Shown: positions 1-64,000, numbered from the stretch's first letter. The stretch is 64,000 nt of DNA from Tannerella sp. (GCF_030528505.1 NZ_JAUMYS010000001.1:16547-80546); one strand, 5' to 3'. The notes: generated by a model from the sequence alone, not told the origin. Translations and numbers: made by a program.

Positions 1-797
1 CCGGATTGCCCTTTCTTTGTCGTTACGATGATAGCACCGTTCTGTGCACGTGAACCGTACATGGCAGCCGCATTCGCACCTTTGAGAACCGAGATCGACT
101 CAATGTCTTCCGGATTAATTTCGGAAGCACCACCTTCGGCGTCACGACCTCCCCACTGATCGGCTTTCTGGTTTACATCATCGCTGATGGGAATTCCGTC
201 TACCACCCACAACGGCTGGTTGTTTCCACTCAACGATGTCGTACCGCGAAGAACTACACGGGTAGAACCGCCAACCCCTGTAGCCGATTGATTAATTTGT
301 ACTCCCGCCACTTTGCCTTGCAACATGTTGGCGACACTTACGGAACGGTTCTCCGTGAGCCCTTCCGTTTTAATCTCCTGCATCGCATAACCTAATGCTT
401 TCTTTTCGCGCTTAATACCCAGTGCTGTTACAACGACCTCATCAAGTAACTCCGAGTCTTCAGCTAACGATACATGTATAACAAGTTGATCTTTTACCGG
501 AACTTCAACATTTTTAAAACCGATAAAAGAGATAACTAGTATGTCGCTCGAGGATACCTGAATGGAAAAATCGCCATCCACACCCGTTACGACACCATTC
601 GTCGTACCTTTTACATACACATTCGCACCGATAATCGGTTCACCCGAACGGTCTTTTACCGTTCCCTTGATCTCTTTTTGCTGAGTTACGACCGTTACTC
701 CAGCAAACTTTTCCGCATGCAATATCGAAACAGGAACCCCCATCAGACACGATAGGAGTAATACGCTCGATAATCGCTTTTTTACATTCACATTCAT
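1..797 (-). CDS. SusC/RagA-family TonB-linked outer membrane receptor, N-terminal part (gene continues beyond window start)
   Basis: Hand translation of the reverse strand from the ATG at 797: MNVNVKKRLSSVLLLSCLMGVPVSILHAEKFAGVTVVTQQKEIKGTVKDRSGEPIIGANVYVKGTTNGVVTGVDGDFSIQ. This is a signal peptide followed by a carboxypeptidase-regulatory-like domain, typical of SusC N-termini. It is not in the ORF track because it runs off the window edge. Confidence 0.85.
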   Translation of the reverse strand, partial: MNVNVKKRLSSVLLLSCLMGVPVSILHAEKFAGVTVVTQQKEIKGTVKDRSGEPIIGANVYVKGTTNGVVTGVDGDFSIQVSSSDILVISFIGFKNVEVPVKDQLVIHVSLAEDSELLDEVVVTALGIKREKKALGYAMQEIKTEGLTENRSVSVANMLQGKVAGVQINQSATGVGGSTRVVLRGTTSLSGNNQPLWVVDGIPISDDVNQKADQWGGRDAEGGASEINPEDIESISVLKGANAAAMYGSRAQNGAIIVTTKKGQS

Positions 798-933
798 TTT
801 CAATTCTTTTGCTATTAGTAATTTAGTTTCTTTTCTGTTAACCAGACTATTTATCAGTTTTTTGACATACAAAATATTAGCCGAAAAACAAATCGTTCTT
901 CGGCCATATCTGAAAATCTTTTATTTACCCTAC

Positions 934-2652
934 TTACGCGCTACTGTCCTTCCAGCGGATTTCCGCGCCTTGCGCCTGTATCCGTTGCTGGAATTCGGAG
1001 AGAAGCGTTCTGTCTTCGCGGACAGCGCGCGGAAGCACTTTCTTTTCCTTCGCATAGGCGAGCAGCATTCCGACTGCTTCGCCGATACTCCATTCAACCG
1101 GATGCAAACGGTAACAACCGTTCGTGATATGGGTCGTCCCGATATTTTTGCAGGCTGGCAATACGTTATCGACCCGTTGCGGGATCAAAGCGCCCAATGG
1201 TATCTGGAACGGCAGCGAATCCACATCGATGTAATTATCTCCGCCGAACGACGGATGGAGATCGATGCGATAGTAGCCGATGCCGATACTGTCGTAGAAT
1301 TCGGCGGCTTTTGTCTCGCCCGTAGCGAGCTTGCGGTTTTCCTTCCCGACATGCTCTTCCGTGACGGTAAACATGGCCTTGATGCGTCGTGCTTCACGGA
1401 TATACGGATATTTGGCCATCCCGTCGTCCGTACCGAGCACGTCGCCGCGCAGGCGTAATCCGGGCCATCCCGTGCCGCCGTCAGGACGCGGAGCCTCAGT
1501 CTGCAACCAATAGAACAGCGATAAATTCAGCTGTTTGGCCTGAGCCACATGTTTCTCAAATTCCATGTCGGACACATCGAGCAGGTTCCCGAGCAGGTAA
1601 TCGTTTTGAGGCCAGTTGACGATCGTGATGTCTCCGCTGTACAATCCCGGCGTAAAGTTTTTACGGGAAATGATTTTCCGGTAGTTCCAGAGGTTGAACA
1701 CGCTGAGTTCGTTTCCTTCGGGATGGAATCCGGCCTGTCGCGTTTTCAGCGTAATCGGATCAGGATAGCTCAGATCGATCAGACGCCCAGACCAGGCAGG
1801 TTTCAACGACGGGATATAATCGCGCCAAAAAGCATAATCTGCGGGTTTGTCGATCGTCAGATTTGCCCCCGGCACATAATCCATCGCGAAACATACGGTA
1901 AACGCCTGGTTGTTCGTCGGCATTGCTTCGGCTGCGGCATGCAGCTCGTTCGTTTCCGACTTCGCTTCTGCACCGGTCACATATTCTGTTTTTGTCAACG
2001 GCAGCAAGTCGCCGCATTCGGTGGCATCCACAAAATAGGGGGCGGAGAGCGTCATGGAGTGACCCGTCTCCTTGCAATATACCTCAACGGCACGTACCGA
2101 GTCGCCTTTTACTTCGGCTTGCCGTGCTTTGTAGCCAAGCAAGATTTTGAGTTTGCCGGCGCTCAGGTAAGGCAATAGCATCTCCGTCAGCACAGCTACT
2201 GACACGATGGGTTCGTGGCAGAGGTGGGACACGAGTCCGTCGCCGGGATTGAGGAATTGGCGGGCACGCGCTTCGTCGGTCAACGGGTAATTGCGCCGGT
2301 AGTATTCACGGACTTTATTCCGGAAGGTACGATACGAAGCCGGTGCGCCGTGCGTCTCGATCCACGGATGCTCATCGGGAGGAACGCCTTGTTGCGATAC
2401 CTGTCCGCCGATCCAGTCGGTCTCTTCGGTCATGACGACGTTCAGTCCGTTGCGACATGCGGCCAGTGCCGCGGCACAGCCTCCGAATCCTCCGCCGATA
2501 ATAACGATATCCGTTCGTTGCTCCTTCGTTGCTTCTTCGTTCGCCGGAAAATACGTTTTATTACTAAAATTCATTCCTCCCGCATTCGATAGAGACCATA
2601 AGCTACTGCCTCCGGCCAATGCGGCGTATGTCAAGAATTGTCTGCGTTTCAT
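934..2652 (-). CDS. FAD-dependent oxidoreductase with twin-arginine (Tat) signal peptide
   Basis: ORF 934..2688; the likely start is the internal Met giving MKRRQFLTYAALAGG (an RRxFL Tat motif). GGGFGGCAAALAA is a Rossmann FAD-binding motif. The alternative start is at 2688. Confidence 0.8.
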   Translation of the reverse strand: MKRRQFLTYAALAGGSSLWSLSNAGGMNFSNKTYFPANEEATKEQRTDIVIIGGGFGGCAAALAACRNGLNVVMTEETDWIGGQVSQQGVPPDEHPWIETHGAPASYRTFRNKVREYYRRNYPLTDEARARQFLNPGDGLVSHLCHEPIVSVAVLTEMLLPYLSAGKLKILLGYKARQAEVKGDSVRAVEVYCKETGHSMTLSAPYFVDATECGDLLPLTKTEYVTGAEAKSETNELHAAAEAMPTNNQAFTVCFAMDYVPGANLTIDKPADYAFWRDYIPSLKPAWSGRLIDLSYPDPITLKTRQAGFHPEGNELSVFNLWNYRKIISRKNFTPGLYSGDITIVNWPQNDYLLGNLLDVSDMEFEKHVAQAKQLNLSLFYWLQTEAPRPDGGTGWPGLRLRGDVLGTDDGMAKYPYIREARRIKAMFTVTEEHVGKENRKLATGETKAAEFYDSIGIGYYRIDLHPSFGGDNYIDVDSLPFQIPLGALIPQRVDNVLPACKNIGTTHITNGCYRLHPVEWSIGEAVGMLLAYAKEKKVLPRAVREDRTLLSEFQQRIQAQGAEIRWKDSSA

Positions 2653-2665
2653 GAAATCTTTTCTA

Positions 2666-4072
2666 TTATTTTTTCCAATATTTTTCAATTTCTTCCAGTG
2701 TTTTTCCGGTTGTTTCCGGAACCAGTTTCCATATAATTAAAATATAAGGTACACACATGATGGCGAAGAGGAAGAATGTCCCCGCCGGTGTCAGATTTTG
2801 CAACATCCACGGTGTCAGCTGTCCGATCAGATACGTCCCGATCCACAAGGCAAAGCCTGCTATCGACATGGCCAGCCCGCGTACTTTCGTCGGGTACATC
2901 TCGGAAAGTAAAACCCATACAACGGCACAAATCGAAACGGCACAACAGAAAATATACAGCAGAAAGAACGTCAGCAGGAAGAGGCTCGAAATGCCGAGCG
3001 CTTCACCGTAAATAAAATACAGCCCGATTAGCAGCAACGAACCGATCATTCCCGATACCCCATAATAAACGAGCTTCTTGCGTCCGACCCGGTCGATGAT
3101 CACTAAAGCCAGCACGGTCGTCAGCATATTCACCAGACCTACCAGTACCTGATAGAACAACGAGTCGCCGCCGGACAAGCCCGCATTTTCAAAAATCGTC
3201 GGGCCGTAATACAACACGGCATTGACGCCCATAAACTGTCCCAGAATGGCAATGCCGACACCGATAACGACCGCTTTGAAGATACCCGGCGTAAACAGTA
3301 CCGACCATTCGGACTTCCCTTCGGAGGCGACGGACTGTTTCGTTTCGCCGACCTGCATCCGCACATCTTCTTCCGAAACGTATACTTTCCGCAAAATGCC
3401 AGCGGCACGCGCCTCGTCCCCTTTCAGAATGAGCCAACGCGGACTCTCGGGGATCAGGAAAATGATCACGAAGAAAAGTGCGGCGGGAAAGGTTTCCATT
3501 CCCAACATGCCACGCCATACTTCCTCGATGAAAATCTTACCGAAAAACGTCCCGGACGACGTAGCCTGCAAATAGGGATTCTCCGCATATCCGAGAAGTC
3601 GGAAGTTAACTAAATAAGCAGCCAAAAATCCGACCGTGATGGCCAACTGATACAGTGAGACAAGCCTCCCTCGATATTCGGCAACGGCCAGCTCCGAAAT
3701 GTATAACGGCGAAATAATCGACACCACACCGATCCCCACCCCTCCGATAATCCGGTAGATCACCAGCTGGTTGAAGTCGGCACAGACGGCACAGCCAATG
3801 GCCGAGACCGTAAACAGTACGGCGGCGAGCAACATCGTCTTTCTTCGTCCGATCGCGTCGCCCAATACTCCTGCGAATGCGACGCCCGTAATCGAACCGA
3901 TCAGTGCGCAGCCTACATACCAGCCCTGCTGAATGGCATCGAGCCCAAACTGAAGGCTTACCTGCGAAACGGTACCGGAGATTACGGCCGTGTCGTACCC
4001 GAACAGAAAACCGCCGAGCGCCGCGACGACAGAGAGAAAAATCAAATATCCGAAATGAACGTTCGATTTCAT
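2666..4072 (-). CDS. MFS transporter, sugar porter family (XylE/AraE-like sugar:H+ symporter)
   Basis: Sugar-porter signatures are present: GRRKTMLLAAVLF, PESPRWL and LFGYDTAVISG. The translation is consistent with 12 predicted TM helices. Confidence 0.9.
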   Translation of the reverse strand: MKSNVHFGYLIFLSVVAALGGFLFGYDTAVISGTVSQVSLQFGLDAIQQGWYVGCALIGSITGVAFAGVLGDAIGRRKTMLLAAVLFTVSAIGCAVCADFNQLVIYRIIGGVGIGVVSIISPLYISELAVAEYRGRLVSLYQLAITVGFLAAYLVNFRLLGYAENPYLQATSSGTFFGKIFIEEVWRGMLGMETFPAALFFVIIFLIPESPRWLILKGDEARAAGILRKVYVSEEDVRMQVGETKQSVASEGKSEWSVLFTPGIFKAVVIGVGIAILGQFMGVNAVLYYGPTIFENAGLSGGDSLFYQVLVGLVNMLTTVLALVIIDRVGRKKLVYYGVSGMIGSLLLIGLYFIYGEALGISSLFLLTFFLLYIFCCAVSICAVVWVLLSEMYPTKVRGLAMSIAGFALWIGTYLIGQLTPWMLQNLTPAGTFFLFAIMCVPYILIIWKLVPETTGKTLEEIEKYWKK

Positions 4073-4075
4073 GGC

Positions 4076-5185
4076 TTATCCGATCTCAAAATATTCCTTG
4101 TAACGGTTATACAGGTGTCCGGCTTGCAGATAGGCCGACTGCGGACTCATGAAATGAGAGAACTCGAACGTAATGGCCTTGTCGTATCCGGCGCGCGCTG
4201 CCGCTTCGAGCTTCATCCGCAACTTATCGAATTTGATCGGTAAGAAGCGGATCGGCATGTCACGGTCGAACGATTCGGCGTTCGTCCAGCACTTCATGCC
4301 GTATTTGTCAGCCATCTTTTTATTGACCTCAAAAAATGCGTCCAGTTCGTCGTAATCGATATGTCCATCCTGAAAGGCGCATGCGTCTACTACATCGCAG
4401 ATACCGGAGAAAATCTCACTCCACTCTTTTTCATGCTCCTGTACCGAAACAGCGTCCGCCTTCGTCAGCTTGCCTCCACTGGCCATGACGGCCTTCTTTC
4501 CGTCGATCCATGGTGAAATAAACGTCGGCAGTCCGCCCGAAACGTCCTTACACTGCTTACCCATGGCATGAAACGCGTCGATTGCTCCTTTCGTCTGACG
4601 GCTGATTTCTCCGCTGATATACCAGCCGCCGAAACTTTTATATTTCCCGTAGTTTTGCCAGACTTCGTCAATCACATATTTATTGTCTTCGATCTCCCAA
4701 CTCAGGTCGCCCGTATCCCAGTACCGTCCGGAGTCGTACAATCCGAAATAATATTTCATGCCGTACTTATCGGCGAGTCGCAGAAACATGTCCACCAGAT
4801 CGACCGAAGGCATATAACAGCCTTTGCCCAGCAAGTATTTTGAGGGATAGGTGATAAACTTGCGATAACCGGAACGTATTTGAATGACGGTGTCGATTCC
4901 AATTTCCTTCATGTGGCGGAAATCTCTGTCCCATTCTTTTTCTCCCCAGTTTTGGTGGGGGATGTCATGCGAAATCTCGTCCAAAAAGGTACCTGTGATT
5001 TTTAACCCCTGCCCTTTCGGAACAATCAGACGGCTCTCAAGTGCTGATGTCTGTTCTTCATGATATTTATGGGATGATTCACTCTGCGACTGTTTTGTAC
5101 ATCCCGACAAAGCCGGGACGGCCATCGCCGAAGCTCCCGCTACAGCGGCCTGCTTTAAAAATTCTCTGCGATTATTTATCTTCAT
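4076..5185 (-). CDS. Tat-signal lipoprotein, DUF4434-like putative glycoside-hydrolase-fold (TIM barrel) protein
   Basis: The N-terminus MKINNRREFLKQAAVAGASAMAVPALSGC carries a Tat motif and a lipobox Cys. The body resembles the DUF4434 family often found beside FAD oxidoreductases in Bacteroides polysaccharide-utilisation loci. The family assignment is from memory. Confidence 0.55.
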   Translation of the reverse strand: MKINNRREFLKQAAVAGASAMAVPALSGCTKQSQSESSHKYHEEQTSALESRLIVPKGQGLKITGTFLDEISHDIPHQNWGEKEWDRDFRHMKEIGIDTVIQIRSGYRKFITYPSKYLLGKGCYMPSVDLVDMFLRLADKYGMKYYFGLYDSGRYWDTGDLSWEIEDNKYVIDEVWQNYGKYKSFGGWYISGEISRQTKGAIDAFHAMGKQCKDVSGGLPTFISPWIDGKKAVMASGGKLTKADAVSVQEHEKEWSEIFSGICDVVDACAFQDGHIDYDELDAFFEVNKKMADKYGMKCWTNAESFDRDMPIRFLPIKFDKLRMKLEAAARAGYDKAITFEFSHFMSPQSAYLQAGHLYNRYKEYFEIG

Positions 5186-5712
5186 TGCTTTTTGTTTTTA
5201 GCGCAAATATAAATACTTTTTTATTAACCCCAGTCGAAATAATAAACAGGATTTCTATTTTTCAGATATAAAAATAAAATAATTTATTAACCAAGCCTTC
5301 ATCATTAAGCTGTATCTCCTTTTAATGTTATGAACAAGACTTTTCCGGCACAGGTTAAGGCTCTGTTTGCAACGTAGAACAACTCGTCGCTGCTCACGTA
5401 CCTTGTGGTTTTGTTCTCTTTCCTTCCATATTCTCCACCATATTTCGGCGAAGTTGAGATGTGGAGAGAATGTTTATCGTCGGATTGTTTTCATTCACCG
5501 TCGAATGATTTTCATTCTTTTGAGCGTATATGACACAAAGGGGTTAAAGTAGAAAAACAGTTGAGAATATAACCAATGAAAACAGAGTCCTGAAAGGGCA
5601 TGTTCATTCAGCCCAATGCGCATCCTTAGGAAAAAAGCAATCCCCTCGATAGAGAGCTGAAAGCCTGAAATCTATTTATGGTAAACGGTTAAGAGAAGTG
5701 TTTTTGTGAGTT

Positions 5713-6171
5713 CTACCGTGACGGATACATCATGGGGATCATTTCTCCATCGTCGGTGATTCGATAAAGTTTCTGGTTCGTTGTCGGTGAAGAAAGAGGG
5801 CCTAAACGCTCGATGTACGGCCCTAACTTAATGTATTGAAAGTGGTGAACGGGAAAGTCGGACGGCAGTACGGAACGTCCCGAATACCATCCGACTTTGA
5901 TTGTTGTTGTTTGTTTTAGGAATGCCGCAAGCCGTGCCACTTCGTACGGTTCTGCATCACCGCCCATAAAGCACAAGCAGGTCACAGCGTTTCCGTAGCA
6001 GCCGAGGAGCCCGGCTAATGTTTCTTCCGTCAGCGGTTCGCCCCGATCTTCCTGAAGCCACCAGCTGTGGCAGCCCGGACAACCGTTCGGGCAGTTCGAA
6101 AGATTCAGGGCGAGCGTCGTCTCATCGGGTATTTCACGAAAAACGATATCGTAGCTAACGTATTTCAACAT
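5713..6171 (-). CDS. nrdG: anaerobic ribonucleoside-triphosphate reductase activating protein (radical SAM)
   Basis: Size is 152 aa. The NCPNGCPGCHSWW cysteine cluster is characteristic of NrdG. The ORF overlaps the 3' end of nrdD by 7 bp. Confidence 0.85.
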   Translation of the reverse strand: MLKYVSYDIVFREIPDETTLALNLSNCPNGCPGCHSWWLQEDRGEPLTEETLAGLLGCYGNAVTCLCFMGGDAEPYEVARLAAFLKQTTTIKVGWYSGRSVLPSDFPVHHFQYIKLGPYIERLGPLSSPTTNQKLYRITDDGEMIPMMYPSR

Positions 6172-8300
6172 GACATCTCATGGACAACCGGCTTCTTTCC
6201 CACCGACTGTTTCGCGGCATTGATATTTTCGTAATATCGCCTCGAAGCCTCCTTCTGCCGGGCGAGCGAGAAGTTGCTCACACGTTTCATATAGCCGATA
6301 ACGCGCGTCAGGTAATCCACTTGCTGACTATGGCAAACGGGACAGGCCTTAAGATGACGCTTATCGATATGACCGCATTCTTTGCACAGCGTGTTCGGAA
6401 TGTTAAATGTAAAATAATTACACCCTTCGGCTGCGGCAACACGCAAGAGCTGGCGATATTGCGTTTGTGAGAGATGCTCGTCCAGATTGGCATGGAGCGC
6501 CGAACCACCGGTCAGATGCTCGATGTATTTGCGTCCGTGCAGACGGAATTTATCGATCAGGTTCAACGACTCGTCTTCGACAATGTAGAAGTAACTGTTA
6601 TAACACTCGCGCGGAACGACGAAGCCGTCTTCTTTGTCCCACTTGGCATGTTTGACGCCTACATTCTCGGCCGGGATCATCTCGCAGTTGAACATCACTT
6701 CGTTCGTGCGGTACTTCTTATTGTAACGTTCGATAAGCCCGAGTACTTCCTGCACGAATGCCGTGTATTGCGGGTTATCGCTGATTTCGATACCGAGGTA
6801 TTCGGCCGCTTCGACAAGTCCGTTCACGCCGATGGTCAGGTATTGCCGGTTCATATTGATATAACCCGCATCGAAGAGAGGCAACATACCTTTGGAGTGT
6901 AACATCTTGAGGTTCTCGTTGTAACCGAGCTGCACCTTGTGTACCAGATCGACGATGTCTTCGAGATACATCATATAAGGGAGGCTCCGTTGGTGGGCGT
7001 ACTGTATGCAACGATTCAGGTTAATGGTCAACACGCTTTTCGAGCCGGTCGAGACGCCTCCCGCTCCGAGCGTATAGCTGAACCCGTTGTCTTGTATTTC
7101 GTTGCGTAGCCGGCAACAGCTCGAAAGCGAATCGGCATTGTCGCTGATATACGTGAAGAAGGAGTGTCCTTCGGCATACATCTCGGCCGTGAAATCGCCG
7201 TATTCCTTATCTTTTACATCGCCATTTTCGGTAAGTAACGCCATCGTTTCGACGGGGAATGTCAACACGGTCTTGGTGCGTTCTTTATTGAACCATTTCA
7301 TAAAGCGCTTCTGTAACCAACTGAGCGACTCCCAGTGCGGGCGGCTGCCGTCGGGGAAGACGAACTCACCGAAGAGACTCTCGAAATAGTACCGGTCGTA
7401 GTAGGCCACGTTCCAGAAAACAGCCTGAAAGTTACGCGCTCCCGTCGGCTGATTGATCGAATAGACGACCTGCTCGAAGCAATCGGTAATCACTTTGTCG
7501 ATGCTCCGCCGTTTGAGCGACAAATCGGCATCGCGGTCGGGATGCAGGTAATAATCTTCGCCATATTCCTTTTGGATGAAATAGTTCATATACATCAGGA
7601 ATTCGGGTGTGGCACACGCTCCGGAAAGCATGCTTGAGACGATGAAAACCATATTTACGAAGCCTCCGCAGAACGATTTCAGATTGCTCGGAGCCGTTGA
7701 GTTCCCATCGATCGATTTTGTGCCGCCGATCAGCCACGGATACATCGTGATACTCGCGCAGTAGTTGGCAAGGCTCGTTTCGTCGTTCTTGTAGATGAAA
7801 TGACGGTTGAGCAACGAGAGGTATTTATCCGAAAGCTCTTTGCCGTACATCTCCTTGAGACGGTCGGTCAGCAGGCGGCGATTCAGGCGGATGAAGTTCT
7901 GCTTGGGCAGTTCGCCGATCAGCGTGGCGATGTTCTTGTGCTCCACATTGGCGTTGGCGTCGAACTTACTCCCTGTGGCGGCGTTTTTCGCGTCGCAGTA
8001 GTTCATCAGAAAAGCCAGCTTGTCACGCACTTCGCGGTCCTCAAGGTGTTTCTGTCGATAAAGGATATACGATTTGGCCACTTTATAGTAGCGTTCACAC
8101 ATAAGCGCCGTTTCGACTTGGTTCTGAATTTCTTCGACCGACATGCCGTCTTTGATCTGTACATGTCCGAGTATCGAGGTCAAGTCTTCGTCCGACGGGA
8201 AACAGCCGACCGAGAGGAAAGCCTTGGTCACAGCGTTCTTAATCTTGTCGATGGAGAAAAGCTCTTTTTTCCCATCACGTTTCGTGATAAATGTTTCCAT
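6165..8300 (-). CDS. nrdD: anaerobic ribonucleoside-triphosphate reductase (class III RNR)
   Basis: An ATP-cone is present at the N-terminus (METFITKRDGKKELFSIDKIKNAV). A C-terminal Zn ribbon (CKECGH...CPVCH) and a glycyl-radical motif (TRVIGYM) are present. The ORF track extends to 8390; I prefer the start at the METFITK Met (8300). Confidence 0.9.
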   Translation of the reverse strand: METFITKRDGKKELFSIDKIKNAVTKAFLSVGCFPSDEDLTSILGHVQIKDGMSVEEIQNQVETALMCERYYKVAKSYILYRQKHLEDREVRDKLAFLMNYCDAKNAATGSKFDANANVEHKNIATLIGELPKQNFIRLNRRLLTDRLKEMYGKELSDKYLSLLNRHFIYKNDETSLANYCASITMYPWLIGGTKSIDGNSTAPSNLKSFCGGFVNMVFIVSSMLSGACATPEFLMYMNYFIQKEYGEDYYLHPDRDADLSLKRRSIDKVITDCFEQVVYSINQPTGARNFQAVFWNVAYYDRYYFESLFGEFVFPDGSRPHWESLSWLQKRFMKWFNKERTKTVLTFPVETMALLTENGDVKDKEYGDFTAEMYAEGHSFFTYISDNADSLSSCCRLRNEIQDNGFSYTLGAGGVSTGSKSVLTINLNRCIQYAHQRSLPYMMYLEDIVDLVHKVQLGYNENLKMLHSKGMLPLFDAGYINMNRQYLTIGVNGLVEAAEYLGIEISDNPQYTAFVQEVLGLIERYNKKYRTNEVMFNCEMIPAENVGVKHAKWDKEDGFVVPRECYNSYFYIVEDESLNLIDKFRLHGRKYIEHLTGGSALHANLDEHLSQTQYRQLLRVAAAEGCNYFTFNIPNTLCKECGHIDKRHLKACPVCHSQQVDYLTRVIGYMKRVSNFSLARQKEASRRYYENINAAKQSVGKKPVVHEMSC

Positions 8301-8399
8301 CTGTTCCTGTATTATATAATGTATGCAAATTCTGCCTCTCTTTGTAAGTCCTTCCACCCGAGAACTTCCATATTTTGTTTCGTGTATCACGGCAGGTCT

Positions 8400-8560
8400 T
8401 CTGACTTGTTCCGGGCGGCACGCCTTCCCGCTCCGTCGCCGACGAGAGCAGTGGCCTTAGATGGTGCCGTCCGCGTATGGCGGAACTTACAGCTACGGGG
8501 ATAGTTCCGGACTTGCACCGGATTCCCATTTTCATTCCTTGTTGCGTCGTGCAACGCGGA
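8400..8560 (-). promoter_or_regulatory. cobalamin (B12) riboswitch in the nrdDG 5' leader
   Basis: The reverse complement reads ...AAGGAAUGAAAAUGGGAAUCCGGUGCAAGUCCGGAACUAUCCCCGUAGCUGUAAG...GCGGACGGCACCAUCUAAGGCCACUGCUC...GGGAAGGCG. This aligns closely with the E. coli btuB element (AAUAGGGAAUCCAGUGCGAAUCUGGAGCUGACGCGCAGCGGUAAGG...GCGGACACUGCC...GGGAAGUC) and includes a GCCACUG B12 box. Confidence 0.7.
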
Positions 8561-8849
8561 AACCGTTTACGTGTACAAAGATAGAAAATTACCCATAGCT
8601 CCTTTACAGTAGCTGCCGAAAAAGTTTTCAACAAATCCACAATCAATGTATTGATGCAGCTTCTAACGATTTTTTGGAGAATAAAGCGGTGCAGACAGAG
8701 GGTTACAGTAGGCAAAGAACAAGAGAATCACGGGTATTTTTGATCGAAGGTGCCCCAAATAACAATTCCTGCCCTAAGCCCTTCGAAGGCTTTAGACAGG
8801 AATGTTTTCTCGCGCCTGACAGGCGGGCGCGTGTAATTTTTCAGAGGGG

Positions 8850-9251
8850 TTATACTCCGCTGAGCTTCGAGCGGATTCGTGCAGCCACTTCTGCCAACTG
8901 TTCGGATGTCGGTTCGAGCTTTTCCTTCCCGAAGTGCATGTCGGACTCTTTCTGCATAGGTACCAGATGGATGTGCGCATGCGGCACTTCCAGTCCGATA
9001 ACGGTCACCCCGATGCGCTTGCAAGGAATAGCCTGTTTCTGCGCGGATGCGATTTTCTTGGCGAAAGCCATCATGCGTCCCAACCGTTCGTCGTCGATAT
9101 CGAAAAGATAATCGATTTCTTCCTTGGGGATGACAAGCGTATGTCCTTCGGCCAAAGGACGAATATCGAGAAAAGCGAAAAATTCATCGTTTTCTGCGAT
9201 CTTGTGGCACGGTATTTCACCGTTGACGATTTTGCTGAAAATAGTAGCCAT
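8850..9251 (-). CDS. HIT-family (histidine triad) nucleotide hydrolase
   Basis: The HAHIHLVP histidine triad motif is present. The likely start is MATIFSKIVNGEIPCHKI (9251) rather than the track start at 9290. Confidence 0.85.
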   Translation of the reverse strand: MATIFSKIVNGEIPCHKIAENDEFFAFLDIRPLAEGHTLVIPKEEIDYLFDIDDERLGRMMAFAKKIASAQKQAIPCKRIGVTVIGLEVPHAHIHLVPMQKESDMHFGKEKLEPTSEQLAEVAARIRSKLSGV

Positions 9252-9264
9252 AATGGATGTCTTA

Positions 9265-9735
9265 TTAAATCGATATTTCCATGATTTCAAACTTCATCAT
9301 GCCCGAAGGGACTTGGATTTCGGCGATGTCGCCTACTTTCTTTCCCATCAGTCCCTGTGCGATGGGTGTACTGACGGCGATTTTGTTCTCTTTCAAGTTG
9401 GCTTCCGAATCGGATACGAGCGTATAAGTCATGACGGCTTTGTTTTGCAGATTTTTGATTTTCACCTTGTTCATAATCTGTACAACATCCGTCTTGATCT
9501 GTGCTTCATCGATAAGCCGCGCGTTGGAGATCAGCCCTTTGAGTTGAGCAATTTTCCCTTCCAAAATACCTTGCGCTTCTTTGGCGGCATCGTATTCCGC
9601 ATTTTCGGAAAGGTCGCCTTTGTCGCGTGCCTCTGCGATCTGTGCTGATATCTCAGGACGTTTGACGCTTTCGAGATAATTGATTTCGGCCAGAATCTTG
9701 TTGTAGCCTTCTTCTGTCATGTACGTAACAGCCAT
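9265..9735 (-). CDS. greA: transcription elongation factor GreA
   Basis: Size is 156 aa. The N-terminal coiled coil (YMTEEGYNKILAEINYLESVKRPEISAQIAEARDKGDLSENAEYDAAKEAQ) and the C-terminal FKBP-like domain are present. Confidence 0.9.
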   Translation of the reverse strand: MAVTYMTEEGYNKILAEINYLESVKRPEISAQIAEARDKGDLSENAEYDAAKEAQGILEGKIAQLKGLISNARLIDEAQIKTDVVQIMNKVKIKNLQNKAVMTYTLVSDSEANLKENKIAVSTPIAQGLMGKKVGDIAEIQVPSGMMKFEIMEISI

Positions 9736-9912
9736 TTGTATGTCCTCCCTCGTCGTTTAATTAAAAGATAAAAAAAGAATCCCGGTCAAGAAAGGCTCTG
9801 ACCGGAATCCAAATGTTTATTACTTATTACTCGGGTGCAAAAGTAACGGATATTTTACAGATATGCAAATCTTGAAATGCTGCTTTATAACATCATACCG
9901 GATTCCTTTTCT

Positions 9913-11073
9913 TTACAGGAGAGCTTCGATTTCTTTCTCAAGAGCGTCCAGATCATCGATGCGCTTAACTAAAATGCCTCGCCGGTTAAGTAAAAAGATC
10001 GCCGGAAGTTGTTTGACATTATAGAGTGCCGCAGCCTGCGAGTAAACGGACTGGGGATCGCGGACGCATGTCCAGCCCATATTGGATGCCACGTTTTTCC
10101 AGTGATGAAGATCCGTATCTAAGGAAACCTGATAAATTTCGAGTCCTCTGGCATGATATTTTTCGTAGAGCGATCCCAGCGTAAGGTTAAGCGAAGGTGC
10201 CCATTCCGTTTCATAAGCCGTGAAATTGAGAATCGTCACTTTGTCTTTTGCCGTGTCCGATAATTTTACGGCAACACCCCGGAGGTCGGGCAGATCGATA
10301 TCCAGCATATCGATCTCTTTCGTTTCCATCTGGTTTAAGTCGAGGGTCTGCCGGCTACGGATTACTTTCAGCGACTGTAATGCCAGATTATAGAGATGCT
10401 TGGCACGCGGACTTTCCGGATACAAATGATTGTAGCTTGTTGCTACGGCGCCGAAGGAGCGGGAATCGGCTTTGTCGTAGAGGTCGAAGAACAGGAGACC
10501 GTCGACTTGCTGGAAAAGGGCGTAGTATGCGGCAGTAGACATCGGGTTGGCGTAGATGTGTTTGCGTGCCACTTCCTTGTAAGCTTCAGCCATGTTGAGA
10601 GTTCGACGACGGTAGGCTGTATCGGAAAGGACGCCGGAACGGTACTCGCTGCGTATGCGATTGATTTCCTGATCGGCATCTAACTGGGCGAGTGTAATCT
10701 CTTTGATGGCGATGCAGTTCTCAGAGCCTTCCACGGTGTAGGACGTGGCGAACGTCGCGGCATCGGCCGTGAAAGTAACCGTCTCGGTTGAGTCAATGGC
10801 AAAATTAATCCATTGTTTTTTTAGCCTTAACCGATAGAAGTCCGGATATTTAGGCTGTTCGATTTTGAACGTGAATTTACCGGATGAGTTGAGTTTGACG
10901 GAGTCGATCAGTTGGATTTCCGAGAGACCGATGTTTTCGATGTACATGGTTTGGCCATCGGCTCCGGCAACGATTCCTGTAACCGTAAATTCGGCTGTGC
11001 TTTGTCGGCAGGCGGGCAGTGTGAGCAAAAGACCGCACACAACTGCCCAATAGCGTATTTTATCGATTCTCAT
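9913..11073 (-). CDS. DUF4369 / thioredoxin-fold (TlpA/redoxin-like) lipoprotein lacking the CxxC active site
   Basis: Lipoprotein signal MRIDKIRYWAVVCGLLLTLPAC. The C-terminal domain resembles TlpA-family redoxins (VTILNFTAYETEWAPS...), but the position expected for WCxxC reads TEWAPS. Confidence 0.55.
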   Translation of the reverse strand: MRIDKIRYWAVVCGLLLTLPACRQSTAEFTVTGIVAGADGQTMYIENIGLSEIQLIDSVKLNSSGKFTFKIEQPKYPDFYRLRLKKQWINFAIDSTETVTFTADAATFATSYTVEGSENCIAIKEITLAQLDADQEINRIRSEYRSGVLSDTAYRRRTLNMAEAYKEVARKHIYANPMSTAAYYALFQQVDGLLFFDLYDKADSRSFGAVATSYNHLYPESPRAKHLYNLALQSLKVIRSRQTLDLNQMETKEIDMLDIDLPDLRGVAVKLSDTAKDKVTILNFTAYETEWAPSLNLTLGSLYEKYHARGLEIYQVSLDTDLHHWKNVASNMGWTCVRDPQSVYSQAAALYNVKQLPAIFLLNRRGILVKRIDDLDALEKEIEALL

Positions 11074-11156
11074 ATAGGGGTATTTTTTTATTCAACGGAT
11101 GCAAATATACGTTATTTTATAGTGGCTGAAAAAAAATATCACTTACTTTTGCAATT

Positions 11157-11786
11157 ATGATGACGGAAGAGATACGAACGATTATCGAACAGGAGGCGGA
11201 GGCCGTTCGCCGGATTCCTGTAACAGAATATTATACGGAGGCTGTTGCCTTGATTGTAAAACACGTTCACGAACAGGGCGGGAAGTTGATTACGAGCGGT
11301 ATGGGGAAAGCCGGCCAAATCGCGATGAATATCGCAACGACGTTCAGCTCAACAGGCACGCCGGCATTCTTTTTGCATCCCAGCGAGGCGCAGCATGGCG
11401 ATCTGGGCATTGTCTGTCCGAACGACGTGATGCTGCTGATCTCAAATTCGGGAAAAACACGCGAACTGCTGGAACTCGTACAACTGACACGGGGACTGGT
11501 AGAAGACATGCCGTTTATTGTAATCACGTCCGACCCCAAAAGCCAGTTAGCCCAAGAGGCGGCCGTATGTCTCTTGACCGGAGCACCGAAGGAGGTGTGT
11601 GTGCTGGGATTGACGCCGACAACGTCGACAACGGTCATGACGGTAATCGGCGATGTGCTGGTGGTAGGGACGATGAAACACATCGGATTCACGAATGCCG
11701 ATTATGCCAAGCGACATCACGGTGGCTATCTGGGCTCGAAAAGTCGTCAGCAAAGTAAAATGGAGGAGGAATCATGCGACAGGTGA
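11157..11786 (+). CDS. SIS-domain sugar-phosphate isomerase (KpsF/GutQ-like, SIS domain only)
   Basis: The 209 aa protein has the SIS-domain motifs GKLITSGMGKAGQIA and LLISNSGKTRELLELV and has no CBS domains. Confidence 0.75.
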   Translation: MMTEEIRTIIEQEAEAVRRIPVTEYYTEAVALIVKHVHEQGGKLITSGMGKAGQIAMNIATTFSSTGTPAFFLHPSEAQHGDLGIVCPNDVMLLISNSGKTRELLELVQLTRGLVEDMPFIVITSDPKSQLAQEAAVCLLTGAPKEVCVLGLTPTTSTTVMTVIGDVLVVGTMKHIGFTNADYAKRHHGGYLGSKSRQQSKMEEESCDR

Positions 11787-12700
11787 TCGGTATCGGCGAA
11801 ACGATTCTGGATATTATTTTTCAGGATAACCAGCCCCATGCCGCGGTGCCGGGCGGCTCGACGTTTAATTCCATGGTCTCATTGAGTCGGGTCGGGATTC
11901 CCGTTGCATTCACGAGCGAACTGGGAAAAGACCGGGTCGGTGACATGATCTGCGACTTTATGAAATCGAACGGGATGACAACCGATTTCATGGATCGCTC
12001 TCCGGATATGAAAAGTCCGGTCTCTCTGGCTTTCCTGTCCGAAAGTAAGGATGCCGAATATCTCTTTTATACCCAGCACTCATCCAAACGCCCGAATGGT
12101 CATCTTCCGACCATTCGTCCGGACGATATTCTAATTTTTGGTTCTTACTATGCGCTGAATCCGAGGATGCGCGAGCGGGTGACGGAGCTCGTCGAATACG
12201 CCAAAGCACAACGGGCTATCATCTATTATGATCTGAATTTTCGTAAAGCGCATGCTCACGAGGCTATTCAACTCCGCCCGATGGTAATGGACAATTATGA
12301 ATTTGCCGATATTGTCAGAGGATCGGACGAAGATTTTATGAATTTATACCGAAAGTCGGACACGGACGATATTTATCGGAACGAGGTGAAATTCTACTGT
12401 AAACGATTGATTACAACACATGGGAAGGACGGGATCAATCTATACACGGAAGATGGACGGACACATTATGATGTGTTGTCTCTGACGCCGGTCAGCACGA
12501 TTGGCGCCGGCGATAATTTCAATGCCGGCATTGTCTACGGCCTCATCAAATACGGTATCGGTTATCACGATCTGCCGCAGCTGAGCGAGATGGCATGGAG
12601 CAAAATCATTCGTTGCGGTATGGAGTTCGCGGCCGATGTATGCGGGAGCTTTTCCAATTATATATCTCCCGAATTTGCGAAGGAGAGAAGGCTTGATTGA
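11774..12700 (+). CDS. PfkB-family carbohydrate kinase (ribokinase/fructokinase-like)
   Basis: The GAGDNFNAG anion-hole motif and an N-terminal GG motif (AVPGGSTFN) are present. The start overlaps the SIS gene by 13 bp, which suggests an operon. Confidence 0.8.
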   Translation: MRQVIGIGETILDIIFQDNQPHAAVPGGSTFNSMVSLSRVGIPVAFTSELGKDRVGDMICDFMKSNGMTTDFMDRSPDMKSPVSLAFLSESKDAEYLFYTQHSSKRPNGHLPTIRPDDILIFGSYYALNPRMRERVTELVEYAKAQRAIIYYDLNFRKAHAHEAIQLRPMVMDNYEFADIVRGSDEDFMNLYRKSDTDDIYRNEVKFYCKRLITTHGKDGINLYTEDGRTHYDVLSLTPVSTIGAGDNFNAGIVYGLIKYGIGYHDLPQLSEMAWSKIIRCGMEFAADVCGSFSNYISPEFAKERRLD

Positions 12701-12731
12701 GATTTCTTTGCCAGTCAAGCCTTTCTCGACA

Positions 12732-15539
12732 TTATTTTTTGAGCTTTCCTTTCAGGTATTTCCCTGTATATGATTGTTCGCAGGCCGCAATATCGTGTGG
12801 TGTGCCGGTGCAGACCACTTGTCCGCCCGCTTTCCCTCCTTCGGGACCCAAATCGATGATGTAATCGGCGCATTTGATGACGTCGGGGTGATGCTCGATG
12901 ATCACAGCCGTGTGCCCCCGGTCAATTAAGGCGTTAAACGCTTTGAGCAGCGTCTTGATGTCGTGGAAATGAAGCCCCGTCGTCGGTTCGTCAAACACGA
13001 ACATGGTGGGCGCCTGCTTTTCCTGACTCAGATAATAGGCGAGTTTGACACGCTGGTTTTCACCTCCCGAAAGCGTCGAAGAGGTCTGTCCCAGCTTGAT
13101 ATATCCCAGTCCAACTTCTTGCAGAGGATTTAGTTTCTTTACCACCTTTTTGGCCTGCGCATCTTTCTGAGCCCCGAAAAACTCGATCGCCTGACTTACG
13201 GTCATCTCAAGCACATCGTAGATATTCGCTCCGTGATATTCGACCTCCAGCGTATCGGCATTGAATCGTTTGCCGTGGCAGACCTCGCATTCGAGCATAA
13301 TGTCGGCCATAAACTGCATCTCGACCGTGATCCGCCCTTCCCCCTTGCACTCTTCGCAACGACCACCCTCTTTATTGAAAGAAAAATGTGCCGCCTGATA
13401 GCCCATCTGACGCGCTAAGGGTTGTTCGGCAAAGAGCTTGCGTATCTCGTCGTATGCTCCGATGTACGTCACCGGGTTGGAACGCGAACTTTTGCCGATC
13501 GAGTTCTGATCTACAAATTCGATGGCTTTGATCCGGTGGATATCTCCTGTGATCGACGTACATTCGACCGATGCCGGCGCATCATCCAGCAAACGCTTCA
13601 TGCCTTCGTAGAGGATGTCGCGTACGAGCGAACTTTTGCCCGATCCGCTGACTCCCGTGACGACGGTCATCACATGCAACGGAAACTTCACATCGACCTG
13701 TTTCAGGTTGTTCTTGCGCGCGCCTTTGATTTCGATATACTCATTCCACGGACGCGTATAAAGAGGCACTTCGATCTGCTCCTCCCCTGTCAGATAACGT
13801 ACGGTATGACTGTCGGTCTGTTGCTGTAATCCGTTTACGACACCCTGATAGACGACCTCACCGCCGAGTCTTCCCGCCGCCGGGCCGATGTCGATGATAT
13901 AGTCGGCCGCGCGGATAATCTCTTCGTCATGCTCCACAACGACCACCGTATTGCCCAGCGCCTGCAATTGGCGAAGCACCTTGATCAGCATATCGGTATT
14001 ACGCGAGTGCAGCCCGATACTCGGTTCGTCGAGGATGTAGAGCGACCCGACGAGACTGCTTCCCAACGACGTGGCCAGACTGATGCGCTGGCTCTCGCCT
14101 CCCGAAAGGGTGGCCGACAGCCGGTCGAGCGTCAGATAGCCCAGCCCCACATCGAGCAGGAATTGCAGCCGGTTGTTGATCTCTGTCAGCAAACGTTTGG
14201 CAATGACCGCATCGGCTTCGCTCAGTTCCAATCGATCGAAAAAAGCTTTTACCTCGGTCACCGGCATCGTGACCAGCTCGGCCATATTCTTCCCGCCCAC
14301 CTGCACGTGAAGCGCCGATGGCTTCAGCCGGCTGCCCTTGCAGACCGGACATGTCGTTTTGCCGCGATATCGCGCTAACATGACACGATACTGGATCTTG
14401 TACTGATTGCTTTCGACAAACTTGAAAAAGTCGTCGATGCCATGCACCCCGCGGGCTCCGTGCCACAATAGTTCTTTCTCCTTATCTGTCAGCTCGAAGT
14501 AAGGCCGGTGTATCGGAAAACCGTGTTTGGCTGCGGCATGGATAAAGTCGCGCAACCACTCGCCCATCACTTCGCCTTTCCAGCATACGACAGCGCCCTC
14601 GTAGACCGACAGACTTTTATCCGGCACAACCAAGTCTTCATCGATACCCAGCACTTTCCCGAAGCCTTCGCAGGTGGGGCAGGCTCCCAGCGGGTTATTA
14701 AAGTTGAACATCATCTCGGTCGGCTCCTCGAAAACCATCCCGTCAGCCTCGAAACGTTTTGAGAATTCAAACACTTTCGGCAATTCCGATAGATATACTT
14801 TCAGCCGACAAGTGCCGTGTCCTTCGTAAAAAGCGGTCTCAACGGAATCGGCCAGACGGTTTTTCAGCAGTTTGTCGTCCGATACCTCTAACCGGTCAAT
14901 CAAAATCTCGGCATCTTTCGCTTTCATCAGTTCGGCATCGTCGAGCACTTCCTGTATGCGATAAATCTTCCCGTCAATTTCGAGCCGTGTATAGCCTTCT
15001 TTCCGAAGGATTTCAAATTGTTCTCTCAGCGTCCGCCCTTCAGGCAGAACGATCGGGGCATAAACGGCGAAACGTGTGCCGGTAGGGTAAGACAAGGCCT
15101 TTTTCACCACGTCGGATACCTGATGCTTCTTGACCTCCTGTCCCGACACGGGCGAAATTGTTCGTCCCAGACGGGCATATAGCAGACGGAGATATTCGTA
15201 AATTTCGGTCGACGTGCCGACCGTCGAGCGAGGATTGCGGACACTGACTTTCTGCTCGATGGCAATCGCCGGCGGAATACCTTTGATATAATCGCATTCC
15301 GGCTTGCTCATGCGTCCCAGAAACTGACGGGCGTAAGCCGAAAGGCTTTCCACATAACGACGCTGGCCTTCGGCATACAATGTGTCGAAAGCCAGCGATG
15401 ACTTGCCACTCCCCGACAGTCCGGTAATTACCACGAACTTGTCGCGCGGAATCTTGACATCGATATTTTTCAGATTGTTGACACGTGCTCCCTTGATCAG
15501 GATGTACCCGTTTTCTTCTTTCACCGTCTTCTTTGCCAT
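12732..15539 (-). CDS. uvrA: excinuclease ABC subunit A
   Basis: The N-terminus [73 protein letters not shown] is UvrA-like. Two ABC ATPase modules and Zn fingers are present. The track start at 15584 is probably an over-extension. Confidence 0.95.
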
Positions 15540-15611
15540 TCTGCGATCATTCAAATTGAACCGACAAAGGTAACGATTTTTCAAAAAACAGAGGAGCGCG
15601 TTTCAGGCCTC

Positions 15612-17081
15612 TTACGACGACGCATGTGGCGCATCCTCGAGCGTTGCCGTCAGCAGTCGCCACACTTTTTCGACCGAAGCGATGCGAACGGCTTCGTCGG
15701 GAGAATGCGGGAATCGGATATCCGGGCCGAACGAAATCATATCCATTTCGGGATACGCCTCCTGAATGATGCCGCATTCGAGCCCCGCGTGCATCACGGA
15801 CACGGCCGGCTTTTTCCCGAACAGTTTTTCGTACGTCGTTTCCATTGTCCGCAGAATGGGTGAGTCGATGTTCGGTTGCCAGCCCCCGTAGGCGTTGCCG
15901 TATTCTACTTTGGCGCCGGCCATCGAAAAGACACTTTCAATCGACGAACAAACGGATTCCTTACGGCTTTCCGACGAGCTGCGCACCAGTATTTTGACGT
16001 CGATTGTTCCTTTGTCCGATTTTACGACCGCCAGATTCGAAGACGATTCTACCGTTCCGGGAAAATCGTTCAACATGCTGATGACCCCATTCTGGCAACC
16101 TTCTACGGCATTGATCAGATCGTCCTGCATCTCTTCCGGGATCAGTGAAGACGGTGCTTCGGTCATCTCGGCCGTGAGGCAGATACCTTCTTCGATTCCC
16201 TTATATTCGGAGCGGAACAAATCCTGATAGTCGGCAATTAATTCCCAAAGAGGTTCGACATTGTCGGCAGGTAAGGTGATCACGGCTGTCGCTTCGCGAG
16301 GGATCGCGTTGCGCAGCGAGCCGCCGTCGATGGTGGCCAGTCGTGCGCCATAATCGCATACGGCGATTTTCAGTAAACGGAACATCAGCTTATTGGCATT
16401 GGCCCGGCCGAGATGGATATCGACACCCGAATGACCGCCTTTTAGTCCCGTGAGCGAAATTTTTACGGCCACATCGCCTTCGATAAGAGGTGCTCCATCC
16501 TGATAACGGAACGAAATATTCAGGTCTGCACCGCCGGCACAGCCCACACATAACATTCCTTCCTCTTCCGAGTCGCCATTGAGCAGAATACGCCCTTTCA
16601 GAAAGCCGGGTTTCAAGCCGAATGCGCCATCCATGCCTACCTCTTCGTCGATGGTAAACAAGGCTTCGAGCGGGCCGTGCTTCAAGGTCTTGTCTGACAA
16701 TACGGCCATGGCTAACGCCATCCCCATGCCGTTATCGGCGCCGAGCGTTGTTTCACGTGCCGTCACCCAATCGCCATCGACGTATGCATCGATCGGATCG
16801 GTCAGAAAATCGTGCTGTACCGAGGCATTCTTCTGGGGCACCATATCCACATGAGACTGCATAATAACAGTCTCGCGGTCTTCATATCCCGCGGTAGCCG
16901 GCTTACGTATCAGCACATTGCCTGTTGCATCCTGAAGCGTTTCCAGTCCCTGTTCTTTGCCGAACGTTTTCAGATATTCCGTCACTTGCTGGGTATGTCC
17001 TGTCGGACGCGGGATTTGCGTCAGGTCATAAAAATATCCCCAAACGGCTTGAGGAGAAAGTAATTTGATTTCTTCTGCCAT
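15612..17081 (-). CDS. pepD: aminoacyl-histidine dipeptidase (M20 family Xaa-His dipeptidase)
   Basis: The start MAEEIKLLSPQAVWGYFYDLTQIPRPTGH is canonical for PepD. The complement ATG is at 17081. The track extends 52 codons further upstream. Confidence 0.85.
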   Translation of the reverse strand: MAEEIKLLSPQAVWGYFYDLTQIPRPTGHTQQVTEYLKTFGKEQGLETLQDATGNVLIRKPATAGYEDRETVIMQSHVDMVPQKNASVQHDFLTDPIDAYVDGDWVTARETTLGADNGMGMALAMAVLSDKTLKHGPLEALFTIDEEVGMDGAFGLKPGFLKGRILLNGDSEEEGMLCVGCAGGADLNISFRYQDGAPLIEGDVAVKISLTGLKGGHSGVDIHLGRANANKLMFRLLKIAVCDYGARLATIDGGSLRNAIPREATAVITLPADNVEPLWELIADYQDLFRSEYKGIEEGICLTAEMTEAPSSLIPEEMQDDLINAVEGCQNGVISMLNDFPGTVESSSNLAVVKSDKGTIDVKILVRSSSESRKESVCSSIESVFSMAGAKVEYGNAYGGWQPNIDSPILRTMETTYEKLFGKKPAVSVMHAGLECGIIQEAYPEMDMISFGPDIRFPHSPDEAVRIASVEKVWRLLTATLEDAPHASS

Positions 17082-17348
17082 GATTTTAGATATTAATGAT
17101 GTATTTTCCTGCAAACGTAAATAAAAAATCCGAGATATGCTAACCAAGTCTTGATGAAGATTCTCATGGGTCTGCTTAATAGTCTTTTCGCGGCATATCA
17201 TCCTCCATATTTCAACGAGAGAGAAGGAGGCTTTCAACTACTCTTTTTCTGAAAAAAACGGTGTGTTTACTATTAATTGTCAATAATTTTCTACCTTTGT
17301 CCGAATTTTAAGAAGTTAGATGTTTTTAGACGTAACGAAAGAAACAAG

Positions 17349-19574
17349 ATGAATGTAATTGAAAAGACGATTGATTTGGGTGATGGAAGGATCATCACCA
17401 TCGAAACCGGGAAGTTAGCCAAGCAGGCTGACGGTTCCGTAACCGTCCGAATGGGAAACACGGTGCTGTTGGCTACGGTTTGTGCAGCAAAAGACGCGGT
17501 GCCCGGTACGGACTTTATGCCGCTTCAGGTAGACTATAAGGAGAAATTTGCGGCATTCGGCCGTTTCCCCGGCGGCTTTACGCGCAGAGAAGGTAAGGCC
17601 TCGGACTATGAGGTGCTCACCTCGCGACTGGTCGACCGCGTACTCCGTCCGCTCTTCCCGGACGATTATCATGCCGAAGTATTTGTAAACATCATACTTT
17701 TCTCTGCCGACGGTGAAGATATGCCGGATGCGTTGGCCGGACTGGCAGCCTCGGCAGCCCTTGCCGTTTCCGACATTCCGTTCGGTGGGCCGATCTCGGA
17801 AGTGCGTGTAGCACGTGTCGACGGCCAATTTATCATCAACCCGACTTTTACGCAGCTCGAAAAGGCCGATATCGACATCATGGTCGGCGCCACGTACGAC
17901 AATATCATGATGGTGGAAGGCGAGATGAGCGAAGTGCAGGAGAGCGAGATGCTCGAAGCCATCAAGGTGGCGCACGAAGCCATCAAGAAGCATTGTCTCG
18001 TCCAGAAAGAACTCGAAGCCGCATGCGGCAAAACGGTTAAACGCGAATATTGCCACGAGGAAAACGACGAAGACTTGCGCAAAAAAGTACACGACGATCT
18101 CTACGCCAAAGCGTATGCGATTTCCGTTTCGGGACAGGGTAAACACGAGCGTGCCGAAGCTTTCGAGAAGATCGTAGAAGAGTTCAAAGCGCAGTATACG
18201 GAAGAAGAACTGGAGACGAAAGGGGCACTGATCGACCGTTACTATCACGATGTGGAAAAAGAAGCCATGCGTCGGGCTATCCTCGACGAAGGCAAGCGCC
18301 TCGACGGTCGGAAAACAACCGATATCCGTCCCATCTGGGTCGAGACCGATTGTTTGGCCGGACCTCACGGAGCCGCCATCTTTACACGCGGAGAAACGCA
18401 GTCGCTCACAACCGTTACGCTGGGTACGAAGAATGACGAGAAAATCATTGACGATGTGCTGAATCAGGGACGTGACCGTTTCCTGCTGCACTATAATTTC
18501 CCGCCTTTCTCGACGGGTGAGGCCAGACCGCAACGCGGCGTGGGACGTCGCGAGATCGGACACGGAAACTTGGCCCATCGCGCGCTCAAACGGATGATCC
18601 CGAGCGATTATCCGTACGTGGTACGTGTCGTTTCGGATATCCTCGAGTCGAATGGCTCGTCGTCCATGGCGACCGTTTGCGCCGGAACGTTGGCGCTGCG
18701 GGATGCCGGTGTGCCTCTCAAGAAGCCCGTATCGGGTATTGCGATGGGGTTGATCTCGGAAAACAAAGGAACGAATTACGCGATTCTTTCCGATATTCTC
18801 GGCGATGAAGACCATCTCGGCGATATGGACTTTAAAGTGACCGGTACGAAAGACGGTATTACGGCTACGCAGATGGATATCAAGGTGGACGGACTCTCGT
18901 ACGAAATTCTTGAAAAGGCGCTTGCGCAAGCCAAAGAGGGACGTATGCATATCCTCGGAAAGATGACCGACGCTCAGCCCGAAGCACGTGCCGAACTCAA
19001 GCCTCATGCGCCGCGTATCGAAACCCTGATTATCGGCAAAGAATTCATTGGTGCGGTAATCGGTCCGGGTGGAAAGATCATCCAAGGCATTCAGGAAAAG
19101 AGCGGAGCAACGATCTCGATCGAAGAAGTCGACAATCAGGGCATCGTTGAGGTCTCCGCGACGAATAAAGAATCGATCGACGCTGCGATGCGTGCCATCA
19201 AGGCCATCGTTGCCGTACCCGAAGTAGGAGAGGTGTATGAAGGCAAAATTTCGTCGATCATGCCGTACGGTGCTTTCGTCGAGTTCATGCAGGGCAAAGA
19301 CGGTCTGCTGCACATCTCGGAGATCGATTGGAAACGGTTGGAAACAGTTGAAGAAACAGGGCTGCGTGAAGGTGATAGCATCACCGTGAAGCTGGTCGAT
19401 ATCGATCCGAAGACCGGCAAATTCAAACTTTCGCGCAAAGTGTTGATGCCGAAACCCGAGGGGTATAAGGAAGCGGAGCGTCCCGCGCGTCCGCCGCGTC
19501 AGAACAATAACGGAGGCCGTCGTGACAATGGAGGCCGTCCGCATCGCGAGAACCATCGCGGTGGCGACCAATAA
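17349..19574 (+). CDS. pnp: polyribonucleotide nucleotidyltransferase (PNPase)
   Basis: The start is [31 protein letters not shown] (ATG at 17349). Two RNase PH domains, a KH domain and an S1 domain are present. The C-terminal tail is basic and Gly/Arg-rich. Confidence 0.95.
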
Positions 19575-19604
19575 TCGCGATGGTTTTCCTGCAAATAACC
19601 AAAG

Positions 19605-19642
19605 AAAGAGGCCGTCTCCAAACGAGACGCCTCTTTTTTTCG
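19605..19642 (+). terminator. rho-independent terminator downstream of pnp
   Basis: GAGGCCGTCTC...GAGACGCCTC forms a stem and is followed by a T8 run. Confidence 0.6.
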
Positions 19643-19813
19643 ATTAGACTAATCCGTCCGGATTTTTTCTTACAATCCGGCTCTGTACTTTTCTACCGAC
19701 TTACGCCGGACAAACAACTAACGATTTGTAACCTTTTTGGTAACATGAGTAACCTTTTTGGTGACATATTACGGACTTGTGCCGGTTAGAGGATGTTCGT
19801 GCGGGGTGAACAT

Positions 19814-19858
19814 AAAAAAATGAGGCTGTCTTTGCTTTTGAGACAGCCTCATTTTGGC
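19814..19858. terminator. bidirectional hairpin terminator between convergent pnp and yfhO-like genes
   Basis: AATGAGGCTGTCT...AGACAGCCTCATT forms a 13-bp stem flanked by an A7 run on one side and a T-rich run on the other. Confidence 0.5.
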
Positions 19859-19885
19859 TTAGAAAAGATTTCGTTCTATTGCGCG

Positions 19886-22348
19886 TTAAGCCTCGGGGAT
19901 GACCGGCTTTTTCTTCCGAATAGCATCCCAAAGCGCAAAACCGAGCAGTCCGATCAGGACGATTCCCACCATGATGGAGCCGATCATGGAGATTTTCGCA
20001 CTGCGAAGATATACTTCGTCAATACACTTGAATTCAATCTTGTGCTGACCTGCGGGCACTTTCAAGCCTCGCAGGATATAATTTACCCGCACCGGCGATA
20101 CTTCCTGTCCGTCGATATACGCGCGCCACGTTTTGTAGAATACTTCGGAGAAGACGGCCAGACGAGGCTGCATGCTGTTGCTCTCGTAGAGCAGATGACC
20201 CGGGTTGACGTAGTCGGCCAGACGGATCGAAGCCGTGCTGTCCGTCGCATGTTGTAACTGCTCCCAATCGGTCAGTTTATCTTTCCAGACCATGTCGATC
20301 ACCGCTTTCTGCGACGGATCGAAGTCGTTTAAGGCAACGATTTCTTCATCGGGCGAGTTCACCCACTGAATCTCGTTCACGAACCACGCATTACCTAACG
20401 CCCGGTCGTTCTTCTGCACCTGAGGCCCTTGCTGAGTCGGAACGATGATATAACGCGTATTGAGCATATTCAGCACATTCGGGTTAATGCCCTGTTGCGA
20501 AAAATGATAATCGATTATATCCTGATAACGGCGCAACTTGGCCGGGCTGTATCCGCCGACGGATTTATGGAAGTACGACGTCTCCGATTCGTTGAACGTG
20601 CTTTTCGTCAAGTTCAACACCCGATAGTTCGGGTCTTTGTCCTGCAAAATGAGTTTGTCGGCTTCCGTCGCCACGATCTCGCGCGATTTCTTCTTCGGCA
20701 CGAAGCTGTCGTGATTCAGGAAACGCTTGTCGACGGTCCACGCATCGATAAAGATCAGTACGCCGAAGATGGCCAGCAGATACCCCATCTTGTACGATAT
20801 TTTTATATACAGCCACAATGCCGCGGCTGCCAGCGCGATAAACACAAACGAACGCCAAGCGTCGGCCGACAGGAGGCTCTGACGGTCGGAAACCAAGGCC
20901 ATCAGCAGGTCGGGATACTGACCGAAATTCTGCGTGTCAGCCTGACTTGTGAAGCTCATCACACTGCCGCCGAACAACGCGTACAGCAGACACAGTCCTC
21001 CCGTAATGCCGGCCGAGATGTACAACGGACGAAGCAGTTTCTTCCGGTCGTCTTTGTATTCAAGAAACGTTTTGACAGCGAGTACGGCCAGCGCAACCAT
21101 CGATACCTCCGCGATGACGAGCGCCATCGAAGGGGTACGGAACTTGTTGTACAGCGGCAGATGGTGGAACAGAAACTCATTGATCCCCGCGTTTTTCCCC
21201 CACGAGAGGACGAACGAAATCAGGGTCACGGCAAGCAGCCACCATCGTTCGGGACCTTTCACGATAAGCAGCCCCAGCACAAACAGGAAACAGATGATAG
21301 CTCCCACATAAACCGGTCCGGCCGTAAAAGGTTGGTCGCCCCAATAAGCCGGAGCGTACTGACAGAATTGCTTGCCTTGTGCGGCCTGTCCGTTACGGCT
21401 GAAGAAATGGTAACACTCCGAATCCGTGCCGATATCGTAATGCGAGCTGGCTCCGTAGAAGTTTGGTATCAGCAGCGTCATCGTTTCTCCTTTGCCGTAG
21501 CTCCAGTTGAACGCGTAGTCGATGTCCAGCCCGGAGCTCTCTTTCTTTCCGTCGGGATTGGCTTTCAGAACAGCGCCGCCACGCATCGTCTCTTTGACGT
21601 AATCGGCCGAGTTCATCAACGAACCTAAAGCCGGAGCGATAGCCAGCAAACCAACGACCAGTAGGACAGCGGATGATTTCAGATAATCGGGCAACGTATG
21701 TTCACGGATGGCATAGATCAAATAGACCACAGCCAGCACAAGAATCATAATCAACAGATAGTAGCTGATCTGCTGATGGCTCCACAGTACGTTCAAGCCC
21801 GTAAAAACAAGGGTGACGATACTTCCCCAGAGATATTTCTTGCGGTAGCAGAGAATAATTCCTCCGATAACCGGCGCCATCGTAGCCATTACAAGGCATT
21901 TATTGACATGACCGGCATGGATGCTGATCAGGTTGAACGACGCGAACGCATAGGCGATCGCCCCGATGATACTTAACCAGTGCCTGCACCCCAAGGCGAT
22001 CATAAAAATGTAAAAACCGATGAGAGAGAGGAAAACCACAAAGGCGTTTCCGGAAAGGAAGTAGAGCGAGAACACGCGGCTCACAGAACTGAATATGTTA
22101 AAGATCGGAGCGCTATACGCGTAGTTGTGCGGCATTCCCCCAAACATACGGTTCGACCAGAAAGCGTGCTCTCCCGTTTCTTTATAGTGATCGGCCAGGT
22201 CTTTTCCCCAACCTTGCGCACTCGTCACATCGCCCTGCATCAGCCCTTTATTGTCGAATACTTCCGGCGCGAAGTAAATGACGGACAGCCCTAAAAACAA
22301 TAATACCGCCACGATATGCGGCAAACTTTTTTTCAATGTATCGCTCAT
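19886..22348 (-). CDS. YfhO-family polytopic membrane protein (GT-C-like glycosyl transferase family)
   Basis: The 820 aa protein has many TM helices. Its N-terminus (FAPEVFDNKGLMQGDVTSAQGWGKDLADHYKETGEHAFWSNRMFGGMP) matches the YfhO family. Confidence 0.7.
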   Translation of the reverse strand: MSDTLKKSLPHIVAVLLFLGLSVIYFAPEVFDNKGLMQGDVTSAQGWGKDLADHYKETGEHAFWSNRMFGGMPHNYAYSAPIFNIFSSVSRVFSLYFLSGNAFVVFLSLIGFYIFMIALGCRHWLSIIGAIAYAFASFNLISIHAGHVNKCLVMATMAPVIGGIILCYRKKYLWGSIVTLVFTGLNVLWSHQQISYYLLIMILVLAVVYLIYAIREHTLPDYLKSSAVLLVVGLLAIAPALGSLMNSADYVKETMRGGAVLKANPDGKKESSGLDIDYAFNWSYGKGETMTLLIPNFYGASSHYDIGTDSECYHFFSRNGQAAQGKQFCQYAPAYWGDQPFTAGPVYVGAIICFLFVLGLLIVKGPERWWLLAVTLISFVLSWGKNAGINEFLFHHLPLYNKFRTPSMALVIAEVSMVALAVLAVKTFLEYKDDRKKLLRPLYISAGITGGLCLLYALFGGSVMSFTSQADTQNFGQYPDLLMALVSDRQSLLSADAWRSFVFIALAAAALWLYIKISYKMGYLLAIFGVLIFIDAWTVDKRFLNHDSFVPKKKSREIVATEADKLILQDKDPNYRVLNLTKSTFNESETSYFHKSVGGYSPAKLRRYQDIIDYHFSQQGINPNVLNMLNTRYIIVPTQQGPQVQKNDRALGNAWFVNEIQWVNSPDEEIVALNDFDPSQKAVIDMVWKDKLTDWEQLQHATDSTASIRLADYVNPGHLLYESNSMQPRLAVFSEVFYKTWRAYIDGQEVSPVRVNYILRGLKVPAGQHKIEFKCIDEVYLRSAKISMIGSIMVGIVLIGLLGFALWDAIRKKKPVIPEA

Positions 22349-22393
22349 GATGTTCTATCTTTTCAATTCTTACATTATAATAATATCGATTCG

Positions 22394-23164
22394 CTAATAA
22401 TTGTTCCCGAAAAGCTTCGCCCGGTAGAAACGAAAGGCAAACCAAAGGTGTCGTATTTGTGTCGGGAACGTGCCGTAATAGTTGCACATGATCCGGTAGC
22501 GCTCTTTCAACGACGCCTTGCGGTTGCGGGTCGTCATCCCCTCCGCGAGATAATGGACGAGACGCAGATGCGAATGGACAATCGCCGCGGATTGTTTCAT
22601 GCAACGGATGCACCAATCAAAATCGGCAGAAAAGCGGTATTGCAGATCGTACTCCGGCGCCGCCTCCCGCTTCATCACGAAGGCCTGATGACAGACGAGC
22701 ATGCCCATACGGAAACTCTTCCATGTCAAATGCTCCGGCGCTCTCAACCGACGAGCCGCCAGATATTTCCCTTCTTCGTCCACCACGTCCGTCTCCCCGT
22801 AAAGGATATCCGGCAGATGATGCCGCTGCGCGACTTCTGCCAGACGAGCAACGGTATCGGGCGACTGCAACGTATCGCCCGCATTGAGAAACCATACGTA
22901 ATCGCCTGTCGCCATCCGCAGTCCTTTGTTCATCGCGTCATAAAGCCCCTTGTCCGGCTCCGAAACAACTTCGAATCGCTTGTTTTGCGCCGTCAGACGA
23001 TCGCGATACGGTGCAACAAGACCGATGGTTCCATCGGTGGATGCCCCGTCGACCAGAATATATTCGATATTCCTGTACGACTGATCGCAAACACTCCGCA
23101 ACGTCCGCTCCAACACTCTCTCGGCATTGTAAGTGACAGTGATGATGGAAAAGAGAGGGGGCAT
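22394..23164 (-). CDS. family 2 glycosyltransferase
   Basis: The motif ITVTYNAERVLERTLRSVCDQSYRNIEYILVDGASTDGT contains a DxD, typical of GT2 enzymes. Confidence 0.85.
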   Translation of the reverse strand: MPPLFSIITVTYNAERVLERTLRSVCDQSYRNIEYILVDGASTDGTIGLVAPYRDRLTAQNKRFEVVSEPDKGLYDAMNKGLRMATGDYVWFLNAGDTLQSPDTVARLAEVAQRHHLPDILYGETDVVDEEGKYLAARRLRAPEHLTWKSFRMGMLVCHQAFVMKREAAPEYDLQYRFSADFDWCIRCMKQSAAIVHSHLRLVHYLAEGMTTRNRKASLKERYRIMCNYYGTFPTQIRHLWFAFRFYRAKLFGNNY

Positions 23165-23167
23165 ATA

Positions 23168-24415
23168 TTATGACAACAAGCTATGATATAATGCTATGTG
23201 TTGTTTGGCAACGACCTCTTCGCTATAGCTCTGCTCTACCTTCCTACGTGCATCCTTCGAAAGCGTTTCCGGATCGGCTTCTTCCAAAATCCAGCGGATG
23301 CCATTGGCCAAATCGTCTGCGTTCTTATATTCCGCTACATACCCGTTCTTCCGATGATCGATCATTTCGGGAATACCTCCCACATCGAACCCGACGCAAG
23401 GAGTCCCGCATGCCATGGCTTCCATGATCGTGTTCGGGAGATTTTCCTCTAGAGAAGGGGTTATAAACACATTTACTGCATTATATAAACAAACAATATC
23501 ATCGGCTTGGCTCAAATACCCCATCGAATATACAGGGATTTGAATGAGACTTATAAACTCTTCTTTTGCTTGTCCAAATACAACTAAGCAAACGTCCTTT
23601 AGTAGATTCAATTTTATAATCGCATCTACTAAATAAGATAAGCCTTTTCGTTGATCTGTGAGATTTGCAGCACCAAAAAGCAACATCTTTTTATCTTGGG
23701 GCAGACCAAGTCTTCTTCGACTGTCAATTTTATTGTTTGATTTAAATATAGAAATATTAATCGGATTAGGAATGGATAAAATACAATGATTTATTGAGAG
23801 GTTACTACTTTGAGCTTTTTTCAACAACCAGTGGCTACATGCAATCAATCTTATGTTGCTATTCGAAAAAATAAGCTCTCTTTTTTCTATGAATTTTTTT
23901 TCAGACAGATCATGTTTCTTTTTTTGTAGAAAGAAACATTCGGAGCACCTGCTCATGAAATGATTGCAATGTCGAGCATGATGACATATTCCCGTAAAAG
24001 GCCACATGTCATGCATCGTCCAAACAATCGGTTTGTCTAATGAAGATAGTTTGGCTATGCTACCCAAGGATAGAAACCCCTGATTGGTCCAATGCAGATG
24101 AATAATATCCGCCCATTTCACAAGAGGGTGCCGGTCGATACGGTATCCTGTATTGGCAATCGATACGGCAAATAAGTTCTCACGAGAGAAACCGTTATGT
24201 AACCAGATAACAAAACGCTCCCATAAGAATCGAAGCTTGCCAAGCCACTTGGGCTCCTTCTCATAGATACTGTATACGTGTTCGTCGTCCGTCTGCTTAT
24301 CACGTACCAGCATCTTTACTGATATCCCTTGTTTCTCCAATGCTTGCTGCAAACGCTTGCAAGCGATGGCGGCGCCTCCTTGTAACTCAAATGTGCTAAG
24401 CAGAAGAATATTCAT
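23168..24415 (-). CDS. family 4 glycosyltransferase (GT-B, retaining)
   Basis: The C-terminal EENLPNTIMEAMACGTPCVGFDVGGIPE matches the GT4 EX7E region. Confidence 0.85.
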   Translation of the reverse strand: MNILLLSTFELQGGAAIACKRLQQALEKQGISVKMLVRDKQTDDEHVYSIYEKEPKWLGKLRFLWERFVIWLHNGFSRENLFAVSIANTGYRIDRHPLVKWADIIHLHWTNQGFLSLGSIAKLSSLDKPIVWTMHDMWPFTGICHHARHCNHFMSRCSECFFLQKKKHDLSEKKFIEKRELIFSNSNIRLIACSHWLLKKAQSSNLSINHCILSIPNPINISIFKSNNKIDSRRRLGLPQDKKMLLFGAANLTDQRKGLSYLVDAIIKLNLLKDVCLVVFGQAKEEFISLIQIPVYSMGYLSQADDIVCLYNAVNVFITPSLEENLPNTIMEAMACGTPCVGFDVGGIPEMIDHRKNGYVAEYKNADDLANGIRWILEEADPETLSKDARRKVEQSYSEEVVAKQHIALYHSLLS

Positions 24416-24416
24416 C

Positions 24417-25136
24417 TTATTTTCGTGCCGCGATCACAATATAGGGAGAAAGCCACCTGCCCTTGATAGGGAACAGTTTGATGGCATAACTTATGAACTT
24501 GATGAACCGTCGTATTATGGGAGATGTTTTAGCCTTAGGTTCTAACCATACGATCGGTTTTCTCGTGTATTCGACGCGCAAATCTTTCAGGGAGAATGTT
24601 GCCATGATTTCCTTCAATCGATCGATCTCCATCGACTTTAAATTGTGTGCGTCATAATTTTCTTTATCGAATCGGCGCTGTATCCATCCGTTCAACCCCA
24701 ATAAGTTGGGCAAGGTGATTAATAACACTCCATTCGGAGCAAGTAAGTCGACATGTCGTCTGATTACATCTTCCGTATCATGAAAATGCTCGATGAAGCC
24801 TAATGAGAACACGAAATCGTAGCTGTTTTCGGTCGAGAAGTGAAAGAAATCCTGCTCGATGCAAGAGGCGGTATGGGGCTTGATACTGTTGATACGTTCT
24901 GTTTCTCGGACCATCTCTTCGTCGATATAGAAATCCAGCAAAGATACAGAGCATCCGTATTTTTTATGAAAAAATACAGACATCGTTCCCGGGAAACCTT
25001 CGATTTCGATGAATGATTTATTTTTTAAATCTTTGGGAAGAAAACGATCAAAAAACATTTTCTGCGGAACTTTTCCGTATTGATAATTTTTCCAGTATAT
25101 TTCCCAAAAAGAGCGATCAGTCAGATTGTTATTCAT
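24417..25136 (-). CDS. class I SAM-dependent methyltransferase
   Basis: The 239 aa protein has a methyltransf_11/12-like motif I region (IEIEGFPGT) and LAPNGVLL. It lies inside the polysaccharide operon. Confidence 0.65.
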   Translation of the reverse strand: MNNNLTDRSFWEIYWKNYQYGKVPQKMFFDRFLPKDLKNKSFIEIEGFPGTMSVFFHKKYGCSVSLLDFYIDEEMVRETERINSIKPHTASCIEQDFFHFSTENSYDFVFSLGFIEHFHDTEDVIRRHVDLLAPNGVLLITLPNLLGLNGWIQRRFDKENYDAHNLKSMEIDRLKEIMATFSLKDLRVEYTRKPIVWLEPKAKTSPIIRRFIKFISYAIKLFPIKGRWLSPYIVIAARK

Positions 25137-26341
25137 CGTTGTTTACTTATTACATAAGTAAATGCATCTATGTACCGCTGACTAACGGTTTCTAAATTAA
25201 TTTTTTCTTTGATCACCCGATACGAAGCCTCTCCCATAGTTTTTGCTTTTTCTTTATCTGATAGGACCAAGTCAATTTTATAAGCGAGGCTATCAACGTT
25301 ACCTTCTTGAAAGATGTACCCATTTACACCATCCGTTATCAGGTCTTTCTCTGTTCCGTCACAAACGGAGCAAATTACGGGCAAAGAAAAGCACATCGCA
25401 TCATTAATTGAAAGGCCTCCCATACCCGCTAACACATATACACTCGATTCGTGCATATATTGCCCTAATGCCAGAGGATCATAAATCGCTCCCGTAAAAA
25501 CAGTTCTGTCTTTTAATCCGAGTTTCAGAACTTGTTGTTCCAGTGTTTCTCTTTCAGGGCCATCGCCGATAATGACCAGTTCGGCATCCGGATATTTATC
25601 GGATATTTTCTGAAAAGCCTCAACCAGTAAATCGACCTTCTTCCATTTCACCAATCGTCCGATATGAAGAATACGCGGACATATTTTGAGTATTGGAGGG
25701 GTTGATAGAACTTTTTTACGCTGCTCAAATAATGTATCCGTATCCGATGTGTTATAGCGAACAAAAATGTCTTCTCTTTTTACTCCGTAAGAAGGAAGAA
25801 TATCGTATGCACAAGAAGCATAGTTGACCGTTGCATCTGCCTTTTTATAGATATACCGCCGTATCCACATCGTTAACATGGCACGGAGATAAAACGATAA
25901 TCCCTGACTTTGTAGTTCCATGTTTTCATTGTATACCGGATGCTTCTTGAAATAGCCCAACTTTCCGAAAGGAGGGGTTTGAAAAGGGATCTCTTGTATA
26001 ATCAGGCGGATTTTATTTTTTTTTATCAATTTGAGAATGCTCCGATCAAAAAACAAATGCAAAAAATAAGGCCATCCGATCATCAGAATATCCGGCTTCT
26101 CCTCTGATAAAATGCATTTCAGATCAATCAAAGCAGGCTTACCGTACCATTTGGTCTTTGAACGACTATAACAAATCCGATAAGACGTTTTTTTTGCCTC
26201 AGCGCGTTTTACTCCCGTCCCGACTGTCTTGTCATCATTCTGCGGTAACAACATCACTAACTCACAGCCTTTAGATACAAGACGCTCAATTAGAGGATGA
26301 GTGTAGGAGGTTATCGTTACGTTTACGTAGATGACTTTCAT
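25133..26341 (-). CDS. family 4 glycosyltransferase
   Basis: The GT4 C-terminal motif ESSVYVLAGMGGLSINDAMCFSLPVICSVCDGTEKDLITDGVNGYIF is present. Confidence 0.8.
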   Translation of the reverse strand: MKVIYVNVTITSYTHPLIERLVSKGCELVMLLPQNDDKTVGTGVKRAEAKKTSYRICYSRSKTKWYGKPALIDLKCILSEEKPDILMIGWPYFLHLFFDRSILKLIKKNKIRLIIQEIPFQTPPFGKLGYFKKHPVYNENMELQSQGLSFYLRAMLTMWIRRYIYKKADATVNYASCAYDILPSYGVKREDIFVRYNTSDTDTLFEQRKKVLSTPPILKICPRILHIGRLVKWKKVDLLVEAFQKISDKYPDAELVIIGDGPERETLEQQVLKLGLKDRTVFTGAIYDPLALGQYMHESSVYVLAGMGGLSINDAMCFSLPVICSVCDGTEKDLITDGVNGYIFQEGNVDSLAYKIDLVLSDKEKAKTMGEASYRVIKEKINLETVSQRYIDAFTYVISKQR

Positions 26342-26344
26342 TTT

Positions 26345-27502
26345 TTAAGAAAGCAGGAAGGAGTCAACAATCCGTTCACAGGCCTTTCCGTCGCCATACG
26401 GATTGACTGCCTGACTCATTCGTTTGTAACATTCGGTATCATCTAACAATGACGATACTTCCGAGACAATCTTATCGTAATCCGTGCCGACCAGCTTGAC
26501 TGTTCCGGCTTCCAGCGCTTCAGGACGCTCTGTCGTATCGCGCATAACGAGTACCGGCTTACCCAGCCCGGGAGCTTCTTCTTGTATCCCTCCGCTGTCG
26601 GTCAAGACGATATGGCTTTTTTCCATCAGATACACGAACGAGAGATATTCCAGCGGCTCGATAAAGAATAAGTTGGATTGACGATTCTCTCCGAAAATCT
26701 CTTTGATTGGTTTCCGAACATTCGGGTTCAGATGCATTGGATAGACAAAGTCCACATTCGGATATTTCTCGCTCAACGTTTTAATCGCCTGGCAGATATG
26801 TAGGAACCCATCACCAAAGTTTTCACGTCGATGGCCGGTGATAAGCACAAGGTGACGTCCCTCTTCCACTCCCAATCGGTCTGTATCATAGCCCGCGGCC
26901 TTCAGCTCTTTCCCGAGTGATAATTGTAAAGGAACGTCGTTTTTGATCTTATTGACAACGGCATAGAGCGCGTCGATTACGGTATTGCCGGTGACGATGA
27001 TACGGCTCTTGTCGATGCCTTCGCGCAGCAGATTCTCCCGGCTCAACGGCGTAGGAGAAAAATGATGTGTTGCAATCCGGCCCGTAATCTGTCGATTCAT
27101 CTCTTCCGGCCATGGACTGTAAATGTTATGTGTCCGAAGTCCGGCTTCCACATGCCCTACCGGTATCTGACGATAGAAAGCTGCTAAAGCCACAGCCATC
27201 GAAGTAGTCGTATCGCCATGTACCAATACGATTTCAGGCTTGGCCTCGGACAACACGTCGCGCATGCCGGAAAGGATTCGGGCGGTGACATCGTACAAAT
27301 CCTGCCCCGGCTTCATGATGTTCAGGTCGTAGTCCGGAACAATCCCGAAGATGTTTAGCACCTGATCCAGCATCTCCCGATGTTGGCCCGTTACGCAGAC
27401 CAACGTTTCATATTGATCGGGGTGTTTTCGGAACTCCTGCACGAGCGGAGCCATCTTTATCGCCTCGGGACGTGTCCCGAAGACTAACATTACTCTTTTC
27501 AT
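26345..27502 (-). CDS. wecB: UDP-N-acetylglucosamine 2-epimerase (non-hydrolysing)
   Basis: MKRVMLVFGTRPEAIKMAPLV and HVEAGLRT are present, together with other conserved epimerase blocks. Confidence 0.9.
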   Translation of the reverse strand: MKRVMLVFGTRPEAIKMAPLVQEFRKHPDQYETLVCVTGQHREMLDQVLNIFGIVPDYDLNIMKPGQDLYDVTARILSGMRDVLSEAKPEIVLVHGDTTTSMAVALAAFYRQIPVGHVEAGLRTHNIYSPWPEEMNRQITGRIATHHFSPTPLSRENLLREGIDKSRIIVTGNTVIDALYAVVNKIKNDVPLQLSLGKELKAAGYDTDRLGVEEGRHLVLITGHRRENFGDGFLHICQAIKTLSEKYPNVDFVYPMHLNPNVRKPIKEIFGENRQSNLFFIEPLEYLSFVYLMEKSHIVLTDSGGIQEEAPGLGKPVLVMRDTTERPEALEAGTVKLVGTDYDKIVSEVSSLLDDTECYKRMSQAVNPYGDGKACERIVDSFLLS

Positions 27503-27506
27503 CATT

Positions 27507-28712
27507 TTATTTTTTGAATATCCCACAGAAGTCTAAGATCACTTTCTCTTCTTGCCAAGGCAATGTTTTAAATTCATTGTGAGCCACCAAGAAAGCGACA
27601 ATATCGGCCTTCTCATACGCTGTTTGATAGTTGGTCAGTTTGAAAACGGGATGCTCCTCAATGTTGGGTTCTACGACTAATAGATTCTCCGGCTCCGATT
27701 GCAATACTTTTTGCGTGATGTATTTAGCCGGGCTTTCCCGCAGATCGTCAATATTCGGTTTAAAGGCCAGTCCCATAATGGCTACGACAGGTTTCCGCGA
27801 GCGTTTCATCTCATATTCCAGCATGGCGTTTTTGATTTTTTCCGCACACCAGAAAGCTTTATAGTTATTGAGCTCTCGCGATTTGGCGATTAACTGAGAC
27901 TCTACCGGGAATTCCGAAGTCAGAAAGTACGGATCGACTGCGATACAATGTCCGCCGACACCACAACCCGGCTGCAAGATATTCACCCGCGGATGCTTAT
28001 TGGCCAACTCGATCAGCTCCCAAACATTAATTCCGGCCTTGTCACAAATCAGAGACAGTTCGTTGGCAAAAGCGATCTGTACATCGCGCGACGAGTTCTC
28101 CGTCAGCTTACACATCTCGGCCGTCTTGGCATTCGTCTGATGCAGATCTCCTTTCACGAAGAGCGCATAAAACTCCATGGCCTTTTGTGTCGAAGCCTCG
28201 TCGATTCCTCCGATCACCCGGTCGTTATATTCCAGTTCATAGAGGAGATTGCCGGGCAGTACTCTTTCCGGACAATAGGCCATGTAAATGGCTCCTTCCA
28301 ATTCCGGACGTTCGGAGTAAACGAGATGTTTCATTTTATCGGTTGTCCCTACCGGCGAGGTCGATTCGATAATCAGCAGACTGCCTTTCTTCAGCAAGGG
28401 AATAACCGAGCGGATAGCTGTTTCGACATACGAAATATCCGGCTCATGATTACCTCTGAAAGGTGTCGGAACGACAATCAGGTATACATCACCCTCTTCG
28501 GCCTGCGTAGTTGCACGCAAATGTCCGCTTCGCACGACCTGTTCAACCACTTCCGACAATCCCGGCTCTACGATATGCGTCTCACCTTTATTAACCGATT
28601 CGACCACCCGTTCATTGATATCGACACCGACGACCGTGAGTCCCTTTCCGGCCAGCATCGCCGCCGTCGGGAAACCAATATATCCTAAACCGATGCAAAT
28701 AATTTTGTTCAT
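27507..28712 (-). CDS. wecC: UDP-N-acetyl-D-mannosamine dehydrogenase
   Basis: The N-terminus MNKIICIGLGYIGFPTAAMLA is a Rossmann motif. A UDP-glucose/GDP-mannose dehydrogenase family catalytic Cys region is present. It lies immediately 5' of wecB. Confidence 0.9.
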   Translation of the reverse strand: MNKIICIGLGYIGFPTAAMLAGKGLTVVGVDINERVVESVNKGETHIVEPGLSEVVEQVVRSGHLRATTQAEEGDVYLIVVPTPFRGNHEPDISYVETAIRSVIPLLKKGSLLIIESTSPVGTTDKMKHLVYSERPELEGAIYMAYCPERVLPGNLLYELEYNDRVIGGIDEASTQKAMEFYALFVKGDLHQTNAKTAEMCKLTENSSRDVQIAFANELSLICDKAGINVWELIELANKHPRVNILQPGCGVGGHCIAVDPYFLTSEFPVESQLIAKSRELNNYKAFWCAEKIKNAMLEYEMKRSRKPVVAIMGLAFKPNIDDLRESPAKYITQKVLQSEPENLLVVEPNIEEHPVFKLTNYQTAYEKADIVAFLVAHNEFKTLPWQEEKVILDFCGIFKK

Positions 28713-28742
28713 TGTTAGTTGCTATGTTGCATGAAAGTTCTT

Positions 28743-29939
28743 TTACATCAATTTCTTGAAGAAATAAAACAGATAAGGCACCAGATTGTACTTACCGTTT
28801 TTCTTCCGCTCGTATTGCTTTATTCTATTTGCCAATGCTTTATCGAATGGTTTTGCTTTCACTTTTTTGAGTATTGTGCAAATCATCTCCGAGCGGTCTC
28901 CCCAATCATAATCTTTAACCGCGCTTAAACGTGCCTGTTCCTGAAATATATCCAAGTCTGAGAAATGTTTTATATAGTACATCATCTGCTCTACGAGCGA
29001 ATCTGTAGAGACTTTACATTGTGGCCAAAAATATCCGTCACTTCTGGAGTAGAGGTATTCAATATCGACTAATTTTCCGTTTACTCCGTCTTGTATGAAT
29101 TCATTCATAGGGGCATGATTCGATACGATACAAGGCAGTCCGCAAGAAAGGGCTTCGACCACGGTCAGTCCTAATCCATCTAAGATGGACGGATATACGT
29201 AGACGTCTCCTAAGCCGTAAAGTCCCGGTGCGGGAATGGTTGCTGTTCTAATTTCAATGTCAGGATGATGATAAATGGACGGATCGAAATGTTCGAGGCA
29301 CGTCTCTAATTTGCGTTGTGTATGAATAAGCAGTTTCGCTTGATGTCCTTTCGGCAATCTTAAAAATGCGTTAATGACGGTATCTGTCCCTTTCCTTTTC
29401 GGATTCATTCCCGCGGAGTGAAAGAAAGTGAGGTAATCATTCTTTTGACGTTTTACGTTGAATACGTCCGTTTCCGTTCCCCAAGGGATGAAATAGGTTT
29501 GCGGTATATCTTTAAACAGCAGGTAATGGCGGCGAGTATTGCAAAATATATAATCGTACATTGCAAAGAAAGGGACGGTATCTTCCTTGTAATAGTCGAC
29601 GTATGTTCCTGTCTTAATACCGAGTTCCTTACACCATACGACAGGGGGCCACCAGTTTTGCTCATTAAAGAGGACGATATCGATACGATTCTTCGTCAGC
29701 CACCGCGTAAAATCTTTTTTTACCATCAACCCGATGTCTCCACTATAATATCTCTTAGATATCTTTCCCCATGTAACAAACTCTTTATCCCAGTCGGACT
29801 GATTTTTACCGTACGATTCTCCGCTACGGGCATAGACAAAGACTTTGTTATCCGGATCGGTCTGTATGGCTTTCATATATTGTCGCGAAACGTATGCCGC
29901 GCCTCGCTCGAACCATGTCGATACAATTCCTACGTTCAT
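28743..29939 (-). CDS. family 4 glycosyltransferase
   Basis: The GT-B fold C-terminal motif GLGLTVVEALSCGLPCIVSNHAPMNEFIQDGVNGKL is present. Confidence 0.75.
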   Translation of the reverse strand: MNVGIVSTWFERGAAYVSRQYMKAIQTDPDNKVFVYARSGESYGKNQSDWDKEFVTWGKISKRYYSGDIGLMVKKDFTRWLTKNRIDIVLFNEQNWWPPVVWCKELGIKTGTYVDYYKEDTVPFFAMYDYIFCNTRRHYLLFKDIPQTYFIPWGTETDVFNVKRQKNDYLTFFHSAGMNPKRKGTDTVINAFLRLPKGHQAKLLIHTQRKLETCLEHFDPSIYHHPDIEIRTATIPAPGLYGLGDVYVYPSILDGLGLTVVEALSCGLPCIVSNHAPMNEFIQDGVNGKLVDIEYLYSRSDGYFWPQCKVSTDSLVEQMMYYIKHFSDLDIFQEQARLSAVKDYDWGDRSEMICTILKKVKAKPFDKALANRIKQYERKKNGKYNLVPYLFYFFKKLM

Positions 29940-29954
29940 ATCATCAACGAGCGA

Positions 29955-30899
29955 TTAGTTTATGACCATAGCAAACAGTTTGTGCCTGAGATGTACGACC
30001 GTGTAATGGGGATTGGCTTCCAATATCAGGGATTCGAGCACTTGCGGGTCGTCCGGGAAATGATAGGTACAAATTGCGAGTTTGGGCGCCAGTTTCTTCA
30101 AGGTTTGTTGTGCTCCTCTGAGCAAATTACGTTCGAAACCTTCAATATCGGATTTGATATAATCGATTTTCGTGATACCGTTTGCTTCGACAAAGGCGTC
30201 CAAGGTTGTGATTTGAACGGTTTCGTAGCGATCGGTGTATACGGCTTGTCTTTGGGTGTCGAAATTTTCACTCACCAACGAATTAGATCCCGAATTCTGA
30301 TCGCAAATATTGATTTTCAACTCTTCTTTTTTATCGCCTAATCCGGATTTAACGGGAATGATATACGGACTGTTCAGGCGCGCTGTTTCGCAAAGCCAGT
30401 TGTAGGTGCTATCGGTTGGTTCGAAGGCATAACTTGTAGCTCCTTTCGAGGCTGCATAAGCGCTGAAATCGCCCAACCATGCGCCGGCATCGATCACGAT
30501 ATCGCCCGGTTTTACGGTAACATCGAAGACTCCGTCAGTATATCCGTATGGGCCTTCGACCATGCTTTTATCAAGCTTCTCGACGAGATGTTTGTGATAG
30601 TTTTCGCCATAATGGCAGGAGAACAATAATACATCTTCAAACACGTGACGTAATACATCCAATTTCTCAGGATCGTGAGAGATGTCGGGGATTTTCGCAC
30701 CGTTGAAATTAAAGCATTTTTCTACCGGGTCGAAATATCTCATGACCGATTGATGTTTGGCTTTACGAAGACGTTTCTCAAAGAAAGGATATGCAATCTT
30801 TGTTTTTTCAGAAATCCGGCGCAGAAAATAGCTGGCGGTTTCTGCTTTTGTCCATTTCAGGCGGGTATATCCGTTCCAAGTATTTGATAGCAGCTTCAT
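29955..30899 (-). CDS. FkbM-family methyltransferase
   Basis: The FkbM domain hallmarks VIDAGAWLGDFSAYAASKG...YAFEP and IDYIKSDIEGFE are present. Confidence 0.8.
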   Translation of the reverse strand: MKLLSNTWNGYTRLKWTKAETASYFLRRISEKTKIAYPFFEKRLRKAKHQSVMRYFDPVEKCFNFNGAKIPDISHDPEKLDVLRHVFEDVLLFSCHYGENYHKHLVEKLDKSMVEGPYGYTDGVFDVTVKPGDIVIDAGAWLGDFSAYAASKGATSYAFEPTDSTYNWLCETARLNSPYIIPVKSGLGDKKEELKINICDQNSGSNSLVSENFDTQRQAVYTDRYETVQITTLDAFVEANGITKIDYIKSDIEGFERNLLRGAQQTLKKLAPKLAICTYHFPDDPQVLESLILEANPHYTVVHLRHKLFAMVIN

Positions 30900-32032
30900 G
30901 ACCTTGTATGATGTCTTGTATGATGCAGTGACATGGCTTTAAACACGTCGTTAAACCGGTTGATCCATGTATGCTCTTGTTCGGCTCTTTTTCGCGCGTT
31001 TATCTTCATGTTCATTCTTTCATTGCTTTTATTGTTTTGTAAATAAAATTTAGCTTTATCGATATATTCTTCTTTTGTACGGTAGAGTACGATTTCCTTT
31101 CCGTCCTCAAAATATCCGGCCAATTCGTCGATATAAGGCGCGAATTGCAGGCCGCCGCACATGGGTATCTCGAAGGTGCGCAGGTGGATTTTGTGTACCG
31201 GTGTACGCAGCAGATAGGTATCCCACACTTCGGTAATGCCGAGCGAAAGAGCGAAGTCGGAGTAGAGGCGATTCATCTCTTCGAAAGAGACGGACGGATG
31301 AATGTGTAAATGGTCCGATTCGAGCAGTTGCGGACGGGAAGTGAATTTCTTTTTTACCTTGCTCCAGAGAATTCGTCGGCCGATCGGGAATTTCATCAAA
31401 TCCAAATCGCCCCGGTCGATTCGGACGAGGGGCTTGTTTTGGCTCGGCGTTCGGATGGCTTGACCGGATGGGGGACCATTCAGTAAATGGTCTGAATAGA
31501 GACTGCACGGTACGCCGCCTTTCAGCAGATCGTTGATTTTCATCACCCGTGTTCCGTAGGGTGTACCAATAAAGCCTACGGTGGGGATTTCGGCCGTGAA
31601 GCGGGGACGAAAAACGTGCGGATTGGCAGCGTAAGGCAGAAAGATACATGTACAGCCCCAGCTTTTAAACAAGGGCATGGTTTCGAACGAGGTGAGCCAG
31701 ACCAAATCGAAGAGAGGAGCTATTTGCCGTTGCATAAAGGGCGCTTGCAGGTTATCGGAGCAAAGCAGCAGGGTAGGTATACCTCGCTGTTTGAACCGTC
31801 CGACGGTCTCGGGTTTCACCAGCTCGTCTCCGTGAAGACTGACCATCAGGTCGGCCGATACTGCGCCGGCAGCTTTTGCAAGTGCTTCGTTGAATTGCTC
31901 CACATCGGAATATGCGAGTGGGTTGAAGACGGTAAGGGTATGTCCGGCGCGCTTCAACTCATCCAGAAAATGGATGCGTGGGACCGAACGCATGACAGAC
32001 CCGTCGTCTTCGTAGATAAATAACAGATGCAT
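30896..32032 (-). CDS. CgeB/DUF3880-like putative glycosyltransferase
   Basis: The 378 aa protein has weak GT-B / CgeB-family resemblance. The assignment is tentative. Confidence 0.45.
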   Translation of the reverse strand: MHLLFIYEDDGSVMRSVPRIHFLDELKRAGHTLTVFNPLAYSDVEQFNEALAKAAGAVSADLMVSLHGDELVKPETVGRFKQRGIPTLLLCSDNLQAPFMQRQIAPLFDLVWLTSFETMPLFKSWGCTCIFLPYAANPHVFRPRFTAEIPTVGFIGTPYGTRVMKINDLLKGGVPCSLYSDHLLNGPPSGQAIRTPSQNKPLVRIDRGDLDLMKFPIGRRILWSKVKKKFTSRPQLLESDHLHIHPSVSFEEMNRLYSDFALSLGITEVWDTYLLRTPVHKIHLRTFEIPMCGGLQFAPYIDELAGYFEDGKEIVLYRTKEEYIDKAKFYLQNNKSNERMNMKINARKRAEQEHTWINRFNDVFKAMSLHHTRHHTRS

Positions 32033-32099
32033 TTCTTATTGCCGTGTCTTTATATCTGTTTGGGGCGACGGCTCCTCTCTCGCTTTTTCACGTTTTTTT

Positions 32100-32852
32100 C
32101 TACGGTATGGGTGAATCGGCAGGAGGAGTGGGTGTTGTGCCCTTCTTTTTTTCGCCCAGCGTATGACGCAGCGAGACAAGTTCGTTTTGTTCGTTGACGG
32201 CCTTCTCTACTTCGGTGGCGAAGGCTTCGTATTTCGCGGCGTCGACTTCTTTCATGATGTCGAGGTATTTGATCAGTTTCGAGTTGATGGTTCGCAAGAG
32301 TGCCACTTTGATGCTGCTGGCGCTGGGCAGATTTTTCTGCTGTGCAAGTTCGCGGAGATATTCCACCTGAGTAGTTGCGAAGTCTTGCTGTGCTTCGCGC
32401 AGGGCTTTGATGGCGTCGTAAACTCCGGGCAGGGCCGTGATGTTGGGTTCGAGCGATGCGTCGGACAAGTCGCGCAGCAAGGATTCGATGAGCGACGTTT
32501 CGGCGTCGTAATTTTCAGAGACGATGGACATCGTATAGTTGTCGAACACGCGTTTGAGTGCCGGCGCATGCTGTCGTGCGAATTCGGTCGGCATGTTGGC
32601 GTAGCCGTTGAGTACGTGACCCAAGGCGCGTACGCAACGGTCACGTACCCCGTCGCGGTCGTCCAGCTCATTCAGTACTTTCAGGCGTTTGATGGCTTCG
32701 GTAATTTGTTCGGACTGTAGTTTCATCGTATCCATCGTGGCAACGAGAAACGGGTCTTGGGTCAACTCGGGGCGAGCATGATACAAGGCAATGATTTGAT
32801 CGGATACGGCATCCACTTCGGTGGTGCGACTGGCTGTTTTCAGGTAGTTCAT
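32100..32852 (-). CDS. hypothetical protein (soluble, no TM helices) inside polysaccharide locus
   Basis: The 250 aa ORF sits in operon context. I recognise no motif. Confidence 0.5.
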   Translation of the reverse strand: MNYLKTASRTTEVDAVSDQIIALYHARPELTQDPFLVATMDTMKLQSEQITEAIKRLKVLNELDDRDGVRDRCVRALGHVLNGYANMPTEFARQHAPALKRVFDNYTMSIVSENYDAETSLIESLLRDLSDASLEPNITALPGVYDAIKALREAQQDFATTQVEYLRELAQQKNLPSASSIKVALLRTINSKLIKYLDIMKEVDAAKYEAFATEVEKAVNEQNELVSLRHTLGEKKKGTTPTPPADSPIP

Positions 32853-33162
32853 GTGTTTTATTTTTTATGGGTTATATAATGAAAATTACTGTGCATGTTC
32901 GGAAAATATGGCTGCCAAGCATCGTTACGGTGACGAGTCCCGACTCAGTGACGTATCAGTCCGATGTTACGATGACGACGATCGTTGGGATTTATCGCCG
33001 TCGTTCGTCGCGGTAACGTTGTCCGAGCGACTGTCTGGATAGACTTTGTCAGGGTGACGAAGAGCGTTTTCATGCTTCGTTGCGTCTCGTTACGGTAAGT
33101 ATTATAGTGGGACGAGACACTTTCGTAATACAAAAAGGGTACGAATTGCGTGTGGAAGAAAT

Positions 33163-34170
33163 TCATGAGCGTGTATTTCGTTTTGCCGGACTCGTAAAGC
33201 GTATGACTCCCGGACGAAGTTCCCGGCTCATATACAGATAGCCGGGAGTCTGTTCGAATGTCATGCCCGTATCGGTTAATATCTGCCCGATGACTTGCGG
33301 GTCGTCTTTCTTATGATAGATGCAGACCGCTCCGGCAATAGACTCAGCCGTTGCCAGCAAATGTCTTGCCCCGTTTAGTGCTTTCCGTTCGTAGCCTTCA
33401 ATATCCATTTTCAGAAAAAGATGGTCTGTTGGTTTGTCACGGAAAAAAGTATCCAAACATAGATTCTGTTCATCATCCGTATCGCTCACGTATTTTTTCA
33501 CGATGGTGATTTTCTCTTTCCATGGTTCAAACGTCGCATGAAGTGCTTCGATCCACATATCTTCACTCTCGAAAAGGTAAGCATGGCGGATATGTTCAAT
33601 GGTGTCGAGCGTAAAAATGCCTTCTGCGCTACCTACATCGAGTAATGTTCTTCCTTCCATTTCGGCATAATCGTTCACATAACAATGTGCTGAACGCTTA
33701 TCCTGTTCGATGAGTAGACCCAGATAGTTTTCGCGTACCAGTTTGGCGCTCATTCCTTTTTTGAAGAAAAGCCTTTGCCCCTTGTGCAATACATAAGGCA
33801 AATTGTTTTGATAATACACATGAGCATCTTTCAACCCTCTGTTTTTCAGATGTTTACCCCCCCCCTCCATTAAGTGAAATTCTTTACTGGATGCCAACAA
33901 GTTACTGCTTAATGCAAATGCCCGCCCATTTCTGTATTCTTTCACCCACAGGTAAGGGTAGGGACAAGGGCCCACAATTGCCCATTCATGGAGAGCTTTT
34001 TCTTCCTCATTACGAGGCTTTCTAAAGAAAAAAAGGAGAGTGTAATATTTTGCTTTCAGCGGCTCGGTCACATAGTTACGTAACGTCAGCAGCCATTTAC
34101 CCAGAAAAGCGCGATAGATGTTTTTACGAATATTTTGGGGAATGAATTTGCGGTAAAGTTTTGCAAGCAT
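33163..34170 (-). CDS. FkbM-family methyltransferase
   Basis: The FkbM motifs LLDVGSAEGIFTLDTIEHIRHAYLFE and LKMDIEGYERKALNGARH are present. Confidence 0.75.
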   Translation of the reverse strand: MLAKLYRKFIPQNIRKNIYRAFLGKWLLTLRNYVTEPLKAKYYTLLFFFRKPRNEEEKALHEWAIVGPCPYPYLWVKEYRNGRAFALSSNLLASSKEFHLMEGGGKHLKNRGLKDAHVYYQNNLPYVLHKGQRLFFKKGMSAKLVRENYLGLLIEQDKRSAHCYVNDYAEMEGRTLLDVGSAEGIFTLDTIEHIRHAYLFESEDMWIEALHATFEPWKEKITIVKKYVSDTDDEQNLCLDTFFRDKPTDHLFLKMDIEGYERKALNGARHLLATAESIAGAVCIYHKKDDPQVIGQILTDTGMTFEQTPGYLYMSRELRPGVIRFTSPAKRNTRS

Positions 34171-34202
34171 GATATTTTATATGCGTCTTATATGTTTTTA
34201 TA

Positions 34203-35654
34203 TTATCGTTGAATCTTTACTTTCAAGAATACGACAGCCTCTTTCAACATGGTAGATCCTGCCAACCACAATAGGGTGATATAAATCGTTGTCATAGCAA
34301 TTACTTTTATCGCGAGACTTAAATATACATTACTCATTCCTATTGTCGCCCCCCAAGCCCCTCCGATAGCCAGGGCGGTTACGGCGACATACGGAAAAAT
34401 ATCTTTCACCACGTCACTTATTCGCAGACCGATAAGTTTATGCGTGTACAGATGCCAAAAAAACGTACTGCAACAAAATACCCCCACATAAGTCGATACC
34501 ATGACGAAAATATTCCCCGACAAATAATAACACACCAGCAACGACAGCAGCTGGGCGGCAAAAAGTATCGTCATAATGTTCATATAGAGATATGACTTTC
34601 CGTGCGAAAAAGCGAGCGACATGTACAAAGCGATCAAATAACTGTTCAGTCCCCAAATGCAAAAAATCTGCAGAAAAGGAATGCTGGGTCTCCACGTCGG
34701 GCCCAGTGCGATAAGAATAAATTCCTTTCCGGCGAAAGCTAATCCCAACAATGCCGGAAAAGTAATAAAAGCTCCGAAACGAAGCATCTTGCGGAAAACG
34801 TTTAGCTGACGCTGCCTGTCCGACTGAGCTTCTACCAATACCGGCTGAGCAATGTTATTAAGCGTCGAAACAATCATATTTCCTCCCATGATGGCCCATT
34901 TGTTGCCTTGAGAGTAATAACCCGTCATCGTTTCGTGGTACGCTTTCCCTAAGATGACCGTCATCAGATTATATGTGATCTGTGAAAAAACTCCCGTAAC
35001 AAAGACCTTGACTGAAAACCCGAACATCTCTCTGAGCGGAGCCCAGTCAAATTCAAATGTCGGCCTCCATGGCGATAATCGCCAGCGAAGCACGACGATG
35101 ATCAAGACCTGAGAAAGTTGCTGAATGACCAGCCCCCAAAAGGCAAAACCGTTTAACGCCAGAATTAACCCGATAGCCCCCGATCCGAAAACAGCGGCCA
35201 TATCGATGACTCCCCGCTGCTTGGCCATGATTTTTTTTAGCAGCAAAGCGTTATGCGCTACACCTGTCGCCGAAATAATAAACGTCAGAAACAAGACACG
35301 CGAAAGGGAAACCAGCACCGGTTGGTTATAAAATCGAGCGATCCACGGCGCGGCAAAGAAAAGAAGAACGTATATCCCGAAGGCTACGAATACATTGAAC
35401 CAGAAGACCGCATTGTAGTCCTTATGTTCGATGGTTTTTCGATTGACCAGCGCTGTGGTAAAACCACTGTCCATAACGGTATTCGCTACGGCTGTGAAGA
35501 TAGCCAGCATCGCCACCAGCCCGTAATCGTCGGGCGAAAGGATCCGGGCGATCGCTATACCAAAAGCCATGCCGATCACTTGCTGGACGAAATTGCTGAT
35601 TCCGCCCCAGAACAAACCTTTGGCTGTTTTTTCTTTCAGTGTAGCTTCTGGCAT
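34203..35654 (-). CDS. wzx: polysaccharide (O-antigen/capsule repeat-unit) flippase, MOP superfamily
   Basis: The 483 aa protein has about 12-14 TM helices. The N-terminus (LFWGGISNFVQQVIGMAFGIAIARILSPDDYGLVAMLAIF) is typical of Wzx. Confidence 0.85.
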   Translation of the reverse strand: MPEATLKEKTAKGLFWGGISNFVQQVIGMAFGIAIARILSPDDYGLVAMLAIFTAVANTVMDSGFTTALVNRKTIEHKDYNAVFWFNVFVAFGIYVLLFFAAPWIARFYNQPVLVSLSRVLFLTFIISATGVAHNALLLKKIMAKQRGVIDMAAVFGSGAIGLILALNGFAFWGLVIQQLSQVLIIVVLRWRLSPWRPTFEFDWAPLREMFGFSVKVFVTGVFSQITYNLMTVILGKAYHETMTGYYSQGNKWAIMGGNMIVSTLNNIAQPVLVEAQSDRQRQLNVFRKMLRFGAFITFPALLGLAFAGKEFILIALGPTWRPSIPFLQIFCIWGLNSYLIALYMSLAFSHGKSYLYMNIMTILFAAQLLSLLVCYYLSGNIFVMVSTYVGVFCCSTFFWHLYTHKLIGLRISDVVKDIFPYVAVTALAIGGAWGATIGMSNVYLSLAIKVIAMTTIYITLLWLAGSTMLKEAVVFLKVKIQR

Positions 35655-35661
35655 TAGGGAG

Positions 35662-36636
35662 TTATTCTCCTTCTTTTTCTTTTACGTAGCGAGGTGTTGA
35701 AGCGTTCTGAATCGCCTTCAATGCAATATCTTTTACACTGGCTTCAGCACGAAGAGCCTTATCGGCATACTCTTTTACCTGTGCTTGCAGTTCTTTTATT
35801 TTTTCCTGTAGAGAATGTATTTGCTGGTCCTTCAGACGAAGCTCTGCCGCATTCTGCTGCTCGGAAAGTTTATTTTTAAACTCATACTCCGTCTTCAGGC
35901 TCTTTGTGATTTCCGCTTCCTTATCAATCAATGCTTTTTCTAACAACTGAGGATATTCAGCATGATATTTGCGTAACTCCACCAATTCTGTTTCTGCAGT
36001 TTTCAGGTTGGTTTCACGTTCCATCATTTCCTGCTCGAACTTTGCCTTCCGCTCTTGGAGCTCTCTTTCGAGCTGCTGTACTTTGACTTTATACTCATCT
36101 GTATCTTTTTGTCTTGCAGTTTTCAGATTGTATGCATACTCTTCTTCTTCACGCTGACGTTGCTTGGCTACCTCGTTGAGATGCTCCTCCTGTGTCGTTT
36201 TGTGTTTTTGCTTCTCTGTCTCCCATAAAAGTCTCGCTTCAGCCATTTCTTTTTCAAATGCCTCTTTTTTCTCTTTCTGCACAAGAAGCATGGTCGCCAA
36301 TGAATCGGTATTGGCGGTGAGTGAGTATAAGTCTTCGAGCTTTTTTTTCTCAACTTCAATGGCCATCTTTATATCGGATAATTTCTTGTATTCCATAGAA
36401 AGTTCTTCCAATAACCCGTTTAATGAACCATTCAAACTTATTTTTAAGTTTTCGATGCTTTTTCCGATATGGTCTTTCGACAAGTCCGAAACGCGATCAC
36501 TTATCTCTTTATTTTGCTTCTCTTCCTGTTCTAATTTAGGATGATTGGCCTTGGCTTTCTGCACTTCTTCCAGAAGACTTTCGTATGCTTCGAGAATCTC
36601 TGTCTTGGTGTTTTTGGATGATACGACGGTTGCCAT
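35662..36636 (-). CDS. coiled-coil protein, E/K/Q-rich, no TM segment
   Basis: The 324 aa protein is almost entirely heptad-like charged repeats (KAKFEQEMMERETNLKTAETELVELRK...). It is tightly packed between wzx and the Gfo/Idh/MocA gene. Confidence 0.55.
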   Translation of the reverse strand: MATVVSSKNTKTEILEAYESLLEEVQKAKANHPKLEQEEKQNKEISDRVSDLSKDHIGKSIENLKISLNGSLNGLLEELSMEYKKLSDIKMAIEVEKKKLEDLYSLTANTDSLATMLLVQKEKKEAFEKEMAEARLLWETEKQKHKTTQEEHLNEVAKQRQREEEEYAYNLKTARQKDTDEYKVKVQQLERELQERKAKFEQEMMERETNLKTAETELVELRKYHAEYPQLLEKALIDKEAEITKSLKTEYEFKNKLSEQQNAAELRLKDQQIHSLQEKIKELQAQVKEYADKALRAEASVKDIALKAIQNASTPRYVKEKEGE

Positions 36637-36663
36637 AATTATTGATCTTAATTTGTTATTTAA

Positions 36664-37722
36664 TCATTTTTTGTCCGGATCTTTCTTCAACGCATAAATC
36701 CGCTCGATCATATCGACGACTTTCATGCCTTCAAGCACATTCGTCGTTATCGTATCGGAAGTGTTCCCGGAAAGGACATTCACCACGTTGCGGATTACGA
36801 GGTGATGGTTCTGTGCCGAGCCTTTGTAAGCGCCGTAGTCGTTGCCCGGATTCGTAGGTGGAAGAGTCGGCATCTCGTAGTCTCGGATATGGCAATACTC
36901 GACTTCGTTCATGTATTGTCCCCCGATTTTCACACTTCCGTTTTCCGCCACAATCAGCATACTGCTTTCGAGGTTTTTATTCCAAACGGCGGTCGAGTAG
37001 TTCAATGACCCCATGCCTCCTCCGTTCGTAAAACGGAAGTGAACGACACCCGAGTCTTCGAAGGCGGTTGTATCGTGGTGGTTGAAATCGTCGAATCGCG
37101 CCTGTATGTCGGTAATGTCGCCGAAAAGCCAATACATCACGTCGATAAAATGCGAGAACTGCGTAAAGAGCGTGCCGCCGTCCAAATCGGCCGTTCCGTG
37201 CCAGCCGCCGGCTTTGTAATAGCGTTCATCGCGATTCCAGTAACAGTTGAGCTGAACCATGTAAATCTGCCCCAAACGTCCTGACTCGATCATCTCTTTG
37301 ATCCATACCGAAGGCGGAGAATAGCGGTTTTGCATCACACAGAAGACTTGCCGATGGTGCTTCAAGCCAGTATAGACGACCTTCTCGGCATCGGCCACAG
37401 AGAGAGCCATCGGCTTTTCGATGACGACATGATAGCCAGCCTCCATCGACCGAATCGCCATCGAGGCATGCAGGCCGTTCGGCACGCAAATATTTAATAC
37501 GTCGAATGGGATACCGCTTTTTAGCAATTCGTCGAAACTGCGGAAGAAAGGTACTTTATATGCCTCGATACCCAATACGAGTTCAGGTCGGATATCGCAG
37601 AGCGCGACCAGTTCGGCGCCCTCTTCACGCGAAATCATTTCCGCATGGCGTTTGCCGATATGTCCGCAACCGATCACGGCAAAACGAACCGGTTTGATCA
37701 TTTCGTTTGTTGACTTCTTCAT
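36664..37722 (-). CDS. Gfo/Idh/MocA-family NAD(P)-dependent sugar oxidoreductase
   Basis: VRFAVIGCGHIGKRHAEMI is a Rossmann motif. The context suggests a nucleotide-sugar 3-dehydrogenase. Alternative start at 37749. Confidence 0.85.
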   Translation of the reverse strand: MKKSTNEMIKPVRFAVIGCGHIGKRHAEMISREEGAELVALCDIRPELVLGIEAYKVPFFRSFDELLKSGIPFDVLNICVPNGLHASMAIRSMEAGYHVVIEKPMALSVADAEKVVYTGLKHHRQVFCVMQNRYSPPSVWIKEMIESGRLGQIYMVQLNCYWNRDERYYKAGGWHGTADLDGGTLFTQFSHFIDVMYWLFGDITDIQARFDDFNHHDTTAFEDSGVVHFRFTNGGGMGSLNYSTAVWNKNLESSMLIVAENGSVKIGGQYMNEVEYCHIRDYEMPTLPPTNPGNDYGAYKGSAQNHHLVIRNVVNVLSGNTSDTITTNVLEGMKVVDMIERIYALKKDPDKK

Positions 37723-37960
37723 ACAACAAGTCCACGTCACTCCCATCATGCGGGGTGACTCAAAAAGCGTTGCAAAGATACAAAACTTATTCTATACAAC
37801 GTGTCGTGAAGATCGTTATTGCAAGCAATATCCGTAGCTCACGAGGGGTAATCTTCGTTTTCGTGACCGATGTTTGTCTGTCATCATGCTTCAATTTCTC
37901 CCCTCGATTCGCTCGTGTAACGAACAAATTAATCCTCTCGTGGGAAATTTCGCTTTGCTT

Positions 37961-39211
37961 TTAAGCTTTTCCGCCGTACCCGAAGCCAAGATCGTCAATC
38001 ACGGCTTTGACTTCGGCTTCCGTAGCGGTACCTTCGACAAAGGCCGTCCCGCTGTTCAGATCAACGCTTACGGAAGTAACGCCTGCCAATTTGCCAAGAC
38101 CCTTCTCCACACTTTCCTTGCAATGGTTACAACTCATGCCGGTGATTTTATATTTTGCTGTCATATCGTTTGTTTGTATAGGTTTTTGTTTGTATTTCAA
38201 GAAAAAAGCATAGATGAGCAGCAGTACAAGCAAGATACTGCACGACGTTTTGAACCAGGGCGTATCCGGCTGGCAACAGGCCGCAGCCGTCGCAGTAATC
38301 GGCGCCGCAAACCATTCGGCAGGCAATAGATAATCGATTGCCAATCCGAATCCGACTGCACCGGTAATAATGGCTGCAAGATACGTAACAAGTGTTTTTA
38401 CCCCCATCACTTTACGTATAACGAGAATAGCCGCCATGTTCGTTGCCGGTCCGGCCATCAGCAGGACAAGTGCCGCACCGGGCGACATCCCTTTCAACAT
38501 CAATGCTGCGGCAATCGGGATAGACCCCGTGGCACAAAGATACATGGGGACAGAGAAGAGCAGTACGAGCAACATGTTCTTTATCGGAGTGTCGGCGTAC
38601 TGCTCGAAGAAGGTCGTTGGTACGAAAACGGTAATCAATCCCGCAATCACCAATCCGATTACTAACCATTTGCCGATATCTTGAAGCATCTCCACATATC
38701 CGTAGCGCAGTGCTTCGATCAGACGGTTTTGCCGTTTCGGACGGACGGTTTCATCAGTGCATCCGCAGGTGGAAGTGCATGGTTCGCTCGACTTTTCTTC
38801 ATCTCCGGCAGCAAAGCGGTTTACCGCTACCCCACCTACCATGGCGGTCACCAGTGCCACGATCGGACGGATAATCGCAAACGGAAGTCCCAACAGCGAA
38901 TAAGTGGCCATGATCGAGTCGACTCCCGTTTGTGGCGTAGCGATGAGAAAAGAAGTGGTTGCCCCCTTGCTCGCCCCTTCGTTGCGTAACGACATCGCCG
39001 TAGGGATCACGCCGCACGAACAGAGAGGTAACGGGATGCCGAATAAGGCGGCCCACAATACCGACCGGAAATCGTTATGCGAAAGGTAACGCGTGTAAAT
39101 CCCCTGCGGCACATACACATGCAGCAGTCCGGCAAAGAGGAAGCCCAGCAACAGATAGGGCGACATCTCATTCAACAAATTGACAAAAGCATTCCAAGAT
39201 TCCATACACAT
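37961..39211 (-). CDS. SO_0444-family Cu/Zn efflux permease with C-terminal heavy-metal-associated (HMA) domain
   Basis: The permease core has paired Cys motifs (LCSCGVIP, CTSTCGC). The C-terminus YKITGMSCNHCKESVEKGLGKLAGVTSVSVDL is a canonical GMxCxxC HMA domain. Confidence 0.8.
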   Translation of the reverse strand: MCMESWNAFVNLLNEMSPYLLLGFLFAGLLHVYVPQGIYTRYLSHNDFRSVLWAALFGIPLPLCSCGVIPTAMSLRNEGASKGATTSFLIATPQTGVDSIMATYSLLGLPFAIIRPIVALVTAMVGGVAVNRFAAGDEEKSSEPCTSTCGCTDETVRPKRQNRLIEALRYGYVEMLQDIGKWLVIGLVIAGLITVFVPTTFFEQYADTPIKNMLLVLLFSVPMYLCATGSIPIAAALMLKGMSPGAALVLLMAGPATNMAAILVIRKVMGVKTLVTYLAAIITGAVGFGLAIDYLLPAEWFAAPITATAAACCQPDTPWFKTSCSILLVLLLIYAFFLKYKQKPIQTNDMTAKYKITGMSCNHCKESVEKGLGKLAGVTSVSVDLNSGTAFVEGTATEAEVKAVIDDLGFGYGGKA

Positions 39212-39243
39212 TATCTTTTATTGCCCGACACGGTTTTTCTGCG

Positions 39244-40842
39244 TCATCGACTTTGTCGGAGTACCTTGCGATAGGCTGCTTCGTCATTGATGATGCGCAG
39301 GGCTTCTTTCAGGCTTTCGTTATCGTCGTTAATGGTTTGAAAATATTCGTTCATATCAAATAAGTCGCGTGCGATAAGTGCTTTGAGCTGAAGCGAGATC
39401 AGTGGCTTGGATCGATTGTATTGTTCTTCGTTAAATTCGATCTTCTCGTCAGTCGCGAGCTTCTGAAGTTCTTGGAGTATTTCGTCCGTCACCTCGAACT
39501 TCGCCTTGTATATCTTGAATGCCGGATATTTTTTACCCAACTCCTTGCGATTCTTGTCGAGGTAGTTCATCGCTACACGGTTCACGATTCCCATTCCGGC
39601 CACTTTCCGGTGATAGTCTGTGTAACGTGTCGAGTCGAAAGGAATAAAGATATCGGGCATGATTCCGCCACCGCCGTAGACCGTACGTTTGTTCAGCAGG
39701 GTACTGAACTTCAGCGAATCCGGAAAATGGATACTGTCGGCATTCATCAACTCACCGCGGTTGTACCGTTCGATCAGGTCGCGATTATACTCTTTGGCCT
39801 GACCATTCTTATAGGGCTTCTGAATATACCGTCCCGAAGGCGTGTAATAACGTGCGACGGTGAGGCGGATCATCGAACCGTCGGGCATCGGGATCGGTTT
39901 TTGTACAAGCCCTTTCCCGAATGTGCGTCGTCCGAGAATGACACCTCTGTCCCAGTCCTGCACAGCTCCGGACACGATCTCACTCGCCGAGGCTGAAGCC
40001 TCGTCGACCATAATGACCAATCGTCCGTTCTCGAATCCGCCTTTTTCGGTGGCGTCGGCTTCCTCGCGTGGCTGTCGGTTCCCTTTTGTATAAACAATCA
40101 GCCTGTCTTTTCCGAGGAATTCGTCGGCCAAAGCACATGCCACATGGAGATAGCCTCCGCCGTTGCCCTGCAAATCCAGAATCAGGTGCTTCATACCCTG
40201 TTGGCGGAGTTTGACCAACGCCTTGTTAAACTCTTCGTGCGAAGAAGCGGCAAAGCGGTTCAGGCGGATGTAACCGGTCGTTGCATCGGCCATATAGGCT
40301 GCGTCCAGACTGTAAACGGGTATTTTTCCACGGATAATTTTAAATTCGAGTAACTCGGTGGAGATACCACGCTTTACTTTTACGCGCACTTCGGTACCTT
40401 TTGGGCCTTTCAGCCGTTTCATGATGTCGCTCGTTTTCATCTTCACACCGGCAATTAGCGAATCGTCTACCATGATGATCCGGTCGCCGGCCATCAGTCC
40501 CACTTTTTCCGAAGGGCCTCCGGAGATGACCTGAATCACGTAGAGCGTGTCGGTAAGCATATTGAACTGGATACCGATGCCGTCGAAATTACTATCTAAC
40601 GGCTCCGTCAACTCCTTCGTCTCTTCCGGATCGGAATAGTCGGAGTGAGGGTCTAACTTTTCGAGCATCCCGACGATTGCGTCTTCTACCAGCTTCTTCT
40701 CATCCGTCTTATCTACGTATAAGTTACTGATGGCATACAATGCCATGGAGAGTTTTCGGGTTTCCATATCGGTTCGCTGCTGCGCGTGAGCCGATGAATA
40801 AAGCAATGTGCAGACTATAAAGATCGATAAAATTCTGTTCAT
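39244..40842 (-). CDS. S41-family carboxy-terminal processing peptidase
   Basis: A signal peptide, a PDZ region and the S41 catalytic block ([39 protein letters not shown]) are present. Confidence 0.9.
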
Positions 40843-41318
40843 GATTTTCGTTGTTTTAATGTATATTGCACTTCTTGAGGAACAAAACGGGAAATATCTT
40901 TGCCGTATTGTAACAGTTCGCGCACGATGCTGGAACTGATATGCGTATATTCGGGTTCGGTAAAAAGAATGAACGTTTCGATACCGGTGAGTTCCCGGTT
41001 GACGTCCGCCATATGCTTTTCGTATTCAAAATCGCTCATGGTTCGGATACCGCGCAGAATAAATCGGGCATCAATGCGTTTCGCAAAATCGACGGTCAAC
41101 GAATCATACAGCATGACTTGCACGCGAGGCTCGTTTCGATAAAGTTGTTCGATGGATGCCACTCGCTCCTCTAAGGAGAAATAGGTTTTTTTGGTCAGGT
41201 TCACCCCGATAGAAATGACGATTTCGTCGACTAATGTCAATGCGCGATCGACCAACGACTGATGGCCGACGGTAAAAGGATCGAATGTGCCCGGGAAAAT
41301 AGCTCTTCTTTTTTCCAT
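40839..41318 (-). CDS. coaD: phosphopantetheine adenylyltransferase
   Basis: [27 protein letters not shown] contains the T/HxGH motif. The start is chosen at 41318; the track over-extends into parE. Confidence 0.9.
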
Positions 41319-41328
41319 GTGCCTGTAT

Positions 41329-43194
41329 TCAGGTGGTGAGATCTTCCTCCACCACCAGATTATCGATAATAAAGTTTTGTCTCTCCATCGTATTCTTTCC
41401 CATATAGAACTCAAGCATCTCCTTGATCGAGTCTTCCTTTTTAATAGACACCGGATCTAAGCGCATCTCTTTCCCGATAAAATGCTTGAACTCGTCGGGA
41501 GAAATTTCCCCCAGCCCTTTGAATCGCGTAATCTCCGGATTCTTTCCCAGCTCATTGATTGCCGCGTTTTTCTCTTCCTCGTTGTAGCAATAAATCGTTT
41601 TCTGCTTGTTACGTACCCGGAAAAGCGGTGTCTGGAGGATAAATACATGTTTTTGCTTCACTAAGTCGGGGAAGAACTGAAGGAAGAACGTGATCAACAG
41701 CAACCGGATATGCATACCGTCCACATCGGCGTCGGTGGCGATGATGACCCGGTTATAGCGCAATCCGTCCAGCCCGTCTTCGATGTTCAAGGCGGCTTGC
41801 AGCAGGTTGAATTCTTCGTTCTCATATACGACTTTTTTGGTCAGACCGAAACAGTTCAGCGGCTTACCGCGCAGACTGAATACGGCCTGTAAGTTCGGGT
41901 CACGACTTTTCGTGATCGAGCCGCTGGCCGAGTCACCCTCGGTGATGAAGATGCTGCTCTCGGTTTTGTTCTCGCTCTTCCCGTCGTTAAGGTGAATACG
42001 ACAATCACGCAGTTTACGATTGTGAAGGTTCACCTTCTTGGCTCGCTCGCGCGCTAACTTGGCCACTCCAGCGATGGCTTTCCGCTCCTTCTCGGATTCC
42101 TGTATCTTCTTATAGAGCGCGTCGGCTGTTTCCGGATTCTTGTGAAGGTAATTGTCGACCTCTTTCTTGATAAAATCACCGATAAATTTGGCAACCGACA
42201 GATCGCCTTTCGGACTCATATTTCGGGAGCCCAGCTTGATCTTTGTCTGCGATTCGAACTCCGGCTCCTCCACCCCGATATAGATGGCGGCGACAAGCCC
42301 GCTACGGATATCGGCCACTTCGAGGTTCTTATTGTAAAATTCTTTCACCGTGCGTGCAAACGATTCTTTGAATGCGGCCTGGTGCGTGCCTCCCTGCGAA
42401 GTATATTGTCCGTTTACGAACGAGTAATAATCGTCGCGCGACTGGTTGACATGCGTAAAAGCAATTTCTATATCATTCGCCTTGAGGTGGACGATGGGGT
42501 AAAGAATCTCGTCGGTGATGTTTTCGTTGAGCAGGTCTTCAAGACCTTTTTCCGAAATATATTTTTCACCATTATAATAAATGGACAGTCCAGAGTTCAG
42601 GTAGCAATAGTTGCGAATCAGCGTCTCTACAAACTCATGACGGTATGCGTAATTTTCGAAAATCGATGGGTCCGGGGTGAATCGGATGAGTGTTCCGTTT
42701 TTTTCCTTCGTTTCAATGGCCTCACGGTCGTGAACAAGTTTTCCGCACCGAAACTCGACCCTTTTCTCCACCTGATCACGATACGATACGACCGTAAAAT
42801 CGGTAGACAGCGCGTTCACCGCCTTGATACCGACACCGTTCAGACCGATAGACTTTTTGAACGCTTCGGACCCGAATTTACCGCTGGTGTGAAGGGTCGA
42901 GACCGTTTTAGCCAGATTTCCTTGCGGAATACCACGCCCGTAGTCACGTACCGACACGTTTCCTTCGTCGATGGTAATATCGATCCGGGTACCGGCCTTC
43001 ATACGGAACTCGTCGATCGAGTTATCGATGACTTCTTTCAGAAGAACGTAAATGCCGTCGTGCCGGTCCTCGCCGCCGTGCGTATTGCCGATATACATAC
43101 CGGGACGCTTGCGAACGGCATCAAGCCCTTCGAGCGTAACAATATCTTTGTCGTCGTAGGTTACTGTTTGTGAAAGGTTCGTGTATTCGTTCAT
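41329..43194 (-). CDS. parE: type IIA topoisomerase ATPase subunit, topoisomerase IV subunit B-like
   Basis: The GHKL ATPase N-terminus ([14 protein letters not shown]), a TOPRIM domain (EGDSA) and the 621 aa length are typical of Bacteroidetes ParE rather than GyrB. Confidence 0.8.
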
Positions 43195-43197
43195 GAA

Positions 43198-44373
43198 TCA
43201 ACTCAGTTTTTTGATGAAAGCCCTTCGTGTTTTATGATGCTCGCGTTTGAAATAATCCCATTGTGCCTGCACGGCCGTATTCGTTTCCAGCTCGATGTTG
43301 CTCTCTGCGTACTCCGCTCCCAACTTGATGTATTCGGGGATAAGATCGCAGAAAAGAAGAGCATTGACTCCTTTGTTCTGATATTCGGGCAGGATACCCA
43401 TCAAATACAGATCGACAATTTTTGTTTTCGAGTGCATCGCTTTGAGCAGCGGAATGAAACCGAACGGGAACAGTCGTCCTTTGGCTTTTTGCAAGGCATG
43501 CGAAAGACTGGGGAGCGAGATGCCGAACCCGACTACCGTATCGTCTTCTTCGCGTACGATCAATGTGACCAGATTAAGACGCAACATCGGGATATATATT
43601 TTGGCGTAGTAATCGATCTGTTTCGAGGTCAACTCAGAAAACCCGTAAAGCGGAGCGAACGACGCGTTCAACGTTTCGAAGACTTTGCGCGCATACGGCT
43701 GAATGTCTTTCCTCCTCTTGAATTTTAATACTTTGAGGCCGTATTTCTTTTTCACGATTTCGGCGATGCGCAGATGTTTTTCGGGGATCGCGTCGGGGAT
43801 ATAAATTTTAAACTCGTGCCAGTCCTGATCTTTCACGTAGCCCATCCGCTCCATGTGTTGCGGATAATACGGAAAGTTATAGATCGTCGCCATCGTACCG
43901 AGCTGGTCGAACCCTTCGATCAGCATCCCTTCGTGATCCATATCCGTAAAGCCCATCGGTCCGTGAATTGCCTCCATGCCTTTAGCCTTGGCCCATCCTT
44001 CTACGGCATGAAACAGCGCATCGACGACTTCCGGATCGTCGATAAAGTCGACAAATCCGAAGCGTGCATGTTTCTGTCCCCATGTCTTGTTGCTCGCATG
44101 AACAATGATCCCGGCAATCCGCCCCACGATTTTATTATCCTTATACGCTAAAAAATAGATTGCTTCGCTGTTTTCAAAAGCAGGATTCTTCTCTTTCGAT
44201 AAAGTAATCATTTCTTCCTCGATCAGTCCGGGAACATGATATGGGTTGCCTTTGTATAAATCGATATTGAACTTGACGAAGTTCTTCAGATCTTTTTTTG
44301 TCGTTACTTCTTTAATTGATACACTCATATTCGCACCTGCTGTAAACGTTCTTCCGTTTTTTTTAAGCGACAA
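43198..44373 (-). CDS. GNAT-fold acyltransferase-like protein, substrate unknown
   Basis: The 391 aa protein has a C-terminal region with GNAT-like motifs (LMGILPEYQNKGVNALL). Confidence 0.45.
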   Translation of the reverse strand: MSLKKNGRTFTAGANMSVSIKEVTTKKDLKNFVKFNIDLYKGNPYHVPGLIEEEMITLSKEKNPAFENSEAIYFLAYKDNKIVGRIAGIIVHASNKTWGQKHARFGFVDFIDDPEVVDALFHAVEGWAKAKGMEAIHGPMGFTDMDHEGMLIEGFDQLGTMATIYNFPYYPQHMERMGYVKDQDWHEFKIYIPDAIPEKHLRIAEIVKKKYGLKVLKFKRRKDIQPYARKVFETLNASFAPLYGFSELTSKQIDYYAKIYIPMLRLNLVTLIVREEDDTVVGFGISLPSLSHALQKAKGRLFPFGFIPLLKAMHSKTKIVDLYLMGILPEYQNKGVNALLFCDLIPEYIKLGAEYAESNIELETNTAVQAQWDYFKREHHKTRRAFIKKLS

Positions 44374-44389
44374 ATGTAGTGATTTTAAT

Positions 44390-45883
44390 TTAGACCGGTG
44401 TTGTTTTTTTGAAAAGCGAGAGCAGTAACTCCTCGATAGAGGCTCTCATCCGGCGGCTTTTTCCCGTGAAGTTATTGACTAATATCACAACGGCATAGCG
44501 CTTACCGTTGTGGTCCATATATCCGCCATAACACAGGACACGGCTCATGCTACCGCTTTTCAGTCGTGCTTTTCCCTGCAACGAGCTTCCCTTCATCATA
44601 TTTCGTAATGTGCCGTCTATCCCTGCTCGCGGCAACGAATGCACGAAGGCCTCCGATGCTTTCGAGCGCAAGGCCATGTAAGTATATACGTCGCACAGGA
44701 ATTCGGCCGTTACTTTGTTGGTAATGGCCAGACCGCTCCCGTCGAACATCCAGAGCGAAGAGGAATCGATCCCTTTCTGCTTCCAATACTGCGTAACGAC
44801 CTGTGCTCCTCTTCCGAAAGAAGAGATCGCCTCTTTCGAGGAAGGAGCGTAACGCAACCCGAGCGTTTTGAACACGGCGTCGGCATACAGGTTATGGCTG
44901 ACGAAACAAAATATGCGGGCGAGGTCCTTGAGGGGAGGCGAATAAGTCGTGATCAAAGTCTTGCGAGTCGTCTCTTTCCACTGCCCCATCCGCGAGAGAA
45001 TGCGATGACATGAAGGAGCGCCTTGGATACGAATACCTTCGCGCTGAAAAAAAGCATGGACGTAGCGGGCCGCAAAAAGCGCCGGATCGGGAATGTCGGC
45101 CGTCAGCTTGAAATGGGAGCGGCGCGCGGGGATCGCACCGTAAAGATAACGTTCGTCGGAGAAAGGAAATCCTGTGATAAAGCAACTGTCGGCAGGTGCC
45201 GGAACAGCTTTGACGTAGTTGTGAAACGTGAGAGACGGCATGTCCGGTTCACAGTATTTAATCGTCGGCGTTGTGCCGGCTACACCGCTTTCAAGGTACA
45301 GACGGAACCGATTGTCGAAGATGTTCAGCCCATAGCTGCCCTGTCCGTATTCGCTTCCAAGGTCTTCACGCATCCATTTCATCGATACGCCTTCGGTATC
45401 GAAAATACTTTCGTCCACAATCAGCGCTCCCGTAACTTCGCGGATGCCGGCCTTGCGGATGGCTGCCGACCAGAGTCTAAGGATACTGTCTTTCGGGGTA
45501 TCAAGCTCGGACGAGTTGAGCGTAGGGTCTCCACTTCCGCAAAGGTATAAGTTGCCGCGCAGGATGCTGTCACGAATCTCTCCATCGTACGAAACAGACG
45601 TCTCGAAACGGAAGTCTTCACCCAGTATCTCGAGAGCCGTGGCGGCCGTGACGGTTTTCATGACTGAGGCAGGTATCAGCTGACGTTCACTTTCATACTC
45701 GTATACAACAGTCCCTTTGTTTACTTCTTTCACCATCAATGCGACGGATGCTCCTCGAACCATCGGTTTGTCTAAGAAACGTTTCAGTGGAGCAGGAACG
45801 GACTGGGAGAAGAGCGTCTGTGTACCGAAGCAAAGACATGCGACCCAAATAATCATCCGCTGATGAATCATGATTTTTCTCAT
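44390..45883 (-). CDS. dacB: D-alanyl-D-alanine carboxypeptidase/endopeptidase (PBP4, S13 family)
   Basis: The SxxK active site (PASVMKTVTAATAL) is present. The signal peptide is MIIWVACLCFGTQTLFSQ. The track start at 46006 is probably over-extended. Confidence 0.8.
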   Translation of the reverse strand: MRKIMIHQRMIIWVACLCFGTQTLFSQSVPAPLKRFLDKPMVRGASVALMVKEVNKGTVVYEYESERQLIPASVMKTVTAATALEILGEDFRFETSVSYDGEIRDSILRGNLYLCGSGDPTLNSSELDTPKDSILRLWSAAIRKAGIREVTGALIVDESIFDTEGVSMKWMREDLGSEYGQGSYGLNIFDNRFRLYLESGVAGTTPTIKYCEPDMPSLTFHNYVKAVPAPADSCFITGFPFSDERYLYGAIPARRSHFKLTADIPDPALFAARYVHAFFQREGIRIQGAPSCHRILSRMGQWKETTRKTLITTYSPPLKDLARIFCFVSHNLYADAVFKTLGLRYAPSSKEAISSFGRGAQVVTQYWKQKGIDSSSLWMFDGSGLAITNKVTAEFLCDVYTYMALRSKASEAFVHSLPRAGIDGTLRNMMKGSSLQGKARLKSGSMSRVLCYGGYMDHNGKRYAVVILVNNFTGKSRRMRASIEELLLSLFKKTTPV

Positions 45884-46010
45884 TTTATATACATATTTAG
45901 AGGCAAAGATATGAAAATGAAAAAAGAAATCTGGAAAAATTGCAGCATTAGTTGTTTTTCTAAAAAAAAGCATTACCTTTGCACTCGCATTAAAAAAGTA
46001 CTTCAAGGTA

Positions 46011-46083
46011 GATTCGCTAGCTCAGCAGGTAGAGCACATCCCTTTTAAGGATGGGGTCCTGGGTTCGAGCCCCAGGCGAATCA
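46011..46083 (+). tRNA. tRNA-Lys (anticodon UUU)
   Basis: A cloverleaf was folded by hand. The acceptor stem is GATTCGC/GCGAATC. The anticodon stem CATCC/GGATG carries loop CTTTTAA. The T-arm is CTGGG-TTCGAGC-CCCAG and the discriminator is A. No CCA is encoded. Confidence 0.9.
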
Positions 46084-46089
46084 CGCCGA
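46074..46089 (+). repeat. attL-like direct repeat (tRNA-Lys 3' end): GGCGAATCACGCCGAG
   Basis: A second copy, GGCGAATCACTCCGAA (14 of 15 identical over GGCGAATCACxCCGA), lies at 57428-57443 at the far end of the AT-rich island. Confidence 0.55.
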
Positions 46090-46091
46090 GG

Positions 46092-46135
46092 CAAATCCCT
46101 GATAATCGAGCATTATCAGGGATTTGCTGTTTTAT
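46092..46135 (+). terminator. perfect 15-bp-stem hairpin plus T-run immediately after tRNA-Lys (island-borne terminator)
   Basis: CAAATCCCTGATAAT-cgagc-ATTATCAGGGATTTG is followed by CTGTTTTAT. Confidence 0.5.
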
Positions 46136-46208
46136 AGCGGTGTGAATGTTAGGAAGATAGAATATTGAATAATTCTGAAAAAACACGTTTCAAGGAAGAG
46201 TAAAAGAA

Positions 46209-47399
46209 ATGACTTCGGTAAAAATAAAATTCAGAAAATCGACTATTAAGGATAAGGAAGGCGTACTTTATTTTCAATTAATTCATAGTCGTAAGACCAA
46301 ACTGATTACAACTCGTTTTCGTCTATTCCCTTGCGAGTGGGATACTCATTTAGAATCTGTGGTAGCAGATAAATCATCTAGTGAGAGAGGCGTTTACTTA
46401 AAGACCCTTAAAGACGGTTTAGAAAAAGAGATTAGACAGATTTATGAGCTAATATCTGTATTAGAAAACAGAGGAGAGTATACAATAGAGGAATTAGTAG
46501 AACATTATGTAAATAATTCTTTTGATGGCTATTTTTTTTCTTTTATAAAGTGTCAGATTAAAAGGCTAAAATCTGAAAATCGAATTAAAACGGCATCGAT
46601 ATGTGAGACAGCATATCGGAGTTTTTCCAGATTCAGGCGTGGAGAAGACATTTGGATTAAAAAGATAGACAACGTGCTAATCAACAAGTATGAAGCTTAT
46701 TTGATAAATAATAATGTGTGCAGAAATACTGTTTCTTGTTATATGAGATCATTAAGGTCAATATATAATCAGGCAATGCGCAAGGGGGTGGCCGTTTCAA
46801 ATAACCCATTCAGAGATGTCTATACAGGTGTTGACAAAACATCTAAAAAGGCTGTGAATGAATCTGTAATTTTGGAGTTGTGCAAACTTGAACTTTCTAA
46901 GCAAGTCAATTTAGAAATAGCACGAGATATTTTCATGTTTAGTTTTTATACAAGAGGCATGTCTTTTATAGACATGGCTAATCTCAGACAAAGTAACCTT
47001 AAAAATGGCTATATCATTTATTCTCGGAGCAAGACCAAACAAGTTTTGTCTATTAAAATTGAGAAATGTATTGAAGAAATCATAGAGAGGTATAGGTACC
47101 TAACTATAGATAACTACATACTTCCTATATACAATAAAAAGAACTGTAATTATATCAGCCACCTGCGCACATACAATAAACGATTGAAACGATTATCTGA
47201 AATGATGGAGTTAGAGAAACCGTTGAGTTCTTATGTAGCAAGGCATTCATGGGCTACAATAGCATTTCGAAAAGGGATATCTGTGCAAGTTATCAGTGAA
47301 GGGATGGGACACGAGGACGAAAAAACAACACGTATCTATTTGGCTTCTATGGATCAGTCTATTATAGATAACGCAAATGCTCAAGTCATAGCATTATAG
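46209..47399 (+). CDS. int: tyrosine-type site-specific integrase (Bacteroidetes phage-integrase family)
   Basis: The C-terminal catalytic residues are present: ARHSWAT (HxxR) and GHEDEKTTRIYL (the nucleophilic Tyr). The N-terminal arm-binding and SAM-like domains are present. Confidence 0.9.
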   Translation: MTSVKIKFRKSTIKDKEGVLYFQLIHSRKTKLITTRFRLFPCEWDTHLESVVADKSSSERGVYLKTLKDGLEKEIRQIYELISVLENRGEYTIEELVEHYVNNSFDGYFFSFIKCQIKRLKSENRIKTASICETAYRSFSRFRRGEDIWIKKIDNVLINKYEAYLINNNVCRNTVSCYMRSLRSIYNQAMRKGVAVSNNPFRDVYTGVDKTSKKAVNESVILELCKLELSKQVNLEIARDIFMFSFYTRGMSFIDMANLRQSNLKNGYIIYSRSKTKQVLSIKIEKCIEEIIERYRYLTIDNYILPIYNKKNCNYISHLRTYNKRLKRLSEMMELEKPLSSYVARHSWATIAFRKGISVQVISEGMGHEDEKTTRIYLASMDQSIIDNANAQVIAL

Positions 47400-47832
47400 T
47401 AGTTATAAAAGAAGGACTACCTCTTCTTTAGAGGTGGTACTTTATCAGAAAAATAAATTCTCCGCAAAGATAGAAAATAATTTTTAATAATAGATTGCTG
47501 ATAAATGTATTTTTTTACATGAGATGCAACTTTTGCTTTTTTCTCAATAAAAAAGCATGTTTTTCAGCGTGTTTACACAAATGTTTAAAAAAAATATATT
47601 TAAAATCGATGCAATAGATAAATATCGATTGATTTTGTGTTCAATTACAAATAATATAAAAATACTTCCTTGTTATTGTTTTACAAATCTGTTTTAAAAT
47701 CCTTCTTCAAAATCGAAAAAAAGCAACAAGACGCCAATAACCAATATAATACAAAAAAAGTCTATTTGAGTACCACCTCTAAAGAAGAGGAGGTATAAAA
47801 AAATACTTATTAATAATTTAAATTAAAGTGTT

Positions 47833-48408
47833 ATGGCAATTAACTTACAAAAGGGTCAAAAAATAGATATTGGCCTAACAAGAATGAGTGTAGGATTAGG
47901 GTGGAATCCAAACGAAGGGACTGGTTTTGATTTTGATTTGGATGCTTCTGCATTCATGATAGACACAAACAGACAAATACCATCGGAACCTTATTTTGTT
48001 TTTTATGGAAATACAGATTCTCCGGATGGGGCTTTGCATCACACAGGAGATGATCCTACAGGAGGTAATAGTGAGGATGGAGATGATGAAACCATCGAGG
48101 TTGATTTGTCAAAAATTGATAGTCGTATCAATGAAATTTTATTTGTAGTAACTATCCATGAAGCGATACAAAGAAAACAAAACTATGGACAAGTTCGCAA
48201 TTCATACATCCGGATCGTTGACGATTCAACTGGTAAAGAAATAGCAAAATACGAATTAGGAGAGGATTTCTCAATTGAGACAGCTGTTGAATTCGGGAGG
48301 CTTTATAAAAAAGATGGTAAATGGAAATTTGAAGCATCTGGAATTGGTTATAAAGAAGACTTGGCATTCTTTCTATCGAAATATTATAAAGGAAAAATCA
48401 TAAAATGA
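47833..48408 (+). CDS. TerD-domain stress protein (copy 1)
   Basis: MAINLQKGQKIDI...VGLGWN...FDLDASAFMID is present. The Ca2+-binding-type acidic motif TGDDPTGGNSEDGDDETIEVDL is present. Confidence 0.85.
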   Translation: MAINLQKGQKIDIGLTRMSVGLGWNPNEGTGFDFDLDASAFMIDTNRQIPSEPYFVFYGNTDSPDGALHHTGDDPTGGNSEDGDDETIEVDLSKIDSRINEILFVVTIHEAIQRKQNYGQVRNSYIRIVDDSTGKEIAKYELGEDFSIETAVEFGRLYKKDGKWKFEASGIGYKEDLAFFLSKYYKGKIIK

Positions 48409-48414
48409 GAAAAC

Positions 48415-49086
48415 ATGGCAATTAATTTACAAAAAGGTCAGACCATCGATCTGCGCAAAAATGATAAAGGGGAAGACGTGTATAATTTATCTTCTGTTAC
48501 AATCGGGCTGGGTTGGGATGTCCGTAAAAAAGGAAGCGGATTATTAGGAAAACTTTTTGGAGAGAGAGAAGATGAGTATGATCTTGATGCTATTGCATTC
48601 TTATTAGATCGCAATGGAAAAGTGGCTGATCTTGGACGGACAGTTCATGTTGGTGGAAGACAGGTTATTTTATATCAGGGAGATGTTATTTATTTTAATT
48701 CAATGAAACACCCTTCGGGTCATATTTGGTTAACAGGAGACAATAGAACTGGAGACGGTGATGGGGATGATGAGCAAATCATTGTTAAATTGGATTCATT
48801 GGATGAAAAGTTTCAGAAAATTCTATTTGTCGTTTCTATTTATCAAGGGAAACAGAAAAATCAACATTTCGGGATGGTTGAAAACGCTTTTATCAGGGCA
48901 GTTGATGCGAGAGGAAAAGAGATTACAAGGTATAATTTATCAGGTGATTATACAATGAACGGTATGTGCTCGATGGTTTTTGCTGAAGCATATCGGAAAG
49001 ATGGCGGTTGGAAATTCAGAGCTATTGGAGAGCCATACCAGACAGACAGTTTTGTCGAAATCCTGAGAAAATATATTTACCAATAA
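48415..49086 (+). CDS. TerD-domain stress protein (copy 2)
   Basis: MAINLQKGQTIDL...IGLGWD... is present. TGDNRTGDGDGDDEQIIVKL matches the canonical TerD GDN(R)TGEGDGDDE motif. Confidence 0.85.
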   Translation: MAINLQKGQTIDLRKNDKGEDVYNLSSVTIGLGWDVRKKGSGLLGKLFGEREDEYDLDAIAFLLDRNGKVADLGRTVHVGGRQVILYQGDVIYFNSMKHPSGHIWLTGDNRTGDGDGDDEQIIVKLDSLDEKFQKILFVVSIYQGKQKNQHFGMVENAFIRAVDARGKEITRYNLSGDYTMNGMCSMVFAEAYRKDGGWKFRAIGEPYQTDSFVEILRKYIYQ

Positions 49087-49096
49087 TTCAGAAACC

Positions 49097-49735
49097 ATGA
49101 GAAGACTTCCTGTATATTTATTATTAGATACATCTGGTTCCATGTGTGGTGAACCGATTGAGGCTGTAAAAAACGGTGTACAAGTCATGATAAGTTCGCT
49201 ACGGCAAAACCCGCAAGCGCAAGAAACAGCTTTCTTAAGTATTATCACCTTCGACAGTTCCGCGAAGCAAATTATTCCTTTAACTGATTTAGGGTCATTT
49301 CAGATGGTGGATATAAAGGCAAGTGGAACAACGGCTTTGGGTGAAGCCTTGAAACTCGTCAGTAATTGTATCGACAATGAAGTCGCTAAAACAACCTCAG
49401 AAACAAAAGGTGATTGGAAGCCATTGGTTTTTATAATGACTGATGGGAATCCAACCGATGATTGGCAAAATGGCTTGACTGAATTAAAAAAGCGGAAAAT
49501 AGCATTCACTGTTGCTTGTGCTGCTGGTAGTGGAGCAGACACAAATATTTTAAAACAGATTACAGACAATGTAGTCAGCTTGGATACAGCCGACAGTCAA
49601 AGTATTTCCAAATTTTTTGCTTGGGTTACTGCTTCCATTGGTGTTTCATCAACAAAAATAGAAGATTGTGGCAAAGAAGTAGTCGGATTGAATGAACTGC
49701 CCCCTCCTCCTTCGGAATTAAATATCGTCGTATAA
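49097..49735 (+). CDS. TerY-like von Willebrand factor A (vWA) domain protein, paralog 1
   Basis: MRRLPVYLLLDTSGSMCGEPIEAV is a MIDAS DxSxS motif. The stop overlaps the start of paralog 2 (TAATG). Confidence 0.8.
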   Translation: MRRLPVYLLLDTSGSMCGEPIEAVKNGVQVMISSLRQNPQAQETAFLSIITFDSSAKQIIPLTDLGSFQMVDIKASGTTALGEALKLVSNCIDNEVAKTTSETKGDWKPLVFIMTDGNPTDDWQNGLTELKKRKIAFTVACAAGSGADTNILKQITDNVVSLDTADSQSISKFFAWVTASIGVSSTKIEDCGKEVVGLNELPPPPSELNIVV

Positions 49736-50370
49736 TGAGGAGACTGCCGGTTTATTTTCTGTTGGATACATCCGGGTCAATGAATGGAGAACCTATTCAA
49801 GCCCTTAATAATGCGCTAAGTGGCATGATAAATTCATTGCGTTCCGATGCTTGCGCATCGGAAACGCTTTGGGTAAGCATTATTACATTTGATAAAGAGA
49901 TAAAAGAAATCTTACCATTAACAGAGCTGCCCTCACTGCAATTACCTGAAATTGTTTGCCCTCCAAGTGGCCCAACTTTCACAGGGAAAGCTCTTGAGCT
50001 ATTATGCCAGAAAGTCTCTATGGACGTGAGAAAAGGAACTCCTATACAAAAAGGTGATTGGCGCCCATTATTATTCATCTTTACAGATGGAAAACCCTCG
50101 GATTTACAATTATATTCAGAAATGATTCCAAGGATAAAGATGTTGAATTTTGGAGCGATAATTGGGTGTGCTGCGGGTGATTGGGCTGATGATTCCAAAT
50201 TGAACGAGTTATGTGATTCAGTAGTGCATTTAGAGACTTCTGACAGTAATACCTTAAAACAGTTTTTCAGATGGGTCTCGGATACAATCGAGCAAGGAAA
50301 TAAGAGTATGGGAGTAACAGATATGGTAGCACTCCCTCCAGCTCCATCAGAAGTACATTTAGTCATATAA
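49735..50370 (+). CDS. TerY-like vWA domain protein, paralog 2
   Basis: MRRLPVYFLLDTSGSMNGEPIQAL is present. This protein is a paralog of the preceding gene. Confidence 0.8.
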   Translation: MRRLPVYFLLDTSGSMNGEPIQALNNALSGMINSLRSDACASETLWVSIITFDKEIKEILPLTELPSLQLPEIVCPPSGPTFTGKALELLCQKVSMDVRKGTPIQKGDWRPLLFIFTDGKPSDLQLYSEMIPRIKMLNFGAIIGCAAGDWADDSKLNELCDSVVHLETSDSNTLKQFFRWVSDTIEQGNKSMGVTDMVALPPAPSEVHLVI

Positions 50371-50398
50371 ATGTCCGATTTTTAAATGTGTAAATATT

Positions 50399-51439
50399 AT
50401 GAGACGATTACCAATATATTTTTTAATTGATGTTTCCGAATCAATGGTGGGAACACCTGTTCAGCAGGTGGAAGAAGGCTTAGAAACCATTATTCAAGCA
50501 TTGAAAACAGACGCCAATGCCATAGAAACAGTATGGGTTTCCATTATTGTATTTGCAGGTCGGTCAAAAACACTTATTCCTTTGCAAGAGATTGTTAATT
50601 TCTACCCTCCAAAATTTCCGATTGGAAGTGGTACTTCTTTGAGCAATGGTTTAGGGCATCTAATGTATGAACTACGGAAAAATACAATCAAAACAACCAC
50701 TGAACAAAAAGGTGATTGGAAGCCTATTGTTTTCTTGTTTACGGATGGTGTGCCTACCGATGAAACTAAGCCAGCAATAGCAGAATGGAAAAGTAACTGG
50801 CAAAGGGCGGCAAATTTAATCGCTGTTTCATTTGGAGATGAAACAGACAACCATCTACTTGGTGAATTAACTGACAATGTGCTTCAATTCAGAAATACCG
50901 ACGCTTCTGCATACAAGCAGTTTTTCAAATGGGTTACCGATTCGATTAAAACTAGTAGCGCAAGCGTTGAGAATAATACATTAGGATTTGAACTAGCCCA
51001 ATTAGATGGAGAAACTATTTCCAGAATTGACTTGACAAAAGAAATCTCAAAACCAAGAGTAGATGAAAACTTTGTAATATTAGCTGCAAAATGTCAAAAT
51101 ACAAAGCGTCCTTATCTGATGAAATACAGGAAAAATGTTTTTGTACATGATTCGGGAGATATAGGGCTTAATTACAGGCTAGTCGGAGCTTTTCAAGTCG
51201 ATAATTCATACTTTGAACTTTCAGAGGAATCTGTACCCAATTATAAAATAAATACCGACAAATTAATCGGTGCACCGACTTGTCCTTGGTGTGGAAATCA
51301 ATTCGCCTTTGCAGTATGTGGCTGTGGAAAAATTCATTGTATTGGTAGCGAAAAAATCAGTACTTGCCCTTGGTGCGCAAGCCAAGGAACTTATGGACTC
51401 GGTGAAGGTGGCATTAATGTCAATAGAACACAAGGATAA
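50399..51439 (+). CDS. TerY-like vWA domain protein, paralog 3, with C-terminal extension containing a 4-Cys zinc-ribbon-like motif
   Basis: MRRLPIYFLIDVSESMVGTPVQQV is present. The C-terminus CPWCGNQFAFAVCGCGKIHCIGSEKISTCPWCASQG contains the zinc-ribbon-like motif. Confidence 0.75.
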   Translation: MRRLPIYFLIDVSESMVGTPVQQVEEGLETIIQALKTDANAIETVWVSIIVFAGRSKTLIPLQEIVNFYPPKFPIGSGTSLSNGLGHLMYELRKNTIKTTTEQKGDWKPIVFLFTDGVPTDETKPAIAEWKSNWQRAANLIAVSFGDETDNHLLGELTDNVLQFRNTDASAYKQFFKWVTDSIKTSSASVENNTLGFELAQLDGETISRIDLTKEISKPRVDENFVILAAKCQNTKRPYLMKYRKNVFVHDSGDIGLNYRLVGAFQVDNSYFELSEESVPNYKINTDKLIGAPTCPWCGNQFAFAVCGCGKIHCIGSEKISTCPWCASQGTYGLGEGGINVNRTQG

Positions 51440-51440
51440 G

Positions 51441-52895
51441 ATGGAAATAGCAAAATCATACATTCAATCTCTTTTTAAGACAAAAGGAGTTGTTATACAG
51501 CAAGATAGGATTGGCTTATTAAATGAGTTTATAGAAAGCAACTCAAATATAGCAGCTGTAAGACAAATTATTGATATTCAGAACATGCTAATGGATAAAT
51601 GGAAATTAAAAAATAGGATAGAAGACATTATTGCACAACAAATTAGCATACCGAATGCAACTGTTAACAAGCCATATCAGGCAAGAATTGATTTTCAGCA
51701 ATTAAAGTTAACAGACTTGTCTGAATTCGATGTTGATGGATTCTCTAAATCAGGGTTGACTTACGATAAGGAAAAACAAACAATTACAGGAATTCCCATA
51801 CAAAGCGGTGATGTTAAAATCAGGCTATTATTTAAAGTAAAAGGAGAAAGCGAAAATGAGCTCTTACACGAAAAAGTAATTTCCCTTATCATTAATCCTG
51901 ACCCTAAAACACTTTGGAAAGATATTCCGAGCGATGAAAGTGCTGTTTTTTGGAAAAAAGATGATGACTATAATTTCAGTCAATTAGGAGAAAAGCATAT
52001 TGTTGTTGCTTCTAAGAGAGGCCGCTCTCATAAGAATATCGGTTCCTTCCGCGATGACGATTTTGCTTTCAAATACTATAAAAATACTGGTTGGTCGATA
52101 GTTGCTGTTGCCGATGGCGCTGGAAGTTGTACCTTATCAAGGCAAGGATCAAAAATTGCTTGCCATGCCGTGATTGACCATTTTGAACAAACAGAAGATC
52201 TCAATCTTGATAAAGAATTTGAACACAAAATAAAGGAGTTTATCCAAACTAAAGATGAAGCGATATGGAGAGAATCGGAAGTTTTGTCAAAACATATTTT
52301 ATACAAAGCAACCACATTTGCACATAGTAAAATCCGGGAAGCAGCAATAAAAACCTATCAGGATAACCCTGAACTATTTAATAATCCGAAGGCTAAAAGT
52401 CCATTGGATTATTTTCACTCAACTCTAATATTCGCTTTGTATAAAAGGTATGAGTTAGGATACCTTATTCTTACTTTTAGTGTTGGAGACTGTCCAATTG
52501 CAGTAATGAATAAGAATCAAACAGAGGTATCCTTGCTTAACTGGTTGGATATTGGTGAATTTGGAGGAGGGACACGATTCATTACTCAATCTGAAATTTT
52601 TCATTCCAGTGAATACCCAATGGCTTCTCGGTTCAACTTTCATCTTATTCCAGATTTTTCCTATCTGTTTTTGATGACTGACGGAATTTATGATCCTAAG
52701 TTTGTTGTGGAAGCAAACCTTGAGAAACACGAAAAGTGGATGGATTTTTTAAGTGATTTAAGTGGGAACAATGAAGAGTGTGTAAAGGTTGAGTTCAATC
52801 CTGATAATAAGGAAATAGAGGGCCAGTTGCTACAATGGATGAACTTTTGGAGTCCGGGGAATCATGATGATAGAACCTTAGCTGTCATTTTTTAA
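51441..52895 (+). CDS. PP2C-family Ser/Thr protein phosphatase with ~190 aa N-terminal domain of unknown function
   Basis: The PP2C motifs VAVADGAGS, SVGDCPIAV and FLMTDGIYD are present. The ATG at 51441 follows the TAA of the upstream gene by 1 nt. The track ORF (from 51270) reads back into the upstream gene. Confidence 0.75.
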   Translation: MEIAKSYIQSLFKTKGVVIQQDRIGLLNEFIESNSNIAAVRQIIDIQNMLMDKWKLKNRIEDIIAQQISIPNATVNKPYQARIDFQQLKLTDLSEFDVDGFSKSGLTYDKEKQTITGIPIQSGDVKIRLLFKVKGESENELLHEKVISLIINPDPKTLWKDIPSDESAVFWKKDDDYNFSQLGEKHIVVASKRGRSHKNIGSFRDDDFAFKYYKNTGWSIVAVADGAGSCTLSRQGSKIACHAVIDHFEQTEDLNLDKEFEHKIKEFIQTKDEAIWRESEVLSKHILYKATTFAHSKIREAAIKTYQDNPELFNNPKAKSPLDYFHSTLIFALYKRYELGYLILTFSVGDCPIAVMNKNQTEVSLLNWLDIGEFGGGTRFITQSEIFHSSEYPMASRFNFHLIPDFSYLFLMTDGIYDPKFVVEANLEKHEKWMDFLSDLSGNNEECVKVEFNPDNKEIEGQLLQWMNFWSPGNHDDRTLAVIF

Positions 52896-52912
52896 TTTAT
52901 CAAAGAACGAAT

Positions 52913-54430
52913 ATGAACACAAGAACTGTTTCGTCAATCATTACGGGTAAAACGTATCAATATGTAGATAATGGAGAGCCTATGCGGGGAGGAATGAAAG
53001 ATGTTTTTTTTAGTCCGGATAAGTCTTATGTGGTTGCTTTCTATAGAGACTTACAAGATTTTAACTCCAGGGAACGATTAAAAAAAATTGTGACCCAGTA
53101 TTTTGACAGTTTCTTCAACAAAGAAGGCGGGAGCTACTACAAAAACCTATATACTTGGCCTACAGATGTAGTAGAAGCAGATAAAAAAGTGGGAATCATT
53201 GTTCCGTGTTATAGCCGAAATTTTTTTTTCAAAAAAGGATATGCAAACAATGACCTATTAAAAGGAAAAGAAAAAGAAGGAAAATGGTTTGCGAGTGCAA
53301 AATTCAGGGTCATTCAATCCAAGTCGAAATTGGATGAATCCGAATTGGGGAATTGGCTAAGTTATTTTCAGATATGTGTAAACATAGCTAGAGGAGTAAA
53401 AAGATTACATGCAGCAGGCTTGGCTCATTCTGATTTATCCTATAAAAATGTATTAATTGACCCGATAAGTAAAACAGCTGCTATTATTGATATCGATGGA
53501 CTTGTTGTGCCGGGTCTATTTCCTCCTGATGTTATAGGAACGGCTGATTTTATAGCTCCTGAAGTGTTAGCGACAAAACATTTAGACAAAAATGACCTAA
53601 ACAGAAAATTACCGAATCGCTTAACAGACTTGCATGCTTTGGCTGTACTAATATACATGTATTTGCTCTATCGGCATCCTCTTCGTGGTGGCAATTATTT
53701 TGGAGCTGTAGAGTCTGAGGAAGAAGAAGATTTATTGATGGGCTCAAAAGCTTTGTTTATTGAGCATCCAACAGATGCAAGCAATCGGAATTTCAAACGA
53801 GAATATGGTGATAACCTCACAAAATTTTATCCCTGGACAGATTTGAAGAAAACTCCATATACTATCACAGGGCCATATTTAAAGGCACTATTTGACCAAG
53901 CATTTATTAAAGGTTTACATAACCCGATTGAAAGACCTACTGCAGATGCTTGGGAGCATGCACTGATTAAAACCAATGATTTGAAGCTCCAATGTAGTAA
54001 TCCGAGATGCGGGCAAAAATGGTTTATTTATAATAATACAAAAGATACCCATTGTCCGTTTTGCGGAACAAAATATAATCAATCAATCCCGGTGTTGGAT
54101 TTTTTCTATCAGTTCAAACCAAGTGTTTGGAAACCGGATAATCAACGATTGGTTGTTTACAATAATTCTACTTTGCATCAATGGCATTCCAACCGAAATG
54201 TAATTAGGAATGAAAAGCTAACTGATGCACAAAAAGCAAGGGTTGGATATTTCTCTTATTTCAATAACAAATGGTTCTTTGTTAACGAGAAGTTATCTTC
54301 ATTAAAGGATCTGACGGAGGACAGATTGATTCCAGTGGGCTCAATGGTGGAAATCACCAACGGAAAGAGACTGTTGCTTCTAAAAGAAGAAGGGGGGAGA
54401 GTCGCTATCGTATCACTTACAAATAACTAA
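52913..54430 (+). CDS. atypical Ser/Thr protein kinase with C-terminal zinc ribbon
   Basis: The catalytic loop HSDLSYKNVLID (HRDLKxxN-like) is present. DIDG stands in for DFG. The APE motif (FIAPEVL) is present. The C-terminus CSNPRCGQKWF...CPFCGTKY contains the zinc ribbon. Confidence 0.75.
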   Translation: MNTRTVSSIITGKTYQYVDNGEPMRGGMKDVFFSPDKSYVVAFYRDLQDFNSRERLKKIVTQYFDSFFNKEGGSYYKNLYTWPTDVVEADKKVGIIVPCYSRNFFFKKGYANNDLLKGKEKEGKWFASAKFRVIQSKSKLDESELGNWLSYFQICVNIARGVKRLHAAGLAHSDLSYKNVLIDPISKTAAIIDIDGLVVPGLFPPDVIGTADFIAPEVLATKHLDKNDLNRKLPNRLTDLHALAVLIYMYLLYRHPLRGGNYFGAVESEEEEDLLMGSKALFIEHPTDASNRNFKREYGDNLTKFYPWTDLKKTPYTITGPYLKALFDQAFIKGLHNPIERPTADAWEHALIKTNDLKLQCSNPRCGQKWFIYNNTKDTHCPFCGTKYNQSIPVLDFFYQFKPSVWKPDNQRLVVYNNSTLHQWHSNRNVIRNEKLTDAQKARVGYFSYFNNKWFFVNEKLSSLKDLTEDRLIPVGSMVEITNGKRLLLLKEEGGRVAIVSLTNN

Positions 54431-54443
54431 AATAAACATCATC

Positions 54444-57320
54444 ATGGAACGAAAACATCATTTCACAGGCTTAACCAATGAAAAAGTACTTGAGAGCAGG
54501 GAAAAACATGGTACTAATGTATTAACCCCACCAGAGAAAGAACCTTTATGGAGGCTCTTTGTGGAAAAATTTGAAGACCCCATCATTCGGATATTGTTAA
54601 TAGCAGCATTTCTATCATTAGGAATTTCCTTTGTGCATTGGGAATTTGCTGAAACTATCGGTATTTTTTGTGCAATATTTTTGGCAACGGGTGTTGCTTT
54701 CTGGTTTGAATTAGATGCCAACAAGAAATTCGACGTATTAAATCAAGTTAATGATGATGCTTTGGTAAAAGTAATTCGAAATGAGCTTGTTTGTGAAGTA
54801 CCCAAAAAAGATATCGTGGTTGGCGACATTGTAATTCTTGGAACAGGTGAAGAAGTACCTGCGGATGGAGAGTTATTAGAGGCTGTTTCCTTGCAAGTAG
54901 ATGAATCATGCTTGACCGGTGAACCAATGATTGATAAAACAACCAATCCCTCCGATTTCCAATCGGAAGCTACCTATCCATCTAATTGGGCGATGCGTGG
55001 AACCAAAGTGATGGATGGACATGGAATTTTAGAGATAAAGAGAGTTGGAGATTCAACTGAATATGGAAAAGTTGCTGAAAAATCAACAGAAATGACAAGA
55101 GAAGAGACACCTCTTAACCAACAACTTGACAAGCTGGCTAAATTTATAGGTGTAGTTGGATTTATTCTTGCCACTCTTACCTTTTTTGCTTTGTTTATTA
55201 AAGATATATGTTTAGGAACGACCACTTTTACAATGGCACAACTTGGCTCGATTGGAATTATACTTGTTTCCGCAATGGTAGTACTTGTTAAAGTTTGGGT
55301 TCCTATTATTTATGACGCTTTTGAATTATGTGGAAAGACTAAAGAAGTTCCCCAGTGTATTGATGAAAGAAGTTGGTTACAATGGATAGGGCTGGGAGGA
55401 GGAATCTTCATTGTTTTATCTGTTATGGGGTTTGCTTTCGGAATAAATCCATTGCATACAGAATCGTGGATTAGTTTAGATGCTGCTGGGCGTATTCTAC
55501 AATACTTCATGGTAGCTGTAACCTTGATAGTAGTGGCTGTTCCTGAAGGGTTACCAATGAGTGTAACGCTAAGTTTGGCTTTAAGTATGCGCCGAATGCT
55601 TCAGAACAATAACTTAGTTAGAAAAATGCATGCTTGTGAGACAATGGGAGCTACTACTGTTATTTGTACTGATAAGACAGGTACGCTTACTCAAAATCAG
55701 ATGAAGGTTTATGAAACTCAATTCTTTGCTCTTGATAATCAATCTTTATCAAATAGCGAGTTAAGTAATCTCATAAAAGAAAGTATATCTGTCAATTCAA
55801 CTGCTTATCTTGATTCTTCCCAACCACAAAAAATTAAATCTATAGGTAATCCTACGGAAGCGGCATTGTTATTGTGGCTATATAATCAACAAGTCAATTA
55901 TTTGGATATACGAGAAAGTGTCGAAATTATTGACCAGCTAACCTTTAGCACCGAACGTAAATATATGGCAACACTGATTAATTCTCCTTTATTGAATAAG
56001 AAAGTGCTATATGTAAAAGGAGCACCTGAAATTGTACTTTCAAAATCAGATAATGTACTATTTAAATCAGGTAAGAAATCTATTTCCGATTCAGAAAAGC
56101 AAATAGAAGAGTTATTATTACAATACCAGAATCAAGCTATGCGAATACTTGGATTCGCTTATGAAATTATTGAAGATGATATGCCTCGCTTCGAAAATGG
56201 GAATTTAGTCAATATAAATCTTACATATTTGGGACTTACAGCAATCTCTGACCCTGTTCGTGAAGATGTTCCTATGGCAGTAGATGAATGTTTAAATGCA
56301 GGCATTCAAGTTAAAATTGTTACCGGAGACACACCGGGAACCGCGAGAGAAATTGGTCGTCAAATTGGAATATGGAATGAAAGCGATAAACTTCATAACA
56401 TCATTACCGGAACAGAGTTTGAAAGACTGTCGGATGAAGAAGCTCTTAAACGGATAAAACATCTAAAAATAATGTGCCGTGCACGTCCAACCGATAAGCA
56501 AAGACTCGTACAGTTATTACAGCGCTCAGGTGAAATTGTTGCTGTAACGGGAGATGGTACTAATGATGCTCCTGCTCTAAACTATGCACAAGTTGGTTTA
56601 TCAATGGGTAGTGGCACATCTGTGGCTAAAGAAGCCAGTGATATTACTTTGCTGGATGATTCCTTCAAAAGTATAGCTTCGGCCGTTATGTGGGGGCGTT
56701 CACTTTATCAGAATATACAACGTTTTATTCTGTTTCAGTTAACCATTAATGTAGCAGCCTTGGTTATCGTGCTGCTTGGATCGATATTGGGTTATGAATT
56801 GCCTCTTACTGTGACTCAAATGCTGTGGGTTAATTTAATTATGGATACTTTTGCTGCCGGAGCGTTGGCTTCATTACCCCCTAATGAGAAAGTGATGGAT
56901 AATAAGCCGCGTAAAAATGACGCTTTTATCATTACACCTGCAATGCGATTCAATATCTTATTTGTTGGTTTTTCGTTCGTTGCACTTTTATTGGGTCTAT
57001 TATTTATATTCACAGAGAATGGAGTAGTTAACCCATATGACTTATCACGTTTCTTTACTATCTTTGTCATGTTACAATTCTGGAATATGTTTAACGCAAA
57101 AGCGTTTCTTACACGAAAGTCTGCTTTTTCAAATATAAAAAACTGTATCGGGTTTATTCTGGTTGCAATTGTGATTTTGGTTGGTCAGGTCCTAATCGTT
57201 GAATTTGGAGGAAAAGTATTCCGCACTGTGCCACTTTCTCTAAAAGATTGGGGTATAATTATAGGGGCGACTTCATTCGTATTATGGATTGGAGAAATAG
57301 TACGATTTACTAAAAAATAA
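54444..57320 (+). CDS. P-type ATPase, Ca2+-transporting type (P2A/P2B-like)
   Basis: DKTGTLT, TGDGTNDAPAL and the TM4 PEGLP motif (VAVPEGLPMSVTLSLA), characteristic of Ca2+ pumps, are present. The protein is 958 aa. Confidence 0.9.
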   Translation: MERKHHFTGLTNEKVLESREKHGTNVLTPPEKEPLWRLFVEKFEDPIIRILLIAAFLSLGISFVHWEFAETIGIFCAIFLATGVAFWFELDANKKFDVLNQVNDDALVKVIRNELVCEVPKKDIVVGDIVILGTGEEVPADGELLEAVSLQVDESCLTGEPMIDKTTNPSDFQSEATYPSNWAMRGTKVMDGHGILEIKRVGDSTEYGKVAEKSTEMTREETPLNQQLDKLAKFIGVVGFILATLTFFALFIKDICLGTTTFTMAQLGSIGIILVSAMVVLVKVWVPIIYDAFELCGKTKEVPQCIDERSWLQWIGLGGGIFIVLSVMGFAFGINPLHTESWISLDAAGRILQYFMVAVTLIVVAVPEGLPMSVTLSLALSMRRMLQNNNLVRKMHACETMGATTVICTDKTGTLTQNQMKVYETQFFALDNQSLSNSELSNLIKESISVNSTAYLDSSQPQKIKSIGNPTEAALLLWLYNQQVNYLDIRESVEIIDQLTFSTERKYMATLINSPLLNKKVLYVKGAPEIVLSKSDNVLFKSGKKSISDSEKQIEELLLQYQNQAMRILGFAYEIIEDDMPRFENGNLVNINLTYLGLTAISDPVREDVPMAVDECLNAGIQVKIVTGDTPGTAREIGRQIGIWNESDKLHNIITGTEFERLSDEEALKRIKHLKIMCRARPTDKQRLVQLLQRSGEIVAVTGDGTNDAPALNYAQVGLSMGSGTSVAKEASDITLLDDSFKSIASAVMWGRSLYQNIQRFILFQLTINVAALVIVLLGSILGYELPLTVTQMLWVNLIMDTFAAGALASLPPNEKVMDNKPRKNDAFIITPAMRFNILFVGFSFVALLLGLLFIFTENGVVNPYDLSRFFTIFVMLQFWNMFNAKAFLTRKSAFSNIKNCIGFILVAIVILVGQVLIVEFGGKVFRTVPLSLKDWGIIIGATSFVLWIGEIVRFTKK

Positions 57321-57427
57321 TTCAGGCTTGTTTCTAGTAAAATTATCAGAGATATGATATTTATTGGCTTCTAAAAAATAAGATAGTTAAGGGATAAATG
57401 CCGATGCTATTTTTTTAATTGGATAAA

Positions 57428-57443
57428 GGCGAATCACTCCGAA
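57428..57443 (+). repeat. attR-like direct repeat GGCGAATCACTCCGAA
   Basis: This copy is paired with the repeat at 46074-46089. Confidence 0.55.
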
Positions 57444-57446
57444 ACG

Positions 57447-57486
57447 AAGAGGGTGTATCAAAACGCAATGTTTGGGCACACCCTCT
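57447..57486 (+). terminator. hairpin (AAGAGGGTGT...ACACCCTCTT) immediately after attR, probably the original tRNA-Lys terminator displaced by the insertion
   Basis: The 10-bp stem follows directly after the partial tRNA 3' end copy. The hairpin is seen in the sequence; the displacement model is inference. Confidence 0.4.
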
Positions 57487-57596
57487 TTAGGTGTGTAAGA
57501 ATGGGTGAAATTGGGGGGCGCTAAGGATGAGAGCGAGGGAGCATACTAATGTATGTGACCGAGCTCACATTCCGCAAGCAACGAAGCAGTACGCCC

Positions 57597-57860
57597 GTTA
57601 TGACACACCGCATTTGCTGTTTTGTCCAACAGCCCACAGGCATAGCGTTCGGACCAATCAAACAGGGAGTGCTCCTATCTCCGGTGTAAGGCATCCGTAA
57701 TGACCGGAGAAGTCTCGAAACCCATATCCGCGACCCAAAGAAGGAGCAGGTCGGTCTCTCTATACCGTGCCTGCAAGACTTCAATTTTCAGCGCATCTGT
57801 TATCCTTCGGTCTATTACTTTGTCAAAATCATATTTTTCCATGATTTCCTTTCTTTTCAA
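57597..57860 (-). pseudogene. remnant of a PatB/MalY-family PLP C-S lyase (cystathionine beta-lyase-like), N-terminal ~60-85 codons only, interrupted by in-frame stops
   Basis: MEKYDFDKVIDRRITDALK...DLLLLWVADMGFETSPVITDALHRR is the PatB/MalY N-terminal signature. It is followed by a TAG, about 25 more in-frame codons (EHSLFDWSERYACGLLDKTANAV...), then a TAA. A full-length PatB is about 390 aa. Confidence 0.6.
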
Positions 57861-59053
57861 GTTGCCGCTCCGTCTTTTTTCTCGGTCAAGGCTTGCTGGA
57901 TATCCTCAAACAGATCATCCACATCCTCCAGACCGATAGAAAGTCGGATGGTCGTATCGAGTATATCCATGCTTTGCCTCTGTTTGTCGGAAAACAAACC
58001 AAAGATGGTGCTCGCAGGATGGATGGCAAGCGTTTTATTGTCAAACAGGTTCGTGGCACGACGGATCAATTTCAGTCGGTTGATGAAGTTGAAACATACC
58101 TCTTGACTTTCAAGCTCGATGGTCATCATAGCGCCTGCCGTAGGCCCGAACTGCTGCTGTGCCAAGGCATGGTACGGATTGTCTTCCAGTCCGACATAAT
58201 TGACGTGTCTGACTTCCGACAAGGTGCGAATTTTATGCGCCAGTAGAGCCGCGTTGGCGGACTGTATCCGGTAGCGTGCATCCAATGTTTCCAAACCGAG
58301 CGTATGCATATAGGCCACATGGGGAGTCATGTACGCGCCTATATTCAATAACATTTCGGTACGCATGCGTTTGCTGAATCCTGCGCATGTGCCATAATCG
58401 ATGACTAATCCGCCAATGGACGTTGCGCCTCCCGACAAATATTTGGTGCTGGAAACAACTTCAATATCTACTCCAAGTTTGTGCGAACTGAATTCTGTAA
58501 AAGGGATAAGAGTGGTGTCTGCTATCAGGGGAATTCCTTTTTCGCGGGCTATTTGCGAAAGAGCGCGCAGGTCTGCCACCTCCATCTGCGGATTCGTAAT
58601 AATCTCTAAAAAGATGCAACACGTATGCTCGTCTACCGCGTCTTTAACAGACTTGAGGTCGGTCAGATCACATAGTTTGGAATTTACTCCGAAGCGAGAT
58701 AGCGTTTTGGTAATCAGTGAATAGGTGTTGCCGAATAAATGGCGTGAGGTGACAATGTTCTTTCCAGCTGCCGCGATGGCCAGTAGCGTATTGCTGATAG
58801 CCGCCATGCCGGAGGTGAAGGCGATGACTTCGGCGGCATCGGTAAGAGACTTTACTTTGTTTTCGAAAAACGTCACGGTAGGATTCATCACTCTGGAATA
58901 GTCCGGAGCGTCTGTTCGCCCGCAAAAAGCATCCGTCATCTCGGCTGCATTGTCGAATTCATAGGATGCCGTGTGATAGACCGGCATGCTGAGCGCATTA
59001 TAGGTGTCCCGACGTTGAAATCGGGTATGGATTGCCTGAGTTTGCTTCTTCAT
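57857..59053 (-). CDS. Cys/Met-metabolism PLP-dependent enzyme (O-acetylhomoserine sulfhydrylase / methionine gamma-lyase family)
   Basis: The 398 aa protein has the N-terminus TQAIHTRFQRRDTYNALSMPVYHTASYEF and a PLP-lysine region around SSTKYLSGGATSIGG. Confidence 0.8.
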   Translation of the reverse strand: MKKQTQAIHTRFQRRDTYNALSMPVYHTASYEFDNAAEMTDAFCGRTDAPDYSRVMNPTVTFFENKVKSLTDAAEVIAFTSGMAAISNTLLAIAAAGKNIVTSRHLFGNTYSLITKTLSRFGVNSKLCDLTDLKSVKDAVDEHTCCIFLEIITNPQMEVADLRALSQIAREKGIPLIADTTLIPFTEFSSHKLGVDIEVVSSTKYLSGGATSIGGLVIDYGTCAGFSKRMRTEMLLNIGAYMTPHVAYMHTLGLETLDARYRIQSANAALLAHKIRTLSEVRHVNYVGLEDNPYHALAQQQFGPTAGAMMTIELESQEVCFNFINRLKLIRRATNLFDNKTLAIHPASTIFGLFSDKQRQSMDILDTTIRLSIGLEDVDDLFEDIQQALTEKKDGAAT

Positions 59054-59364
59054 TCTTTTGTTCTTGATATTGTAATGATAATCTTCTGTAAAATCTCGGC
59101 AAAAATAGAGCTAAAAAATGAAAGAAGGGGTTGGAAGTAGTCAAAGAATGAATATGGAGTAAGTTTTTTGGAATATTATTCTTTCAGGGAGTCTTATTCA
59201 TCCCGACAGAAGAAGATTATTCTGAAAAGAAGTCGTTATATAGATTGTTTTCTTGTTTTTTCATAGGGTCTTGGTCAATGATTCGTTTTGTCTTCACTTT
59301 GAGGCCCTTGAATAAAAGATAAAACATGAAGTTAAAATTATGGCAGTGATAAATGTTCGCTGCC

Positions 59365-59985
59365 TTATTCGATAAACGCATAGACAATTCCGACAACTGA
59401 GAGCGAGAGGATTACGCCTCCCACAATCTGATTCAAGATACGGATGCCGCGGATATTGAACCAACGCCGGAGCTTGGAGACAATATAGGTGACGAAAAAC
59501 CACCAGAGGATGGCTCCTGCGGCAATGCCGCCCAGTCCGCTCGGCACATCCCATACGCTGGCCGAAAAGACAAAAGCGAACCGTGCAAACAGTCCGATAT
59601 AGAGAAGCACAATCAGCACATTGCTAAATGTCAGGAGAAAAGCGGAAACAAAATCCTGAACGAACGACATCTTTTGCTCCCGGTTTTTCTTCAACTGCTT
59701 CACCGGATTACTCTGGAAGATATAATATCCGAAAGCGCCCAGCATAATGCTTCCGAATATCCGGAGCGGCTGCTGATGAGCTTCCACGAAATTCACAACG
59801 AGTCCCATGAACAAACCGGTAATGGCCGCATAGATCACATCGGATAGTGCGGCGCCCAGGCCGCTGACAAACCCGTGCCATCGTCCTTTCGACAAGGTAC
59901 GCTGAATACAAAGCATCCCGATAGGCCCCATCGGAGCCGAGACCAGAATACCGATAATCACACCTGTATAGAAAAGTTCAATCAT
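59365..59985 (-). CDS. LysE/RhtB-family amino-acid exporter
   Basis: The 206 aa protein has 6 TM helices and the family N-terminus MIELFYTGVIIGILVSAPMGPIGMLCIQRTL. Confidence 0.8.
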   Translation of the reverse strand: MIELFYTGVIIGILVSAPMGPIGMLCIQRTLSKGRWHGFVSGLGAALSDVIYAAITGLFMGLVVNFVEAHQQPLRIFGSIMLGAFGYYIFQSNPVKQLKKNREQKMSFVQDFVSAFLLTFSNVLIVLLYIGLFARFAFVFSASVWDVPSGLGGIAAGAILWWFFVTYIVSKLRRWFNIRGIRILNQIVGGVILSLSVVGIVYAFIE

Positions 59986-60085
59986 TATTCTTTATCGCCG
60001 GTCATAGCACCTCTGTTGGGTTTGTGCCGGCATCCTGTTTGCTTCATTAGCCTAATCAATCGTTTGCAAAGGTACGCTTTTCTGT

Positions 60086-61903
60086 TTACTCTTCATACAT
60101 AGCGGCGATCTGGGCGGCGTAGCGACGGGCGATTACGCTGCGACGCAGCTTGAGTGTATCCGTCAGTTCGCCGTTCTCCATCGAGAAGGGCTCGGCAAGC
60201 AGGGTAAAGCGTTTGATCTTCTCGAACGAGGCGAAATGCTTCTGACACTCTTCGATGTTCGAATGGAAGAGCCGGACGATTTCCTCTTTCCCGATCAGTT
60301 CGCGATGATCGCTGTAAGCGATTCCTTTTTTGCGGGCGTAGGCTTCGAGCGCCGGAAAAGCCGGTACGATAAGCGCGCTGACAAACTTATGCTCATCGGC
60401 GATGACGGCGCATTGTTCGATGTAGGTGTTGCCGCTCAGACTCATTTCGATGGCTTGCGGAGCGATGTATTTCCCGTTCGACGTTTTGAACAGGTCCTTG
60501 ATGCGTTCGAGGAAATAGAGTGTATCGCCTTCGAGGCGGCCGGCATCACCCGTGCGGAAGAAGCCGTCGTCGGTAAAAGCCTTTTTCGTCTCCTCCGGTT
60601 TCTTGTAATATCCGGCTGTGACGGTCTTGCCGCGGACGAGGATTTCGTTCGTCGTCTCATCGATGCGTACATCGAGGTCGGGCATGATTTTGCCAATAGA
60701 CCCGATGATGTATTCCTTCGTCGGATAGCAGCATACGGTGGCGCTTGTTTCGGAGAGGCCGTATCCGTAGATGATCGGAATGTTTATCGACAGAAGGAAA
60801 GAAGCGATGTTATCGGCCAGAGGAGCTCCGGCAACGGGAAAGAGGGCTCCGCGCTGAAGGCCGACGGCTTTTTTCACCATCGTGAAGAGCGTTTTATCGT
60901 AGAGGTGATATTTCAGCATAAGCCCTAACGGCGCTTTCCGGCCGATATTCCGATATTCGAATGTATAGCGCCGTCCCGTCTCGATCGCGTCGCGAAAGAG
61001 TCGCTGCATGGTTCGCGGCGACTGTTCGATTTTCTCCTGTACGCCGCTATACACTTTTTCCCAGAACCGCGGGACGTTGCACATCAGCGTGGGGCGTATT
61101 TCGGGCAGTGTTTTCTGAATCTCTTTCGGATACTGGTTGATCGCCATCCGTACTCCTTTGTAGAGGCAGAAGCAAGCCCAGCCTTTTTCGAAGATATGCA
61201 CGAGCGGCAGAAAGCACATCGACAGGTCATGGTCGTTGACCATCGGCAGGCGGATGTCGTGGATGCGCATCATTTCGCGCAGGCTGGCATGTGTGAGGAT
61301 GACGCCTTTCGGCTCGCCCGTTGTGCCGGAAGTATAGACAATCAGGGCGATATCTTCATTGAGGGCTTCGTTGCGGCGGATTTTCGCGCCGGTCTCGGCA
61401 TGCGCATTGTCGCCGAGGCGGATAAATTCGTCGAAGTAGACCGATGTCCGGTCTTCCGGATAGCGTACCACATTCGGGTCGAAGATCACGAGTTTCTTCA
61501 GCGTATCGCCCATTTCCTGCTGTACCTTGAAGGCGTTGTTGTATTGCTGCTGCTCGCCCACGAAGAGGAGACGTATCTCGGCTTCGCGGATGATATAGGC
61601 AATCTGGTCGGGCGAGCTGGTCGGATACATCGGCACCTCTGCGGCGCGGATGCCGTAAGCGCCGAACGAGGCGAAGAAACATTCCGGCATATTCTGTGCA
61701 TAGACGCCGATGTTCTCCTGTACACCAATCCCGTATTCGATCATGGCTTGTGAAGTCAGACGAACCTGATCGGCCAGCTCTGCCCATGAAATTTTGAGCC
61801 ATTTTCCGCCCTTAGGCTCACGATGAAGTAATTCCGTCCGGTCTTTGTACTTCTCGGCCTGACGGAAAATCATTTCTGCAAAATGGTAATTCGCTGCTTT
61901 CAT
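60086..61903 (-). CDS. long-chain fatty-acid--CoA ligase (AMP-binding superfamily)
   Basis: The AMP-binding motif IVYTSGTTGEPKGVILTH is present. The start is MKAANYHFAEMI at 61903. The track is over-extended to 62050. Confidence 0.85.
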   Translation of the reverse strand: MKAANYHFAEMIFRQAEKYKDRTELLHREPKGGKWLKISWAELADQVRLTSQAMIEYGIGVQENIGVYAQNMPECFFASFGAYGIRAAEVPMYPTSSPDQIAYIIREAEIRLLFVGEQQQYNNAFKVQQEMGDTLKKLVIFDPNVVRYPEDRTSVYFDEFIRLGDNAHAETGAKIRRNEALNEDIALIVYTSGTTGEPKGVILTHASLREMMRIHDIRLPMVNDHDLSMCFLPLVHIFEKGWACFCLYKGVRMAINQYPKEIQKTLPEIRPTLMCNVPRFWEKVYSGVQEKIEQSPRTMQRLFRDAIETGRRYTFEYRNIGRKAPLGLMLKYHLYDKTLFTMVKKAVGLQRGALFPVAGAPLADNIASFLLSINIPIIYGYGLSETSATVCCYPTKEYIIGSIGKIMPDLDVRIDETTNEILVRGKTVTAGYYKKPEETKKAFTDDGFFRTGDAGRLEGDTLYFLERIKDLFKTSNGKYIAPQAIEMSLSGNTYIEQCAVIADEHKFVSALIVPAFPALEAYARKKGIAYSDHRELIGKEEIVRLFHSNIEECQKHFASFEKIKRFTLLAEPFSMENGELTDTLKLRRSVIARRYAAQIAAMYEE

Positions 61904-62281
61904 TGTTTTCTTGCTTTTCAAACGGACAAATCTACATAAAAAAACGGTCTTTTCATAAAAAACAGCATGATAACTTTCCGGCCAGAGGTTCGCTGAAGAT
62001 GCAAGCAACGTATGCAGAGACGATGACAATCTTGCCTTGTTGTGGTTCAAGTTAACGGAAGTGTCCCGAAGGCTTAATGATCGTTATCGGAGCGCTTAAC
62101 GGTAACGATCGCTTCCCTTACATGTTGAGACGAAAGCTTCAGGCGGAAGCTATGGAACACGGCACTACTGCCGGTTATTTCAAGAAGGAACCTCGATTTT
62201 TGACTTATTTTTGCTCGAAAATCAGATTGGTATAAATTTATTTATATATTTGCCCCGCATTTTAATCTTAATTATTTTAGT

Positions 62282-62374
62282 ATGAAGAAAAAATTATCTA
62301 TTGGTGTAATCATGGGAATTATACTGTTTGCATGCCAAAAAGCAGATGAATTGACAACGGAAATATCATTATGA
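62282..62374 (+). CDS. 30-aa lipoprotein-like mini-ORF overlapping the methyltransferase start (ATGA)
   Basis: MKKKLSIGVIMGIILFACQKADELTTEISL reads as a signal peptide plus lipobox Cys. Its stop TGA overlaps the ATG at 62371. Confidence 0.3.
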   Translation: MKKKLSIGVIMGIILFACQKADELTTEISL

Positions 62375-63360
62375 AACGCTGGATTACATGGGAAGATATG
62401 ATTGATGTGTATGTAAAGTTGCATCAACGGGGCATTCGCTTTCTTTTATCCAAACTGACGTTCAACAGCACGAAGAAATCCATTAGTGCTTTCGATGCTT
62501 CGTTGGGAGGAACTTCCAATTGGTGGGAAATACCATTAATCAAAGAACGCTGGAACCGAATGATAACCGGTGATTCACAAATTGATTTCAAATCCTATTT
62601 CATTAATAAATATCTTTCCGGTGCTCAATCACCATTGCGTGTGCTGTCTTTGGGGGCAGGATATTGTCAGCATGAGTTGATGTTAGCATCTTGTCCACTC
62701 TTCAGGGAGATCGTTTGCCTTGATATCAATCAGGGAAATTTGGATGAGGCAGCTCTTCAAGCGAAAGAAAAAGGACTGCATAATCTGAGCTTTTGCTGTA
62801 AGAGCATTGAGGAATATGATTTTGCTTCCGAGCGATTCGATATGGTTATGTTCAACAATTCTCTCCATCACTTTTGTGATGTCCGAACGTTATTGGGGGA
62901 AAAAATTAAGCAATGCCTGAAGCCGGAAGGAATGCTTTTGGTCAACGAATATGTTGGGGCGACGCGATTTCAATTTTCTCGTGTGCAAATACAAGCGATC
63001 AATCAGGCGATAGGGTTGATAGACAAACCGTATCGCCGTCGTTACAAGACGTCGTTGTATAAAAAGCGTTATTATGGTACAGGTTGGTTCCGAGTTTTTT
63101 TAGCAGATCCGTCGGAGGCGGTAGACTCGGCCAATATCATGCCTGCCGTACATGAATATTATCATACGATAGAAGAGAAACCATTTGGTGGCAACATCTT
63201 GGCTTTCGCGTTAAAAGACATTGCTTTTCATTTTGCCGATCCAGATAAGAGAAGACGTGAAATACTGGAATGCCTTTTCCAATTCGAAGACGATTATCTG
63301 AAAGAACATCCCAGTGATTTCGTGTTCGGTCTTTACCGATTGAACACACACGAAGCCTAA
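62371..63360 (+). CDS. class I SAM-dependent methyltransferase
   Basis: Motif I (VLSLGAGYCQHE), motif II (VCLDIN) and a post-I acidic residue are present. Confidence 0.7.
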   Translation: MKRWITWEDMIDVYVKLHQRGIRFLLSKLTFNSTKKSISAFDASLGGTSNWWEIPLIKERWNRMITGDSQIDFKSYFINKYLSGAQSPLRVLSLGAGYCQHELMLASCPLFREIVCLDINQGNLDEAALQAKEKGLHNLSFCCKSIEEYDFASERFDMVMFNNSLHHFCDVRTLLGEKIKQCLKPEGMLLVNEYVGATRFQFSRVQIQAINQAIGLIDKPYRRRYKTSLYKKRYYGTGWFRVFLADPSEAVDSANIMPAVHEYYHTIEEKPFGGNILAFALKDIAFHFADPDKRRREILECLFQFEDDYLKEHPSDFVFGLYRLNTHEA

Positions 63361-63404
63361 AAGTCCTCTTGTTTCGTTATCGTATTTTATTCTGATGGAG
63401 TCGT

Positions 63405-64000
63405 CTATTTGACGACAGCGATTTTCGTCACCACACTTTCGGCTCCCTGCGGGGTGGATGCCAGAACGAGGTAGATGCCGGTAGCTACACGCTGCCCTTT
63501 ATGTGAGCGGCAGTTCCACATCACCTGCCCGCCGGCTGATTTTGTCTGATAAATCAGGCTGCCGTTCAGATCGGTAATTTTGACGTTCGAGTCGGCGATC
63601 AGGCCGGTAATCGTCACGCTACCATCGAAGTCCGGGCGAACAGGGTTCGGGAAAGCGTATACCTCGGAATAGTCGGGGCTGCCCTCCGTGGCATCGCCGA
63701 GGTAGGAGATGATGCCCTTGTCCGTGCCGATAAAAACTTCGCCTGTTTTATGATCGATGGCAATGCTCAGGATATGATTGGAAAGAAGCGGGGAGTTATC
63801 AGCCGTAAAATGTTGGATGGTTTCCGTTCCTGTAGGATTAACGAGGAAGATACCGGAGCTTCCGGTGCCGATCCATTTGCGATTTCCACCGTCTACGGCG
63901 ATGGCATTGATTTCTTCGCTGTCCAGAAATATCCCATTCGATCCGTCGTCGTTGGGGCGTACAATCACACTTCCGAAAAACTTTTTTGAGTCTTTGATCG
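63405..64000 (-). CDS. T9SS C-terminal-sorting-domain protein with beta-propeller-like repeats (C-terminal part; N-terminus beyond window end)
   Basis: The C-terminus GQRVATGIYLVLASTPQGAESVVTKIAVVK is a Por/T9SS C-terminal domain. Two-component-regulator-propeller-like repeats lie upstream of it (GTGSSGIFLVN, IGTDKGIISY). Confidence 0.7.
   Translation of the reverse strand, partial: IKDSKKFFGSVIVRPNDDGSNGIFLDSEEINAIAVDGGNRKWIGTGSSGIFLVNPTGTETIQHFTADNSPLLSNHILSIAIDHKTGEVFIGTDKGIISYLGDATEGSPDYSEVYAFPNPVRPDFDGSVTITGLIADSNVKITDLNGSLIYQTKSAGGQVMWNCRSHKGQRVATGIYLVLASTPQGAESVVTKIAVVK

Follow-up and report, generated by a model that had tools for sequence, protein, structure and literature searches.

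The locus at 49097–54430, together with the two TerD genes that precede it, is very probably (roughly 0.85) the Bacteroidales (Tannerella forsythia) copy of the TerX/TerY signalling module of ter loci, an expanded form of the TerY-P triad. All coordinates refer to the window (i.e., the whole 64,000-nucleotide stretch of DNA analysed). The module consists of two TerD-family proteins, three TerY vWA paralogs, a PP2C phosphatase and a Ser/Thr kinase, encoded in a single operon whose genes lie −1 to 28 nt apart. Its layout is the one already described as standard for the "terY" half of tellurite-resistance (ter) loci in bacteria, and there is nothing new in it; the less ordinary parts are two features of its context, a PMCA-type Ca-ATPase in the slot of TerC and a recombinase with an inverted repeat around the promoter region. 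The features are as follows.

46011–46084, +: tRNA-Lys (UUU), found by ARAGORN; probable left island edge
46209–47399, +: tyrosine recombinase with Arm-binding (PF17293), SAM-like (PF13102) and catalytic (PF00589) domains
47420–47790, no strand: putative invertible promoter, with a perfect 22-nt inverted repeat
47833–48408, +: TerD-family protein 1 (TerD1), 191 aa (Pfam TerD, E = 4e-67)
48415–49086, +: TerD-family protein 2 (TerD2), 223 aa (Pfam TerD, E = 2e-56), ortholog of plasmid TerX
49097–49735, +: vWA paralog 1 (vWA1), 212 aa (Pfam VWA), MIDAS DTSGS, TerY1 ortholog
49735–50370, +: vWA paralog 2 (vWA2), 211 aa (Pfam VWA), MIDAS DTSGS, TerY2 ortholog
50399–51439, +: vWA paralog 3 (vWA3), 346 aa (Pfam VWA and PF15616), MIDAS DVSES, TerY3/'TerY-C' ortholog
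51062–51436, +: TerY_C metal-binding domain (PF15616), vWA3 residues 222–346 (125 residues)
51441–52895, +: PP2C phosphatase, 484 aa (Pfam PP2C_2), with a helical segment (residues 2–65) and the catalytic domain (residues 175–484)
51654–51893, +: cadherin-like/He_PIG Ig sandwich of PP2C, residues 72–151
52913–54430, +: Hanks-type Ser/Thr kinase, 505 aa (Pfam Pkinase), kinase domain at about residues 1–355
53993–54064, +: putative zinc ribbon of the kinase, Cys C361, C366, C381 and C384 (CX4C-X14-CX2C)
54080–54427, +: conserved all-beta C-terminal domain of the kinase, residues 390–505 (AF2)
54444–57320, +: PMCA-type calcium-translocating P-type ATPase, 958 aa (NCBIfam TIGR01517, Pfam)
57427–57442, +: 15/16 copy of the tRNA-Lys 3' end; probable right island edge

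Gene content and orthology

Pfam matches to the operon proteins (TerD twice, VWA three times, TerY_C, PP2C_2 and Pkinase) correspond to the components of the TerX/TerY module, with the TerY-like vWA, PP2C and kinase genes adjacent on the same strand at gaps of ≤28 nt, as in a TerY-P triad, and with the MIDAS, PP2C and kinase catalytic motifs all intact. All three vWA ORFs begin with MRRLP(V/I)Y(L/F)L(L/I)D(T/V)S(G/E)SM, and pairwise alignment at about 38–46% identity (44%, 38% and 38% over ~190 residues, with E = 5e-60, 1e-45 and 6e-43) confirms the proposal in the preliminary description that they are paralogs. Their divergence is ancient. In 60/60 three-vWA loci, the best match of each vWA gene is the window paralog at its own position, and the BLASTP orthology matrix is diagonal-dominant, every positional pair of vWA proteins and the TerD2-TerX pair scoring above any cross-pair. 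The identities of vWA1, vWA2 and vWA3 are 64/48/45% to their E. coli plasmid counterparts and 60/50/46% to those of Aromatoleum; the 64% match of vWA1 is to the vWA gene adjoining terW, and TerD2 is 57–61% identical to the TerD gene sited between vWA genes in loci L001 and L002. Judged by these comparisons, the genes are one-to-one orthologs of terY1, terY2, terY3 (TerY-C), terX and the PP2C and kinase genes of the IncHI2 and Aromatoleum plasmids. The triplication of the vWA gene, previously taken to be unusual, is thus the canonical terY3-terY2-terX-terY1 layout (PMC6885840, PMC11003894, PMC12054061); the order is named terY3Y2XY1W in the first two of these papers and terY-CYXYW in the third, and 60/82 surveyed loci have the layout vWA-vWA-vWA+TerY_C-PP2C-kinase. 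A plasmid search gave a match in 2,320 plasmid records, with three vWA matches in 24/24 full-length records among the matches listed and the annotation 'TerY-C metal binding domain-containing protein'; the annotations of E. coli p2474-MCR1 and of an Aromatoleum plasmid list this same set of genes.

The IncHI2 plasmids (R478, p2474-MCR1) and the Klebsiella ter plasmids ('terY-CYXYW') carry the same eight domain types as the window, i.e., three TerY proteins, the third of which bears TerY_C, a TerX-type TerD, PP2C extended at its N-terminus by the same helical and Ig-like parts, and a kinase that has the same putative zinc ribbon and C-terminal beta domain. The vWA3-PP2C-kinase order is identical, and identities to the window proteins are 45–64% for TerY, 57–61% for TerX and 52–54% for the kinase. 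In contrast to the plasmids, where TerX lies between TerY1 and TerY2, the window has it before TerY1; it also has an extra upstream TerD gene and the Ca-ATPase after the kinase, its PP2C is without the long low-complexity linker seen in proteobacterial PP2C proteins, and the locus is found on the chromosome of a Bacteroidales species, within a tRNA-Lys island. Neither terW and terZABCDEF (including TerC and TerB) nor the ATP-grasp/PRTase biosynthetic genes, to which the IncHI2 region is linked, are found in the 64 kb: phmmer with proteins from L001, L002 and L044 as queries gave no match (E ≤ 1e-3) in the window for TerC, TerB, TerW, ATP-grasp, PRTase, StiP, HpcH or TIGR00266, and the module therefore appears to work here without its classical partners.

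Also related are the chromosomal TerD(n)-TerY x3-PP2C-kinase-TerC loci of Bacteroidota (Flavobacterium, Chitinophaga, Pedobacter and others; L005–L082), in which core order and domains are identical and the kinase is 58–84% identical; these often have 3–5 TerD genes and HAD, PRTase or TelA neighbours. The TerY-P triad of Anantharaman, Iyer & Aravind (2012), as relayed in PMC11090510 and PMC4978471, likewise combines a TerY-like vWA protein, PP2C and a Ser/Thr kinase bearing a C-terminal zinc ribbon in a predicted metal-sensing phosphorylation switch. According to the same sources, a minimal triad contains a single vWA and frequently adjoins DNA-processing or restriction modules (McrBC/CoCoNuT, the H. 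pylori island), whereas the window has three vWA genes, one of them with TerY-C, and pairs them with TerD proteins and a cation pump.

Domain extensions and gene junctions

The vWA domain of vWA3 occupies residues 1 to about 200, and the protein has 134 residues beyond the other paralogs. The Cys-rich tail of ~130 residues described earlier (CPWCGNQF...CGCGKIHC...CPWCASQG) is indeed present, with eight Cys invariant among 71 TerY-C sequences, but it is a known Pfam family rather than a novelty, matching TerY_C (PF15616) over profile positions 1–129 of 129 (E = 5.7e-46, 156 bits versus a cutoff of 28.4).

The kinase has invariant HxDxxxxN, DxDG and APE motifs, with no confident assignment of the beta-3 lysine. 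Its ribbon motif (CSNPRCGQKWF...CPFCGTKY) has four Cys invariant in 81 kinases but, contrary to the preliminary description, is not terminal, as about 115 conserved residues follow Cys 384 of 505; nor is it new, the fusion of a TerY-P kinase to a zinc ribbon being already published, along with the predicted metal-sensing phosphorylation switch (PMC11090510). Profile matches of the ribbon are weak (COX5B zinc ribbon, E = 0.08; zinc-binding Pfam families, E = 0.0015–0.5), and profile searches assigned no known family to the beta domain that follows. The AF2 model is poor overall, with pLDDT values of 57 for the kinase domain, 53–66 for the ribbon stretch and 73–93 for the C-terminal domain.

It had been proposed that TerY-C and the kinase ribbon form a matched pair, linking the two proteins or sharing a nucleic acid or other ligand. 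The invariance of both Cys clusters and the close adjacency of vWA3, PP2C and kinase in most loci are consistent with such pairing, and the CoCoNuT paper (PMC11090510) speculates, from the example of OB-fold fusions, that nucleic acid could be a ligand of the kinase ribbon. However, six loci (L029, L032–L036) have a single vWA without TerY-C and keep the C-terminal region of the kinase, with the four Cys invariant in the five of them that are in alignment A7, and CoCoNuT-attached TerY-P triads combine a zinc-ribbon kinase with a plain TerY-like vWA (PMC11090510). Because the ribbon persists in loci without TerY-C, the two need not pair; the low AF2 confidence of the ribbon also counts against the proposal, which is weakened to the point that we regard it as improbable.

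The N-terminal region of PP2C, for which no obvious family had been seen, contains an Ig domain after its helical segment: residues 72–151 resemble, in both sequence and fold, the He_PIG/dystroglycan-type cadherin-like Ig beta-sandwich. The Asp motifs are conserved in the alignment. The PP2C reading frame extends back to GTG 51270, and upstream starts are used in some gene calls (e.g., the 500-aa product P0001); a start at ATG 51441 is supported because most homologs are 484 aa long. With this start, PP2C begins 1 nt past the vWA3 stop (51437–51439), and the vWA1 stop overlaps the vWA2 start by 1 nt (TAATG), both as originally reported. The further suggestion that these junctions imply stoichiometric co-translation fares unevenly: vWA3 and PP2C adjoin closely (−4 to +10 nt) in about 57/69 loci, but the vWA1/vWA2 stop-start overlap occurs in 6/60, is lineage-specific and hence cannot be taken for a conserved means of setting stoichiometry.

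Genomic context: Ca-ATPase, island and inverted repeat

The gene after the kinase, starting 13 nt past its stop, encodes the PMCA-type Ca-ATPase (TIGR01517 score 654.6 bits versus a cutoff of 507). TerC, a Mn(II) exporter and metalation factor (PMC12054061), directly follows the kinase in 50 of roughly 80 surveyed loci, whereas the Tannerella/Parabacteroides sublineage (L003, L004, L083, L084, L086) has the Ca-ATPase instead. This linkage could also be simple co-transfer without functional coupling.

The operon probably lies on a small low-GC island. The 3' end of tRNA-Lys, AGGCGAATCACGCCGA (46074–46089), recurs as a direct repeat at 57427–57442, where the G+C content recovers and the synteny with strain L003 is lost. 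The tyrosine recombinase near the left edge may serve as integrase of the island, as invertase of the inverted-repeat cassette next to it, or in both capacities. The arms of the repeat (47420–47441 and 47769–47790), the first of which lies 20 nt past the recombinase stop, enclose a 327-nt AT-rich segment, and the sole TAnnTTTG motif in this segment, TATCTTTG (47465–47472), is on the minus strand, pointing away from the operon. The same type of cassette is present in L004 and in L089, where a 69% identical recombinase adjoins it and unrelated cargo follows; it is absent from L083 and L086, both of which are without the recombinase. A perfect inverted repeat bracketing a promoter region next to a site-specific recombinase suggests that the promoter region is phase-variable. 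The arrangement is that of Bacteroidales invertons, with an adjacent tyrosine recombinase and a perfect repeat around a promoter region of about 320 nt; their cargo is surface polysaccharide or fimbrial, in contrast to the ter-type stress operon here. The L004 segment aligns better to the window when flipped (score 15 versus 7 unflipped; shuffles, mean 4.3 and maximum 10), with the TAnnTTTG motif mirrored, but the orientation is identical in 4/4 T. forsythia assemblies, and a metagenome scan found nothing. We consider it possible, and hold only tentatively, that the Tannerella/Parabacteroides module has swapped TerC for the PMCA-type Ca-ATPase and sits behind a recombinase-controlled invertible promoter on the tRNA-Lys island.

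Possible roles of the module

Could the locus instead be a TerY-P-type anti-phage defence system (Gao et al. 2020), acting through abortive infection or effector signalling rather than in cation homeostasis? TerY-P (vWA, phosphatase and kinase) confers protection from T7-like phages (PMC7699616), and McrBC-type CoCoNuT restriction systems come with TerY-P triads attached (PMC11090510). The low-GC site by a tRNA gene with a recombinase would suit such a role, and phase-variable promoters are frequent on defence loci. However, the operon has no nuclease, helicase or other effector, the Ca-ATPase being its sole further gene, and the constant partners of the module are TerD and TerC. The defence-type kinase has an OB fold in place of the zinc ribbon (PMC11090510), where here there is a ribbon plus a beta domain. 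PADLOC gave no match (E ≤ 1e-3) for vWA, PP2C or TerD with a model set that may be without TerY-P, and its kinase matches are weak and generic (best E = 9e-6, to PD-T4-6). Taken together, a defence role seems unlikely. We are more doubtful still of a tellurite or metalloid resistance determinant in the narrow sense: in IncHI2 plasmids the orthologs do belong to the terY3Y2XY1W-ZABCDEF region (PMC6885840), and fuller clusters give better tellurite survival (PMC11003894), but of the terBCDE(F) genes that suffice in E. coli (pLK18, PMC11003894) the window has TerD-family genes alone, and T. forsythia, in its oral niche, is not obviously exposed to tellurite stress.

For the TerX/TerY signalling module, the published TerY-P hypothesis and the properties of the families suggest a scheme in which the kinase and PP2C would add and remove phosphate on a partner, the TerY proteins being the most plausible candidates, and phosphorylation would switch metal-dependent (MIDAS) binding upon a stress signal from divalent cations or the envelope. 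That signal may be sensed or buffered by the Ca-binding TerD proteins (TerD is cited as Ca-binding [Pan 2011] in PMC8123226), and the output may be coupled to a membrane cation exporter, TerC in most relatives and the PMCA-type Ca-ATPase in this sublineage. If the exchange of TerC for the Ca-ATPase is functional, the output of ter-type TerD/TerY signalling would be to expel a divalent cation, Ca2+ or Mn2+, from the cell, and, if the promoter region is indeed phase-variable, an oral pathogen would be turning its cation-extrusion capacity ON and OFF via phase variation.

Gene order of the locus and its plasmid counterparts

The genes considered here, together with their neighbors on the 5' side, are listed below.

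Features of the locus (window coordinates, strand, product)
46011-46084, +, tRNA-Lys
46209-47399, +, tyrosine recombinase
47400-47832, AT-rich spacer of 433 nt between the recombinase gene and TerD1
47833-48408, +, TerD family (TerD1)
48415-49086, +, TerD family (TerD2)
49097-49735, +, vWA (vWA1)
49735-50370, +, vWA (vWA2)
50399-51439, +, vWA with TerY_C (vWA3)
51441-52895, +, PP2C
52913-54430, +, Ser/Thr kinase
54444-57320, +, PMCA-type Ca-ATPase (TIGR01517, 654.6 bits)

The eight genes from TerD1 to the ATPase are separated by 6, 10, -1, 28, 1, 17, and 13 nt, and the proteins of the TerY/PP2C/kinase module are encoded in one tight operon. No other ter genes were found in the window, so the module is self-contained there. 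As had been proposed in the preliminary description, the three vWA proteins are paralogs: pairwise alignments over ∼190 residues give identities of 44%, 38%, and 38% (E from 5e-60 to 6e-43), the three proteins share the MRRLP...D-x-S-x-S-M start, and their MIDAS motifs are intact, with DxSxS, T79, and D116 invariant across the three copies.

A tblastn search of 72,556 plasmids with vWA3 matched 2,320 records, mostly from Klebsiella, Escherichia, Enterobacter, and Salmonella, with three places per record in 24/24 of the full-length matches listed and with "TerY-C metal binding domain-containing protein" as the product name in the plasmid records listed. On the E. coli IncHI2 plasmid p2474-MCR1, the order is terW, vWA, TerD family, vWA, TerY-C protein, PP2C (545 aa), and kinase (499 aa), and an Aromatoleum plasmid has the same gene order; the region has been published as terY3Y2XY1W (PMC6885840, PMC11003894) and as terY-CYXYW (PMC12054061). 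Identity to the plasmid counterpart is 64% for vWA1 (the TerY adjoining terW), 48% for vWA2 (the middle TerY), 45% for vWA3 (TerY-C), and 57-61% for TerD2 (TerX), each of these positional identities being higher than that of any off-diagonal pair. Judged by these identities, vWA1-3 and TerD2 are one-to-one orthologs of the plasmid TerY proteins and TerX; the kinases are 52-54% and the PP2C proteins 31-32% identical. The locus thus adds a Bacteroidales member to a known, named ter-linked TerY architecture for which Pfam families exist, and it differs from the plasmid form in being a compact, stand-alone module of eight genes without terZABCDEF.

The same architecture recurs in a survey of 82 loci drawn from more than 4,000 homologs (80 genome loci, nearly all from Bacteroidota as judged by their record titles, found with a kinase profile, plus the two plasmids), with the five closest-relative contigs viewed separately. 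The order vWA-vWA-vWA+TerY_C-PP2C-kinase is found in 60 of the 82, and in all 60 the genes at positions 1, 2, and 3 match vWA1, 2, and 3 of the window best. Two vWA genes are present in 12 loci and a single vWA gene without TerY-C in 6, the remainder being contigs that are cut off; one to five TerD genes lie upstream in nearly all surveyed loci. The triplet, which had been regarded as unusual, is therefore part of this locus type and not a peculiarity of the window. Recent or local triplication is ruled out, since every vWA copy is matched by a separate ortholog in Proteobacteria, and the one-to-one orthology with the plasmid genes makes the triplication ancient and part of what defines the locus type.

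Both gene junctions singled out earlier read as described, with TAATG between vWA1 and vWA2 and one base between the vWA3 stop and the PP2C ATG, but the vWA1/vWA2 stop-start overlap does not hold up as a conserved coupling device, being found in only 6 of the 60 three-vWA loci. The vWA3-PP2C junction is tight (-4 to +10 nt) in about 57 of 69 loci. Most homologs of the PP2C are 484 aa long, a length that favors the start at 51441, although some gene callers choose upstream starts. The PP2C frame is open for 171 nt 5' of the conserved ATG (51270-51441), overlapping the end of vWA3, and the PP2C proteins of close relatives are 492-515 aa long, with differing upstream starts, in public gene calls. 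This discrepancy is an annotation inconsistency, not biology.

Putative zinc-binding segments, kinase, and phosphatase

vWA3 has 134 extra residues and the cysteine motifs reported for it, and its tail matches the full length of Pfam PF15616 (TerY_C, "TerY-C metal binding domain") at E 5.7e-46. The cysteine clusters are conserved: eight Cys are invariant among 71 sequences, 89% of which have a further Cys at a ninth position, where the window has Trp. The first knuckle (vWA3 residues 296-299, 51284-51295) reads CPWC in the window and in one other of the 71 sequences, and CPCC in 89%. A search of PDB sequences with the TerY-C profile gave no significant relative (best E 0.15, spurious).

The kinase had been described as ending in a zinc ribbon. 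The motif CSNPRC...CPFC is indeed present, and its CX4C-X14-CX2C pattern is invariant in 81 sequences, but it is not terminal, as ∼115 conserved residues follow C361/C366/C381/C384. The invariant cysteine pattern and the published description lead us to accept the segment as a "zinc ribbon"; it matches zinc-binding families weakly (e.g., the COX5B zinc ribbon, E 0.08), and members of the kinase alignment scanned singly against Pfam likewise gave weak zinc-binding matches only. Residues 390-505 (54080-54427) are predicted to form an all-beta C-terminal domain (AF2 pLDDT 73-93) that is found in 81/81 kinases, the plasmid ones included, and that has no match among Pfam families, also with the alignment members scanned singly, or PDB sequences. 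Because the AF2 model of the kinase as a whole is poor (mean pLDDT 57, from an input alignment of 76-99% identity only) and a Foldseek search of the PDB with it returned generic kinases only, fold classification of the ribbon and the beta domain failed. The catalytic-loop motifs HSDLSYKN, DIDG, and APE are intact. NCBI names for these kinases vary among "helix-hairpin-helix domain-containing protein," "kinase," and "lipopolysaccharide kinase InaA family protein."

A direct pairing of TerY-C with the kinase ribbon had also been suggested. The two are not an obligate pair, given that the single-vWA loci without TerY-C keep the kinase C-terminal region (6/6, with the four Cys invariant in the five of them that were aligned) and that the published TerY-P triad combines a TerY-like vWA domain with a kinase that carries a fused zinc ribbon (PMC11090510). 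In the phosphatase, the metal-binding motifs RGRSH, DDD, DGAG, DG, and DDR are intact, and an AF2 model (52-sequence alignment, pLDDT 85) predicts three helices at residues 2-65 and a beta-sandwich at residues 72-151, ahead of the PP2C fold at residues 175-484.

Probable island, Ca-ATPase, and putative inverton

G+C is 0.33-0.40 from 46 to 57.5 kb, down from ∼0.48, the 3' end of tRNA-Lys (within 46011-46089) is repeated 15/16 at 57427-57442, and a locus from another T. forsythia strain (kinase 99% identical) is co-linear with 42914-57448 at 96.9% identity and then breaks at the tRNA-end repeat. Together, these features point to a probable integrated island of ∼11.4 kb in T. forsythia, from tRNA-Lys to the 3'-end repeat. 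Compared with the second strain, the window has ∼1.9 kb extra (57449-59358), with a 398-aa minus-strand ORF (57857-59053).

TerC, which PMC12054061 describes as a metalation factor and exporter of Mn(II), lies directly 3' of the kinase in 50 surveyed loci. In the loci most closely related to that of the window (T. forsythia, a MAG each from Bacteroidales and Parabacteroides, and two Logan contigs), this slot is occupied by the PMCA-type Ca-ATPase (in the close relatives, at 11528-14419 in L083 and 11537-14422 in L086, and also in L004), whereas TerC still follows the kinase in the slightly more distant L085 (kinase 86% identical). There is thus an apparent replacement of TerC by a Ca pump in the Tannerella/Parabacteroides sublineage, a genomic context that suggests divalent-cation export as the output of the module.

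In the spacer between the recombinase gene and TerD1, 327 nt of AT-rich sequence are flanked by the two arms (47420-47441 and 47769-47790) of a perfect 22-nt inverted repeat, CCTCTTCTTTAGAGGTGGTACT and its complement. The only Bacteroides-type -7 motif (TAnnTTTG) in the spacer, TATCTTTG (47465-47472, minus strand), is near the left arm and points away from the operon, whereas L004, which has the same cassette and ter cargo with a 34-nt repeat, has TAACTTTG at the mirrored position, pointing to the operon; alignment of the two segments scores 15 when flipped and 7 unflipped, against a shuffle maximum of 10. The repeat is missing from relatives without the recombinase. All four T. forsythia assemblies have a single orientation, which is also that of two contigs with identical TerD, and no strain was found with both. 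The predicted ON junction is GATAA+AGTACCACCTCTAAAGAAGAGG+AGGTAT; the exact arm-plus-flank pattern for the ON orientation had 0 matches in JGI metagenome contigs, and a degenerate version of the arm pattern matched a single contig, L089 (JGI994J12354_10004060), with different cargo. There (1624-9017), a recombinase 69% identical to that of the window and a 28-nt repeat precede a four-gene operon unrelated to ter (three proteins without Pfam match and an 844-aa HSP70/MreB-like ATPase), so recombinase and inverton look like a portable regulatory cassette. A scan for sigma-70 promoters and terminators counted as many as in shuffles and is uninformative for a Bacteroidota genome. The spacer is consistent with an invertible promoter that is in the OFF state in each of the four T. 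forsythia assemblies.

Possible functions and significance

Along the lines of the TerY-P hypothesis, as outlined in PMC11090510, kinase and phosphatase would add and remove phosphate on a partner, the TerY proteins being the likeliest, and this toggle may gate metal-dependent interactions; the TerD proteins, which are Ca-binding (Pan 2011, cited in PMC8123226), could sense or buffer a cation signal. An anti-phage role like that of the TerY-P system of Gao 2020 is possible, but PADLOC models lend it no support and in the defence-type kinase, as published, an OB fold takes the place of the ribbon (PMC11090510). Tellurite resistance in the narrow sense is unlikely, terB and terC being absent.

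What is new about the locus is mild and a matter of context only: the Ca-ATPase that stands where TerC is usual, and a probable phase-variable promoter, on a tRNA-Lys island. Confident annotation of the T. forsythia genes as TerX, TerY1-3, TerY-C, PP2C, and kinase is now possible, and the module, being compact, stand-alone, and without terZABCDEF, offers a cleaner system for the function of the TerY/PP2C/kinase switch. The TerC-to-Ca-ATPase swap is a concrete, testable hint at divalent-cation export as the output of the module, and the putative inverton, if confirmed, would add a stress/metal module to the phase-variable traits of Bacteroidales.
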